From: Acidobacteriota bacterium
GTDB lineage: Bacteria > Acidobacteriota > Vicinamibacteria > Vicinamibacterales > 2-12-FULL-66-21
Length of the DNA stretch: 45,930 nt
Direction of reading: 5' to 3'
Assembly: GCA_046735635.1 (NCBI GenBank)
Contig: JBKPTT010000167.1
Location: forward strand, 1-45,930
The notes under the pieces are model-generated. The model had not been told where the DNA came from. It saw only the letters and a program-made list of their open reading frames with translations, and did not search any database. Within the stretch, counting starts at the first letter, position 1, and each line of letters opens with the position of its first letter. The position numbers and the translations under genes were made by a program. This document shows, piece by piece, positions 1 through 45,930 of this stretch.

Positions 1-33
1 GGAAATCCGGGATCTGACCGCATACTAAGGCGC

Positions 34-315
34 ATGGCGCAGGTGTCTCTCGATAGCCGGGTCGTCATTCACGAGGATGCGGTGTTCCGCGAACTCGATG
101 GGGAAGCGGTCATCCTTCAGCTCGAGGCGGGGATGTATTTCGGCCTCGATCCCGTCGGCACGCGGCTCTGGCAGCTGATCGAGTCACACGGCGAGCTCCG
201 TCCCGTGCTGGATGCTGCGGTTGCCGAATTCGACGTCGAGCGCGACGTTCTCGCACGCGATCTTCTCGAGCTCGTGGGCGGTCTCGCCGATAAGCATCTC
301 GTGGTGGTTCAATGA
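34..315 (+). CDS. Lasso peptide RiPP recognition element (PqqD family, B1 protein)
   Basis: 93 aa with PqqD pattern (FRELDGEAVIL..YFGLDPVGTRLWQLI..DLLELVGGL); overlaps the lasso B2 gene (ATGA). Confidence 0.92.
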   Translation: MAQVSLDSRVVIHEDAVFRELDGEAVILQLEAGMYFGLDPVGTRLWQLIESHGELRPVLDAAVAEFDVERDVLARDLLELVGGLADKHLVVVQ

Positions 316-701
316 CCGATTTGGCGATTCGTGCCGAGGCGCACGCATGTGCCTTCGGCATCCGCATCGCACTTCGGTGCATGTCCATTCCCCGCCTCGT
401 GACCCTCGTGTCTCGGCTCCCTCGAGTGCAGCGTCCGTCGAGCAATGTCGACGAGTGCGTGCGGGCAGCGGAAGAAGCCGCCGGGCGCGTCGCGCACCGG
501 ACGTGTCTCTTCACGGCGTTGACGGCGTTCGCGCTCCTCGCGAGGCGGGGCCATCCAGTCCGCGTCCTCATCGGGGCCGCCCGCGATCACGGGCTGGATG
601 CGCACGCATGGGTCACCGTTTCGGACGTTCCGCTGACCGCGAGCACGCGAGCGTACGAGCCGCTTTGGGCGTCAGGCATTGATTCCCCGCGGATGACGTG
701 A
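312..701 (+). CDS. Lasso peptide leader peptidase (B2, transglutaminase-like)
   Basis: 129 aa with TCL (catalytic Cys), LIGA and AHAWV (catalytic His) motifs; between RRE and cyclase. Confidence 0.9.
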   Translation: MTDLAIRAEAHACAFGIRIALRCMSIPRLVTLVSRLPRVQRPSSNVDECVRAAEEAAGRVAHRTCLFTALTAFALLARRGHPVRVLIGAARDHGLDAHAWVTVSDVPLTASTRAYEPLWASGIDSPRMT

Positions 702-2584
702 TGGGCGGCCTCGCCGCAATTCTTCGATGGGACGGCGCGCCGATCGCCGCCGACGAGCTCCGGCGCGTGGCACAGGCCTCTGCTCACCGGGGTCCCGATG
801 GCATTCGTCTGGTCTCCCGCGCGAATCGGGACGGCGCGTCCCCGACATTTGCCGCGGCGCATCTGCGCTTCGCGACCATCGAGGCTTCCGACGATCTCCA
901 GCCTCTCGAAACCGCGACCGGGATCGTGTTCGTGTTCGACGGGCGTCTGGATAATCGTCTCGAGCTTCTGGAGCGCCTCGATCTGCGTGATGCCGAACCC
1001 ACGGACGCGGCGCTTGCACTGGCAGCCTTCGAGCGGTGGGGCATCGATTCGGCGTCGCAGATGCTTGGCGACTTCGCGTTCGTGGCCTGGGATGCCCCCC
1101 GATCGCGGCTGATATGCGGCCGCGATCATCTGGGCATCCGGCATCTTCATTTCCACGCGTCCGTCCGTTTCGTCGTCTGCGCGACCGATATCGCGCAGGT
1201 GCTGGCGTATGCGGCCGTTCCCCGGGAACCGGATGCGGCGGTCGCGGCGGATTACATCGCATGCGACGTTCGCAACACCGAGCGCACGTTGTATCGCGGC
1301 ATCAAACGTGTCCCGCCCGGCCACGTCGTCGTCGTTGATTCCGCGGGCGTCCGCATCGAGCGTTTCTGGTCCGCCGAGCCGCGAACTCCGATCCGCTACG
1401 CGAGCGACGGCGAATACGCGGCCCACTGCCGCGACCTCCTGACGCGCAGCGTGGCCGCGCGCATGCGCGGTCCGCGCCCGATCGCCGCGATGCTCAGCGG
1501 CGGTCTGGACTCTTCGTCGGTCGTTACGGCCGCGTGGCGACTCGTGCCGACCGACGGCCCGCGACCACAGCCGTTCTCCATGGTCTTTCCCGACCATGCC
1601 GAATCGGACGAGCGCCTGTTTCTCCGCGCGATCGCCGAGCACTGCGGTACGAGCGTGGTCGAAGTTTTTCCGGATTCGATCACCGCTCAAGCGCTGGTCG
1701 GCCAGGCACGTGCGTGGACGGCCACGCCGGCAATGCCGGCTGATGAAATGGCCGCCACGTTGTACGCGGCGATGCGCACGCGAGGGTATCGAGCCACGTT
1801 GACCGGTGCCGGCGGAGACTTCCTGTTCACCGGCAGCGTGTTTCAATACGCGGATCTGCTTCGTGAGCTCAGGCCGGCCGCGGCCGTGCGCCGCTTCGTG
1901 GACGACTGGTATGCCGGAGAAACCGGCCGGAGCCCGCTCGGCCTGCTGCAGCACGGGGTGTGGCCGCTGCTGCCCGTTCCGGTGAAGAACACGCTGCGCC
2001 CTTTCGCCAGACGTCTGATCTCGTACACGGATCACCCGAAGTGGCTGCGGATCGCGCGCACGCCCGCCGAGGAACTGCCCGAGCCGCCCCGCGGCGGCAG
2101 CTTCGCAACCGAAGAAGTGACACGGCAGCTCGGGTGCGGGATGCACGCGTTCTTCGTGGAATGCGCCGAGCGCTACGCCGCTCACGCGGGGATCGAATTA
2201 CGGCATCCGCTGCTCGATCGGCGCCTCGTGCAGTTCGCACTCGACATACCCGACACGCAACGCAAGCGCGGCAGATTTACCAAGTTCATTCTGCGGCAGG
2301 CGCTCGCGGACGATCTTGCGGAACCGGTGCGTCAAAGGCGCACGAAAGGAGATTTCTCGCACGCGGTCGCCCAAGCCATCGAGGCGCTCGGTGGAGAGCG
2401 GTTTTTCGCGGCGCTGCAGATTGCCGAGGCGGGCTGGGTAGATGGCGGTATGGTCGCCGCGAAATACCGCACGATGCGCCGCCAGTATCCGCGCGGATCG
2501 CAGGTCTACGGAGATCACGTGCCGGCGCTGTGGATGATCACCGCGGTCGAGCTGTGGTACCGATCAGCGTTCGGCCGCCTATAA
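701..2584 (+). CDS. Lasso peptide cyclase (asparagine-synthetase-like, C protein)
   Basis: HRGPDG, GRLDNR, GDFAF, RDHLG, SGGLDSS ATP motif, LTGAGGD, PLLDRRLVQF; N-terminal Ntn Cys replaced by Gly (MGGLA) as in lasso cyclases; ATG 701 overlaps B2 stop (GTG 698 alternative). Confidence 0.92.
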   Translation: MGGLAAILRWDGAPIAADELRRVAQASAHRGPDGIRLVSRANRDGASPTFAAAHLRFATIEASDDLQPLETATGIVFVFDGRLDNRLELLERLDLRDAEPTDAALALAAFERWGIDSASQMLGDFAFVAWDAPRSRLICGRDHLGIRHLHFHASVRFVVCATDIAQVLAYAAVPREPDAAVAADYIACDVRNTERTLYRGIKRVPPGHVVVVDSAGVRIERFWSAEPRTPIRYASDGEYAAHCRDLLTRSVAARMRGPRPIAAMLSGGLDSSSVVTAAWRLVPTDGPRPQPFSMVFPDHAESDERLFLRAIAEHCGTSVVEVFPDSITAQALVGQARAWTATPAMPADEMAATLYAAMRTRGYRATLTGAGGDFLFTGSVFQYADLLRELRPAAAVRRFVDDWYAGETGRSPLGLLQHGVWPLLPVPVKNTLRPFARRLISYTDHPKWLRIARTPAEELPEPPRGGSFATEEVTRQLGCGMHAFFVECAERYAAHAGIELRHPLLDRRLVQFALDIPDTQRKRGRFTKFILRQALADDLAEPVRQRRTKGDFSHAVAQAIEALGGERFFAALQIAEAGWVDGGMVAAKYRTMRRQYPRGSQVYGDHVPALWMITAVELWYRSAFGRL

Positions 2585-2598
2585 TGCGCAGCGGGAGG
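2580..2598 (+). promoter_or_regulatory. Candidate internal -10 box (TATAAT 2580-2585) and RBS (GGAGG 2594-2598) for the precursor gene
   Basis: Perfect TATAAT in high-GC DNA, overlapping the cyclase stop; GGAGG 6 nt before ATG 2605. Confidence 0.45.
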
Positions 2599-2604
2599 TC
2601 GGCC

Positions 2605-2775
2605 ATGCCGGATGAAACACCGCGTGGCGGCGGCAAGTCGGCCGCCGGCCAGGGGAAGCGGCCGTACTCGAAGCCGAAATTAATCGAGTACGGATCGGTC
2701 GCGAAGCTCACGCAGGGTACGCGAACCAAACAAGCGGACACGCCGGCCGCAGGGTTCCGCAAAGTGTGTCTCTAG
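2605..2775 (+). CDS. Lasso peptide precursor (A), 56 aa
   Basis: MPDETPRGGGKSAAGQGKRPYSKPKLIEYGSVAKLTQ|GTRTKQADTPAAGFRKVCL: YxxPxL..G leader motif, Thr at -2, Gly1 core start, Asp8 acceptor; GGAGG RBS; it is the C-terminal part of track ORF 1960..2775. Confidence 0.9.
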   Translation: MPDETPRGGGKSAAGQGKRPYSKPKLIEYGSVAKLTQGTRTKQADTPAAGFRKVCL

Positions 2776-3905
2776 TCGTCGACGAGCACCGCCAGTATCT
2801 TTCCGATTCCGCCCGCCTCGAAGCGTACCGCCGCGCCATTCGCGAAGTCGTCCGGCCGGGAATGGCCGTCGCCGATCTCGGCAGCGGCACCGGGATCCTC
2901 GGCCTGTTCGCCTTGCAGGCTGGCGCCGCGCGCGTCTACTCGATCGAGGCAACCGGCATGATCGAGATCGCCCGCGCTGTCGCGGCGGCAAATGGATTCG
3001 GCGATCGCTTCCACGGCGTTCAACGGCATTCGCAGGAGGCGGACCTGCCGGAGCGAGTCGACGTCGTGATATCGGACTTCGTCGGACGATTCGGGTTCGA
3101 TGCCGACATTCTCGAGCTCTACTCTGACGCCGTCGCGAGATTGTTGAAACCCGACGGCACGCTGATGCCCTCCCAGATTGTCCTTGGCGTCGCGCCGGTC
3201 GAGCGCGTGGACATGGACGCACAGGTCCGCTTCTGGAATGCGCAGAAGGCGGGGATCGATCTTTCGCCCGCCTCGGAATGGGCCGTGAACACCGGGTACC
3301 CGGTCGCGCTGGAGTCCGGCGACTTGCTCGCCGATGCTGCCGATGTGATTGCTATCGACCTCCCGTCCCGGCCAGAAACGCCCCTGCGCGCCGCGGCGAA
3401 CTTCCCAATACGCCGTGCCGGGAACCTCCATGGAATCGGCGGCTGGTTTTCCGCGGCTCTTTCGCCTTCCGTGAGCATTACGAATTCGCCGCTGGCTGCT
3501 GACCGGCTGGGCCGCCGGAATGTCTTCTTGCCGCTCGGTGATCCGTGGTCGGCCACCGTCGGCGAATGCGTGCAGCTTTCACTGACCATCCTCCCCAATC
3601 AACACATCGTCAACTGGACGGTAACCCGCTCGAAGGCGGATGGCGCGATATCGCACCAGCGTCACTCGACGATGCGCGGCATGCTGACGAGCCGTGACGA
3701 CCTCGCACGCACGAGACCTGATTTCGTTCCCGAGCTGACTCCGCGGGGTCGCGGCCGTTTGACGCTGCTGCAACTCTGTGATGGCAGGCGCGCGTTGAGT
3801 GAGGTCGAGTCGGAGATGTTCGCGCGCCATCCGGATCTCTTCACCTCGTACGCTGACGCGGCGGCCTTCGTTGCCGAGGTAATTGCCGGGTACACGAAGC
3901 CATGA
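2766..3905 (+). CDS. Protein-arginine-methyltransferase (PRMT)-fold SAM methyltransferase with C-terminal PqqD/RRE-like segment
   Basis: HRQYLSDSARLEAYRRAI, DLGSGTGILGLFALQAGAARVYSIE, LPERVDVVISDFVG, LKPDGTLMP and HGIGGWF follow PRMT motif order; tail LLQLCDGRRALSEV resembles PqqD helices. Confidence 0.8.
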   Translation: MSLVVDEHRQYLSDSARLEAYRRAIREVVRPGMAVADLGSGTGILGLFALQAGAARVYSIEATGMIEIARAVAAANGFGDRFHGVQRHSQEADLPERVDVVISDFVGRFGFDADILELYSDAVARLLKPDGTLMPSQIVLGVAPVERVDMDAQVRFWNAQKAGIDLSPASEWAVNTGYPVALESGDLLADAADVIAIDLPSRPETPLRAAANFPIRRAGNLHGIGGWFSAALSPSVSITNSPLAADRLGRRNVFLPLGDPWSATVGECVQLSLTILPNQHIVNWTVTRSKADGAISHQRHSTMRGMLTSRDDLARTRPDFVPELTPRGRGRLTLLQLCDGRRALSEVESEMFARHPDLFTSYADAAAFVAEVIAGYTKP

Positions 3906-4819
3906 CGCTGTACCACGCATACGGGCGCGTTGTGTCGAGCGACATTCCGCTTCCAGAGCTGCCCGTTACTACGGGAGGCGAGGCGGACATCGAGCTCACG
4001 TGGAATGCGCTCGACCGAACAGCCCGGGGGCCATGGACCGTCCTGTGGCGGTTTTCATCGGGTGAGCCATGGGTGAGCACGTCTCGGGCGGATGGCCTCA
4101 CGCACCTGAGGTTTAGCAAGTTCGCGGACTGTGCCGTGTCACCACGGCACATCGCGGTCTGCCGGCGCGGTCATGCCGCACAGGCCACGCTGCGGCATCT
4201 CGTTCTCGACCAGGCGCTGCCGCTCGTGCTCGCGGCTCGCGGCTGCCTCGTGGTTCACGCGAGCGCCGTCACCGACGGGACGCGTGCGTTCGTGATCGCG
4301 GGAACCGCGGGTGCGGGCAAATCGACGTTGGCTGCTCTGCTCGCGCGAACCGGCCTGAAGGTTCTTGCCGATGATGGGGTTGTGATCGAACGTGTAGGTG
4401 GAAGAGTTGTAGCGGTGCCGTCGTATCCCGGACTCCGCCTATATTCCGACTCGGCGATCGCAGCGGATCTGGTAATCGAAGACGGCACCGACGTTGCTGA
4501 GTACAGCCGCAAGCTGCGATTCTTCGCATCTCGACGTGCCGAGGACGCCGTTGAATCCATTCCGTTATCGGCGATTTATGTATTGCACCCCTCCGTCGGC
4601 TGCGTCAGCGTTCAGGCGCTGTCGCAACGCGACGCCGCGATTGCCGTACTGGCGCAATCGTATCGTCTCGATCCCGGCGATCCGCGGGCATTGGTGGCCG
4701 AGTTGGACCGTATCATCGCGATCGCTCCTCCCGCCTGGCGGCTCTCGTACCCACGGGACCTCCTCCGCGCCGCCGAAGTGGTTTCCGCACTCTTGTCGCA
4801 TGCCGCGTCGTTGCCCTGA
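3902..4819 (+). CDS. HPr-kinase-like P-loop kinase (paeninodin-type lasso peptide kinase family)
   Basis: VHASAV, GTAGAGKSTL Walker A, LADD, and PGLRL motifs; in lasso cluster. Confidence 0.8.
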   Translation: MTLYHAYGRVVSSDIPLPELPVTTGGEADIELTWNALDRTARGPWTVLWRFSSGEPWVSTSRADGLTHLRFSKFADCAVSPRHIAVCRRGHAAQATLRHLVLDQALPLVLAARGCLVVHASAVTDGTRAFVIAGTAGAGKSTLAALLARTGLKVLADDGVVIERVGGRVVAVPSYPGLRLYSDSAIAADLVIEDGTDVAEYSRKLRFFASRRAEDAVESIPLSAIYVLHPSVGCVSVQALSQRDAAIAVLAQSYRLDPGDPRALVAELDRIIAIAPPAWRLSYPRDLLRAAEVVSALLSHAASLP

Positions 4820-4821
4820 CG

Positions 4822-5460
4822 ATGCCACTGCACGTTGCGAGCACCGAAGCCCGTTACGTTCCGAGTTCGGAGGAACGCGTCACGTTTCAGCGGCAGCACT
4901 GGGTCCGTCTGTCCGGATTTCTGGAAGTTCGGCTTCTCGACCGTGTCGTCAAGGAGATCGCGCGGGCTGTATTCGACGAAACGGCTCATCGCTCCGTCGC
5001 CGAGAGATCTGTCGATCTCAGATCGATCGGTTGTGCCGCCTCCGAGGTCCTCGTTCTTGTGTGCAACGACCCGGTCGTGCTGCGAGGGATCGAGGACATT
5101 ACAGGTTGCCGGCCCCTGACGCGATTCAACGGCTCCATTTACCGCATGACGGAACAGTCGGGTCATCAGCAGGCCTGGCACGATGATCTGGTGGATGGCC
5201 GCCGCGTGACGTTGAGCGTCAACCTGGGCGCGGGCTATCGCGGAGGCGAGCTCCAACTGAGGCAACGCGGTGCGGCGCGCGCGTTTGCCGTAGTGCCGAA
5301 TACCTGTCCGGGCGATGCGGTCTTGTTCAGGCTCGATGAGTCGATTGAACACCGTGTGACGCCGGTCACGAGTGGCGTCAAGACGGCGTTCGCCGGATGG
5401 TTCCGTCGTGGCAGACCGCTCCGCGACGAGCTCAAGCGCAGTGTAGAGTTGGTCACGTGA
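4822..5460 (+). CDS. 2OG-Fe(II) oxygenase (prolyl-hydroxylase-like), paralog 1
   Basis: WHDD (HxD), SVNL..YRGGEL, PGDAVLF, EHRVTPV, KTAFAGWF. Confidence 0.85.
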   Translation: MPLHVASTEARYVPSSEERVTFQRQHWVRLSGFLEVRLLDRVVKEIARAVFDETAHRSVAERSVDLRSIGCAASEVLVLVCNDPVVLRGIEDITGCRPLTRFNGSIYRMTEQSGHQQAWHDDLVDGRRVTLSVNLGAGYRGGELQLRQRGAARAFAVVPNTCPGDAVLFRLDESIEHRVTPVTSGVKTAFAGWFRRGRPLRDELKRSVELVT

Positions 5461-5465
5461 TGATT

Positions 5466-5531
5466 CGCGGCTCGCCCGCCTTCGCCTCCCGAGGCTTCGG
5501 CGTGGCAGGCTTGTTCGCGATTCGCGGTTCG
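5466..5531 (-). repeat. Dispersed 66-bp intergenic repeat, copy 1 (CGAACCG heptamers plus GC hairpin)
   Basis: Reverse complement matches 13008-13073 at 56/66 nt without gaps (manual alignment). Confidence 0.75.
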
Positions 5532-5588
5532 CGGTTCGGTTCGGCGCGGTCGCGGTTCGCACGTAGCAGTTCGTAATCCAAAGAGGCT

Positions 5589-6428
5589 ATGGCCCAAGAC
5601 ATCGACGTTCTTACAGCCCCCACACTCAAGAACCTTCGCACCCGCTGGTGGGACGATGCGTTTACGGCGTTCGTGCGGGAGACGGTGCAGCCTCGTCCCG
5701 GGCGCAGGATCCTGGACGTCGGATGCGGGATCGGTACTGCCGAAGTGAATCTTGGACGGCTGCCGCTTACGCAGGTGACGCTCGTCGGCATCGACCATGT
5801 CGTCGAACGCGTGGTGGAAGCGCACGCGTCGGTTCGCTCTCACAATATTCGGGCCGCGTTTGCGGCGGCCGACGCATGCGGCTTGCCATTCTCGGACGGC
5901 GCGTTCGACTCCGTTTTCTGTGTCGCGCTGCTTCAACACATTGCCGACGTCGGGGAGGCGGTTCGCGAGATCGCGCGCGTGACCCGTCCCGGCGGGCGCA
6001 TCGTCGCCGTCGAACCAGACAACTCGGCCCGATATTTCTACAGCTCGTCGCCCGCCGGCATGCGCGCCTACGAGTTGTCTGGACAATTCTTTTCCGGCCT
6101 CATCGAGCGCGGGGACGCGACCGACCCGGCAGTCGGGCCAAAGCTGCCCGCGCTCTTCGCGAGTTGCGGGATCCACCTCTCGGGCGTGCAGCTTTTTCCC
6201 GTGTCGCGTGCGCAGCTCGGCGCGCCGCCGCCCGCAGTCTGGACGGCGAGGCGCCAGGCGATCGAGCACGCGATTTCGAAAGCCGGCGACGTGGGGTTGA
6301 GACGTCTGGGACAGGACTATCTGAAACTCCTCGACGCGTACGCCGAGGAGGCAAAGGCCGCGGGCCCTGCGTTCGTCGAGTTGCAGAATACGATGCTGTT
6401 TGCGACTCTCGGGCAGCGCGAGGAGTAG
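5589..6428 (+). CDS. Class I SAM-dependent methyltransferase
   Basis: ILDVGCGIG, GID, DACGLPFSDGAFD, RVTRPGG. Confidence 0.88.
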   Translation: MAQDIDVLTAPTLKNLRTRWWDDAFTAFVRETVQPRPGRRILDVGCGIGTAEVNLGRLPLTQVTLVGIDHVVERVVEAHASVRSHNIRAAFAAADACGLPFSDGAFDSVFCVALLQHIADVGEAVREIARVTRPGGRIVAVEPDNSARYFYSSSPAGMRAYELSGQFFSGLIERGDATDPAVGPKLPALFASCGIHLSGVQLFPVSRAQLGAPPPAVWTARRQAIEHAISKAGDVGLRRLGQDYLKLLDAYAEEAKAAGPAFVELQNTMLFATLGQREE

Positions 6429-6436
6429 CGGGCTGC

Positions 6437-7075
6437 ATGCTGATGCAGATCGACCGAGCGGGAACGCGCCTCGAGCTCGAGGGCGCGGAGATCGCGCGGG
6501 CGCACTTCGATCGACATCATTGGTTGAAGCTGCCCAAACTGCTCACAGCGCCGACGCTGAGCGACGTCCGGCGGCAGCTTGCGAGCGCCGCGTTCGTTGA
6601 AGTCCGACACACCAATGTGACGCCGCCGTCGATCGACGTTTGCCTGGAGCCGAACGCGTTGTCGGCGATGCTCGAGCTGTTCTGCAATGATCCGGTCGTG
6701 CTCGGCGCCGTCGAGGCGTTGACCGGATGTGCGCCGCTCGTGCGTTTCGACGGGTTCGTCTATCGACTCGCCCCGGGGGGCGGACATCATCACAACTGGC
6801 ACAACGACGTGCTGCAGGGGCGTCGGGTCGCAATGAGCATCAACCTGGAAGTCCGGCCCTACGAGGGCGGCAAGCTGCTGATTCGTGCGCGTCACACCGA
6901 ATGCGTGCTCGCGGAGGTCGAGAACACCGGCCCCGGCGATGCCGTGCTCTTCCGGATCGATCCGGCACTCCAGCATCGTGCGACGACCGTCACGCAGGGC
7001 ACGAAGACGGCCTTCGCGGGATGGTTCCGGTCGGAAGCGCCACTGCGCGCCGCGCTCGCGCAGGGCATCGCGTGA
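6437..7075 (+). CDS. 2OG-Fe(II) oxygenase, paralog 2
   Basis: C-terminal 212 aa of track ORF 5648..7075; WHND, SINL..YEGGKL, PGDAVLF, QHRAT, KTAFAGWF; start ATG 6437 or 6443. Confidence 0.85.
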   Translation: MLMQIDRAGTRLELEGAEIARAHFDRHHWLKLPKLLTAPTLSDVRRQLASAAFVEVRHTNVTPPSIDVCLEPNALSAMLELFCNDPVVLGAVEALTGCAPLVRFDGFVYRLAPGGGHHHNWHNDVLQGRRVAMSINLEVRPYEGGKLLIRARHTECVLAEVENTGPGDAVLFRIDPALQHRATTVTQGTKTAFAGWFRSEAPLRAALAQGIA

Positions 7076-8394
7076 TCGTCAGCGATCTGCACGACGCTGC
7101 CCTGTCCGCCTGGCGCGACGCCGGCGTACGCGATCGCGTGCTGATTCATGTCGATGCGCATCACGACGCTGATTCACGCGAGTGGGACTTCGTGACCATC
7201 TCGAACTTCGTCTGGTGGGCGATGTCGGAAGGGATCGTCCGCGAGGTGTATTGGGTGGTTCCGGAGCCAAGCTGGCGAATGTCCTCCAGACCTGCAATGA
7301 TTGCGGACGCGCTGCTGGCGCTCGCGCGTCAGCACGATTCATCGGCGGGCGTCGAGGTGAACGCGTATGGCTTCACGACGGAAGTGGCCGGCAAACGGTT
7401 CACCGCCTGTCCGCTCTCGCGTTTGCCGCCCTTAGCCGGCGCGCTCCTGGACATCGACATCGACTACTTCCTCATCGCAGACATTGCCGCCGAGAGGCCG
7501 CCGGTTGATCGCACGGCGCCGTGGATGTGGCCGGTCGACCTGCTGCACGCACTCAAGGGGTTGGAGACCGACCCTACGATCGTCACGATTGCCACGTCCA
7601 CACGCGGCGGATTCACCCCGCTCGAGTGGAAATATCTCGGAGACGAACTGGCAGCGCGGCTGTCAGGCGCACCGGTTGAGGGCTACGACCGCATTCGCGG
7701 TGGATTCGAGGCGGAGTGCCGGGCCGACGGCGATGTGGCCGAGGAGCATTATCGGCGCGCGATGGAACTGATGCCGGTGAGTCCAGGACCGGCGTATCGT
7801 TTGGCGCTTCTCCATCTTGCTCGCGGAGCCGACCGGGAAGCGCGCCGCCTCTTCGGCGCTGTCCTCGAACGCGATTCGACGTACCGAGGTCCAGACTCGA
7901 GGGCACGGCGATGGCACGATCTTGGAGACGTGATCCGTGCGCGGCAGGGATACGTCGACCTTCTCCGGCTCGATCCGTCCAATCCGTACGCGGAGCTCGG
8001 AATCGCGCAGCTTGCTGCTGACCGCGATGATCATCCGGCGGCGATTGCACACTTCGAACGTGCGCTGGCTGTTTGCGGCACGCTCGTCGACGCGGAACGC
8101 GGGATTGCGCAATCGTTCGAACGAGTCGGCGAACGCGATCGAGCCGCGCGGCATTACGCGCGATCCATTGAGCTGGAGCTCGGCGGCCACGCGCCATTGT
8201 CCGCGCCGATTGCGAGTTGCCCGCCCCGGGTGCTCGATGACACCCACTGGGAGAATCATCGGCGTCTCGCGCGGCTTCGGGGAGACGACCGCTGGCTCCG
8301 GGCGGTCGATCACGTGGCACCTTCTGAGCCGCCGCGGCGGCAGGCATCGCCTAGCACTGCTTTACCAGATCGCGGGCGAACAGCTGAGTCATGA
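7072..8394 (+). CDS. UPF0489/peptide-arginase-like metallohydrolase fused to TPR repeats
   Basis: GTG 7072 overlaps upstream TGA; LIHVDAHHD, TISNFV, LLDIDIDYF, STRGGFTP; C-terminal TPR-like helices (AEEHYRRAMELMP, LRLDPSNPYAELGIAQL, AIAHFERALA). Confidence 0.75.
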   Translation: MIVSDLHDAALSAWRDAGVRDRVLIHVDAHHDADSREWDFVTISNFVWWAMSEGIVREVYWVVPEPSWRMSSRPAMIADALLALARQHDSSAGVEVNAYGFTTEVAGKRFTACPLSRLPPLAGALLDIDIDYFLIADIAAERPPVDRTAPWMWPVDLLHALKGLETDPTIVTIATSTRGGFTPLEWKYLGDELAARLSGAPVEGYDRIRGGFEAECRADGDVAEEHYRRAMELMPVSPGPAYRLALLHLARGADREARRLFGAVLERDSTYRGPDSRARRWHDLGDVIRARQGYVDLLRLDPSNPYAELGIAQLAADRDDHPAAIAHFERALAVCGTLVDAERGIAQSFERVGERDRAARHYARSIELELGGHAPLSAPIASCPPRVLDDTHWENHRRLARLRGDDRWLRAVDHVAPSEPPRRQASPSTALPDRGRTAES

Positions 8395-8601
8395 TCTCGC
8401 GCGGAGGTCGCGGAGATCGCGGAGATTCCGGACCGCGTGCGGGTCTCTCCCCCTTGTCGCGCCACGCGCGACGTGGCGAACGCACAACCCTCCGCGTTCT
8501 CAGCGTCCTCGGCGCGAGATCCGTGCGATCTCCGCGCGAGATCAGTGCCTTCCCTGCGAGAGCACTCTCTCGCACCTCGGATCTGACAAAGTAGAGTCTA
8601 G
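8351..8601. mobile_element. MITE-like element with imperfect terminal inverted repeats bounded by CTAG
   Basis: CTAGCACTGCTTTACCAGATC ... GATCTGACAAAGTAGAGTCTAG; internal CGCGGAG/CTCCGCG repeats; related shorter copy at 40495-40585. Confidence 0.5.
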
Positions 8602-9374
8602 TGGCGAAGCAGGGCTGGGAAGGATGGGACGAGTACGCGCCGTTCTATGACTGGGAGAACGCGCGCACCGTCGCACGCCGCGACGTCGCATTCTGGCAGC
8701 GGCTGGCGGCCGCGCAGTCCGGGTTCGTCCTCGAGCTCGGGTGCGGGACAGGCCGCATTGCCGTCCCGGTTGCGCGCGCGGGCGCCCGGCTGATCGGGGT
8801 CGATCGATCCGCGCAGATGCTCGCCCGCGGGCGTCAGCGCCTGCGCCGCGCACGGCTCGCCGGCCGCGCCTCGCTCGTCCGCGGCGACATTCGTTTCCTG
8901 CCGTTCCGATCCCGACCGGGGTTCGACCTCGTGATGGCGCCGTACGGCATCCTTCAGTCGCTCACCCGCGAAGGCGACCTGAAAGCCACGCTGCAATCGG
9001 TCGCGCGGGTGCTCCGCCGCGGCGGGCTTTTCGGCATCGACCTCGTGCCTGATCTGCCTCGCTGGACCGAATACGAAGGACGCACCAGCATGACCGGCAG
9101 GAAAGGCAGGAGCACGCGCGTCACGCTCGTGGAATCAGTCCGGCAGGATCGCGGCCGGCGTCTGACCATCTTCGATCAGGAGTACATCGAGCAACGCGCA
9201 CGCGAACGTCGTGTCCATCGATTCACGCTCACGTTCCGCACGCTGTCGGTCCCGCAGATGACACGTCGCCTCGAAGCAGCGGGCTTCCGGGTCACTGCCG
9301 TGCTCGGCGACTACCGCGGCGGTCCGTGGGATGCCCGCGCCGACGTCTGGGTCATCATCGCGGAGCGCCGCTGA
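8601..9374 (+). CDS. Class I SAM-dependent methyltransferase
   Basis: YAPFYD, VLELGCGTGRI, GVDRSAQML, RGDIR, LRRGG. Confidence 0.88.
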   Translation: MAKQGWEGWDEYAPFYDWENARTVARRDVAFWQRLAAAQSGFVLELGCGTGRIAVPVARAGARLIGVDRSAQMLARGRQRLRRARLAGRASLVRGDIRFLPFRSRPGFDLVMAPYGILQSLTREGDLKATLQSVARVLRRGGLFGIDLVPDLPRWTEYEGRTSMTGRKGRSTRVTLVESVRQDRGRRLTIFDQEYIEQRARERRVHRFTLTFRTLSVPQMTRRLEAAGFRVTAVLGDYRGGPWDARADVWVIIAERR

Positions 9375-10015
9375 TGCTGCAGGTCGGCATCAACCGCGTC
9401 TTTCTTCCCACCGACGCGGATATTCGCGAGTGGCGCGCGTGCTACGCCGAATCTCTTTGCATTCGACTGCCGGAATTCTTCGACGCACGCCTCGTGACGT
9501 GGCTGCGATCGCGGCTCGCGGGTGCCGCGTTTCAGGAACGGGTTCACGCGGGAATCGATCCTCCTCCCGTCGATCTCGCCCTGGCCGATCGCGCCCTTCT
9601 GGCACTGGTCACGACCCTCGTGAACGACAGTGGCGTGTTCAACACTGTTCGCGCCGTCAGCGGTTGCGATCCGATCGGCTGCTACGAGGGAATCATTTAT
9701 CGGATGGAGCCCGGGGGACATCACCACGACACGTGGCATGGGGACATCGACGGGAATCGCATGGTGACGTTGAGCGTCAACCTCGGCGATCCATACGAAG
9801 GCGGCAGGTTACAGATTCGCGAGCGGTCGTCGGGCAGGCTCGTGCACGAAGCAGCCAACACACGGGCGGGTGATGCCATTCTGTTCGCGCTCGGGGACGA
9901 CCTCGAACATCGTGTCACCGAGGTGACAGGCGCCATGCCGAAGCTCGCGCTGGCCGGCTGGTTCCAGCGCCGGCCCGCGGCGCTCCTTGCGCTGAAGCGC
10001 CGGATGGGAGCCTGA
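9374..10015 (+). CDS. 2OG-Fe(II) oxygenase, paralog 3
   Basis: ATG 9374 overlaps upstream TGA; WHGD, SVNL..YEGGRL, GDAILF, EHRVT, KLALAGWF. Confidence 0.85.
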   Translation: MLQVGINRVFLPTDADIREWRACYAESLCIRLPEFFDARLVTWLRSRLAGAAFQERVHAGIDPPPVDLALADRALLALVTTLVNDSGVFNTVRAVSGCDPIGCYEGIIYRMEPGGHHHDTWHGDIDGNRMVTLSVNLGDPYEGGRLQIRERSSGRLVHEAANTRAGDAILFALGDDLEHRVTEVTGAMPKLALAGWFQRRPAALLALKRRMGA

Positions 10016-10032
10016 AAGACGCCGCAATCGTG

Positions 10033-10041
10033 TGGTAACAT
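10033..10041 (+). promoter_or_regulatory. Candidate extended -10 promoter for the yebC-ruv operon
   Basis: TGGTAACAT about 40 nt upstream of the yebC ATG. Confidence 0.4.
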
Positions 10042-10081
10042 CAACGGTCATTTTTTCGCATCCAAATCGGGAGTTTTTGCC

Positions 10082-10831
10082 ATGTCCGGCCATTCCAAAT
10101 GGCACACCATCAAGCACAAGAAAGGGGCGGCCGACGCCAAGCGCGGGAAGATCTTCACGCGCATCATCAAGGAGTTGACCGTCGCGGCCCGCAGCGGCGG
10201 CGGTGATCCCGACAGCAATCCGCGTCTCCGCACCGTCGTCGCCGAAGCGAAGTCGGTCAACATGCCGGCCGACAACATCAAGCGCGCCATCCAGCGAGGC
10301 ACCGGTGAACTGCCTGGCGTTTCGTACGAAGAAATCAACTACGAGGGCTACGGCCCTGGGGGCGCCGCGATCATCGTCGAGACGCTGACCGACAACAAGA
10401 ATCGCACCGTCGGCGAGATCCGCCACGTCTTTTCGAAGCACGGCGGGAACCTCGCCGCGGAAAACGCCGTCGCGTGGATGTTCGACAAAAAGGGCTACAT
10501 CGTGGTCGAGAAGGCGAAAGGCGACGAGGAAACGCTCATGGCCGCCGCGATCGATGCGGGCGCCGACGACATGCGCGACGATGGGGACAGCTGGGAAATC
10601 GTGTCGGCGCCCGACGCGTTCCAGAAGGTGCTCGATGCGGTCAAAGGCCTCGGGATCGAGCCTGCGGCTGCGGAAGTGGCGTTGCTGCCGCAGAACTACG
10701 TCAAGCTCGAAGGGAAGCAGGCCCAGCAGATGGTGAAGCTGATGGAGGCGCTCGAAGACCACGACGACACCAAGAAAGTGTGGTCGAACGCCGACATCGA
10801 AGAGAAGGAGATCGAGGCCTCTTTGGCGTGA
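10082..10831 (+). CDS. yebC: YebC/PmpR family protein
   Basis: MSGHSKWHTIKHKKG, YEGYGPGG, TDNKNRT. Confidence 0.97.
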   Translation: MSGHSKWHTIKHKKGAADAKRGKIFTRIIKELTVAARSGGGDPDSNPRLRTVVAEAKSVNMPADNIKRAIQRGTGELPGVSYEEINYEGYGPGGAAIIVETLTDNKNRTVGEIRHVFSKHGGNLAAENAVAWMFDKKGYIVVEKAKGDEETLMAAAIDAGADDMRDDGDSWEIVSAPDAFQKVLDAVKGLGIEPAAAEVALLPQNYVKLEGKQAQQMVKLMEALEDHDDTKKVWSNADIEEKEIEASLA

Positions 10832-11370
10832 AGATCTTCGGGATCGATCCCGGTTCCGATCGAACGGGGTACGGCTGCATCGAGACGCTCGGCAGCCGCC
10901 ACCATCTTGTGATTTGCGGCGCCCTTTCGTCCCCAGCCCGCTGCACGTTCCCCGAAAAGCTCAAGCACATCCACTTCGGTCTCGCGACGCTGCTCGCGCG
11001 GCATCGTCCTGACTGCGTGGCGGTGGAGAACGTCTTTCACGCGCGCAACGTGCGCAGTGCGCTGAAGCTCGGGCACGCGCGGGGAGTGGCGCTGCTGGCC
11101 GCCTGTGAGGCAGGCATTCCGGTCGTCGAGTATGCGCCGGCCGAAATCAAGCGCGCGGTGGTCGGGTTCGGACGGGCCGAGAAGATACAGGTGCAGCAGA
11201 TGATCAAGCTGCTGCTTGGGCTCGATGCGATCCCTGCGCCCCACGACGCCGCCGACGCGCTCGCGGTGGCCATCTGCCACGTGCACAGCGCGACCGGAGC
11301 GATCGCCGAGCGTTCTGCCCCGGAGAAGTCTCACAGCGCGCTTCGCTCCTGGAGAGACTACCGACCGTGA
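10828..11370 (+). CDS. ruvC: Crossover junction endodeoxyribonuclease RuvC
   Basis: GTG 10828; IFGIDPGS..TGYG, VENVF, LGHARGV, DAADALAVAICH. Confidence 0.96.
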   Translation: MKIFGIDPGSDRTGYGCIETLGSRHHLVICGALSSPARCTFPEKLKHIHFGLATLLARHRPDCVAVENVFHARNVRSALKLGHARGVALLAACEAGIPVVEYAPAEIKRAVVGFGRAEKIQVQQMIKLLLGLDAIPAPHDAADALAVAICHVHSATGAIAERSAPEKSHSALRSWRDYRP

Positions 11371-11969
11371 TTGCGCTGTTGCGCGGCCAGCTGCTTGAAA
11401 AGAATCCGAACCGGTTGATCGTCGATGTCGGCGGCGTCGGGTACGACGTGCAGGTGCCGCTGTCGACGTTCTACGTCGTCGGTGAGCCGGGCGCCGATAT
11501 CATGCTGCGCGTGCACACACACGTGCGCGAGGACCTCATCGCGCTCTATGGCTTCGCGACGCGGCTCGAACAGGATCTCTTCGAGCGGCTCATCGCGATC
11601 AGCGGCATCGGTCCGAAGCTGGCGCTGGCGGTGCTGTCGGGGATCGAGCCCGGTGACTTCGTCAAGGCGATCCGCCTGCAGGACGTTGCGCGCTTGACGG
11701 CGATCCCGGGCGTCGGGAAAAAGACAGCCGAGCGAATCGGCCTCGAGATGAAGGACCGGCTTCCCGCGGCGTTGCAGGCAATGGGCCAGGACACTGCGAG
11801 GGCGACGCCCCGAGATCGGCTGCGCGACGACCTCCTTTCGGCGCTGATGAACCTGGGGTACCAGCGTGCGATTGCGGAGAAGGCGATTGAGAAGACGCTC
11901 GGCGGCAATGGGGATGCGCCATTCGAGCAGACGCTGCGCGACGTGCTGCGGTCGCTGATGAGGACATGA
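11367..11969 (+). CDS. ruvA: Holliday junction branch migration protein RuvA
   Basis: [43 protein letters not shown]. Confidence 0.97.
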
Positions 11970-12982
11970 AAGAGGATCGGATCGTCACGGCGTCCGGCGA
12001 CGAGAACGATCGGCAGTACGAAGCCGGGCTGCGGCCGCGCACCCTCGACGAGTACATCGGCCAGGAGCGCGTCCGGGAGAATCTGCATGTCTCGATCACG
12101 GCGGCGGCGCAGCGCGGCGAAGCGCTCGACCACGTCCTGCTCTACGGCCCGCCCGGACTCGGCAAGACCACGCTCGCGACGATCATCGCAAACGAGCTCG
12201 GCGTGCCAATTCGATCGACGGCGGGCCCCGTCATCGAGAAGCCAGGCGATCTGGCCGCGATGTTGACCAACCTTCAGGAGCGAGAGGTGCTCTTCATCGA
12301 CGAAGTGCATCGGATGAATCCCGCGATTGAAGAGATTCTGTACCCGGCGATGGAGGATTACGAGCTCGACATCATGATCGGGCAAGGCCCCAGCGCGCGG
12401 TCGGTGAAAGTCCCCGTCCAGCGGTTCACGCTCATCGGCGCGACGACGCGTACTGGGCTCCTGACATCGCCGCTTCGTGCGCGATTCGGCATCGTCCACC
12501 GTCTCGATTTCTACAGCGAGGAGAACATTCTCGAAATCGTCCAACGTTCCGCCCGCATCCTTGGCGTCCCGATCGATCGGGAGGCCGCTGTGGAGATCGC
12601 GAAACGCGCTCGGGGGACACCGCGTGTCGCCAACCGGCTGCTGCGGCGCGTGCGCGATTACGCGCAGGTCCGCGCGAACGGGCACATCAGCGTGGAGGTC
12701 GCGCATCGCGCGTTGTCGCTGCTCGAAGTCGACGAGCACGGCTTCGACGAGATCGATCGCCGCCTGCTCCGAACGGTTATCGAGAAGTTCAGCGGCGGGC
12801 CGGTCGGCGTGGCGAGCCTTGCCGCGGCGATGAGCGAGGAGCGTGATGCCATCGAGGACATTTACGAGCCGTTTCTGATCCAAATCGGGTTTTTGGACCG
12901 CACGCCGCGAGGGCGCGTGGCCACGGCCAAGGCGTACGAGTACTTCGGGCTCGACGCCCCTGGAAAGGATCGTTTGTGGTGA
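11966..12982 (+). CDS. ruvB: Holliday junction branch migration helicase RuvB
   Basis: [50 protein letters not shown]. Confidence 0.98.
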
Positions 12983-13007
12983 AGGCCGACCAGCGTACCG
13001 GGAACGC

Positions 13008-13073
13008 CGAATCGCGAACCGCGAACCAGGCCGCCGCGCTGAAGCCTCCGGATGCGAAGGCGGGCGAACCGCG
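13008..13073 (+). repeat. Dispersed 66-bp intergenic repeat, copy 2
   Basis: 56/66 identity to the reverse complement of 5466-5531. Confidence 0.75.
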
Positions 13074-13083
13074 TCTCCGACAC

Positions 13084-14064
13084 GTGAAGATTTCCGGCCT
13101 CTCGACCTACGTGCCGCCGAAGGTGTTGACGAACGCCGATCTCGAGAGGCTGGTCGACACCAACGACGCGTGGATTGTCCAGCGCACCGGCATCCGGGAG
13201 CGTCACATCGTGGACGCCGGGATCGCGACATCCGACCTGGCCTATGAAGCCACCGGCCCGGCCTTGCGTCAGGCCGGCATCACAGCGAACGATCTCGGCT
13301 TCATCGTCGTGGGCACGACGACGCCCGACACGATCTTTCCCAGCACCGCGTGCGTGCTGCAGAACCGCATCGGCGCGACGCGCGCGTGGGGATTCGATCT
13401 CGGCGCGGCGTGCTCAGGATTCACTTACGCCGTCACGACGGCGATGCAGATGGTGGCCACTGGCGCGCACGATCACGCGCTCGCGGTGGGCGCGGACGTG
13501 ATGTCGAGCATCATCGACTACACCGATCGGACCACGTGCATCCTGTTCGGTGACGGCGCGGGCGCGGTGGTCCTGTCCCCGGCCGCAGACGACGAGCCGC
13601 ACATCATCGATTTCGCGCACGAGATCGATGGCAGCGGCGGACCGGCCCTGTGCATGCCGGCCGGCGGCAGCCGGCTGCCCGCTTCCCACGAAACCGTCGA
13701 CAAGCGGATGCACTACGTGAAGCAGGACGGGGCGACGGTATTCAAGTTTGCGGTGCGCAAGACCGAGGAGATCTGCCGGCGCGTTCTCGAGCGCAACGGC
13801 CTGCAGGGATCGGATCTGGACCTGTTCGTGTCGCACCAGGCCAATCGCCGCATCATCACTGCCGCCGCCGAACGCCTGGGTCTTCCGGATGACAAGGTCA
13901 TCATCAACCTCGACCAGTACGGCAACACGACCGCCGCCACGATTCCGCTGGCGCTCGCCGACGCGGTGCGTCAGGGGCGGCTGAAGAAGGGGAATCTGGT
14001 GCTGCTGACGTCGGTGGGCGCGGGGTTCACGGTTGGCGCGGTGCTGCTGCGGTGGTCGCTGTAA
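13084..14064 (+). CDS. fabH: 3-oxoacyl-ACP synthase III
   Basis: RTGIRER, AACSGF, LFGDGAGA, HQANRRI, GNT; start placed at GTG 13084 because the track extension (12976) runs through the dispersed repeat. Confidence 0.93.
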   Translation: MKISGLSTYVPPKVLTNADLERLVDTNDAWIVQRTGIRERHIVDAGIATSDLAYEATGPALRQAGITANDLGFIVVGTTTPDTIFPSTACVLQNRIGATRAWGFDLGAACSGFTYAVTTAMQMVATGAHDHALAVGADVMSSIIDYTDRTTCILFGDGAGAVVLSPAADDEPHIIDFAHEIDGSGGPALCMPAGGSRLPASHETVDKRMHYVKQDGATVFKFAVRKTEEICRRVLERNGLQGSDLDLFVSHQANRRIITAAAERLGLPDDKVIINLDQYGNTTAATIPLALADAVRQGRLKKGNLVLLTSVGAGFTVGAVLLRWSL

Positions 14065-14131
14065 CGCTGCACGCGCCGACGGCTCACGAGACGCGAAGAC
14101 ACGAAGCTCACGAAGAGCACGAAGACTAATT

Positions 14132-14140
14132 TGGTACAAT
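14132..14140 (+). promoter_or_regulatory. Candidate extended -10 promoter upstream of the mod remnant
   Basis: TGGTACAAT about 33 nt before TTG 14174, with AGGGG RBS between. Confidence 0.4.
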
Positions 14141-14173
14141 CCTCCCGCTTTCCACCACCAGCAGGGGACTCTA

Positions 14174-14404
14174 TTGGCCAAGGCACGGTCGAAAGGTACC
14201 TAGACCCGCACGGGCACGGGCGCCGGCAAAGTCGCTGAACGTTACACGCATCCCGATCAGACCACGCCGATGCGGCCCGACGTCGGCACCCAGCCGCCCT
14301 CCAAGGAGACTACGACGACTCGGTCTGGGACCATCTGGCGGGAACCAAAAGCGCGCCCTTCGAGGCAGGGGATCACCGGTGTCGCCGTCAAAGTGGACGA
14401 CGGT
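14174..14404 (+). pseudogene. Internally deleted remnant of a type III R-M DNA methyltransferase (mod): N-terminus joined to C-terminus
   Basis: LAKARSKGT*..ERYTHPDQTTPMRPDVGTQ (in-frame TAG at 14201), then shifted-frame GDYDDSVWDHLAGTKSAPFEAGDHR and VAVKVDDG, which resemble the two ends of these Mod proteins; recognition from memory. Confidence 0.65.
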
Positions 14405-14500
14405 CTACCACAGGGTCAAACCGGCGAAATAGTCGGCGCTGTCGGCCTTTCTGTTGATGTCTACTGGAAAGTAGATTGTTCTGAACACATGATGGTAGAC

Positions 14501-14523
14501 TAGAATGTAACAGAAACGTCACA
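14501..14523 (+). promoter_or_regulatory. Candidate -10 (TAGAAT) and palindromic operator (TGTAAC-N6-GTCACA) of the TA operon
   Basis: Imperfect inverted repeat directly before the antitoxin ATG. Confidence 0.4.
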
Positions 14524-14772
14524 ATGAGCTCTACCGTCCGGATCAGCGATGTGTCGCGCAAAGCCCTGAAGGAGCTGGCAGAGCGGGAGAAGGCTCCGCT
14601 TCAGACGGTGCTCGAGCGTGCCATCGAGAATTACCGCCGCGAGCGTTTTCTCGATGCCGTCAACGACACGTTTGCCGCGCTGCGCGCGAACCGAGCTGCG
14701 TGGACATCGGAGCTGAACGAACGCGAGGAGTGGAACGGCACGAACCGCGACGGCGATGAAGACGACGAGTAG
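14524..14772 (+). CDS. Antitoxin, ribbon-helix-helix-like
   Basis: TVRIS N-terminal strand, helices and acidic C-terminus (EREEW..RDGD); overlaps the toxin gene. Confidence 0.8.
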   Translation: MSSTVRISDVSRKALKELAEREKAPLQTVLERAIENYRRERFLDAVNDTFAALRANRAAWTSELNEREEWNGTNRDGDEDDE

Positions 14773-15112
14773 TCAGCCCTCGCGGGGGGATCTCTGGTTC
14801 ATCGACCTCAGTGATCCGCCGAAAGGACATGAACAAGCAGGGAATCGGCCTGCTCTTGTCTTTTCGGTGGATAAGTTCAACCACGGGCCCGCGGATCTCG
14901 TCATCGCCATTCCGATCTCGAAGGTGCCGAAAGGCATTCCCACGCATGTCGAAGTGAAGCCTCCCGAAGGCGGTCTCAAAGTCCGCAGTTTCATCAAGTG
15001 CGAAGCGATCCGTTCGCTGTCGAAGATTCGTCTGGTGAAGCGGATGGGCAGCGTCAGCGAGCGAACGATGGAAGCGGTGGAAGATCGAGTCAGAATCCTG
15101 CTCGGACTGTGA
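14756..15112 (+). CDS. PemK/MazF family endoribonuclease toxin
   Basis: RGDLWFIDL..PKGHEQAGNRPALVFS, IKCEAIRSLSKIRL. Confidence 0.92.
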   Translation: MKTTSSQPSRGDLWFIDLSDPPKGHEQAGNRPALVFSVDKFNHGPADLVIAIPISKVPKGIPTHVEVKPPEGGLKVRSFIKCEAIRSLSKIRLVKRMGSVSERTMEAVEDRVRILLGL

Positions 15113-15115
15113 TTC

Positions 15116-15397
15116 ATGGCTCAATTCGAGGTTCCTCAACCGATCATCTGTTCCCCGTTCCCGGAGCCATCCGAGCACTGGTGGCTCGAAGAAGGAACAG
15201 AACCGCGGCGGGAGCCTGGGCGCCGGCCGGCGCATGACCGCTTCGACGAGCTCGCCGAGATCAAGACTGCTGCGGCGGAGCGGTGGGCAGCGGCTGTGAA
15301 CGCCGACGGACAGTTCGGCCAATGGCGGTACGCGATGGCCCGATCCATTCCACAGGTTCGGGAGATCCTCGATGCCGTCGCGACGCAAACGGCGTGA
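15116..15397 (+). pseudogene. Internally deleted remnant of a type III restriction subunit (res): N-terminus fused in frame to C-terminus
   Basis: FEVPQPIICSPFPEPSEHW..GRRPA joined to DELAEIKTAAAERWAAAVNADGQFGQWRY; no helicase motifs in 93 aa. Confidence 0.65.
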
Positions 15398-16052
15398 TCG
15401 CGGGCGGATCTTCCTGCTCTCGCCGGCCAACGCCGGGGGACCGCGCGGCAAGATGGTGCTCTCGGACCGCGCGAAGTTCGACTTGGCGGTACGCCTTCGA
15501 TCGGGTCAGGGCGTCGCCATCGGCGAAGTGTTCGCCTTCATCAGCGGCCTCTACTTCAAGGGCAAGCTGGCGTACGCTCTCGAGTTCGCACGGCCGCCCG
15601 AACCCGCCAACGATATTGTCGGAAGCGGCGCGCTGGTGATCACTCCGTGCGCGGGGCTTCGGCCAGTTGAGACGGCGATCACGATGGAGGCGCTGCGCGC
15701 GTTCGGCGAAGTCGATATCGCGGCCAACGATCCGCGCTACCGGAATCCCCTTCTCGCGAGCGCGAAGGCGCTCGACGGCGAAATCGGCCCCGAGTGCGAG
15801 GTCGTGCTCCTCGGCAGCATCGCGTCGGCGAAATACGTCGACATTCTGATCGACGTGTTTGGCGATCGGCTGCTGTTTCCGATTGAGTTCGTGGGCCGCG
15901 GCGACATGAGCCGCGGCGGCCTCTTACTCCGATGCGTGCGGGCTGGAGAGGAGCTGACCTACGTGCCGGTGAAAGGCGCGGTTCGCCACGGCCCGCGCCC
16001 TCCGAGGCTCGCCCCGATCCGCGGCATCATGACCGCCTGGAAGAAGCGGTGA
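15372..16052 (+). CDS. Hypothetical protein, unknown function
   Basis: 226 aa with host-like codon use and globular sequence (RIFLLSPAN, FISGLYFKGKLAYA, LLGSIASAKY, FVGRGDMSRGGLLLR). Confidence 0.75.
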   Translation: MPSRRKRRDRGRIFLLSPANAGGPRGKMVLSDRAKFDLAVRLRSGQGVAIGEVFAFISGLYFKGKLAYALEFARPPEPANDIVGSGALVITPCAGLRPVETAITMEALRAFGEVDIAANDPRYRNPLLASAKALDGEIGPECEVVLLGSIASAKYVDILIDVFGDRLLFPIEFVGRGDMSRGGLLLRCVRAGEELTYVPVKGAVRHGPRPPRLAPIRGIMTAWKKR

Positions 16053-16439
16053 GCAAAGGCGGGGCAGTTTTCGCTGTCCCGCTGCGACGCTCCGACGGCC
16101 TTCGGCACGAAGAAACGAAGGGCACGAAGGCTCTTTATTTGTGGGAGAGCGCGATTATGAAAGCCGTCGTCTCCATGGTTGTTGTGTCATTGTTTGCCGG
16201 CGGTGATGACTGTAGCGCACCGCGATTATCGAGTGGCTGCACACACAGTCGATCTTACCCGCGATGACGGGTCTCGGAGAACGATCAACTTCAAACTCCA
16301 GCAACGAAAATATTGCTCGTGATCCATTGGCCGCGATTCCTTTCACAAAAAACAAAGAGTTCTCCGTTTCTCCCTTCCTCCTGTTTGATCTTGGTGCGAA
16401 TGCAGCGTGACAGCGAATGCCGTTGATTAGAATGTCAAA

Positions 16440-17381
16440 GTGGCAGCCGCTCGGATAGTCATTCCGCCCTCGGGGGATGTCACGCTCAAGGTCGCCGGCA
16501 AGGAAATCCGGCTCACCAATCTCCACAAGCTGTTCTGGCGAGAAGAGAAGATCACCAAGGGCGACCTCGTCCAGTACTACGTCGACGTCGCGCCCGTCCT
16601 GCTGCCGCATATCCGCGACCGCGCGATGGTGATGAAGCGCTACCCGCACGGCGCCTCGGGCGAGTTCTTCTTCATGAAGCGCGCGCCGGTACCGCGCCCA
16701 GACTGGATTCGCACGTGCCGCATCGAGCACGAGTCCGGCAACATCATCGACTTTCCGGTCATCGACGACGTCGCAGCGCTGATGTGGGTGATCAATCTCG
16801 GCTGCATCGATTTGAACCAGTGGTACGCGACGTGCGACGACGTGGATCGGCCGGACTATGTGCACTTCGATCTCGATCCCGGGGAGGGCGCGACGTGGGA
16901 GAACGTCCTCGAGTCCGGACTGATCGTGCGCGGCGCCCTCGAGGCGCTGGACATGCCCGCGCTCGTGAAGACGACAGGATCGAAAGGCCTGCACGTGTAC
17001 GTCCCGATCGCGCGCGGTCCGCGTCAGAAAGACGTATGGACGTTTGCGAAAGCGCTTGCCGTGGAGCTCGCGTCGCGGCATCCGCAGCTCATGACGTCGG
17101 AATACCGCGTCGCCAAGCGCCCGCGCGGTCGCGTGCTCGTCGACTACAACCAGAACGCGTGGGGCCGCACGCTCGCGTCGATCTACTCGGTCCGACCGCG
17201 GCCGCGGGCGCCCGTCTCGACGCCGGTCACGTGGAAGGAAATCGAGAAGGGAGTTCGAATCGAGAATTTCCGGATCGACAACGTTCGCGCGCGGATTGCC
17301 AGGGTGGGCGATTTGTGGAAGCCGCTCGTGCGAAAGACTGGCCGAATCGACCTAGGAAAATTCTTCCATCGGCATTCGTAA
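16440..17381 (+). CDS. Stand-alone LigD primase-polymerase domain protein (NHEJ-type)
   Basis: LTNLHKLFW, TKGDLVQYY, KRYPHG, FDLDPG, KTTGSKGLHVYVP, VDYNQN, YSVRP, PVSTPVTW. Confidence 0.92.
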   Translation: MAAARIVIPPSGDVTLKVAGKEIRLTNLHKLFWREEKITKGDLVQYYVDVAPVLLPHIRDRAMVMKRYPHGASGEFFFMKRAPVPRPDWIRTCRIEHESGNIIDFPVIDDVAALMWVINLGCIDLNQWYATCDDVDRPDYVHFDLDPGEGATWENVLESGLIVRGALEALDMPALVKTTGSKGLHVYVPIARGPRQKDVWTFAKALAVELASRHPQLMTSEYRVAKRPRGRVLVDYNQNAWGRTLASIYSVRPRPRAPVSTPVTWKEIEKGVRIENFRIDNVRARIARVGDLWKPLVRKTGRIDLGKFFHRHS

Positions 17382-17415
17382 GGACTTCAGCAAGCAGCAG
17401 CCGTCAATCGGCATT

Positions 17416-20379
17416 TCACCTTGCCCTGAGGATGGCGACGGGCAAGGCGTCGAACGCCTCGCCAAGAAAGATGAACGCGTTGTCGCCCGCCCTTGTGGCG
17501 CGCAGCTCTGCGCCGGTGATCACGTTGGAGAAGGTGCGGTCGCGTAACGCCGGGGGCAACAGGAGCCGCGATGTCTTCCAGGCATCGCCTCCGAGCGGCA
17601 GCGGATGATCCGCGTCCACGATCCGGGCGCACAGCCGCGGCGCGACGAACAACACGGCGTCGTCGCCTGCGGTTCGCGCGAACCCGACCGCGCCGGCCGG
17701 CACGGACACCTCGATCGGTATCGGCACGTACCCGCCGCCGAGGAACACGTTGGGGAGGTCGCGCCGAAGTCGGAGGCCGGCGGCGGTGACGAGCAGCTTG
17801 ATTCGCCCGTCGGGCCAGTTCCGTGCCGCTTCGGCAATTGCGTTCCGCCGATCGCCGACAGGCTGCGCCAACAGCGCGTCGACTCCGTCGAGCAACCGTG
17901 CACGCACCGAAAAATCCACCGGACGACGGTTATCCGGATCGACGAGGCTGAGGTCCCAGAGATCGGTGCCCTGGTAGAAGTCCGGAACACCGGGCGCGCC
18001 AATTTTCAACGCGATCTGCGCGAGAGAGTTGATCATGCCGAGCCGCGCCATTCGCTGCTGAAGCGGCAGCATCGCCGCAAGGAAACGCGCGCCGGACGCG
18101 CCGGTCAGCGACCGCTGGACGAAATGCCGCAGGGCGGCCTCGTACGGTTCGTTCGAGGTCAGCCAACTCGTGTGGACCTTGGCCTCCTTCACGGCCTTCG
18201 TCATGTACTCGGTCAGCCGCTCGGCGAGTGCCGGTGGCGCTTGGGCCGTGTCCGGCGGAAGATCGGCCGGCCACATCCCCACGGCCGCCTGATAGAAGCG
18301 GTATTCGTCGACCCGATCGGGCGCCGGCTCTCCCTCGACGAGCGATCGATGCGGCCTGTTGATTCGCATCCACTTCGAGACCTCCCGTCCCCACTCGTCC
18401 GGCAGTTCCGAGAGCACGTTGATCCGGGCGCGCACGTCCTCGCCGAGCTTTGTGTCGTGGGTTGCGGTCGCGAGCATCTCGAAGGGCCAGTCGGCGGCGC
18501 GCGCTGCGTTCGCATCGTGGAACTCGTCAACCGATCGGCCGAACCGCGACGGGTCGCCGCCGACCTCGTTCAGCGACAGCAGCACGTTGTATCGGTAGAA
18601 CGCCGTATCCTCGAGGCCCTTTGCCTGTACCGGGCCGGTGTATTGCTGCAGCTTCATCGCGAACTGCAGGCGCGCCCGCGCCTCCTCGTCATCGGCGGGC
18701 GGATAGCCGCCACGGCGTTCCTGGCCTGCGGGCGGCTCCTTGTCTTCGTGGATGTCGCGCGGGAGCACGACTTCGCGAAAGAAGTCGAACAGCGTCGACT
18801 CCATGGCTGGATTGCGCCGCCGCGCACGAACGATTGCCCGGGACACGACCGCCCGATCCTCGGTCGTCCATCCGTTTTCATCGACGTACGTCCGGTAGAC
18901 CGGGAAGCAGGCGATCACTTCCGTGATGACGTCGCGGAGCGATTCCAGCGTGAAATCACGCGATTTCCGGTTGCTCTCGCCGATCCGATTGAGCATGTGC
19001 GCGAGCACGTTCAGCTCGCTGGCCATCGCCGTGTTCATGATGAGCCGCTTGCTGGCGTACAGCACGTCGTCGAACGGCTCGGTGTGTCCGGTGAGCTTCG
19101 CGTAGACCCGGCGCGTGCGCCGCGCCTGCCTCGTGTCGATGAAGATCCCGTTGAGATCGTTCAGGAAGTTGTAGCCGGTCGTGCCGTGCACCGCCCAGCG
19201 GCGCGGCAGTCGCTCGCCGCCCGACAGAATCTTTTCCGCGACGACGTAAAACGGTTTGTCCTCGGGGGTGGCTTCCACACCGGCCGAGCGGACCGCCAGC
19301 TGCTGAAGCATCACAAAGTACCGCGCCGGATCGAACAACCCGTCCGGGTGATCGACTCTGACGGCATTCACCTTGCCATCGTGAATGAGCTCGCCGAGCA
19401 GCCGATGGGTCGCCTCGAATACTTCCGGGTGCTCGACGCGGATGCCGGCCAGCGTGTTGACGTCGAAGAACCTCCGGTAATTTATCTCGTGGGAGGCGGT
19501 GCGCCAGTACGACAAACGGTACGCCTGTGCCTCGAGCAGATCGTGAAGCGCGTTGAAGCTTGCGCTGTTGCCGGCCGCGCCGTTGAATTTCTTCACGGCG
19601 CAGCCGATTGCGTCGGCGACGCGGGGCTCCTCGGCGACGAGCCGCTCGAGCCTCGCGCGCGCCACTTCCTTTTCGCGCTGGCGTTCCGTCCGCGGATCGG
19701 GATGGGTTTCGGTGTACGGTGGCAGCTTTTCGAGCGACGTGATGATGCTGAGGAACTCGTTGAGCTGCGGGTTGCCCTCCCCCAGAACGCCCCGAAGTGT
19801 TTCGGCCGCTGCCGCGTACACGCGTGCGGCCTGCCGCGGATCGACCGGCAGCTCGTTATCGAAATATCGCACCACGAGGGTGCTGCCGGTGAACGCGAGT
19901 TGAAGCTCGCCCCGTTCGAGCACCTGCCCGTACTGATCGCCCAGGATCGGCAGGAGCAGCTTCGCGTGCAGCTCCTCCTTGACGGGCCGCCAATCGATGT
20001 CGAAGAAGGCGGCGGCGGCTGCGCTCGGACCGTTCTCCAAAACATCGTTCCACCATGCGTTGGTTCCCGTTCCAATGCCCATGTGGTTGGGAACGAAGTC
20101 GACGACGTGTCCCATGCCGTGCTCCGAGAGCACCCGACTGAACTCGGCGTGCGCGCCAGGGCCACCCACTTCGGGATTGATCTCGTTGTGGTTGCAGACG
20201 TCGTAGCCGTGCGTGCTTCCCGGCGAAGCCGTGAAATAGGGCGACGTGTAGCACGCTGCCACGCCAAGCCGCGCGAGGTACGGAACGACGTCGCGGGCCT
20301 GAGTCAGCGGAAACGCATGATGTATCTGAAGGCGGTAAGTGCTCGCGGGCACGTAGAGCGGGCGGTTTGAATCAATCAC
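17416..20379 (-). CDS. treY: Malto-oligosyltrehalose synthase
   Basis: PASTYRLQ, GSTHGYDV, DFVPNHMG, INYRRFFDVN, RVDHPDGL, EKIL, ATHDTK, SLVDPDNRRPVD. Confidence 0.95.
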   Translation of the reverse strand: MIDSNRPLYVPASTYRLQIHHAFPLTQARDVVPYLARLGVAACYTSPYFTASPGSTHGYDVCNHNEINPEVGGPGAHAEFSRVLSEHGMGHVVDFVPNHMGIGTGTNAWWNDVLENGPSAAAAAFFDIDWRPVKEELHAKLLLPILGDQYGQVLERGELQLAFTGSTLVVRYFDNELPVDPRQAARVYAAAAETLRGVLGEGNPQLNEFLSIITSLEKLPPYTETHPDPRTERQREKEVARARLERLVAEEPRVADAIGCAVKKFNGAAGNSASFNALHDLLEAQAYRLSYWRTASHEINYRRFFDVNTLAGIRVEHPEVFEATHRLLGELIHDGKVNAVRVDHPDGLFDPARYFVMLQQLAVRSAGVEATPEDKPFYVVAEKILSGGERLPRRWAVHGTTGYNFLNDLNGIFIDTRQARRTRRVYAKLTGHTEPFDDVLYASKRLIMNTAMASELNVLAHMLNRIGESNRKSRDFTLESLRDVITEVIACFPVYRTYVDENGWTTEDRAVVSRAIVRARRRNPAMESTLFDFFREVVLPRDIHEDKEPPAGQERRGGYPPADDEEARARLQFAMKLQQYTGPVQAKGLEDTAFYRYNVLLSLNEVGGDPSRFGRSVDEFHDANAARAADWPFEMLATATHDTKLGEDVRARINVLSELPDEWGREVSKWMRINRPHRSLVEGEPAPDRVDEYRFYQAAVGMWPADLPPDTAQAPPALAERLTEYMTKAVKEAKVHTSWLTSNEPYEAALRHFVQRSLTGASGARFLAAMLPLQQRMARLGMINSLAQIALKIGAPGVPDFYQGTDLWDLSLVDPDNRRPVDFSVRARLLDGVDALLAQPVGDRRNAIAEAARNWPDGRIKLLVTAAGLRLRRDLPNVFLGGGYVPIPIEVSVPAGAVGFARTAGDDAVLFVAPRLCARIVDADHPLPLGGDAWKTSRLLLPPALRDRTFSNVITGAELRATRAGDNAFIFLGEAFDALPVAILRAR

Positions 20380-20553
20380 TAATTCTGAATCCCTAATCCC
20401 TAATCGCGAATCCCTGATCGTCCAATCAACCTATCCCTAATCGCGAATCCCTAATCGTCGAATCAATCTATCCCTAATCGCGAATCACAAATCCGCGGAT
20501 CCGTCCATCCGCTAATCGCTGGCGCTTTGAATCAACCACTATTCTGAATCCCT
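20361..20553. repeat. 37-nt tandem repeat (about 2.4 copies, 20397-20486) bracketed by a 33-34 nt direct repeat (20361-20394 and 20521-20553)
   Basis: TCCCTAATCGCGAATCCCT(G/A)ATCGTC.. units; GGCG(G/C)TTTGAATCAA(T/C)CACTA(A)TTCTGAATCCCT present twice. Confidence 0.75.
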
Positions 20554-20587
20554 CGCGAACTGCGACGCGCGAATCGCGAACCGCGAC

Positions 20588-22522
20588 TCACCTCTTCCTC
20601 AGTATGACTCCGCCGGGCCGCTTGAAGTGAACGATAGGAGGCCCGCTCGTGTCGATCTCCGGCGGCCGCGGGTCGAGTGCAAACAGCGGCTCTTCCGTAG
20701 TGAGCACGACCTCCCACTCGGAGCCGCTGTCCAGGCCGAATTCCCCAATTGAACCCAGCCCGACCTCCCCCGCGGACCGGAAACGCACGATTACGCAAAA
20801 CACGGCCGCACCGTCCGCGCGTCTCAGGGCAATCGTGTCCTCATCGACGGCGAAGGCACATCCTGAGAGATCGGCGGACGCGGAGAGCGCCGGGTTGTCC
20901 AACCGCAGCGCGATGAGCGCACGATACAGTTCCCGCACGGCTCTGTGCGCCGGTTGGTCGCGCTCCGTCCAATTCAACCGGCTCCGCTCGAACGTTTCGA
21001 CGGACTGCGGATCCGGAATGGCGCGCTGCGCCTGCGCGTCGGAGAATTCGGGGAATTCGGCGAATTCGCGACGCCGGCCTGCCGTGACACGTTCTCCGAG
21101 GCTCGGCTCGAGGTCGGTGAAATAGCAGAACGGCGTGCGTGCGCCCCATTCCTGACCCATGAACAACAGCGGGGTCATGGGCGCTGTCAGCAACAGCGTT
21201 GACGCGGCCCGCCACGATTCGATGGGAATCGCCGTGTTGAGGCGATCCCCCATCGCCCGATTGCCCACCTGATCGTGATTCTGCAGGCAGACGATGAAGC
21301 GGTACATGGGGACTCGTGACGGGTCGCTGCCGCGTCCGGCGGCGTGCCGGTCGGACTTCTGTCCTTCGAACAGCCATCCCCGACAGAGCGTCTTCGCAAG
21401 CTCCGCCGTCGTGCCCTGGAAATCGCCGTAGTAGCCGAAACTGTCACCCGCGAGGAGACGCCGCACGATGTGATGGAAATCGTCGGCCCACACTCCGTCG
21501 AGTCCCCAGCCGCCCTGCGCGGCGTCCTCGACAATCGAGGCGTAATTGCGATCGTCTTCCGCGTGAACGAATATCTGCCGGGCCGACCCGCTGCGGACGT
21601 CTTCTGCGATGGTCCGGACGATCGTGCCGCTCTCTTCCTCGAGCAGCGTTTGGACGGCATCGATTCGCAATCCGTCGAGGTGATACTCGCGGATCCAGTG
21701 CACGGCGTTGTCGAGGATGAACCGGCGGACCATCGCGGATCCTGGTCCATCGAGATTCACGGCGCTCCCCCACGGAGTCGACCGAGCGTCGGTGAAGTAG
21801 CGATCGTTGAACACGCTCATGTAGGCGCCTTCGGGGCCGAAGTGGTTGTAGACGACGTCGAGGATCACGGCGATTCCGAGATGGTGTGCGCGATCGACGA
21901 GGCGCCGCAGGTCGTCGGGCCCGCCGTACGCGCGCGACGGGGCGTACAGACAGACGCCGTCGTAGCCCCAGTTACGCGATCCCGGGAAATCCGCGAGCGG
22001 CATCAGTTCGACCACTGTCACACCGAGATCCCGCAGACTCTCCAATCGCGTCGTTGCGCCCGCAAACGTGCCCTCGGGAGAAAACGTGCCGACATGCAGC
22101 TCGTACACGATGCGATCCGCCGGAGGGCGCCCACCCCAGTGCGCGTCCGTCCAACGAAACGTGGACGGATCGATCACCTGCGAAGGGCCGTGGACGCCGT
22201 CTGGCTGGAAGCGCGACGCGGGATCGGGGCGCGGCGCGCCGCCGTCGACGCGATAGCTGTAACGGTCGCCGGGAGCGGCGCGATCGACGATCAAGTCGAA
22301 GACCGCGTCGGGATCGCGGGGCGCATGGTATTCGCCCGCGGCGCGGCCGTCGTGGATCACGACCGTGAGGTCGCGCGCGGCCGGAGCCCACACGCGGAAC
22401 CGTACGCCGTTCGAGAACGGCAGCGCACCAAAAAAGGGGGTGAGCCCCGGGTTCGACCACCTGCTTCGCGAATCGTCAGGGAGTCTGAACCCGGCCCGAC
22501 CCCAAGAGATCGACGATGCCAT
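20588..22522 (-). CDS. treZ: Malto-oligosyltrehalose trehalohydrolase
   Basis: [58 protein letters not shown]; exact start uncertain (47-nt overlap with treS end). Confidence 0.93.
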
Positions 22523-25500
22523 AAAGTGGGATGCGTACCCAGTCCGGACGGTTGTTCAGCTCGTAATTGAGCTCATACAGGGCCTTGTCGAGTACGAATA
22601 CCTCGAGCAGTGCATCGCGCTGCGACGCGACCGCGGGAACGAATAGAGCCCCGGCCGTTGCGGAGAAGTACTCACGGAGGAATGCACTCGTGGTCCATGT
22701 TTGCCAGATGCGTGCCCATGTCTCCATGCGATCCCAATCCGATCGACGCGACGCGGTGGCGGCGAACAACCCGGCGTAGGCGGCATAGCCGAACGAGCGC
22801 ACCATGCCCGCGACATCCTTCAACGGCGACTGTTTCATCCGACGCTCCTGGAGCGAGCGCGCCGGTTCTCCCTCGAAGTCGAGCAGGTAGAAATCCTGCT
22901 CGGACCAGAGCACCTGCCCGAGATGATAGTCGCCGTGAACGCGTATCTTCGACGCCGCGAATTGGAACGTCGGAGCTGCACGGACTCTGTCGAGAAGCGT
23001 ATTCCGCGCATTCAGCAGATGCTTTGCCGTGGACTGCAGATCGACCGACAAGCGCTCCACATTCTCCGCGAGCAGGCTCATCCCCCTGTGCGCCTGCCCC
23101 AGCGCGTCGGCCGTGATGAGCTCGAGGTCAGTCTTGGTAAATGGCTCCGGTGCGAACGCGGGATTGCCGCCATCCGACGCCAACGCGAGGTGCATCTCGG
23201 CGGTACGGCGGCCGAGCGTTGCCGCGCTTCCCAGGTAGCTCCCGATGGCATGCGCAATCGATTGCGGCGGGCGCGCCTCAATGAGCTCGGTGAAGCTGCG
23301 CGGCTCGCGGCCGGCTCTCACCGACGCGCCGCCGACGTCATGAAAGAACCTCGCGACTTCGTTGAGCGCGTGAGACCACCCGTCCCCCTGGCTCGGAACG
23401 AGCTGCTGCAGCATGCCGAGCGTCGTGGGCTCTTCACCGGGGCCCAGGTATTCGAATGCGCCGGCAGCCGCGGGCACGCGAGTGAAGCGCACGGTCTCGG
23501 TCAAGTGCCGCCCGATCTCGAAGTCGGGGTTGATGCCTTGTTCGAGGCGGCGAAACAGTTTGAGGATCGAACGATTACCGTAAACGATCGACGAGTTGCT
23601 CTGCTCGGACGACAATCGGCGGATCGGCGGATCGCTCGCGCCGCTCTGGATTCCCGCGAACGCCGCCGTTTTCGCCGCGCGTACGGTGCCGCGCTTGGTT
23701 GAGAGCTGTTCGTCCCGCTCCATCGCGTCGAGCATCGTCTGGGCGAACCGATCATCGAGCCATGCGTCGAATAGAAATCCCTTCTTCGCGCCGGTGATGT
23801 TGGCCAGGATCGCGTGCGGCGCCTCCAATTCGAGCGACTGCACGTCGTTGCGGGAGCGGACGGTGAGCGGCAGGAAATACCGTTCACGTCCGCCGTCGAC
23901 GAACTCGACGTCGACAATCGTGAGGAACAGCGGTTGGGGGGCCCGCCGCAGGACGCCCCAATCGCCGAACCGGGCCTGACGCATGGGACGCGCCTTGCTG
24001 CCGAACCATCGCTGCCGCTGCAGGAACGGCATCAACAGGTCGCGTTCGACGAGCGTGCGCACGTTGCCTTCGAGCAGCGTCTCCCACGCGGCGCCGACAA
24101 GCAGTGCCGGGCCCTCTGATATTTCCGCCGGCGCCTCGGGTGCCAAGCGCGCCGTGAGCGGTGACGGCGACTGCTGAAGGCGGAACCAGAAGAAGGCGTA
24201 CGGCGAGAGCGTCAGGAAGTATGGCAGCTCGCCGATTTTCGGGAACTCCGTGAAGCCCAGCATCTCGACCGGGGTCATGCCTTTGAACCGCGAGAGGTCG
24301 AGTTCCACGGGTTGCACCGAGCGCGACAGATTCGCCACGCACAGGATGACCTCGTCTTCGTACCGCCGCACGTAAATCAGGATCTTGCGGTTGCGCGCCG
24401 GGATGAAGTCGATCGTCCCGCGGCCGAACACACGCGACTGCTTGCGCAGGCCGATCATCCGCTTCATCCAGTTGAGCAGCGAGAACGGGGCGCGCTCCTG
24501 TGCCTCGACGTTGATCGCCTGATAGCCGTACACGGGATCCATGATCGGCTGCGCGTAGAGCCGTGCGGGGTCCGCACGCGAGAAGCCGGCATTGCGGTCT
24601 CCTGTCCACTGCATCGGCGTGCGGACGCCGTTCCGGTCGCCGAGGTAGACGTTGTCCCCCATTCCGATTTCGTCGCCGTAATACAGGACCGGCGTGCCCG
24701 GCATCGAAAACAGCAGCGCGTTCATCAGTTCGATTCGACGCCGGCTGTTCTCGAGCAGCGGCGCGAGGCGCCGCCGAATCCCGACGTTGATCCGCATCTG
24801 CGGATCGGCCGCGTAGGCCTGGTACATGTAGTCGCGCTCTTCGTCGGTGACCATCTCGAGCGTGAGCTCGTCATGGTTCCGCAGAAACATGGCCCACTGG
24901 CAGTTGTCCGGGATGTCCGGCGTCTGGCGCAGAATCTCGGTGACCGGATGCCGGTCTTCCTGCTGGATCGCCATGAACATCCTCGGCATCAGGGGGAAAT
25001 GGAACGCCATGTGGCATTCGTCCCCTTCGCCGAAGTACGGGCGGACATCGGCCGGCCACTGGTTCGCCTCCGCGAGCAGCATTCGGTCGCTGTATCGCGA
25101 GTCGAGCGCGGCGCGGATCCTCCGGAGGACGTCGTGCGTCTCGGGAAGGTTTTCGCAGATGGTGCCCTCACGCTCGATGAGGTATGGCACGGCGTCGAGG
25201 CGAAGGCCGTCCACGCCGCGATCGAGCCAGAAGTACATGACCCGAAGAACCGCGTCGAGCACTGCTGGGTTGTCGAAGTTCAGATCGGGCTGATGATGGA
25301 AGAACCGATGCCAGTAATACGCCTTCGCGACATCGTCCCAGCTCCAGTTGGAAGTTTCGGTGTCGGTGAAGATGATCCGGACGCCCTGGTATTTCTGATT
25401 CGTGTCGCTCCATACGTAGAAGTCGCGTTCCGGCGACCCTGCAGGGGCGCGGCGCGCCGCCTGGAACCAGGGGTGCTGATCGGACGTGTGATTGATCACG

Positions 25501-25802
25501 AGCTCGGTGATCACGCGAATGTCGCGTCGGTGCGCTTCGTCGATGAAGCGATCGAAATCGGCGAGCGTGCCGTAGCTCGGATGGATGTTCTCGTAATCGG
25601 CAATGTCGTACCCGTCGTCGCGCAGTGGCGACGGGTAGAAGGGCAGCAGCCACACGGTGTTGATGCCGAGCCTCTGGAGGTATTCGAGCTTTTGCGTCAG
25701 GCCGGCGAAGTCGCCGATGCCATCGTTGTTGCTGTCGAGAAACGCACGGACGTGCGCCTGATAGATGACCGCGTCTTTGTACCAGAGAGGATCAGTCGAC
25801 AT
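22476..25802 (-). CDS. treS: Trehalose synthase fused to maltokinase (TreS-Mak/Pep2)
   Basis: [50 protein letters not shown]; C-terminal [24 protein letters not shown]; start ATG 25802. Confidence 0.95.
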
Positions 25803-25818
25803 CAGCGCATCGCCGGAT

Positions 25819-25917
25819 TTGCCAAAACTGCCATGATTGCCACAATTGCCACAATTGCATTTCTTCCCTGTTGTCGAGTCCTCCGGCGATTCTGGCAATT
25901 GTGGCAATTATGGCAAT
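25819..25917. repeat. Inverted arrays of 9-mer repeats (TTGCCACAA / TTGTGGCAA)
   Basis: Four TGCCA-core 9-mer units facing three TGGCAA units across the glgE-treS gap. Confidence 0.7.
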
Positions 25918-27908
25918 GCTACGTTGAGGATGTGCGCCACGCGCGACTGCGGATCGAGGCGAACGTAGTTCCATTCGCCGCGCCAGAAATAGCGCTCGCC
26001 CGACAGCATGTCGTGGACCTCGACCGAGTCGAACGGCGAGAGGCCCCACGCGTCGAGCGGCAACTGGACGAAGCCGTGCTGCATGTTGAACGGATCCAGG
26101 TTGACGACCACCATCACGGTGTCGCGCCGATCCGCCGATCGCTTGGTGTAGGCGAGGAGCTCCGGGTTGTCGGTCTGCTGGAACGTCAGCCCCCAGTCGT
26201 GCTGCAACGCTGGATGATCGTGGCGGATGGCATTGATCTGACTGATCAGCTCCGCGAGACTGCCCGCCTGATGATAGTTGCGGTGCCGAATCTGGTACTT
26301 CTCGGAGTCGAGGTACTCCTCGCTGCCTTCGCGCACCGGTACGTTCTCGGCCAACTCGAAGCCGCTGTAGATCCCGTACGAGGCGCCGAGCGTCGCCGCA
26401 AGCACCAGTCGCACCTGGAACGCGGAACGCCCGCCCCGCTGAAGATAGCTGTGGAGGATATCGGGCGTGTTCGCGAACAGGTTCGGGCGCATGTACTCCC
26501 GCGCGTCGGTCTGGGTGAGCTCCGTGAAGTAATCGGTCAGCTCCGCTTTCGTATTGCGCCACGTGAAATAGGAGTACGATTGCGAGAAGCCGCACTTTGC
26601 CAGATAGCGCATGACCTTCGGACGCGTGAAGGCCTCGGAAAGAAAGATCGTCTCCGGGTGCTCGCGTTTCAACTCGCGGATGGTCCATTCCCAGAACCGG
26701 AACGGCTTGGTGTGCGGGTTGTCGACGCGGAAGATTTTCACGCCATGACCGATCCAGAACTGGAACACGGCCTTCAGCTCGTGCCAGAGGGCTTGCCAGT
26801 TCTCGGACTCGAAGTTGATGGGATAGATGTCCTGATACTTCTTGGGCGGATTCTCGGCGTACTTGATCGTGCCGTCTGGACGGTGTCGGAACCATTCGGG
26901 GTGCTCGCGAACGTACGGATGATCAGGGGATGCCTGGAACGCGATGTCGAGGGCGATCTCCAGGCCGTGCGCCGCGGCGGCCGCCACAAAGCGGTCGAAA
27001 TCCTCGATCGTACCGAGCGCGGGCTCGATCGCCATGTGCCCGCCTTCCTCGGATCCGATTGCCCACGGACTGCCGGGCTCACCGGGCTCGGGCGTCAGCG
27101 AGTTGTTGCGTCCTTTGCGGAAGCTCCGGCCGATGGGATGGATGGGGGCCAAATAGAGCACGTCGAATCCCATGGAGGCGACATAGGGAAGCATGCTCTG
27201 CGCCTCGTCGAACGTGGCGCTGCGAGTGGGATCGGGGCCCGCCGATCGAGGAAACATTTCGTACCACGCGCCGAAACGCGCACGTTCCCGCTCGACCGAC
27301 ACTTCCAGCACGCGCTCGAAGCGGGTCGTCGAATGGCCCGTTGGACGTCCGCCCGCGATCGTCCGCAAGTCTTCGCGCAACGCCTCAGCGACCCGTGCAT
27401 CGTTCGGTGTCGTCGTATCGGCGAGAACCCTGGCCCGCTCAGGCGACACTGATTCGACGATCGCGGCTCCTTCGAGCAGCTCCGACGACACGTCCTGTCC
27501 GGCGCCGACCTTGTTCGACAATTCGTGCCGCCAGCTCGCGAAGCGGTCTATCCAGCCTTCGATCGTGTATTCGTATCGACCGAGCGCCTCGACGACGAAT
27601 GCAGCGGCCCAGCTGTCATTCTCGACAAACTCCATCGCCACTTCGCGCCAGTCCGCATCACCCGCCCGGCGATACAGCACCGCAGCCGCAAGTACGTCAT
27701 GCCCATCGGCATGAATGTCCGCCGTGACACGAACCGTCTCGCCGACCGTCCGCTTGATTGGAAAGCGCCCGCAATCGACCTGCGGCCGAACGTTTTCCAC
27801 GACGACCCTCCGAGCGAGCGAGGGATCGAGGGAGGACGCACGGACGGACGCCGCGGTCTGACGCTTCAGCTTCGCGGAGTGTTTCGCCTTTGAATCTGCA
27901 ATCGCCAT
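25908..27908 (-). CDS. glgE: Alpha-1,4-glucan:maltose-1-phosphate maltosyltransferase
   Basis: WYEMFPRS, LAPIHPIG, RKGRNN, GSPWAIG, YAENPPKKYQDIYP, FRVDNPHTKP, LSEAFTRP, SEKY. Confidence 0.95.
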   Translation of the reverse strand: MAIADSKAKHSAKLKRQTAASVRASSLDPSLARRVVVENVRPQVDCGRFPIKRTVGETVRVTADIHADGHDVLAAAVLYRRAGDADWREVAMEFVENDSWAAAFVVEALGRYEYTIEGWIDRFASWRHELSNKVGAGQDVSSELLEGAAIVESVSPERARVLADTTTPNDARVAEALREDLRTIAGGRPTGHSTTRFERVLEVSVERERARFGAWYEMFPRSAGPDPTRSATFDEAQSMLPYVASMGFDVLYLAPIHPIGRSFRKGRNNSLTPEPGEPGSPWAIGSEEGGHMAIEPALGTIEDFDRFVAAAAAHGLEIALDIAFQASPDHPYVREHPEWFRHRPDGTIKYAENPPKKYQDIYPINFESENWQALWHELKAVFQFWIGHGVKIFRVDNPHTKPFRFWEWTIRELKREHPETIFLSEAFTRPKVMRYLAKCGFSQSYSYFTWRNTKAELTDYFTELTQTDAREYMRPNLFANTPDILHSYLQRGGRSAFQVRLVLAATLGASYGIYSGFELAENVPVREGSEEYLDSEKYQIRHRNYHQAGSLAELISQINAIRHDHPALQHDWGLTFQQTDNPELLAYTKRSADRRDTVMVVVNLDPFNMQHGFVQLPLDAWGLSPFDSVEVHDMLSGERYFWRGEWNYVRLDPQSRVAHILNVALP

Positions 27909-27950
27909 TCAGCAATCAGCAATCAGCAGTCAGCAGTCAGCAATCAGCAA

Positions 27951-27952
<2 letters not shown>
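27909..27952. repeat. Heptamer tandem array (TCAGCAA/TCAGCAG x6)
   Basis: Directly visible between glgX stop and glgE start. Confidence 0.85.
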
Positions 27953-30116
<2,164 letters not shown>

Positions 30117-30202
30117 ATTGGTCGTAGGCACAGAAGGATTTAGGTACCACGTTAAAGGCCGGGGTTGCAAGAAACTCGGCCGTGCGGTTGGCGCTTTTCT
30201 AA

Positions 30203-30670
30203 ATGACGATCCGCGAATCCGACGCCCGTGTGCTCGCCGCGCTCCGGAAATGGAGCGTCCTGCTCGACAGCGCCTTCCGCGTGCCTGGCACGTCGATGAC
30301 GTTCGGGCTCGATCCGATCCTCGGGCTGATTCCCGGCCTTGGCGACCTGACCTCTCCGCTTTTCGCGGGGCTCTTGCTCTTTCATGCCGCCCGCATGCGG
30401 ATCCCGCGGGTCGTGCAGGTGCGCATGGTCGTGAATGCCCTCATCGACTTTGCGGTCGGCTTTATTCCTGTGCTCGGTGACATCTTCGATTTTGGCTGGA
30501 AGGCGAACGTGAAGAATCTCGCGCTCCTCGAGCGTTACGCGCACAGCGGAGCGAAGGCGGCGCTTGGTGACTGGCTGTTCGTGTCCGTCGTGATTGGCGT
30601 GCTGCTCGCAGCCGCCCTGATTCCGATCCTGTTCGCCGCCTGGTTGCTGTGGCACGTGCGGCTAATCTGA
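30203..30670 (+). CDS. DUF4112 membrane protein
   Basis: [41 protein letters not shown]. Confidence 0.9.
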
Positions 30671-30769
30671 ATCAGCGGCTGCGCTGAAACGGCGAGACGC
30701 GCCACCGCGGCTCGCGTCTCCATGTATGAAGCCGTGGGCTCGTCTCGCGAGGCAGCGAAGGACCTCGAT

Positions 30770-31942
30770 TCATTCCCCCAGCAGCTCACCGAAGGACTGC
30801 AGGTCTTCGACGTGATCGCAAATCGCCTTCAGCATCATCAGCATCGGGACGGCGAGCACGGTGCCCCACAGGCCCCAGACCCAGCTCCAGAACATGAGGC
30901 CGATGAAGATCGCGACGGGATTCATCTGCGCCGCACGCCCGATGAGCATTGGGGTCAGCAGGAACCCCTCGAGGCTGGTGATCACGAACGCCGCGCCGCA
31001 CACCAGCACGGTCCGCCATACATCGTCGAACTGCATGAAGGCGACGACACCGAGGCCGCCGGTTACCACCACCGGCCCGAGGTACGGAATGGTATTGAAG
31101 ATGCCGGAGAGCAATCCCCACAAGACGTAATGGTCGAGCCCCAGCCACCACAGCGCGGTCGCGGTCGCGACGGCGACAAGAAGGCTCGTCAGCACTTGGA
31201 CGCGCATGAAGCTCGCGATCTGGAGATTGATATCGTCGAGGATCTGCACGGTGATCTTCTTGCTCGTGAAGGTCGGCCCCGCGATCTTGACGAACTTGCG
31301 TTTGTACAGGTCGCCGGTTACCAGGAAGAAATACACGAGGAATAACACCAGCACCAGCTGCGCGGCGAAGTTGAACAGGCTGACGCCACCCGACCAGATG
31401 TAATCGCTCACGCGGAACGTGGGCTCGACCACCTCCACCTTCTGCACGCCGCGCGCGGCGGGCGTCGGCGTGTTTCCCGGAGTCGTAGTGGCTTCCTGGG
31501 CGGCACGGTCGATCTCCTTCGCGGCCTGCTGCACCTTTGCGAGCGCGCTCTCGGAAGCCGCCTGCCGGTTCGTGCGGATTCGGTCGCGTGCTCGCTGGGC
31601 GGCTTCCGGCACGCTGTTCAGCACCGACATCGCCTGATCGCTGAGCGTGTAGCCACCGACTCCGACCGCGCCGACGAGCAGAACGACGGCGATGGCGGCG
31701 CCAATCGCCCGCGGCACTCGAACGCGGAACAGCGTCGACACGATCGGCTCGAGCGAATAGCTGATGAGTATGCCGAGCACGATCGGAATGAGAACGGCCT
31801 GGGCGTACTGGAGGAAGTAGACGCCAGCGACGACGGCGATGATCGTCAGCGAGACGCTTCGGACGTCGACCGGCATCCGGATGAGCAAGGGCTCCGGCTC
31901 CGGTGCGTTGTCCTTGTCCTTGTCAACGTCCTCTGCGGCCAT
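30770..31942 (-). CDS. AI-2E family transporter
   Basis: Multiple transmembrane segments; IPYLGP, LEGFLLTP, WGLWGTVLAVP. Confidence 0.92.
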   Translation of the reverse strand: MAAEDVDKDKDNAPEPEPLLIRMPVDVRSVSLTIIAVVAGVYFLQYAQAVLIPIVLGILISYSLEPIVSTLFRVRVPRAIGAAIAVVLLVGAVGVGGYTLSDQAMSVLNSVPEAAQRARDRIRTNRQAASESALAKVQQAAKEIDRAAQEATTTPGNTPTPAARGVQKVEVVEPTFRVSDYIWSGGVSLFNFAAQLVLVLFLVYFFLVTGDLYKRKFVKIAGPTFTSKKITVQILDDINLQIASFMRVQVLTSLLVAVATATALWWLGLDHYVLWGLLSGIFNTIPYLGPVVVTGGLGVVAFMQFDDVWRTVLVCGAAFVITSLEGFLLTPMLIGRAAQMNPVAIFIGLMFWSWVWGLWGTVLAVPMLMMLKAICDHVEDLQSFGELLGE

Positions 31943-32039
31943 CGGGTCTGCGGCGAAATTGTACCGCAGTGACGCGGTTGAAATCCTTTCCGACGGTCAA
32001 TAATTCCGTCGTGACCCAGTGCGACGCCTTCGGTTGCGT

Positions 32040-33125
32040 ATGAACGTCTCCGAATTCCAGTTCGACCTGCCCGAAGAACTGATCGCGCAGACCGCACTGC
32101 CGCGAGGGACGTCGCGCCTGCTCGTGCTCGAGCGCGACGCCGGTACGGTGCAGCACCGGAGTGTGTCGGATCTCCCGGCCATTCTGCGCGCTGGCGACCT
32201 GCTCGTCGTGAACAACACACGGGTCTTTGCCGCACGACTGCTGGGCCACCGGGTTCCGAGCGGCGGCGCGGTGGAATGTCTGCTCCTGGAGGCACCCAGC
32301 CGACGCGAGCCGCCCGCCGAACCACGAACGACGCACCGGGACTCGCGCGAAGTGCACGCTCTCGTGCATCCCGGACAGAAGCTCAGGCCGGGCGCCCTGA
32401 TGCGTTTTGATGGGGAAGCGGGCGTTCTGATGGGCGAAGTGCTCGATCGGCACTTTCACGGCCGGCGGACGATCCGGCTGTGGAGCGAATCGGGTCGCGC
32501 GGTCGACGAACTGGTCGATGCGCTTGGCCACATTCCTTTGCCCCCCTACATCCGCCGCGGCGACACCTCCAACGATCGCGATCGCTACCAGACGATCTTC
32601 GCGCGCGTACGGGGATCGGTCGCGGCTCCGACAGCGGGATTGCATTTCGACGAGAGGCTGCTCGCGGCGCTCGCCGAACGCGGGATTGATCGGACGGAGA
32701 TCACCCTGCACGTGGGCTACGGAACGTTCAAGCCGGTTCGTGTCGAGCGCATCGAGGATCACGTCGTCGATCCCGAGTACTACGACATTCCCGACAGCAC
32801 GGCTGCCGCAATCGCGCGGGCGCGCGACGAGCGACGACGGATCATCGCCGTGGGCACGACGACGACGCGGGCGCTCGAAGATGCCGCAGAACGAGGCGGC
32901 GGGCGAGTCGGCGCGGGCGCCGCGATGGCGTCGCTCTTCATCTACCCCGGTCATCAGTTCCGCGCGATTGACGGTCTCCTGACCAACTTTCATCTGCCGG
33001 GGTCGTCGCTGCTGATGCTCGTCGCGGCGTTCGCGAGCCGTGAGCGCGTGCTGTTGGCTTACCGCGAAGCGATCGAACGGCGCTACCGCTTTTACAGTTA
33101 CGGTGACGCCATGTTGATTGTGTAG
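32040..33125 (+). CDS. queA: S-adenosylmethionine:tRNA ribosyltransferase-isomerase
   Basis: FDLPEELIAQ, PLPPYI, YQT, AAPTAGLHF, LHVGYGTF, AVGTT, TNFHLPGS, YSYGDAM. Confidence 0.97.
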   Translation: MNVSEFQFDLPEELIAQTALPRGTSRLLVLERDAGTVQHRSVSDLPAILRAGDLLVVNNTRVFAARLLGHRVPSGGAVECLLLEAPSRREPPAEPRTTHRDSREVHALVHPGQKLRPGALMRFDGEAGVLMGEVLDRHFHGRRTIRLWSESGRAVDELVDALGHIPLPPYIRRGDTSNDRDRYQTIFARVRGSVAAPTAGLHFDERLLAALAERGIDRTEITLHVGYGTFKPVRVERIEDHVVDPEYYDIPDSTAAAIARARDERRRIIAVGTTTTRALEDAAERGGGRVGAGAAMASLFIYPGHQFRAIDGLLTNFHLPGSSLLMLVAAFASRERVLLAYREAIERRYRFYSYGDAMLIV

Positions 33126-33266
33126 CCGCGCCCGACGACGGGTTGAACGGGCCCACGGCTGACAGCACGGCACACGAAGCTCACGAAGAACCTGACTGAA
33201 ACAATTGGTCAGCCGTCGTCCAGTTCAGCGTGGGTTGCACCCGCACGTCGTTGTATTCTCAACAGC

Positions 33267-34202
33267 GTGAAATTCGATTACGAGGATTTCGATCTCTCCG
33301 GTCTGCGGACCTATCCGCTGGCGTCGCGCAAGAGCAAGGCAAACGCTTCTGACTTTGCGACGCCGCTCCGCGGCGCGGCGCTGAAGCCGTTTTTCGAGTC
33401 GTTGCCACGCATTCTCGCCGCCGGCGATTTCAAAGCGGTCGTCGATGCCATCAAGTCGGCGCACGCTGGTGGACGCGGCATCGTCTGGGGACTCGGCGCG
33501 CATGTGATCAAGACCGGTTTGGGGCCTGTCATCGTCGACCTGATGGAACGCGGATACGTCTCGGCGCTCGCGACCAACGGCGCGGGAGTGATCCATGATT
33601 TCGAGCTCGCCCTCTCGGGCGGGACGTCCGAGGACGTCGACGAGGCCCTCGGACCCGGCCGCTTCGGGATGGCAGAGGAAACCGGGCGGCTGCTGAACGC
33701 GGCGATCAACGATGGTGTCACGCAGGGGCTCGGTCTGGGCCAGGCCGTCAGCCGGCGGCTGCAGGAAATGCAGCCGGCTCACGCATCGATCAGCCTTCTT
33801 GCCGCCGCGGCGAGGCTCGAGATCCCTGTGACGGTCCATGTCGCGATCGGAACGGACATCATTCACATGCATCCCGATGCCTCGGGCGCTGCGCTCGGCG
33901 AGGGAAGCCTGCGCGATTTTCGATACTTCGTGTCCAACGTCGCGCGCCTCGCCGGCGGCGTCTTCCTGAACTGCGGGTCGGCGGTCGTGCTGCCCGAAGT
34001 GTTCCTGAAGGCCGTTGCCCTTGCACGCAATCGGGGACTCTCTCTCGAAGGCCTGACGACCGTGAACCTCGATTTCACCAGGCTCTATCGTCCGCAGACC
34101 AACGTGGTCTCACGTCCCGTCGCCGGCATCGGGAAGGGCTATTCACTCGTCGGTCACCACGAGATCATGATCCCGCTGCTCGCCGCGGCGCTGTCGGACT
34201 AG
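33267..34202 (+). CDS. Deoxyhypusine-synthase-like protein of unknown function
   Basis: GLGAHVIKTGL, ATNGAGVIHDFE, GTSEDV, GMAEETG, HVAIGTDI, GSAVVLPEVFLKA, GHHEIMIPLL; DHS-like motif order. Confidence 0.65.
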   Translation: MKFDYEDFDLSGLRTYPLASRKSKANASDFATPLRGAALKPFFESLPRILAAGDFKAVVDAIKSAHAGGRGIVWGLGAHVIKTGLGPVIVDLMERGYVSALATNGAGVIHDFELALSGGTSEDVDEALGPGRFGMAEETGRLLNAAINDGVTQGLGLGQAVSRRLQEMQPAHASISLLAAAARLEIPVTVHVAIGTDIIHMHPDASGAALGEGSLRDFRYFVSNVARLAGGVFLNCGSAVVLPEVFLKAVALARNRGLSLEGLTTVNLDFTRLYRPQTNVVSRPVAGIGKGYSLVGHHEIMIPLLAAALSD

Positions 34203-34291
34203 GCTGGCCCGAGTTCCTCGGGCGCAGGCTCGCCTGAAGGCCAGCACTACCGAGAGGCTGTCCCGGCGAACCGCGAACCGCGAACCGCGTC

Positions 34292-34300
34292 TGTTATAAT
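34292..34300 (+). promoter_or_regulatory. Extended -10 promoter for the tRNA
   Basis: TGTTATAAT 11 nt upstream of the tRNA 5' end. Confidence 0.65.
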
Positions 34301-34311
34301 CAACGGTTCCT

Positions 34312-34388
34312 GCCGGTGTAGCTCAGTTGGTTAGAGCACGCGGCTCATATCCGCGGAGTCCGGGGTTCAAGTCCCTGCACCGGCACCA
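34312..34388 (+). tRNA. tRNA with CAU anticodon, most likely elongator tRNA-Met
   Basis: GCCGGTG/CACCGGC acceptor stem, TAGCTCAGTTGG D-arm, CGCGG-CTCATAT-CCGCG anticodon arm, GTTCAAG T-loop, encoded CCA; G1-C72 paired, so not initiator. Confidence 0.93.
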
Positions 34389-34405
34389 ATAATTCTTCGC
34401 TGAAA

Positions 34406-34469
34406 TGCTGATTGCTGATTGCTGATTTCTGAATTCTGATTTCTGAATTAAATCAGCAATCAGCAATCA
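34406..34469. repeat. Inverted heptamer arrays (TGCTGAT / ATCAGCA) able to form a hairpin
   Basis: TGCTGATTGCTGATT... facing AATCAGCAATCAGCA between tRNA and tilS. Confidence 0.75.
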
Positions 34470-34486
34470 TCCTTCAGCACTTCTTT

Positions 34487-35898
34487 ATGCTCCTGGATCG
34501 CGTGCGGCGCACCATCGAACGCCACGGGCTCGTGGCGAGAGGCGAACGCGTGCTCGTCGCATTGTCGGGCGGCCCCGATTCGGTCGCGCTCGTCGACCTG
34601 CTCCTGGAGCTGCAGTCGGCCGGCGATCTGACGGTTGCCGGGGTCGCGCATTTCAATCACCAACTTCGCGGCGCTGATGCCGACGCGGACGAACGCTTCT
34701 GCCGCGAGCTCGCGGCGTCGCTCTCGCTCTCCATCGAGGTGGGCACGGCTGATGTCCGTCGCGCCGCCCGCCAGAGCGGTCGATCGATTGAAGATGCCGC
34801 ACGCGCCATCCGATACGAATTCCTGGAGCGGGCAGCCACGAGCCTGAATGCAGACGTCATCGCCGTGGGGCACAGCCGTGACGACCAGGCGGAAACGTTT
34901 CTCCTCCGCCTCGTCCGGGGCGCCGGTCCGCGCGGCCTCGGCGGAATCTTTCCACGAGCCGGCCGTGTCGTGCGTCCGCTCCTGGAGATCCCTCGAGACG
35001 ATCTGCGCGAGTACGCGGACGGGCGCGGCCTGAAATGGCGCGAGGACGAGACCAATCGCGATCTGACAATCCCACGCAATCGCGTTCGCCACGAGCTCAT
35101 CCCTTATCTCCAGCGAGAGTTTTCGCCAGGGATTGTCGAGGTGCTCGCGCGCGAGGCGGCCATTGCGCGAGACGATGACGATCGCCTCGAGCGGGAAGCA
35201 ATCGATTTGGCGACTTCGATCGTCTTAAGAGATACAGGCGGAACAATCGAGCTCGACGCCGCCGCGCTGCGGCAGCTTCATCCGGCGCTTCAGGCCAGGG
35301 TGGCGCGCCGCGCGTTGTCGGCGGTGAGCGCCGCCGGGCACATCGGGTTCGATCAGGTTCAACGTGTGTTGGATCTTGCGCGGGGACGCCGGCAAGACGG
35401 GTCGGTGAGCCTGCCGGGCTGTCAGGTTTCGTTGGCGACGGGCCGGATCGTCGTCGGACCCGCGCTGGACCGAGGATCGGGCCCGCCGAACTCTTTCCGG
35501 ATTCCGCTGTCTATTCCTGGTGAGGTTCGATTGGATCATCAGGGCTGGGCGGTGTCGGCGGAGCGCGCAGCCTCGGCGGGGGTGGCAATCGCCCCGGGCA
35601 GTGGACGCGCCGTGGTTGTCGCCGTTGCGGCTTCACCGTTGACGCTTCCCCTGGCGGTGCGGTCGCGGCGCCCCGGCGACCGCTTCCGGCCGCTCGGGCA
35701 GATCGGTCGGAAGAAGCTGCAGGACTTCCTCGTGGACCGCAAAATTCCACGGGAAACGAGGGACTCCCTGCCGCTGGTCGTTGACGGGGATGACAGAATT
35801 GTGTGGGTCGTGGGGCAGTCGGTGGCGGAGGATTTTCGCGTCACGGAGCCCGCACGAGGCGTGATACTCTTGAAAGCAAGGCGGTTAGGAGGCCTAGG

Positions 35899-35902
<4 letters not shown>
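34487..35902 (+). CDS. tilS: tRNA(Ile)-lysidine synthetase
   Basis: [61 protein letters not shown]. Confidence 0.96.
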
Positions 35903-37815
<1,913 letters not shown>

Positions 37816-37897
37816 AATCGCGGCTGTTCCTTCACGCAAGCACTACGTCGTTCCGCTGCCGGGACGTCCCCCTCTCGAACTCGGCGCGCGTACGCTG

Positions 37898-38707
37898 GTG
37901 ATGGCGATCCTCAACGTTACGCCCGATTCATTCTCGGACGGCGGCGTTCGATTCGACCCGGCGCGCGCTATCGAGGACGGCCTGCGTATGCTCGAACAGG
38001 GCGCCGACATCCTCGACGTGGGCGGCGAATCGACCCGCCCGGGTGCGGAACCGGTGCGGGCCGACGAGGAGATGCGACGGGTGCTGCCAGTAGTCGAGCA
38101 TCTGTCGGCCCGAGGCGCGATCGTGTCGATCGACACCTACAAGTCAGTCGTCGCCCGCGAGGCGCTGGCGAGAGGCGCCGCGATCGTGAATGACGTGCAT
38201 GCGCTTCGTGCAGATCCTCAGCTGGCCGCGGCGGTCGCGGAATCGGGCGCGGCCGTCGTATTGATGCACAACCGTGGCACGCCACGCGACATGTATCGGA
38301 ACGCGGTGTACGAGGACGCGGCGCGCGAGGTGTCGACTGAGCTTGGCGCCGCGATCGAGGATGCTTTGAGCGGCGGCATCCCGCGCGACTCCATCATCGT
38401 CGATCCAGGGATCGGATTCGCGAAACGTGCGGCACATTCGTTCGAGGTCCTGGCCGGACTTGACGAGCTGTGGATGCTCGACCGTCCGATCCTGGCGGGA
38501 CCGTCGCGGAAGTCGTTCCTGAAAGAAGCAATAGGGGATCGTCCCGCCTCAGGGCGTGACTGGGCGACGGCTGCGGCCGTTGCGGCCAGCGTGCTCCTCG
38601 GCGCGCACATCGTCCGGGTGCACGACGCGGCGCACATGGCCGATGTCGTTCGGGTCGCCGACCGCATTGCCGCCGCCGCTCGCCCGTTCCCGCGGTCCTT
38701 CAGATAA
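37898..38707 (+). CDS. folP: Dihydropteroate synthase
   Basis: [40 protein letters not shown]; coding-like frame extends upstream to about 37826. Confidence 0.95.
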
Positions 38708-38719
38708 GCTATCCCTGCC

Positions 38720-39538
38720 ATGATGGAACTGATCGGCAGCTTCCTTCGGCGGGCGCCGTTCGGCTGGTGGGATCTGCTCGATGTTGCAATCGTTTCGGTC
38801 CTGATCTACGAGTTCCTCAAGCTGATCAGAGGCACGCGTGCCGTGCAGATGGGCGTCGGAACGCTCCTGATCGTCGGCATGTTCTATGTGTCTCGACTGG
38901 CACCCCTGCAGACGGTCAACTGGCTCATCCGCAACATCCTCGTGTACGTCGCGTTTGCGGCGATCGTCATTTTTCAGTCGGATATCAGGCGCGCGCTCGC
39001 GCACTTCGGTCAGGCGCCGTTCTTCCGCTATTTCAACCGCCAGGAAGCCGCCCAGGAGACGATCGAAGAGATTGTCGTGGCCGCCACCATGCTGTCGTCG
39101 CAGCGCGTGGGGGCGATCGTCGCAATCGAACGGGACATCGGCCTGCGGAACTACATCGAAAGCGGCATCCCGCTCGACGCGATCCTGACCTACGACCTGC
39201 TCGTCACCATCTTCCATCCCGGTTCGGCGCTTCACGATGGCGCCGTGATCCTTCAAGAGGATCGCGTGGCGGCCGCAGCGTGCTTCCTGCCGCTCACGGT
39301 GAACCCGCGGGTCAGCCGAGAGCTCGGAACCAGACACCGCGCAGCGATCGGCCTCACCGAGGAAGGGGACGCGGTGGCCGTGGTGGTGTCGGAGGAGACC
39401 GGCCAGATCTCGCTGGCAATCGACGGCAAGATTCAGCGCGGTTTGACACCCGATCAATTGAGGGAGCGGATGCGGTCGCTCGTGACGCTCCGCCGTTCCA
39501 GCCGGCGCGATATCGGCGTGCGCGCATACGATGTATAG
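38720..39538 (+). CDS. cdaA: Diadenylate cyclase CdaA
   Basis: Three N-terminal TM segments, HDGA, LGTRHRAAIG, VSEETG. Confidence 0.95.
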   Translation: MMELIGSFLRRAPFGWWDLLDVAIVSVLIYEFLKLIRGTRAVQMGVGTLLIVGMFYVSRLAPLQTVNWLIRNILVYVAFAAIVIFQSDIRRALAHFGQAPFFRYFNRQEAAQETIEEIVVAATMLSSQRVGAIVAIERDIGLRNYIESGIPLDAILTYDLLVTIFHPGSALHDGAVILQEDRVAAAACFLPLTVNPRVSRELGTRHRAAIGLTEEGDAVAVVVSEETGQISLAIDGKIQRGLTPDQLRERMRSLVTLRRSSRRDIGVRAYDV

Positions 39539-40439
39539 CCCATTCCGCCACATCGGGCTGAAGGTCGTTGCCGTCGCACTCGCCGGCCTGCTCTGGCTCA
39601 TCGTCGCCGGCGATCACCTCGTCGAGCGAAGCATTCGGGTGCCGCTCGAGTTCCGCAACATCCCCAATGAGCTCGAGATCGTCGGAGATCCGCCGACGAC
39701 GGTCGATGTTCGCCTGCGCGGGTCGTCGTCGCAGCTCGCGCGGCTGGAGCCGCGTGAGGTGGTCGCCGTGCTCGATCTTGGCGGTGCTCGTCCCGGGTCG
39801 CGTATGTTTCATCTGCGCAATGACGCCGTGCGCACGCCGTACGGCGTCGACGTTGCGCAAGTCGTGCCGGGCACGCTCGCAGTCGATCTGGAGAAGTCGG
39901 GCCGCCGAACCGTTCCTGTTTCCCCTGCTCTCGACGGCGAACCGGCGCCCGGATTTGTGATCGGCAAGGTCACCGTCGATCCGCCCACTGTGGAGGTCGC
40001 CGGGCCGGAGAGTCGACTGAAGCAGCTGACCAGCGCCACCACCGAGCCGGTCGCCGTCGACGGGCGAAAGGAGAAGTTCAGCGATCAGATTACCGTCGGC
40101 GTCACCGATTCCGCCGTCCGGCTGGTGCAGGCGCAGAACGCGCGCGTAACGGTCGAGATTCTGCCCGCGCCGGTGGAGCGCGAGCTCGCAGGCGTTCCGA
40201 TACGAATGCGTAACCTTGCTCAGGGGCTCAGCGCGACGGTGCAGCCGACGCTGACGCGCGTGACCGTGCGCGGCCGGCGCGAGGCGCTCGGCGATCTTCG
40301 CGCCGGATCGATCGAGGCGTTCGTGGACCTTGCCGGGCTGGCGCCTGGCCGGTACAATCTTCGGGTCCAGGTGGATCCTTCACAAACATTTGGTGTCAGC
40401 TCAATCGACCCCGCCGTCGTCGACGTCACCATCAAGTAA
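39531..40439 (+). CDS. cdaR: CdaR/YbbR-like regulator of diadenylate cyclase
   Basis: N-terminal TM (LKVVAVALAGLLW) plus YbbR-like repeats (V.V.G..S.L, AFVDLAGL.PG.Y.L.V); follows cdaA. Confidence 0.88.
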   Translation: MYSPFRHIGLKVVAVALAGLLWLIVAGDHLVERSIRVPLEFRNIPNELEIVGDPPTTVDVRLRGSSSQLARLEPREVVAVLDLGGARPGSRMFHLRNDAVRTPYGVDVAQVVPGTLAVDLEKSGRRTVPVSPALDGEPAPGFVIGKVTVDPPTVEVAGPESRLKQLTSATTEPVAVDGRKEKFSDQITVGVTDSAVRLVQAQNARVTVEILPAPVERELAGVPIRMRNLAQGLSATVQPTLTRVTVRGRREALGDLRAGSIEAFVDLAGLAPGRYNLRVQVDPSQTFGVSSIDPAVVDVTIK

Positions 40440-40494
40440 GCGGCTCGCGGCCGGCGGTCAGCGATTCGAGGATCGAATGACTCACCCATTCGAC

Positions 40495-40585
40495 GATCCA
40501 CTTCGTCAGATCCGCGGTGCTCAGCCTCCTCGGCGCGAGACCATGGCTCCGCTGCTCGCCCGCCGATCTGACAAAGTAGTGGATC
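40495..40585. repeat. Short MITE-like inverted-repeat element related to 8351-8601
   Basis: GATCCACTTCGTCAGATC ... GATCTGACAAAGTAGTGGATC; 15-nt GATCTGACAAAGTAG identical to 8580-8594; internal CTCAGC.TCCTCGGCGCGAGA shared. Confidence 0.55.
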
Positions 40586-40644
40586 AGATTGATTCCCGAT
40601 TAGACAGGGATTAGCGATTAGGGATTAGGGATTCGATTTCAATC

Positions 40645-41985
40645 ATGCCCCCCCGGCTTTTCGGTACGGACGGCGTGCGCGGCAAGGCAGGTGAATACCC
40701 CCTCGATCATGACACCGTGGCGCGGCTCGGGGCCGGGCTCGTTCGCGCGATGGGAGGCGACGGGCGGACGCTGAAGTTCGTCGTCGGCCGCGACACCCGC
40801 GAGTCGGGCGAATGGATCGAGCGCGAGCTCGCGCGCGGCGTGCGTGCAGCGGGTGCCCATCTTACAAGTGCGGGCGTGATCCCGACCCCTGCCGTCGCGT
40901 ACGTGACGCGGGCCATGAGCTTCGATGCGGGCCTCGTGATTTCGGCGTCGCACAATCCGTTCGAAGACAACGGCATCAAAGTGTTCTCGGGGAAGGGGGA
41001 GAAGTTCACCGAGACGTTCGAGCGCGCCGTCGAGGCGATCGTGGACGACCGGAGCTGGTCGGTCGGCGGATCGGCGGATTTGCCCGTCGAGCGCAGCGAC
41101 GTCATCGACGCCTACATCGCACACGCCCGTGTCGCGCTGCCGGAACCGCATCGGTTGGGGAAGCTCAGGATTGCCGTCGATACGGCCAACGGCGCCACCA
41201 CCACGGTCGCGCCGCGGCTGTTCCGCGATCTCGGATTCGACGTGCACCTGATTGGGGCCTCGCCGGACGGCCGCAACATCAACCTTGGATGCGGATCCAC
41301 TCACGCCGAGCACCTCGCGAAGGCCGTACGCGATCAGGCGTGCCAGATGGGGGTCGCGTTCGACGGCGACGGGGACCGCGCGATTTTCGTCGACGCGGAC
41401 GGGCGCATCGTGGACGGCGATGCCGTCATGCTGATGTGCGCGCGCCACTGGAAGGCCGCGGGGCGGCTGAAAGGGAACGCAATCGTCGCCACTGTGATGA
41501 GCAATATCGGATTGGAGCTGGCGCTTCGCGAGAGCGGGATCGATCTTGTACGAACAGCCGTGGGCGACAAGTACGTGATGGAGGAGATGCTGAAGCGTGA
41601 TCTTTCGATTGGAGGCGAGCAGTCGGGGCACGTCATCTTCTCGGAGCATCTGTACACCGGCGACGGCATCGTGACGGCGCTGAGCGTCCTCCGCGTCATG
41701 GCCGAGACCGGCCGCAGCCTGGCCGAATTGGCGTCACAGCTCGTCACGTACCCGCAGGTCCTCGTCAACGTGCGCGTACGGCACAAAGAGGATCTCAAAG
41801 GCGTTCCCGCGATTGCTGCGGCAATGGAACGTGTGGAACGCCGGCTTCACGGGGAAGGACGGCTCCTGATCCGGTACTCCGGGACCGAGCCGCTCCTGCG
41901 GGTGATGATCGAAGGCAAGGATCAGCAGCAGATTCAATCGTGGGCGGCGGAGATCGCGGGCGCCGTCCAGGAACATCTCGGGTAA
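40645..41985 (+). CDS. glmM: Phosphoglucosamine mutase
   Basis: FGTDGVRG, SASHNP, DGDGDR, GGEQSGH, RYSGTEP. Confidence 0.97.
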   Translation: MPPRLFGTDGVRGKAGEYPLDHDTVARLGAGLVRAMGGDGRTLKFVVGRDTRESGEWIERELARGVRAAGAHLTSAGVIPTPAVAYVTRAMSFDAGLVISASHNPFEDNGIKVFSGKGEKFTETFERAVEAIVDDRSWSVGGSADLPVERSDVIDAYIAHARVALPEPHRLGKLRIAVDTANGATTTVAPRLFRDLGFDVHLIGASPDGRNINLGCGSTHAEHLAKAVRDQACQMGVAFDGDGDRAIFVDADGRIVDGDAVMLMCARHWKAAGRLKGNAIVATVMSNIGLELALRESGIDLVRTAVGDKYVMEEMLKRDLSIGGEQSGHVIFSEHLYTGDGIVTALSVLRVMAETGRSLAELASQLVTYPQVLVNVRVRHKEDLKGVPAIAAAMERVERRLHGEGRLLIRYSGTEPLLRVMIEGKDQQQIQSWAAEIAGAVQEHLG

Positions 41986-41988
41986 GAC

Positions 41989-42693
41989 ATGCGCCTCGCC
42001 GTCAACATCGATCACATCGCCACGCTGCGGGAAGCACGCCAAGGGCACGACCCGGAACCGGTTGCGGCTGCCCTGCTGGCGGAAATGGCCGGCGCCGAGG
42101 GTATTACCGTTCACTTGCGAAGCGATCGGCGCCACATAAAAGAGCGGGATCTCGAGATGCTGCGGCGGGCGATCTCCACGAAACTCAACGTCGAGATGGC
42201 GGTCACCGCCGACATGGCGCGCGTCGCGCAAAACATTGATCCCGATCAGGTCACGCTGGTTCCGGAACGTCCGCAGGAGCTCACCACCGAGGGGGGCCTC
42301 GACGTCGCCGCACAGAAGAGCGCCGTGACCGACTTCGTGCGTGAGATGCAGCGTGCGGGCATTCGCGTCAGCATCTTTCTCGATCCTGATGCGGACCAGG
42401 TCAGAGCGGCGGAGGCGGTCGGTGCGCACGCCGTCGAGATCAACACGGGACGGTACGCCGAGGCCCGAGGCGCGACGGCGGCCGCCGAGCTCGCGCGCAT
42501 CGTGGAGACGGCGCGACTCGCCGCCGACCGCCGCCTCGAAGTGCTCGCCGGCCACGGTCTGAACTACACCAACGTCATCGCGATCGCGGCGATTTCCGAG
42601 ATTGTCGAGCTCAATATCGGCCACAGCATCGTGGCGCGAGCCGCGCTCGTCGGGATGGACCGCGCGGTCCGTGACATGGTCGCATTGCTGTGA
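41989..42693 (+). CDS. pdxJ: Pyridoxine 5'-phosphate synthase
   Basis: VNIDHIATLR, TVHLRSDRRHI, ELTTEGGLD, AGHGL, ELNIGHSI. Confidence 0.97.
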   Translation: MRLAVNIDHIATLREARQGHDPEPVAAALLAEMAGAEGITVHLRSDRRHIKERDLEMLRRAISTKLNVEMAVTADMARVAQNIDPDQVTLVPERPQELTTEGGLDVAAQKSAVTDFVREMQRAGIRVSIFLDPDADQVRAAEAVGAHAVEINTGRYAEARGATAAAELARIVETARLAADRRLEVLAGHGLNYTNVIAIAAISEIVELNIGHSIVARAALVGMDRAVRDMVALL

Positions 42694-43394
42694 GCCGTCT
42701 GCTCGCATTCCTCCTCGCGCTCGTCGTTGTCTCGCCGGCTGCCGCTGGAACCCAGCGGGTCACGATACGTACCGATGACGGCGCGTCGCTTGCGGCGACG
42801 TGGTACGAGCCTGGAACGCGCGTCGCTCCCGCTGTCATCCTGATCCACATGCTGCACCGCAACCGCCACGACTGGGATGCGGTGGCGACGCGGCTCGCCT
42901 CCGAAGGCATCGGCGCGCTGGCGATCGATCTACGGGGGCACGGCGAGTCCTCCGGTGGTGTTCCGGAGGGCGAGAACCCGGATTACTCCGAGCTGGTGCG
43001 CGACGTGGCGGCCGCGCGCCGGTATCTCGCGACCCGCAGCGACTTCCAGCCGACGCGCATCGGCATCGGCGGAGCCTCGATCGGGGCGAACCTCGCTGTG
43101 CTGGCTGCGGCGAGCGACCCGTCGATTGTCAGCCTTGCGCTGTTGTCGCCGTCGCTCGACTATCGCGGTCTCAGGATCGAAGCCGCACTCAAGAAGTACG
43201 GCAGCAAGCCGGCGCTCCTCGTCGCCAGCGACGACGATCCGTACGCGCTGCGCTCTGCGAAGGATCTTCAGAAAGCCGGCGGCGGCGCGCGTGAACTGCT
43301 CGTCTTGAACCAGGCCGGCCACGGCACCTTGATGCTCTCGCACGACTCCGACCTCGCCCGCGCGCTGGTGGACTGGTTCCACCGGACGCTATAA
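42690..43394 (+). CDS. Secreted alpha/beta hydrolase
   Basis: Signal-peptide-like N-terminus; DLRGHGES, GASIG nucleophile, SDDD, GHG. Confidence 0.85.
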   Translation: MSRLLAFLLALVVVSPAAAGTQRVTIRTDDGASLAATWYEPGTRVAPAVILIHMLHRNRHDWDAVATRLASEGIGALAIDLRGHGESSGGVPEGENPDYSELVRDVAAARRYLATRSDFQPTRIGIGGASIGANLAVLAAASDPSIVSLALLSPSLDYRGLRIEAALKKYGSKPALLVASDDDPYALRSAKDLQKAGGGARELLVLNQAGHGTLMLSHDSDLARALVDWFHRTL

Positions 43395-43398
43395 TCAA

Positions 43399-43515
43399 GG
43401 TTCCACAGGGTTCTGCGCGGTTCCAGAGGGTTCTATGCGGTTCTGTTCTCGACGTGCGTGGAATCGAACCCGAACCCTGTCGAACCCAGAACCCCGTAGA
43501 ACCTGGTAGAACCCT
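43399..43515. repeat. Inverted arrays of about 10-nt repeats (GGTTC-core / GAACC-core)
   Basis: Five GGTTC units facing six GAACC units in the intergenic gap. Confidence 0.7.
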
Positions 43516-43518
43516 TTC

Positions 43519-44130
43519 ATGCGTAAAGACGCGATTCTGTTCGGCATTGCCGGCGTGTTCTTTGGTGTGCTCGTCGGATGGATCATCGGCGCACAGCACG
43601 CCACGGGTGCCGCGACAGCCGCTGCCGCGCCCGCCGCGTCCCAGGGCGCGTCCGCCGCAGCTCAGCCGAACCCGCCCGCGTTCGACGAATCGCGGGCGGC
43701 GCAGCTGAAAGCAACCGCTGATCGCAATCCCTCCGATGCGGAGACGCGCGTGCAACTCGGAAACCTGTACTTCGACGCGGAGCGCTATGACGAGGCGGCG
43801 TTGACAGTCGACCCGAAAAACGTGAACGCCAGTACCGATCTGGGGATTGCCTACTATTATTCGAATCAGCCCGACCGGGCGCTCGCGCAGTTCGACAAAT
43901 CTCTGCAGCTCGATCCCAAGCACTCGAAGACGCTGCTCAACATTGGCATCGTCCGCGCGTTCGGCAAGCAGGATCTCGACGGAGCGGAAAAGGCGTGGGA
44001 GCGCGTCATCGAGCTGGCGCCCGATAGCCCCGAAGCCGCCGTGGCAAAAAAGGGGCTCGACGGTCTTCGCGCCGCGCACGGCCAGGGAGGAACCGCGCCC
44101 GCCGGTAAACCGCCCGGTCAATCGAATTAG
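43519..44130 (+). CDS. Membrane-anchored TPR protein
   Basis: N-terminal TM, Ala-rich linker, TPR repeats (LGNLYFD, DLGIAYYY, NIGIVRAF); first TPR is 6 aa short. Confidence 0.85.
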   Translation: MRKDAILFGIAGVFFGVLVGWIIGAQHATGAATAAAAPAASQGASAAAQPNPPAFDESRAAQLKATADRNPSDAETRVQLGNLYFDAERYDEAALTVDPKNVNASTDLGIAYYYSNQPDRALAQFDKSLQLDPKHSKTLLNIGIVRAFGKQDLDGAEKAWERVIELAPDSPEAAVAKKGLDGLRAAHGQGGTAPAGKPPGQSN

Positions 44131-44132
44131 CC

Positions 44133-44381
44133 ATGGCGCGCTTCATCCTGTGGTCGATCCTCCTCACGCTGCTGCTGCGATCGCTCTCGCGGCTGATGCA
44201 CGGGATCCTGGAAGGCGCCGGTTACACGCGAGGTTCCGCTCCTCAGAAGAGCGTCGGCCTCGTGCGCGATCCCGTCTGCGGCGTCTTTGTCGTGCCGGGT
44301 CGCGCGCTGACGTCCGGCGACGGATCGTCGCGGCGCTACTTCTGCTCCGAGAAGTGCCGCGCCGAGTGGAACAGACGGTAA
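44133..44381 (+). CDS. Small membrane protein with YHS/TRASH metal-binding domain
   Basis: RDPVCGVFV ... YFCSEKC. Confidence 0.82.
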   Translation: MARFILWSILLTLLLRSLSRLMHGILEGAGYTRGSAPQKSVGLVRDPVCGVFVVPGRALTSGDGSSRRYFCSEKCRAEWNRR

Positions 44382-45230
44382 ATGGCTCCCTCCGAGTCCC
44401 AGCTGCGCGGTGATGTCGTCGAAGTCGGGCGGCGGCTGTACGCGCGCGGCTACACCGCGTCGAACGACGGTAACATCAGCGTTCGTCTCGATAGCTCCCG
44501 CCTGCTCGTCACCCCCGCGAACGTGTGCAAGGGGTTCATGAACGAGGCGATGATGGTCGTCACGGATCTCGATGGGCAGAAGATCACGGGGGAGCGCAAT
44601 GCGTCCTCGGAGATCCAGATGCATCTCGAGGTATACCGTCAACGGCCGGAGGTGCAGGCCGTCGTCCATGCGCATCCGCCGATTGCGACGGCGTTTGCCG
44701 TAGCCGGGATTCCGTTGGATCGCGCGGTGCTCGCGGAGGTGGTGACGACGCTCGGGAGTGTGCCGATTGCGGAGTACGCGACGCCATCGACGAAGGAATT
44801 GCCCGACGCGGTCAGAAAGTACGTAAAGGCGCACGACGGGATGCTCCTCGCGAATCACGGCGCGCTGACGCTCGGGACGGATCTTTACTCGGCGTATTAC
44901 AAGATGGAGACGATTGAGCACTTCGCGCACATCAGCTTCATCGCGCGCCTCCTTGGCGGAGAGCGGCTGCTCTCGCGCGATGAAGTGCAGCGCCTCCAGG
45001 GACTGCGCGGCCGGTACGGTGTCGCTGCGCCTGCACCAATCTGCGCCGATCCGGTCGAGAGCTCGCAGGCGGAGTCGGCCGACTGTCAGGTGGTATTCGC
45101 TCCATCGTCGCCATCGGGAGAGCGACTCGTCCCCGAACGCGCGACGTCGATACGTGGCGACGAGGAAATTCGGCTAACATACCGCGAACTCACCGCTTTG
45201 ATAGAGGACGCGGTGCGGAATCTGAAGTAG
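44382..45230 (+). CDS. Class II aldolase/adducin family protein, microcompartment-associated
   Basis: GNISVR, SSEIQMH, HAHPP, LANHG; C-terminal amphipathic extension (YRELTALIEDAVRNL). Confidence 0.9.
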   Translation: MAPSESQLRGDVVEVGRRLYARGYTASNDGNISVRLDSSRLLVTPANVCKGFMNEAMMVVTDLDGQKITGERNASSEIQMHLEVYRQRPEVQAVVHAHPPIATAFAVAGIPLDRAVLAEVVTTLGSVPIAEYATPSTKELPDAVRKYVKAHDGMLLANHGALTLGTDLYSAYYKMETIEHFAHISFIARLLGGERLLSRDEVQRLQGLRGRYGVAAPAPICADPVESSQAESADCQVVFAPSSPSGERLVPERATSIRGDEEIRLTYRELTALIEDAVRNLK

Positions 45231-45261
45231 GCGCGGCCTACGAACGGCGAATCGCGAATCT

Positions 45262-45462
45262 GTAGGCGGGCCTTTAGGCCCGCCAAGGAAGCCTGTAGGG
45301 CGGGCCTTTAGGCCCGCCAAGGAAGCCTGTAGGGCGGGCCTTTAGACCCGCCAGGTTCAAGCCTGTAGGGCGGGCCTTTAGACCCGGCAGGTTCAAGCCT
45401 GTAGGGGCGGGCCTTTGGACCCGCCAGGTTCAAGCCTGTAGGGGCGGGTCTTTAGACCCGCC
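45262..45462. repeat. Tandem array of six GTAG-type REP-like palindromes
   Basis: GTAG(G)GCGGGCCTTTAG(G/A)CCCGCC units at 45262, 45295, 45329, 45365, 45401 and 45438, with near-identical linkers. Confidence 0.85.
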
Positions 45463-45476
45463 GAAGGAGACACAGA

Positions 45477-45773
45477 ATGGGTGAGGCGCTCGGCATGGTC
45501 GAGACCAAAGGCCTCGTCGCGATGATCGAGGCGGCCGACGCGATGGACAAGGCCGCGAAGGTCACGCACGTCGGCTGGGAAAAGATCGGCGCCGGCTACG
45601 TCACGGCCATCGTGCGCGGCGACGTCGCGGCGGTCAAGGCCGCGACCGACGCGGGCGCGGCCGCCGCGCGGCGTGTCGGCGAGCTGGTGTCCGTGCACGT
45701 AATCCCGCGGCCGCACGCGAATCTGGAAGACGCGCTGCCGATCGGCAAGGCCAACGCCGGCGCAAAGGCGTAG
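45477..45773 (+). CDS. BMC-H hexameric shell protein (EutM/PduA-like)
   Basis: [35 protein letters not shown]; AAGGAG RBS. Confidence 0.96.
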
Positions 45774-45789
45774 TCCTGATCGCTTCTTT

Positions 45790-45930
45790 ATGATCCTCGC
45801 CCGCATCGTCGGGACGGTGGTCGCTACCCGCAAGGATCCACGTCTGGTCAGCAACAAGCTGCTGGTTGCCCGCCCCATGGATCCCCACGGCAAAGCCGAA
45901 GGCTCTTATCTGGTTGCTGTCGACACGGTC
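45790..45930 (+). CDS. BMC-P vertex protein (EutN/CcmL family), truncated by window end
   Basis: MILARIVGTVVATRKDPRL..KLL..VAVDTV. Confidence 0.92.
   Translation, partial: MILARIVGTVVATRKDPRLVSNKLLVARPMDPHGKAEGSYLVAVDTV

What the first reader, a model, noticed from the sequence alone, without database searches (positions are those of the whole stretch)
2605..2775. Hidden lasso precursor with a cationic core and a lone Cys
Seen: an RBS-preceded 56-aa ORF buried in track ORF 1960..2775, with leader motif YSKPKL..G, Thr(-2) and core GTRTKQADTPAAGFRKVCL. Inference: an 8-residue Gly1-Asp8 macrolactam, with Phe14/Arg15 as candidate plug residues. The single unpaired Cys18 is unusual and could form a dimer or be modified. 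The gene sits after the cyclase and overlaps the PRMT start, suggesting translational coupling to the tailoring block.
Basis: partly seen in the sequence, partly recalled or inferred. Interest (0 to 1): 0.8.

Follow-up and report, generated by a model that had tools for sequence, protein, structure and literature searches.

The report
Lasso peptide precursor ending Cys-Leu
The small gene is a genuine lasso-peptide precursor from a soil Acidobacteriota-type bacterium, and its odd lone cysteine belongs to a Cys-Leu ending shared by a large, unstudied group of lasso peptides whose gene clusters carry an arginine-methyltransferase-like enzyme.

Summary
Observation confirmed. ORF 2605..2775 (+), 56 aa, follows a GGGAGG ribosome-binding site. 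It scores above NCBIfam's cut-off for the lasso leader family NF033521 (28.1 bits, cut-off 19). It has Tyr-17/Pro-14/Leu-12/Thr-2 and sits between the cyclase gene and a PRMT-fold methyltransferase gene, which it overlaps by 10 nt.

Fifty-one metagenomic homologues keep Gly1, Thr2 and Asp8 invariant, and Cys18 and Leu19 in at least 90%. Across 127 unique, otherwise variable cores from related loci, every core has Asp/Glu at position 7-9 (position 8 alone in 109). This supports a Gly1-Asp8 ring.

New here: 96 of those 127 cores end in Cys-Leu, and Cys occurs almost only at that position. The order C-A-PRMT-like-HprK-like recurs in Acidobacteriota, Nitrospira, Methylomirabilota and others. Cys-Leu was found in 87 of 105 cores next to the PRMT-like gene and in 0 of 5 where that gene is absent. 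A tree-aware test was underpowered (4-5 independent contrasts), so the link is suggestive only.

The modification chemistry, the lasso threading and the plug residues are untested. My open-access literature searches found no paper linking lasso peptides with PRMT-type enzymes. Verdict: a real precursor, and a new variant of a known kind.

The parts
2593..2598 (+). Shine-Dalgarno-like GGGAGG, 6 nt before the ATG
   Evidence: sequence
2605..2775 (+). Precursor gene A (56 aa plus TAG stop)
   Evidence: NF033521 28.1 bits against cut-off 19; 51 homologues
2605..2715 (+). Leader peptide, 37 aa. The N-terminal ~18 aa are variable and the rest is conserved
2665..2682 (+). YSKPKL = YxxPxL recognition motif (Tyr-17, Pro-14, Leu-12)
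   Evidence: positions; Y21, P24 and L26 are invariant; motif as described for BsfA in PMC10368454 (passages)
2710..2712 (+). Thr(-2) codon
   Evidence: T36 invariant; invariant T in 127 sequences
2716..2772 (+). Core peptide GTRTKQADTPAAGFRKVCL (19 aa, pI 10.05; predicted dehydrated monoisotopic mass 2001.06 Da)
2716..2739 (+). Predicted macrolactam ring, Gly1 to Asp8
   Evidence: G38 and D45 invariant; D/E at position 7-9 in 127 of 127 unique related cores, at position 8 alone in 109. Ring formation itself is inferred
2767..2772 (+). C-terminal Cys18-Leu19, the class-wide motif
   Evidence: >=90% in the close family; 96 of 127 unique cores end in CL, and only one core has an additional Cys outside the position second from the C-terminus
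34..315 (+). B1, PqqD-like RRE chaperone, the first gene of the operon. The contig begins just upstream
   Evidence: PF05402 53.8 bits; in close homologue loci the genes upstream of B1 are divergent EPS genes
312..701 (+). B2 leader peptidase (transglutaminase-like)
   Evidence: NF033537 51.8 bits against cut-off 33; PF13471
698..2584 (+). C, lasso cyclase (asparagine-synthase-like)
   Evidence: PF00733 154.5 bits; NF033535 321.6 bits, below its 525 cut-off
2766..3905 (+). PRMT-fold methyltransferase with an extra C-terminal three-helix domain. Its GTG start overlaps gene A by 10 nt
   Evidence: profile against PDB: PRMT6/8/2/1 at E~1e-45; AF2 pLDDT 92.8; Foldseek TM 0.65-0.84 to PRMTs; C-terminal domain best match PqqD, Z 6.7
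3902..4819 (+). HprK-like peptide kinase homologue
   Evidence: TIGR04352/TIGR04355 at E~1e-9, below cut-offs; H119-G134-G137-G139-K140-S141-D157-D158 has the same spacing as the BsfK motif
4822..10015 (+). Further tailoring block: 2OG-Fe(II) oxygenase 4822-5460, class-I MT 5589-6428, oxygenase 6437-7075, TPR protein 7072-8394, class-I MT 8601-9374, oxygenase 9326-10015
   Evidence: the same genes occur in close homologue loci L069, L070, L073 and L074

Best explanation
ORF 2605..2775 is the precursor gene (A) of a lasso peptide. It lies in a single-strand operon with the order B1, B2, C, A, PRMT-fold methyltransferase, HprK-like kinase, then three 2OG oxygenases, two class-I methyltransferases and a TPR protein. 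Shown at sequence level: the leader has the canonical Tyr-17/Pro-14/Leu-12/Thr-2 elements that B1/B2 recognise, and the core starts with Gly and has its only acidic residue at position 8. Inferred: B1 binds the leader, B2 cuts after Gln-1, and C joins the Gly1 amine to the Asp8 side chain. This would give an 8-residue ring with an 11-residue tail (TPAAGFRKVCL) and a net cationic product. G13-F14-(K/R)15 is the likeliest region held in the ring. Also inferred: the conserved C-terminal Cys-Leu marks the whole cluster class and is most likely the handle or acceptor for the PRMT-fold enzyme encoded by the overlapping gene, for example by methylation at or next to Cys18. That enzyme carries a PqqD/RRE-like helical domain, so it probably acts on the leader-bearing precursor. 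The kinase homologue has intact catalytic residues and may phosphorylate Thr2 or Thr4. My odds: genuine lasso precursor about 0.9; Gly1-Asp8 ring about 0.8; the Cys-Leu end as the site or handle of the PRMT-like enzyme about 0.4.
For: NF033521 scores above its cut-off. B1, B2 and C families lie directly upstream. Motif spacing is -17/-14/-12/-2, as described for BsfA (passages). There are 51 homologues with G1, T2 and D8 invariant and C18 and L19 at >=90%. Substitutions are mostly synonymous. D/E occurs at position 7-9 in 127 of 127 unique cores, and 96 of 127 end in CL. Among the 148 parsed of the 150 best-scoring 50%-identity representatives, 117 end in CL, although the profile itself contained the CL columns. 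Gene A lies directly upstream of the PRMT-like gene in 88 of 95 loci. CL occurs in 87 of 105 cores in loci with the PRMT-like gene and in 0 of 5 cores in loci without it. On a cyclase tree CL never changed against PRMT presence. Many CL cores have no Arg or Lys, so a core arginine cannot be the conserved substrate. In the PRMT-like enzymes the first Glu of the double-E loop is an invariant Asp, and the THW loop is replaced by a loop with an invariant Arg. The C-terminal domain's best structural match out of 48,161 chains is PqqD, and two lasso B1 proteins are in the top 10. The kinase motif is intact.
Against: No product has been observed, so ring formation, threading, plug residues and every modification are inference. 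The CL-PRMT link rests on related clusters. The tree-aware test found only 4-5 independent contrasts (sign test p 0.25-0.5). Eighteen of 105 cores next to a PRMT-like gene lack CL. The PqqD-like match has a middling Z (6.7) for a small helical domain, and profile-profile comparison with the cluster's own B1 proteins found nothing (probability 0.1%). The acidic PRMT-type pocket would suit a nitrogen nucleophile better than a thiol or a carboxylate (my reasoning). The window's own core does contain Arg3, Arg15, Lys5 and Lys16. The cyclase and B1 score below NCBIfam's strict cut-offs for their named lasso models.
Confidence: 0.8

Rival explanations
1. The peptide is a lasso precursor, but the Cys-Leu end serves the mature peptide's function (a free thiol for metal binding, redox chemistry, covalent target capture or dimerisation). 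The PRMT-fold enzyme then does what PRMTs normally do and methylates Arg, or Lys, in the core (R3, R15, K5 or K16 here).
For: The enzyme is a clear PRMT homologue (E~1e-45; fold) with the N-terminal H-x5-D-x2-R motif and an acidic active-site loop conserved. This core has two Arg and two Lys. Tails in the wider family are rich in Met, averaging 12% of tail residues. Together with Cys this resembles soft-metal ligands (my reading). A few PRMT-linked cores end in MMR followed by I, L or A, with Arg second from the end.
Against: Many cores next to the PRMT-like gene contain no Arg or Lys at all, for example GASMFGFDGTMMQMTCL and SGSITGGDSMGMTMACL. The canonical double-E and THW residues are altered. 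The window's own tail has no Met.
Confidence: 0.3
2. The peptide is cyclised Gly1-Asp8 but is not threaded (a branched-cyclic product), or the steric lock is not at Phe14/Arg15.
For: Nothing computed here tests topology. The tail is only 11 residues long.
Against: G13-F14 is conserved at >=90% and position 15 is K/R in the close family. A G-(F/M)-(K/R/M) element recurs at a similar distance from the ring in distant cores. The machinery is a standard B1/B2/C set.
Confidence: 0.15
3. Translation starts at the in-frame ATG at 2584, which overlaps the cyclase stop as TAATG. This gives a 63-aa precursor with the same core.
For: The ATG is in frame. A 63-aa form is called on 3 contigs in public gene sets (P0002).
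Against: There is no purine-rich site in front of 2584, whereas GGGAGG sits 6 nt before 2605. Most homologues are 52-60 aa long and begin with M-x-D-(E/D) at the 2605 position.
Confidence: 0.1
4. The ORF is a chance open frame, or the tail of the longer ORF 1960..2775, and encodes nothing.
For: High-GC DNA has many spurious ORFs (106 ORFs of >=30 aa in the first 9 kb).
Against: The HMM hit is above its cut-off. There are 51 homologues and conserved synteny. Change is mostly synonymous. The upstream part of the long ORF overlaps the cyclase gene in another frame.
Confidence: 0.02

Closest known systems
NCBIfam NF033521 'lasso RiPP family leader peptide-containing protein' (lasso_leader_L3)
   Same: The leader region (residues 21-38) matches the model at 28.1 bits against a cut-off of 19. 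It has the YxxPxL...T-x-G architecture.
   Different: The model covers only the leader. It says nothing about the core, the Cys-Leu end or the tailoring genes. I found no characterised product of this particular subgroup.
Phosphorylated lasso peptides with HprK-like kinases: paeninodin, ThcoK and SyanK substrates (review PMC8498205, passages seen)
   Same: Split B1/B2, an HPr-kinase homologue in the cluster, and tailoring of the linear precursor before cyclisation.
   Different: Those kinases act on a C-terminal Ser, whereas this core ends in Leu. The gene order differs, no ABC exporter was seen, and a PRMT-fold gene lies between A and the kinase.
BsfA/BsfK of Bradymonas sediminis (PMC10368454, abstract and passages seen)
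   Same: The HprK-like kinase has the motif H-G-G-G-K-S-D-D with identical spacing (H119...D158 here). The site is inside the ring-forming part of the core (Ser3 in BsfA). B1 helps the tailoring enzyme. The leader has Tyr-17/Pro-14/Leu-12.
   Different: BsfA has Ile at -2 and Ser at position 3. Here position 3 is Arg, flanked by Thr2 and Thr4. The bsf cluster has a nucleotidyltransferase and an ABC transporter and no PRMT-like gene.
Lassomycin-type C-terminal methyl esters (StspM; review PMC8498205, passages)
   Same: A SAM-dependent methyltransferase next to the precursor gene that acts at the C-terminus of the linear precursor.
   Different: The enzyme here is a PRMT-fold protein. I made no sequence comparison with StspM. 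A conserved Cys next to the C-terminus is not a feature described for those peptides in the passages I saw.
Eukaryotic type I protein arginine methyltransferases (PRMT6, PRMT1, PRMT2, PRMT8, CARM1)
   Same: Rossmann domain plus beta-barrel, profile E~1e-45 over residues 6-278, TM up to 0.84 normalised to the target, and the N-terminal H/D/R SAM-binding helix is conserved.
   Different: The first Glu of the double-E loop is an invariant Asp, the second acidic residue is shifted and not invariant, and THW is replaced by a loop with an invariant Arg. There is an extra ~80-aa helical domain resembling the helical half of PqqD. It is encoded in a bacterial RiPP operon.
Microcin J25 (recalled from memory, no call)
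   Same: An 8-residue Gly1-to-acidic-8 macrolactam with aromatic plug residues in the tail.
   Different: MccJ25 has fused B, Glu8, a longer loop and no Cys or tailoring genes.

Membership tests
Lasso peptide precursor (NF033521 leader family) | Leader HMM score above the curated cut-off | tested here: met
   28.1 bits against cut-off 19, E=1.3e-6
Lasso peptide precursor (NF033521 leader family) | YxxPxL motif and Thr at -2 with canonical spacing | tested here: met
   Tyr-17, Pro-14, Leu-12, Thr-2; all invariant
Lasso peptide precursor (NF033521 leader family) | Small first core residue and Asp/Glu at position 7-9 | tested here: met
   Gly1 and Asp8, both invariant in 52 sequences; D/E at 7-9 in 127 of 127 related unique cores
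Lasso peptide precursor (NF033521 leader family) | Adjacent B1 (RRE), B2 (peptidase) and C (cyclase) genes | tested here: met
   PF05402, NF033537/PF13471 and PF00733 at 34-2584; synteny conserved
Lasso peptide precursor (NF033521 leader family) | Macrolactam formed and tail threaded through the ring | not testable with these tools
   Needs expression with MS, heat and carboxypeptidase tests, or NMR
Phosphorylated lasso peptides, paeninodin type | HPr-kinase homologue with catalytic residues in the cluster | tested here: met
   H119, G134, G137, G139, K140, S141, D157, D158 against the BsfK motif. The family HMM hits are weak
Phosphorylated lasso peptides, paeninodin type | C-terminal Ser as phosphate acceptor | tested here: not met
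   The core ends in Cys-Leu
Phosphorylated lasso peptides, BsfA type | Ser/Thr at core position 3 | tested here: not met
   Position 3 is Arg. Thr2 is invariant and Thr4 is >=90% conserved, so a nearby site remains possible
Protein arginine methyltransferase family (for the overlapping neighbour gene) | PRMT catalytic core plus beta-barrel fold | tested here: met
   E~1e-45 to PRMT6/8/2/1; Foldseek probability 1.00, TM 0.65-0.84
Protein arginine methyltransferase family (for the overlapping neighbour gene) | Double-E loop and THW loop that hold the arginine | tested here: not met
   The first Glu is an invariant Asp104. The second Glu aligns to Ala, with an E/D one position earlier that is not invariant. 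THW aligns to i-d-R with an invariant Arg250
RRE (PqqD-like) domain on the methyltransferase | Winged-helix with three strands and three helices that binds a leader | tested here: inconclusive
   The helical half matches PqqD 3g2b (Z 6.7, rmsd 1.9 A, 50 residues, rank 1 of 48,161), TbiB1 (Z 5.3) and 6jx3 B1 (Z 5.2). However, Z is below 8, hhalign against the cluster's B1 proteins gave probability 0.1%, and there was no significant Pfam PqqD hit

The most novel reading that the evidence does not exclude
The Cys-Leu end is the acceptor or docking site for a bacterial PRMT-fold enzyme that has been re-tooled (Glu to Asp, THW loop replaced by an Arg-bearing loop, and an added RRE-like leader-binding domain) to modify a residue at the peptide's C-terminus rather than a protein arginine. 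This would be a RiPP tailoring reaction not yet described. It would define a very large lasso class (thousands of 50%-identity clusters) in Acidobacteriota, Nitrospira, Methylomirabilota and relatives, whose Met-rich, thiol- or thioether-ended tails might bind soft metals such as copper.
Probability: 0.35. Interest if true: 0.75.

Novelty: new variant of a known kind. Interest (0 to 1): 0.55.

Why it matters
The precursor by itself is an ordinary, well-supported member of a known RiPP class. The context is what makes it worth following. The conserved gene order B1-B2-C-A-PRMT-like-HprK-like, and an invariant Cys-Leu end on otherwise hypervariable cores, recur across several mostly uncultured soil and water phyla. 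At least 4,491 representatives at 50% identity match the precursor profile (an upper bound).

My open-access searches found no paper that links lasso peptides with a PRMT-type enzyme. Bacterial PRMT homologues with a defined substrate are scarce (my recollection). Because gene, enzyme and candidate site lie side by side, the question "what does this PRMT-fold enzyme do?" can be tested directly with one co-expression and mass spectrometry. This particular cluster adds three oxygenases and two more methyltransferases, so its product may be among the most heavily tailored lasso peptides.

Tried and rejected
1. Complex prediction of the PRMT-like enzyme with the precursor and SAM gave no verdict (score 0.01, mark 0.32). 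It is not evidence either way.

2. Sequencing runs: no RNA holder was listed, so nothing can be said about expression. I did not lay reads, because only DNA contigs were on offer.

3. Profile-profile comparison of the methyltransferase C-terminal domain with the clusters' B1 proteins gave probability 0.1%. Pfam on 26 such domains gave only insignificant hits (PqqD E=0.21 in one member).

4. The promoter and terminator scan of 1-10300 found 0 promoter-like sites and 7 terminator-like sites, against 6.5 expected. This is uninformative.

5. The tree-aware test of the CL-PRMT link used 74 rows bearing both traits. There were 5 changes of PRMT presence and 12 of CL, and 4 independent pairs on supported branches. 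CL went the same way in 2-3 pairs and never the other way, with p 0.25-0.5. The test is underpowered, so I do not claim statistical support.

6. I looked for active-site covariation between enzymes whose peptides have Arg rather than Cys second from the end. The three MMR(I/L) loci have FGYGAG in place of FGFEAG, and the one that reaches that far has DREQ in place of DRRN. I could not interpret this.

7. Literature searches: 'lasso peptide' with 'arginine methyltransferase' (1 paper, listing only, title on another topic and not opened); with 'PRMT' (2 papers: in the one I opened, the hit was a file name, and the other I saw as a listing only); with 'C-terminal cysteine' and 'methyltransferase' (5 papers, listing only, none about this by title or abstract start); with 'methyltransferase' and 'Acidobacteri' (7 papers, listing only); with phylum names (listing showed no lasso paper among the 20 listed).

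9. A regex scan of the whole genome (307 contigs) and the window found no second precursor of this leader type. The protein search of the window's own genome gave only a chance-level second hit (E=0.47).

Full report
THE OBSERVATION. GGGAGG lies at 2593-2598, followed by 6 nt, ATG at 2605 and TAG at 2773-2775. The 271-aa ORF 1960..2775 is in the same frame and ends with this peptide. Its upstream part runs across the cyclase gene 698..2584, which is in another frame, so the long ORF is an artefact of taking the first start after a stop. The product has 56 aa: a 37-aa leader and the 19-aa core GTRTKQADTPAAGFRKVCL (pI 10.05; four basic residues, one acidic). An in-frame ATG at 2584 overlaps the cyclase stop and would give 63 aa. 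Public gene sets contain both forms: 56 aa on 21 contigs and 63 aa on 3. The homologues begin at the 2605 position. The gene is therefore not hidden from ordinary gene callers, only from a longest-ORF track.

IS IT A GENE, AND WHAT KIND. Residues 21-38 match NCBIfam NF033521, the lasso leader family, at 28.1 bits against a curated cut-off of 19. Tyr, Pro, Leu and Thr sit at -17, -14, -12 and -2. These are the positions named for the BsfA leader in PMC10368454 (passages). Directly upstream on the same strand lie:
- a PqqD-type B1 (PF05402, 53.8 bits);
- a B2 peptidase (NF033537, 51.8 bits against 33);
- an asparagine-synthase-like cyclase (PF00733, 154.5 bits).
The gene junctions overlap by 4 nt, and there are 20 nt between C and A.

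A search of 5.8 billion proteins gave 51 homologues with E<=2e-4. In the alignment of all 52 sequences, Y21, P24, L26, T36, G38 (core Gly1), T39 and D45 (core Asp8) are invariant. Cys55 and Leu56 are kept in at least 90%. The N-terminal third of the leader varies freely. Against four related loci, the 37 codons of motif plus core differ by 13/3, 13/3, 17/3 and 16/5 synonymous/non-synonymous changes. This is a translated gene under purifying selection.

THE RING. Asp8 is the only acidic residue in the core. I extracted precursors from all fetched loci (L003-L147). The search used a leader regular expression, then one residue, then a core running to a stop within 40 aa. This gave 127 unique cores of 10 aa or more, the window's own included. 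All 127 have Asp or Glu at position 7-9. It is at position 8 alone in 109, at 9 alone in 12, at both 8 and 9 in 3, at both 7 and 8 in 2, and at 7 alone in 1. The first residue is G, S, A or T in 121 of the 127. The rest of the core varies. This fixed spacing from Thr-2 is what a Gly1-to-Asp8 macrolactam predicts. Ring formation, threading and the Phe14/Arg15 plug remain inference. G13-F14 is conserved at >=90% and position 15 is K/R in the close family. A G-(F/M)-(K/R/M) element recurs in distant cores.

SURROUNDINGS. The window is a whole 45,930-bp contig, so the operon starts about 30 nt from the contig end. In close homologue loci, the genes upstream of B1 are divergently oriented polysaccharide genes (Wzz/tyrosine-kinase type, Wzy). 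Little of the cluster is therefore likely to be missing. Downstream of A lie:
- a PRMT-fold methyltransferase, 2766-3905;
- an HprK-like kinase, 3902-4819;
- a 2OG-Fe(II) oxygenase, 4822-5460;
- a class-I methyltransferase, 5589-6428;
- a second oxygenase, 6437-7075;
- a TPR protein, 7072-8394;
- a third methyltransferase, 8601-9374;
- a third oxygenase, 9326-10015.
After these come YebC, RuvA and RuvB. I saw no ABC exporter or isopeptidase. The four metagenome loci with the most similar cores and more than 5 kb of sequence (L069, L070, L073, L074) carry the same extra genes.

A WIDESPREAD CLUSTER TYPE. A leader-pattern scan of one genome per species returned 46 loci. Most are titled Acidobacteriota or Vicinamibacterales. 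Others are titled Nitrospira, Methylomirabilota, Binataceae, 'delta proteobacterium' and Betaproteobacteria. A metagenome scan returned 80 more loci. In 88 of the 95 non-redundant loci that have both a precursor and the start of a PRMT-like gene, the precursor lies directly upstream of that gene on the same strand. The two genes overlap by exactly 10 nt in 10 loci, are 0-30 nt apart in 57, 31-120 nt apart in 18, and further apart in 3. The HprK-like gene usually follows.

Within the window's own genus, only 2 of 25 genomes gave a clear match, and 7 of 60 relatives matched at E<=1e-3. The cluster is therefore patchily distributed. A profile of the 127 precursors matched 4,491 representatives at 50% identity at E<=0.001, and 207 at E<=1e-10. 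This is an upper bound, because the profile is short and at least one long repetitive protein is among the hits.

THE CYS-LEU END. Ninety-six of the 127 unique cores end in Cys-Leu, and 2 more end in Cys-Ile. Ninety-seven cores have exactly one Cys, 29 have none, and only one has a second Cys elsewhere. Of the 150 best profile hits, 148 could be parsed, and 117 of those end in Cys-Leu. That count is biased, because the profile contained those columns. The 'lone Cys' is therefore the signature of the class.

Among the 128 unique cores (the window is not counted, and a 5-aa fragment is included):
- 87 of 105 in loci with a PRMT-like gene end in CL;
- 0 of 5 do so in loci that lack the gene, with at least 3.5 kb examined on both sides;
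- 18 cores sit on contigs too short to tell (9 CL, 9 not).

On a cyclase tree of 83 rows, 74 rows bear both traits. PRMT presence changes 5 times and CL changes 12 times. In the 4 independent contrasts on supported branches, CL went the same way in 2-3 and never the opposite way. The sign test cannot reach significance with so few contrasts (p 0.25-0.5). The link is therefore consistent but not demonstrated. One row in all these counts (L003) comes from a genome flagged as unpublished (G023). No claim depends on it.

THE OVERLAPPING ENZYME. A profile of 26 of these methyltransferases matches PRMT6, PRMT8, PRMT2, PRMT1 and CARM1 at E about 1e-45 to 1e-39 over residues 6-278. The AlphaFold model (pLDDT 92.8) superposes on PRMT structures with TM 0.65-0.71 by query and up to 0.84 by target. 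The conserved N-terminus MSL(V/I)xDEHR fixes the GTG start at 2766.

The residues that hold arginine in PRMTs are changed:
- the first Glu of the double-E loop is an invariant Asp104;
- the second Glu aligns to Ala, and the E/D one position earlier is not invariant;
- the THW loop aligns to a loop with an invariant Arg250.

Many cores next to this gene have no Arg or Lys, so a core arginine cannot be the common substrate. The enzyme has about 80 extra C-terminal residues forming three helices. Modelled alone (pLDDT 85), their best match among 48,161 chains is PqqD (3g2b: Z 6.7, rmsd 1.9 A, 50 residues). Two lasso B1 proteins bound to leaders also appear, at Z 5.3 and 5.2. Such Z values are common for small helical domains, and the sequence profiles show no relationship. 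A leader-binding role is therefore a lead, not a result.

MOST LIKELY MECHANISM. The steps below are inferred unless marked otherwise.
- The precursor is translated from 2605.
- B1 binds YxxPxL.
- The tailoring enzymes act on the leader-bearing linear peptide, as reported for StspM, ThcoK, SyanK, CanE and BsfK (passages).
- B2 cleaves after Gln-1.
- C forms the Gly1-Asp8 isopeptide around the tail.
- The PRMT-fold enzyme most probably recognises or modifies the Cys-Leu end. My odds for this step are about 0.4.
- The kinase homologue has the full H-G-G-G-K-S-D-D motif with the spacing of BsfK (shown). It has no C-terminal Ser to act on, so Thr2 or Thr4 are the likeliest sites, by analogy with Ser3 of BsfA.
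- The three oxygenases and two further methyltransferases have no assignable sites.

COMPARISON WITH WHAT IS KNOWN, AND NOVELTY. The peptide is a member of the lasso precursor family NF033521 and passes every sequence-level criterion. It does not fit the paeninodin type (no C-terminal Ser) or the BsfA type (Arg at position 3). The review PMC8498205 (passages seen) lists methyl-ester, phosphate, phosphoglycosyl, citrulline, acetyl, hydroxyl and D-residue tailoring, and no PRMT-type enzyme. My open-access searches linking lasso peptides with arginine methyltransferase or PRMT found nothing relevant: the papers and one were judged from their listings alone, and the other paper was opened (a file-name hit). 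Supplementary tables of large lasso mining studies were not seen and may list these precursors.

I file the finding as a new variant of a known kind. It is a real and otherwise conventional precursor whose conserved Cys-Leu end and PRMT-fold neighbour point to tailoring chemistry not described in the papers I could search.

Noticed in passing
window 4822-10015: There are three paralogous 2OG-Fe(II) oxygenases (PF13640), two class-I methyltransferases and a TPR protein after the kinase gene. The same genes occur in the close homologue loci L069, L070, L073 and L074, while more distant clusters carry only subsets (MT2+MT3, or a single oxygenase). The product may therefore be hydroxylated and methylated several times.
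   Followed up: partly
window 1-10015; L070 1-7400; L073 1-7450: No ABC exporter or lasso isopeptidase gene was seen in the cluster. In close homologue loci the region upstream of B1 holds divergently transcribed Wzz/tyrosine-kinase and Wzy-type polysaccharide genes.
   Followed up: partly
related loci L022-L147 and proteins P0056-P0204: The tails of many related cores are strikingly rich in Met just before the Cys-Leu end (for example ...MMMMCL, ...MMMVCL, ...MGMTMACL). The mean Met fraction of tail residues is 12%. The window's own tail has none. This might point to soft-metal binding in parts of the family.
   Followed up: no
L097, L098, L110, L006: A small group of cores next to a PRMT-like gene end in MMR followed by I, L or A, so Arg replaces Cys at the position second from the C-terminus. 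In three of them (L097, L098, L110) the enzyme has FGYGAG in place of FGFEAG in the double-E-loop region.
   Followed up: partly
window 3669-3902 (residues ~302-379 of the methyltransferase): The extra three-helix C-terminal domain is conserved in all 26 aligned homologues (LCDG and FVAEV motifs). Its best structural match is PqqD and it also matches lasso B1 proteins, though at middling Z.
   Followed up: yes
L026, L036, L038, L079, L096, L111: Several related clusters encode two or three tandem precursor genes with different cores. The window and its genome have only one.
   Followed up: partly
genomes G001-G025 (same genus): Only 2 of 25 same-genus genomes gave a clear match to the precursor. 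The near-identical cluster DNA occurs in soil and rhizosphere metagenome runs from several studies (13 runs with a word share of 0.2 or more). The cluster looks like an accessory, patchily distributed trait of a widespread soil lineage.
   Followed up: partly
clusters of P0001 and P0006: The 90%-identity clusters of the 56/57-aa precursors also contain members of 376 aa and 492 aa. These are probably gene calls that run the small ORF together with a neighbouring frame.
   Followed up: no
window 10082-22522: The rest of the contig looks like ordinary chromosome: YebC, RuvA, RuvB, FabH-like KAS III, a LigD primase-polymerase domain protein and two alpha-amylase-family proteins.
   Followed up: partly

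Follow-up and report, generated by a model that had tools for sequence, protein, structure and literature searches.

We propose that the gene at 7072..8394 on the forward strand of the window, a 45,930-nucleotide stretch of DNA from a soil bacterium of the Acidobacteriota, probably encodes a manganese-dependent peptide arginase that converts arginine to ornithine on a lasso precursor peptide. The proposal builds on what is observed for the gene and its relatives, namely the fold, the closest relatives, six metal ligands, the operon, the synteny with lasso genes, the fusions to lasso proteins and the enrichment of arginine in lasso cores. Ornithine is characteristic of non-ribosomal peptides and seldom seen in ribosomal ones, and the lasso scaffold is prized for its stability. 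An arginase dedicated to lasso peptides would, if true, bring a new modification to this scaffold, as the conversion of arginine to ornithine is so far unreported for lasso peptides in the literature that we searched. Peptide arginases are sought as engineering tools (PMC12703449). If correct, our proposal would also explain a conserved gene that is labelled just “TPR protein” in many lasso clusters, and it would supply a genome-mining marker for many heavily tailored lasso peptides of uncultured soil phyla. What the proposal predicts, a mass change of -42 Da on the 19-residue core, could be checked at little cost.

The arginase-like gene belongs to a lasso peptide operon

The lasso genes lie upstream of the arginase-like gene, and every gene described here is on the forward strand. 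B1, a PqqD-type RiPP recognition element (RRE; 34..315), matches PF05402 (E = 2.5e-14) and NF033536; the leader peptidase B2 (312..701) matches PF13471 and NF033537 (51.8 bits against a cut-off of 33); and the cyclase C, an asparagine-synthase homologue (698..2584), matches PF00733 and, below the cut-off, NF033535 (E = 1.1e-95). Among the NCBIfam models, B2 scores above its cut-off, and B1 and C are strong matches yet fall below their “exception” cut-offs. The 56-aa precursor A (2605..2775) carries the leader motif YxxPxLxxYGxxxxxTx and a predicted core of 19 aa from residue 38 onward, in which position 8 is Asp and positions 3 and 15 are Arg. The features by which a lasso cluster is recognized are all present: B1 with its RRE, B2, C, a YxxPxL leader with Thr at position -2, and an Asp/Glu acceptor at core positions 7-9. 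The lasso cluster described in the first-pass annotation is real, and its predicted core has the two arginines (R3 and R15).

A series of tailoring genes follows the precursor. A PRMT-homologous methyltransferase (2766..3905) has a best PDB match of E = 7e-27, and PRMTs account for all of the 60 matches listed, of 71. Next come an HprK-related kinase (3902..4819; family-profile matches), a first 2OG-Fe(II) oxygenase (4822..5460; family-profile match), a probable class I SAM methyltransferase (5589..6428) and a second 2OG-Fe(II) oxygenase (6437..7075). The gene at 5589..6428 lies under ORF 5648-7075, which we rejected as a single gene, given that its translation and comparison with the related locus L001 reveal a composite of two genes; L001 contains an 84% identical counterpart of the methyltransferase gene, and a glycine-rich stretch in the translation of 5589..6428 is presumably SAM-binding. 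Beyond the arginase-like gene are a third SAM methyltransferase (8601..9374), which among the NCBIfam models best fits the daptide-type RiPP methyltransferase NF041820 (E = 1.9e-27; 96.3 bits, below the cut-off of 175), and a third 2OG-Fe(II) oxygenase (9331..10015, with an uncertain start at 9326 or 9331). The arginase-like gene is part of this translationally coupled lasso operon.

Start codon and domain layout

The ORF that contains the gene (6727..8394) encodes 555 aa, and reading from the GTG at 7072 yields a protein of 440 aa. The earlier suggestion that this GTG is the true start, hidden within the longer ORF, is supported by a 4-nt overlap (GTGA) with the stop codon of the upstream 2OG-oxygenase gene and by alignment A1, where 10 of the other 25 rows start at exactly the aligned position. 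A database protein that is 96% identical to the 440-aa protein is annotated as 17 aa longer, corresponding to an ATG at 7021, and therefore this ATG stays a possible alternative; its use would leave the domains unchanged.

The protein has three parts. Residues 1 to ~202 (7072..7677) form a peptide-arginase-like ureohydrolase domain according to the AF2 model, Foldseek, VIA-align and the family profile. An all-helical TPR region occupies residues ~203-415 (7678..8316), and three Pfam families match it above cut-off within residues ~221-369: TPR_2 (36.3 bits versus 27), TPR_12 (35.6 versus 30.1) and TPR_19 (28.5 versus 25). The order described previously, HVDAHHD and LDIDIDYF motifs followed by TPRs, is thus confirmed in the 440-aa translation. 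The tail at residues 419-440 (8326..8391) is of low confidence (pLDDT <50), is missing from most relatives in alignment A1, and is disordered as modelled. The downstream ORF 8391-8594 (67 aa) was rejected as a gene, having no family match and facing a corresponding gap of only ~80 nt in L001.

The N-terminal domain resembles RiPP peptide arginases

Among the Foldseek matches listed for the full-length model there are solely TPR proteins, and we therefore folded and searched the N-terminal domain separately. Its AF2 model (pLDDT 92.9) has three chains of the peptide arginase OspR (8brp) as top Foldseek matches (E = 2.2e-6 to 1.4e-5), with agmatinases, arginases and guanidino-hydrolases next in rank. 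Alignment to 8brp_A with VIA-align gives a Z of 15.5 (rmsd 2.5 Å, 167 residues aligned, 24% identity), with the next-best match at Z 10.2 and ordinary ureohydrolases at Z 8-10. The fold matches of the two programs include guanidino-acid, proclavaminate, metformin and formiminoglutamate hydrolases.

Sequence searches arrive at the same protein. With the N-terminal domain alone, phmmer matched a single PDB sequence, OspR 8brp (E = 2.2e-5, in three collinear stretches), and a profile of 41 family sequences matched 8brp at E = 2.3e-14, with the next match at 0.26. The ureohydrolase fold predicted in the first-pass annotation is borne out, OspR being the best match by both sequence and structure. 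In the ESM Atlas, the UPF0489 family set is common to 27 of the 30 named matches. All 41 family N-terminal domains match NF052474 (“peptide arginase, FlmR/OhkR family”) at E≤0.01; the window protein itself scores 27.5 bits as a whole and 32.2 bits with the N-terminal domain, below the cut-off of 350 bits.

The HMMER check against PF12640 that had been suggested gave a divided answer, negative for the window protein and positive for its relatives. No Pfam family matches the window N-terminal domain at E≤10, and hence not PF12640 (cut-off 27 bits), and the whole 440-aa protein has no arginase or UPF0489 match in Pfam; its link to the peptide arginases comes solely from NCBIfam, the PDB, the family profiles and the fold searches. 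Among the 41 family N-terminal domains, 28 match PF12640 and 23 match PF00491, both at E≤1, and five relatives pass the PF12640 cut-off: the fused representatives P0168 (35.3 bits) and P0123 (29.7 bits) and the distant relatives L046 (55.8 bits), L047 (43.2 bits) and L042 (27.1 bits). The wider clade of the window protein comprises 319 representatives with E≤1e-30 when clustered at 50% identity, and 1592 with E≤0.001. Judged by sequence comparison and by the model, the N-terminal domain is a distant but clear relative of the RiPP peptide arginases.

The predicted metal ligands are conserved

In the sequence alignment, all six manganese ligands of OspR are present in the window protein. H7, in motif 1 (D5-L6-H7-D8; 7084..7095), aligns with OspR His12; D28, H30 and D32, in motif 2 (HVDAHHD, residues 26-32; 7147..7167), correspond to Asp39, His41 and Asp43; and D129 and D131, in motif 3 (LDIDIDYF, residues 126-133; 7447..7470), correspond to Asp165 and Asp167 (OspR residues as given in PMC10028609). 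These six residues are invariant in two alignments of relatives (26/26 and 41/41) and are kept in 113-117 of the sequences in an alignment of 117, so the motifs are not due to chance; one relative with an in-frame stop in its N-terminal domain (L014) was left out of alignment A2. In addition, I43 aligns with OspR Ile73, described as a peculiarity of peptide arginases that replaces the His shuttle of arginases (PMC10028609), and DAHHD and LDIDIDYF are counterparts of the peptide-arginase motifs DXHXD and LDIDLDYFSC (PMC12703449).

Motif 1 departs from this pattern. In place of the motif EEH(N/H)EAF the window protein has SDLHDAAL, in which the His is the sole kept residue. OspR Glu11, which has been proposed to hold the guanidine (PMC10028609), aligns with Leu6. 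Of the 117 sequences, 68 have N at the position equivalent to Glu11, 30 have D and just 3 have L; relative to the motif 1 His, 104/117 carry E at -2 and 98/117 carry N or D at -1.

Related loci and arginine in predicted cores

Related loci numbered 42 when the match to the N-terminal domain had to span 190 aa or more. Cyclase C is found in 34 of these, an HprK-like kinase in 36 and B1 in 31; all three occur together in 29 loci and at least one in 38. In two loci (L035 and L040) the DNA around the match, 10 kb on its upstream side and 7-10 kb on its downstream side, is free of lasso genes. The arginase-like gene is commonly placed between B1 and B2, and in some relatives the N-terminal domain is fused to B2 (P0043, P0099, P0168) or to PqqD (P0123, P0154); two of these fused forms, P0168 and P0154, keep the arginase domain without TPRs. 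Fusions to MOP/MurJ-like exporters or to a GT41 glycosyltransferase occur in some other relatives (P0112, P0130, P0167, P0059). In many lasso clusters the source databases annotate the gene merely as a “TPR protein”.

Predicted lasso cores beside the enzyme are enriched in arginine. Next to the enzyme, 30 of 31 precursors have at least one Arg in the predicted core, versus 14 of 22 where the lasso locus lacks the enzyme (Fisher p = 0.0023), a comparison in which the “with” set was sampled by enzyme across phyla and the “without” set by B1 in one phylum, ~8 kb was inspected per side, core boundaries are predicted, and related genomes are not independent. Arg makes up 11.0% of core residues beside the enzyme versus 6.0% without, and Lys shows no difference. 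An HMM re-check of the “without” set detected an arginase-like domain in just 1 of 40 regions. The single Arg-free exception beside the enzyme, in L037, is the precursor of a second cluster, which lies at a distance of 6.6 kb. The cores compared across loci have no conserved Arg position.

The first-pass annotation had also argued that two Arg-directed enzymes and two core arginines fit together. The PDB matches identify a true PRMT homologue; however, 8 lasso loci that lack the arginase have such a homologue together with a detected precursor, and in 4 of these every predicted core is free of Arg, which weakens the argument. Support for the PRMT homologue and the arginase as an Arg-directed pair is mixed; of the 42 loci, 17 have a PRMT homologue and 25 do not.

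Proposed function and alternatives

TPRs are protein-binding modules. We infer that a binuclear-metal enzyme, probably with Mn2+, would hydrolyse the guanidino group of core R3 and/or R15 to give ornithine and urea, and that the fused TPRs would dock a substrate or partner, on the leader or the B1/B2 machinery; the reaction, the metal, the target residue or residues, the timing relative to cyclisation and the TPR role are all conditional parts of this scheme. Ornithine is a reasonable product. Counting against the scheme are the low scores of the window protein with PF12640 and NF052474, the deviant motif 1, the lack of a conserved Arg position among the cores, the Arg in 14 of 22 cores without the enzyme, the Arg-free core in L037, the loci L035 and L040, and the stretch of OspR, a dimeric enzyme, that is missing here. 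The N-methylornithine of the first-pass annotation is speculation, as is the idea that the neighbouring methyltransferases and oxygenases go on to N-methylate or hydroxylate the new amine. The enteropeptin arginase that this annotation cited belongs to another family, pfam00491 (PMC12703449).

We consider it unlikely that the protein is an active lasso enzyme of the ureohydrolase fold with a different chemistry, acting on a guanidine methylated by the PRMT homologue or on another amidine or amide of the peptide. The replacement of OspR Glu11 by Leu6 in motif 1, a divergence too great for the PF12640 and NF052474 thresholds, the PRMT homologue in 17/42 loci and the variety of hydrolases among the fold matches would all suit such an enzyme, but on every measure its nearest kin are peptide arginases that convert Arg to Orn, 25/42 loci do without a PRMT homologue, and the core Arg enrichment fits the plain reaction. 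It is improbable that the protein is chiefly a non-catalytic scaffold or chaperone, in which TPRs and a degenerate arginase fold hold the precursor or B1, B2 and C together. While the B2 and PqqD fusions and the frequent position between B1 and B2 suggest an association with the core machinery, the six ligands are kept in nearly all of the 117 sequences at 30-60% identity, which argues for a working metal site and not a pseudoenzyme, and P0168 and P0154 retain the arginase domain without TPRs. Finally, it is highly improbable that the gene merely travels with the cluster and that its product serves another purpose, such as acting on a free guanidino metabolite or a role in immunity or export: the two members without lasso neighbours and the fusions to exporters or GT41 would fit, but lasso genes are found in 38/42 loci, the gene is translationally coupled, B2 and RRE fusions occur, and the nearest homology is to peptide-acting and not small-molecule arginases.

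Returning to the peptide arginase, we offer tentatively a broader reading in which the large unstudied clade of TPR-fused peptide arginases may be a signature of the kinase-type lasso clusters of soil phyla (Acidobacteriota, Binatota, Nitrospirota and others), tailoring what would be the first ornithine-bearing lasso peptides. In the window's cluster, the daptide-like or PRMT-homologous methyltransferase might then N-methylate the new delta-amine and/or the 2OG oxygenases might hydroxylate it, with the TPRs docking the enzyme on the B1/B2-leader complex.

Comparison with known systems

The arginase-TPR architecture is already known, since PbsE, described as a TPR-containing arginase, has been proven biochemically to produce L-Orn from Arg, both in vivo and, with MnSO4, in vitro (PMC12257519). 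We compared the window protein with PbsE and BipC on the basis of published descriptions. Like the window protein, both combine an N-terminal arginase domain with subsequent TPRs in a single chain, and both act in a RiPP setting with an RRE protein and hydroxylases (PMC12257519, PMC12707348). The AF3-predicted ligands of PbsE (His10, Asp31, His33, Asp35, Asp165, Asp167) are spaced almost identically to H7, D28, H30, D32, D129 and D131 here (PMC12257519). In PbsE/BipC-type BGCs with Arg-less precursors the arginase is absent too, a parallel to our comparison of cores (PMC12257519, PMC12707348). The pathways differ in that PbsE and BipC belong to MNIO and B12-rSAM biaryl peptides, biphenomycin(-like), of Bacillota and Actinomycetota, with a fixed FHAFRF target that is bis-hydroxylated beforehand (PMC12257519, PMC12707348), and the reported motif 1 of BipC is EEHxE (PMC12707348) versus DLHD here.

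OspR, FlmR and OhkR (pfam12640) share with the window protein the six Mn ligands, DxHxD and LDIDxDYF (PMC10028609), and OspR also shares the Ile in place of the arginase His shuttle and a C-terminal S..G(Y/F)TP..W block. In contrast, a stretch of ~60 residues that separates the second aligned block of OspR from the third is missing here, and OspR acts as a homodimer; the accessible text of PMC12703449 and PMC10028609 makes no mention of TPRs for these enzymes. The precursors are of the NHLP, N11P, SCIFF and orphan types, whereas that of the window is a lasso peptide (PMC10028609, PMC12703449). KgrD of the enteropeptin pathway, the source of the analogy discussed above, converts Arg to Orn on a RiPP before N-methylation, but is a pfam00491 protein 15.8% identical to OspR, needs a thiomorpholine neighbour, and is paired with a methylase that is an Fe-S enzyme (PMC12703449).

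The openly accessible literature that we searched contains no arginase in a lasso cluster and no ornithine-containing lasso peptide, and the lasso context of a TPR-fused peptide arginase appears new. Kinase-type (phosphorylated) lasso clusters such as bsf and paeninodin resemble the window in their split B1/B2, YxxPxL motif and HprK-like kinase, and the accessible text of PMC10368454 mentions no arginase or TPR protein for clusters of this type. The PF14907 nucleotidyltransferase reported from kinase-type lasso clusters (PMC10368454) is often found in our relatives' loci as well.

An arginase-like TPR protein encoded in a lasso operon

Read from GTG 7072, the ORF at 6727-8394 (+) encodes a 440-aa protein in which HVDAHHD (residues 26-32) and LDIDIDYF (residues 126-133) precede TPR repeats that score above the Pfam cut-offs (residues ~221-369). 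The GTG and the TGA of the upstream oxygenase gene share a 4-nt overlap, the part of the long ORF upstream of 7072 overlaps that gene in another frame, and 10 of the 25 other proteins in a family alignment begin at the same aligned residue. The ORF, motifs, TPR scores and overlap confirm the first-pass annotation, which had described a motif-plus-TPR protein with this start hidden inside the longer ORF. Because the annotation of a database protein 96% identical to it gives 17 additional aa, ATG 7021 is a possible alternative start. The full-length model is confident (pLDDT 91.6, pTM 0.87), which hints that the arginase and TPR domains are held in a fixed mutual arrangement.

The gene (7072-8394) lies in a single + strand operon of overlapping or closely spaced genes. 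These encode the PqqD-type RRE B1 (34-315), leader peptidase B2 (312-701), cyclase C (698-2584), the precursor (2605-2775), a PRMT homologue (2766-3905), an HprK-related kinase (3902-4819), a 2OG oxygenase (4822-5460), a probable methyltransferase (5589-6428; 84% identical to a gene in L001, a related locus), a second 2OG oxygenase (~6437-7075), the arginase/TPR protein, a methyltransferase whose best NCBIfam match is a daptide RiPP methyltransferase (8601-9374), and a third 2OG oxygenase ending at 10015; housekeeping yebC and ruvCAB follow downstream. Given that the contig starts at base 1 of the window, the cluster may extend further upstream. The precursor (MPDETPRGGGKSAAGQGKRPYSKPKLIEYGSVAKLTQGTRTKQADTPAAGFRKVCL) carries the lasso leader motif YxxPxLxxYGxxxxxTx, and its predicted core, from residue 38, has an Asp at position 8 and the two arginines, R3 and R15, named in the initial annotation. 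A listed ORF at 5648-7075 (475 aa) was rejected as one gene; it is a composite, and the true genes appear to be the methyltransferase, in another frame, and the second oxygenase.

Fold and active site

A HMMER comparison with PF12640 had been suggested for the ureohydrolase-like N-domain (residues 1 to ~202), and it fails for the window protein: Pfam places no family on this domain even at E<=10. The NCBIfam model 'peptide arginase, FlmR/OhkR family' (NF052474) matches weakly (E 2e-6, 27.5 bits vs a 350-bit cut-off), and the sole PDB sequence found by phmmer with the N-domain alone is the RiPP peptide arginase OspR (8brp; E 2.2e-5, three collinear stretches). We gathered 34 relatives at E<=1e-3, of which 31 match along the enzyme (2 are fragments) and 3 on the TPRs only, together with 47 genomic loci. 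A profile of 41 aligned N-domains, excluding one with an in-frame stop (L014), finds 8brp at E 2.3e-14, with the runner-up at E 0.26. All 41 members match NF052474 at E<=0.01, and at E<=1 28 match PF12640 and 23 match PF00491; PF12640's own cut-off is passed by 2 fused representatives and 3 distant relatives. The UPF0489 family set is common to 27 of 30 named ESM Atlas matches.

Structural comparison gives the same picture. Using the N-domain AlphaFold model (pLDDT 92.9, pTM 0.91), Foldseek returns three OspR chains at the top (E 2.2e-6 to 1.4e-5), followed by agmatinases, arginases and guanidino-hydrolases. VIA-align, which is independent of Foldseek, also puts OspR first (Z 15.5, rmsd 2.5 A over 167 residues, 24% identity), with a runner-up at Z 10.2 and then a series of ureohydrolases at Z 8-10. 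The arginase fold on which the earlier reading depended is therefore predicted by both methods.

The metal ligands of OspR are given as His12, Asp39, His41, Asp43, Asp165 and Asp167 (PMC10028609). HMMER alignments pair these with H7, D28, H30, D32, D129 and D131, which are invariant in the family alignment (26/26) and the N-domain alignment (41/41). A larger alignment, comprising the window protein and 116 proteins of 400-600 aa among 150 representatives listed (the other 34 being excluded by length), retains them in 113-117 of its 117 sequences. I43 pairs with OspR Ile73, the substitute for the arginase proton-shuttle His. The window protein reads DLHDAAL vs the published motif EEH(N/H)EAF, and Leu6 pairs with OspR Glu11, the proposed guanidine holder. 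Across the 117 sequences this site holds N 68 times, D 30 times and L 3 times; conserved instead are an acid at -2 (114/117) and D8 (97/117). Since the protein falls outside PF12640 and NF052474 by their formal cut-offs and one motif also deviates, we class it among the peptide arginases as a divergent variant linked to lasso clusters.

Published peptide arginases provide a precedent. One report describes them as pfam12640 enzymes acting on NHLP, N11P, SCIFF, SCCRRSCN and DD(I/V)LF precursors, a list from which lasso precursors are absent, and assigns the enteropeptin arginase KgrD to pfam00491 (PMC12703449). A second report finds that the TPR-containing PbsE produces L-Orn from Arg, both in vivo and in vitro with MnSO4, but only once the flanking residues have been bis-hydroxylated, and that the Orn is then the substrate of a hydroxylase; clusters of this pathway type with Arg-less precursors also lack the arginase (PMC12257519). 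The same is reported for BipC, assigned to the UPF0489 superfamily (PMC12707348). Given these reports, the arginase-plus-TPR architecture is already proven, by PbsE. Our search of the full-text literature, with subscription papers and PDF supplements outside it, found neither an arginase in a lasso cluster nor an ornithine lasso peptide.

The analysis shows the fold, metal ligands, homology, synteny, fusions and enrichment of Arg in the cores; we infer the reaction, metal, site, order of action and TPR role. We propose that the enzyme is probably a Mn-dependent peptide arginase that would convert the lasso precursor's R3 and/or R15 to ornithine, its TPRs supplying docking. Other hydrolytic chemistry on the peptide is a less likely reading of the same domain, and a scaffold role is improbable.

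Genomic context and spread

The neighbourhoods tie the family to lasso biosynthesis. In a tblastn survey of the window's proteins against fetched loci, 42 loci had an N-domain match spanning >=190 aa; among them, the HprK-like kinase was found in 36, the lasso cyclase in 34, B1 in 31 and the PRMT homologue in 17. B1, cyclase and kinase occur together in 29 of the 42, and B1 lies <=700 nt away in 22 loci. The common gene order, from Pfam searches of neighbours, is B1, arginase-TPR, B2, cyclase, precursor and kinase, with a PF14907 nucleotidyltransferase often coming next. A target other than the peptide would suit two members, from Ramlibacter albus (L035:9986-11536) and an Armatimonadota MAG (L040:9968-11554), whose neighbours are unrelated and show no lasso genes in the 10 kb before and the 7-10 kb after the match; however, at least one of the three lasso-associated genes accompanies the domain in 38 of 42 loci, and we consider this explanation very improbable. 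The other two exceptions are a 2.9-kb contig (L013) and an archaeal relative with 25% identity at the start of its contig (L042). The R. albus gene has a DnaE-like polymerase gene on one side and a two-partner-secretion exoprotein gene on the other.

Across representatives of 50%-identity clusters, the N-domain profile has 1592 matches at E<=0.001, 735 at 1e-10 and 319 at 1e-30. We scanned ten long or odd representatives for fusions and found the B2 peptidase domain in 3, PqqD in 1, PqqD with a truncated radical-SAM domain in 1, a B12-radical-SAM domain in 1, a GT41 glycosyltransferase in 1 and MOP/MurJ-like exporters in 3. Given its fusions to exporter, GT41 or radical-SAM domains (P0112, P0130, P0167, P0059, P0160, P0154), the family has roles or partners beyond lasso clusters. 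The domain is present in 6 of 201 sampled genomes of the phylum, the window's included, vs a B1-like match in 100, so the enzyme is an accessory lasso gene and not a universal one.

The closest loci place the window in an Acidobacteriota genome near Vicinamibacterales, which has a single copy of the domain. Another contig of this genome carries, at its end, one more B1-like N-terminal fragment (C224:1-99, -), which may come from a second lasso cluster or reflect a break in the assembly. In the Binatus MAG locus L014 (10001-10666), the in-frame stop lies in a variable loop, and the domain is either a pseudogene or affected by a sequencing error. In a Melainabacteria MAG, the arginase/TPR gene precedes a tandem array of five 2OG-oxygenase paralogues (L016:11458-16297), of which the one scanned has a C-terminal PqqD domain.

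Arginine in the predicted cores

We compared precursors from enzyme-containing loci with those from 40 regions surrounding the top B1 matches in the 201-genome sample, finding precursors by one leader-motif pattern and keeping those <=1.5 kb from a cyclase or kinase match. Arg is present in 30 of 31 predicted cores with the enzyme (28 loci, window included) and in 14 of 22 without it (19 loci), with a Fisher p of 0.0023 that is overstated because of relatedness among the genomes. Arg accounts for 63 of 574 core residues with the enzyme vs 27 of 450 without, in sets that were sampled differently, with predicted core starts and ~8 kb covered on each side. Lys shows no such difference, either in presence (24/31 vs 15/22, p 0.53) or in share. 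An HMM check found the domain in only 1 of the 40 regions (L055), and one precursor counted as lacking the enzyme (L068) looks spurious. The sole Arg-free core with the enzyme comes from L037, where it belongs to a second cluster. Across the predicted cores, Arg occupies no conserved position.

The first-pass annotation had also argued from two Arg-directed enzymes fitting two core Arg residues. The PRMT assignment holds, in that all PDB matches listed for the homologue (60 of 71) are PRMTs (best E 7e-27); the shared Arg target is weakened by the arginase-less loci. The nearest of these is L053, whose genome belongs to the same order; its PRMT homologue shares 48% identity with that of the window, and its core (TGGTTTIEPHGFKQPCL) is free of Arg, with Lys, by eye, at the place of R15. 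Eight arginase-less loci have both a PRMT homologue and a precursor; in four of them (L052, L053, L054, L056) no core has Arg, and in seven every core has Lys. Given that the predicted cores of those four have no Arg, core Arg cannot be the substrate of the PRMT homologue there.

Other features of the window

The window's core (2716-2772) belongs, with those of L033, L034, L038, L039, L053, L060 and L080, to a sub-family ending in Cys-Leu, whose conserved C-terminal Cys hints at an extra modification or a role independent of disulfides. Between the arginase/TPR gene and the following methyltransferase lies a 206-nt gap (8392-8602) with a long, stable, hairpin-rich fold (-107.4 kcal/mol, z -5.07; 0/200 shuffles equally good); the corresponding gap in L001 is only ~80 nt, and the element could be regulatory or a repeat. 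The rest of the window (16440-45230) is housekeeping in appearance, with LigD primase-polymerase, FtsH, phosphoglucosamine mutase and PdxJ, and includes an alpha-glucan operon of the TreS/Mak-GlgE-GlgB type (17416-30170, -).
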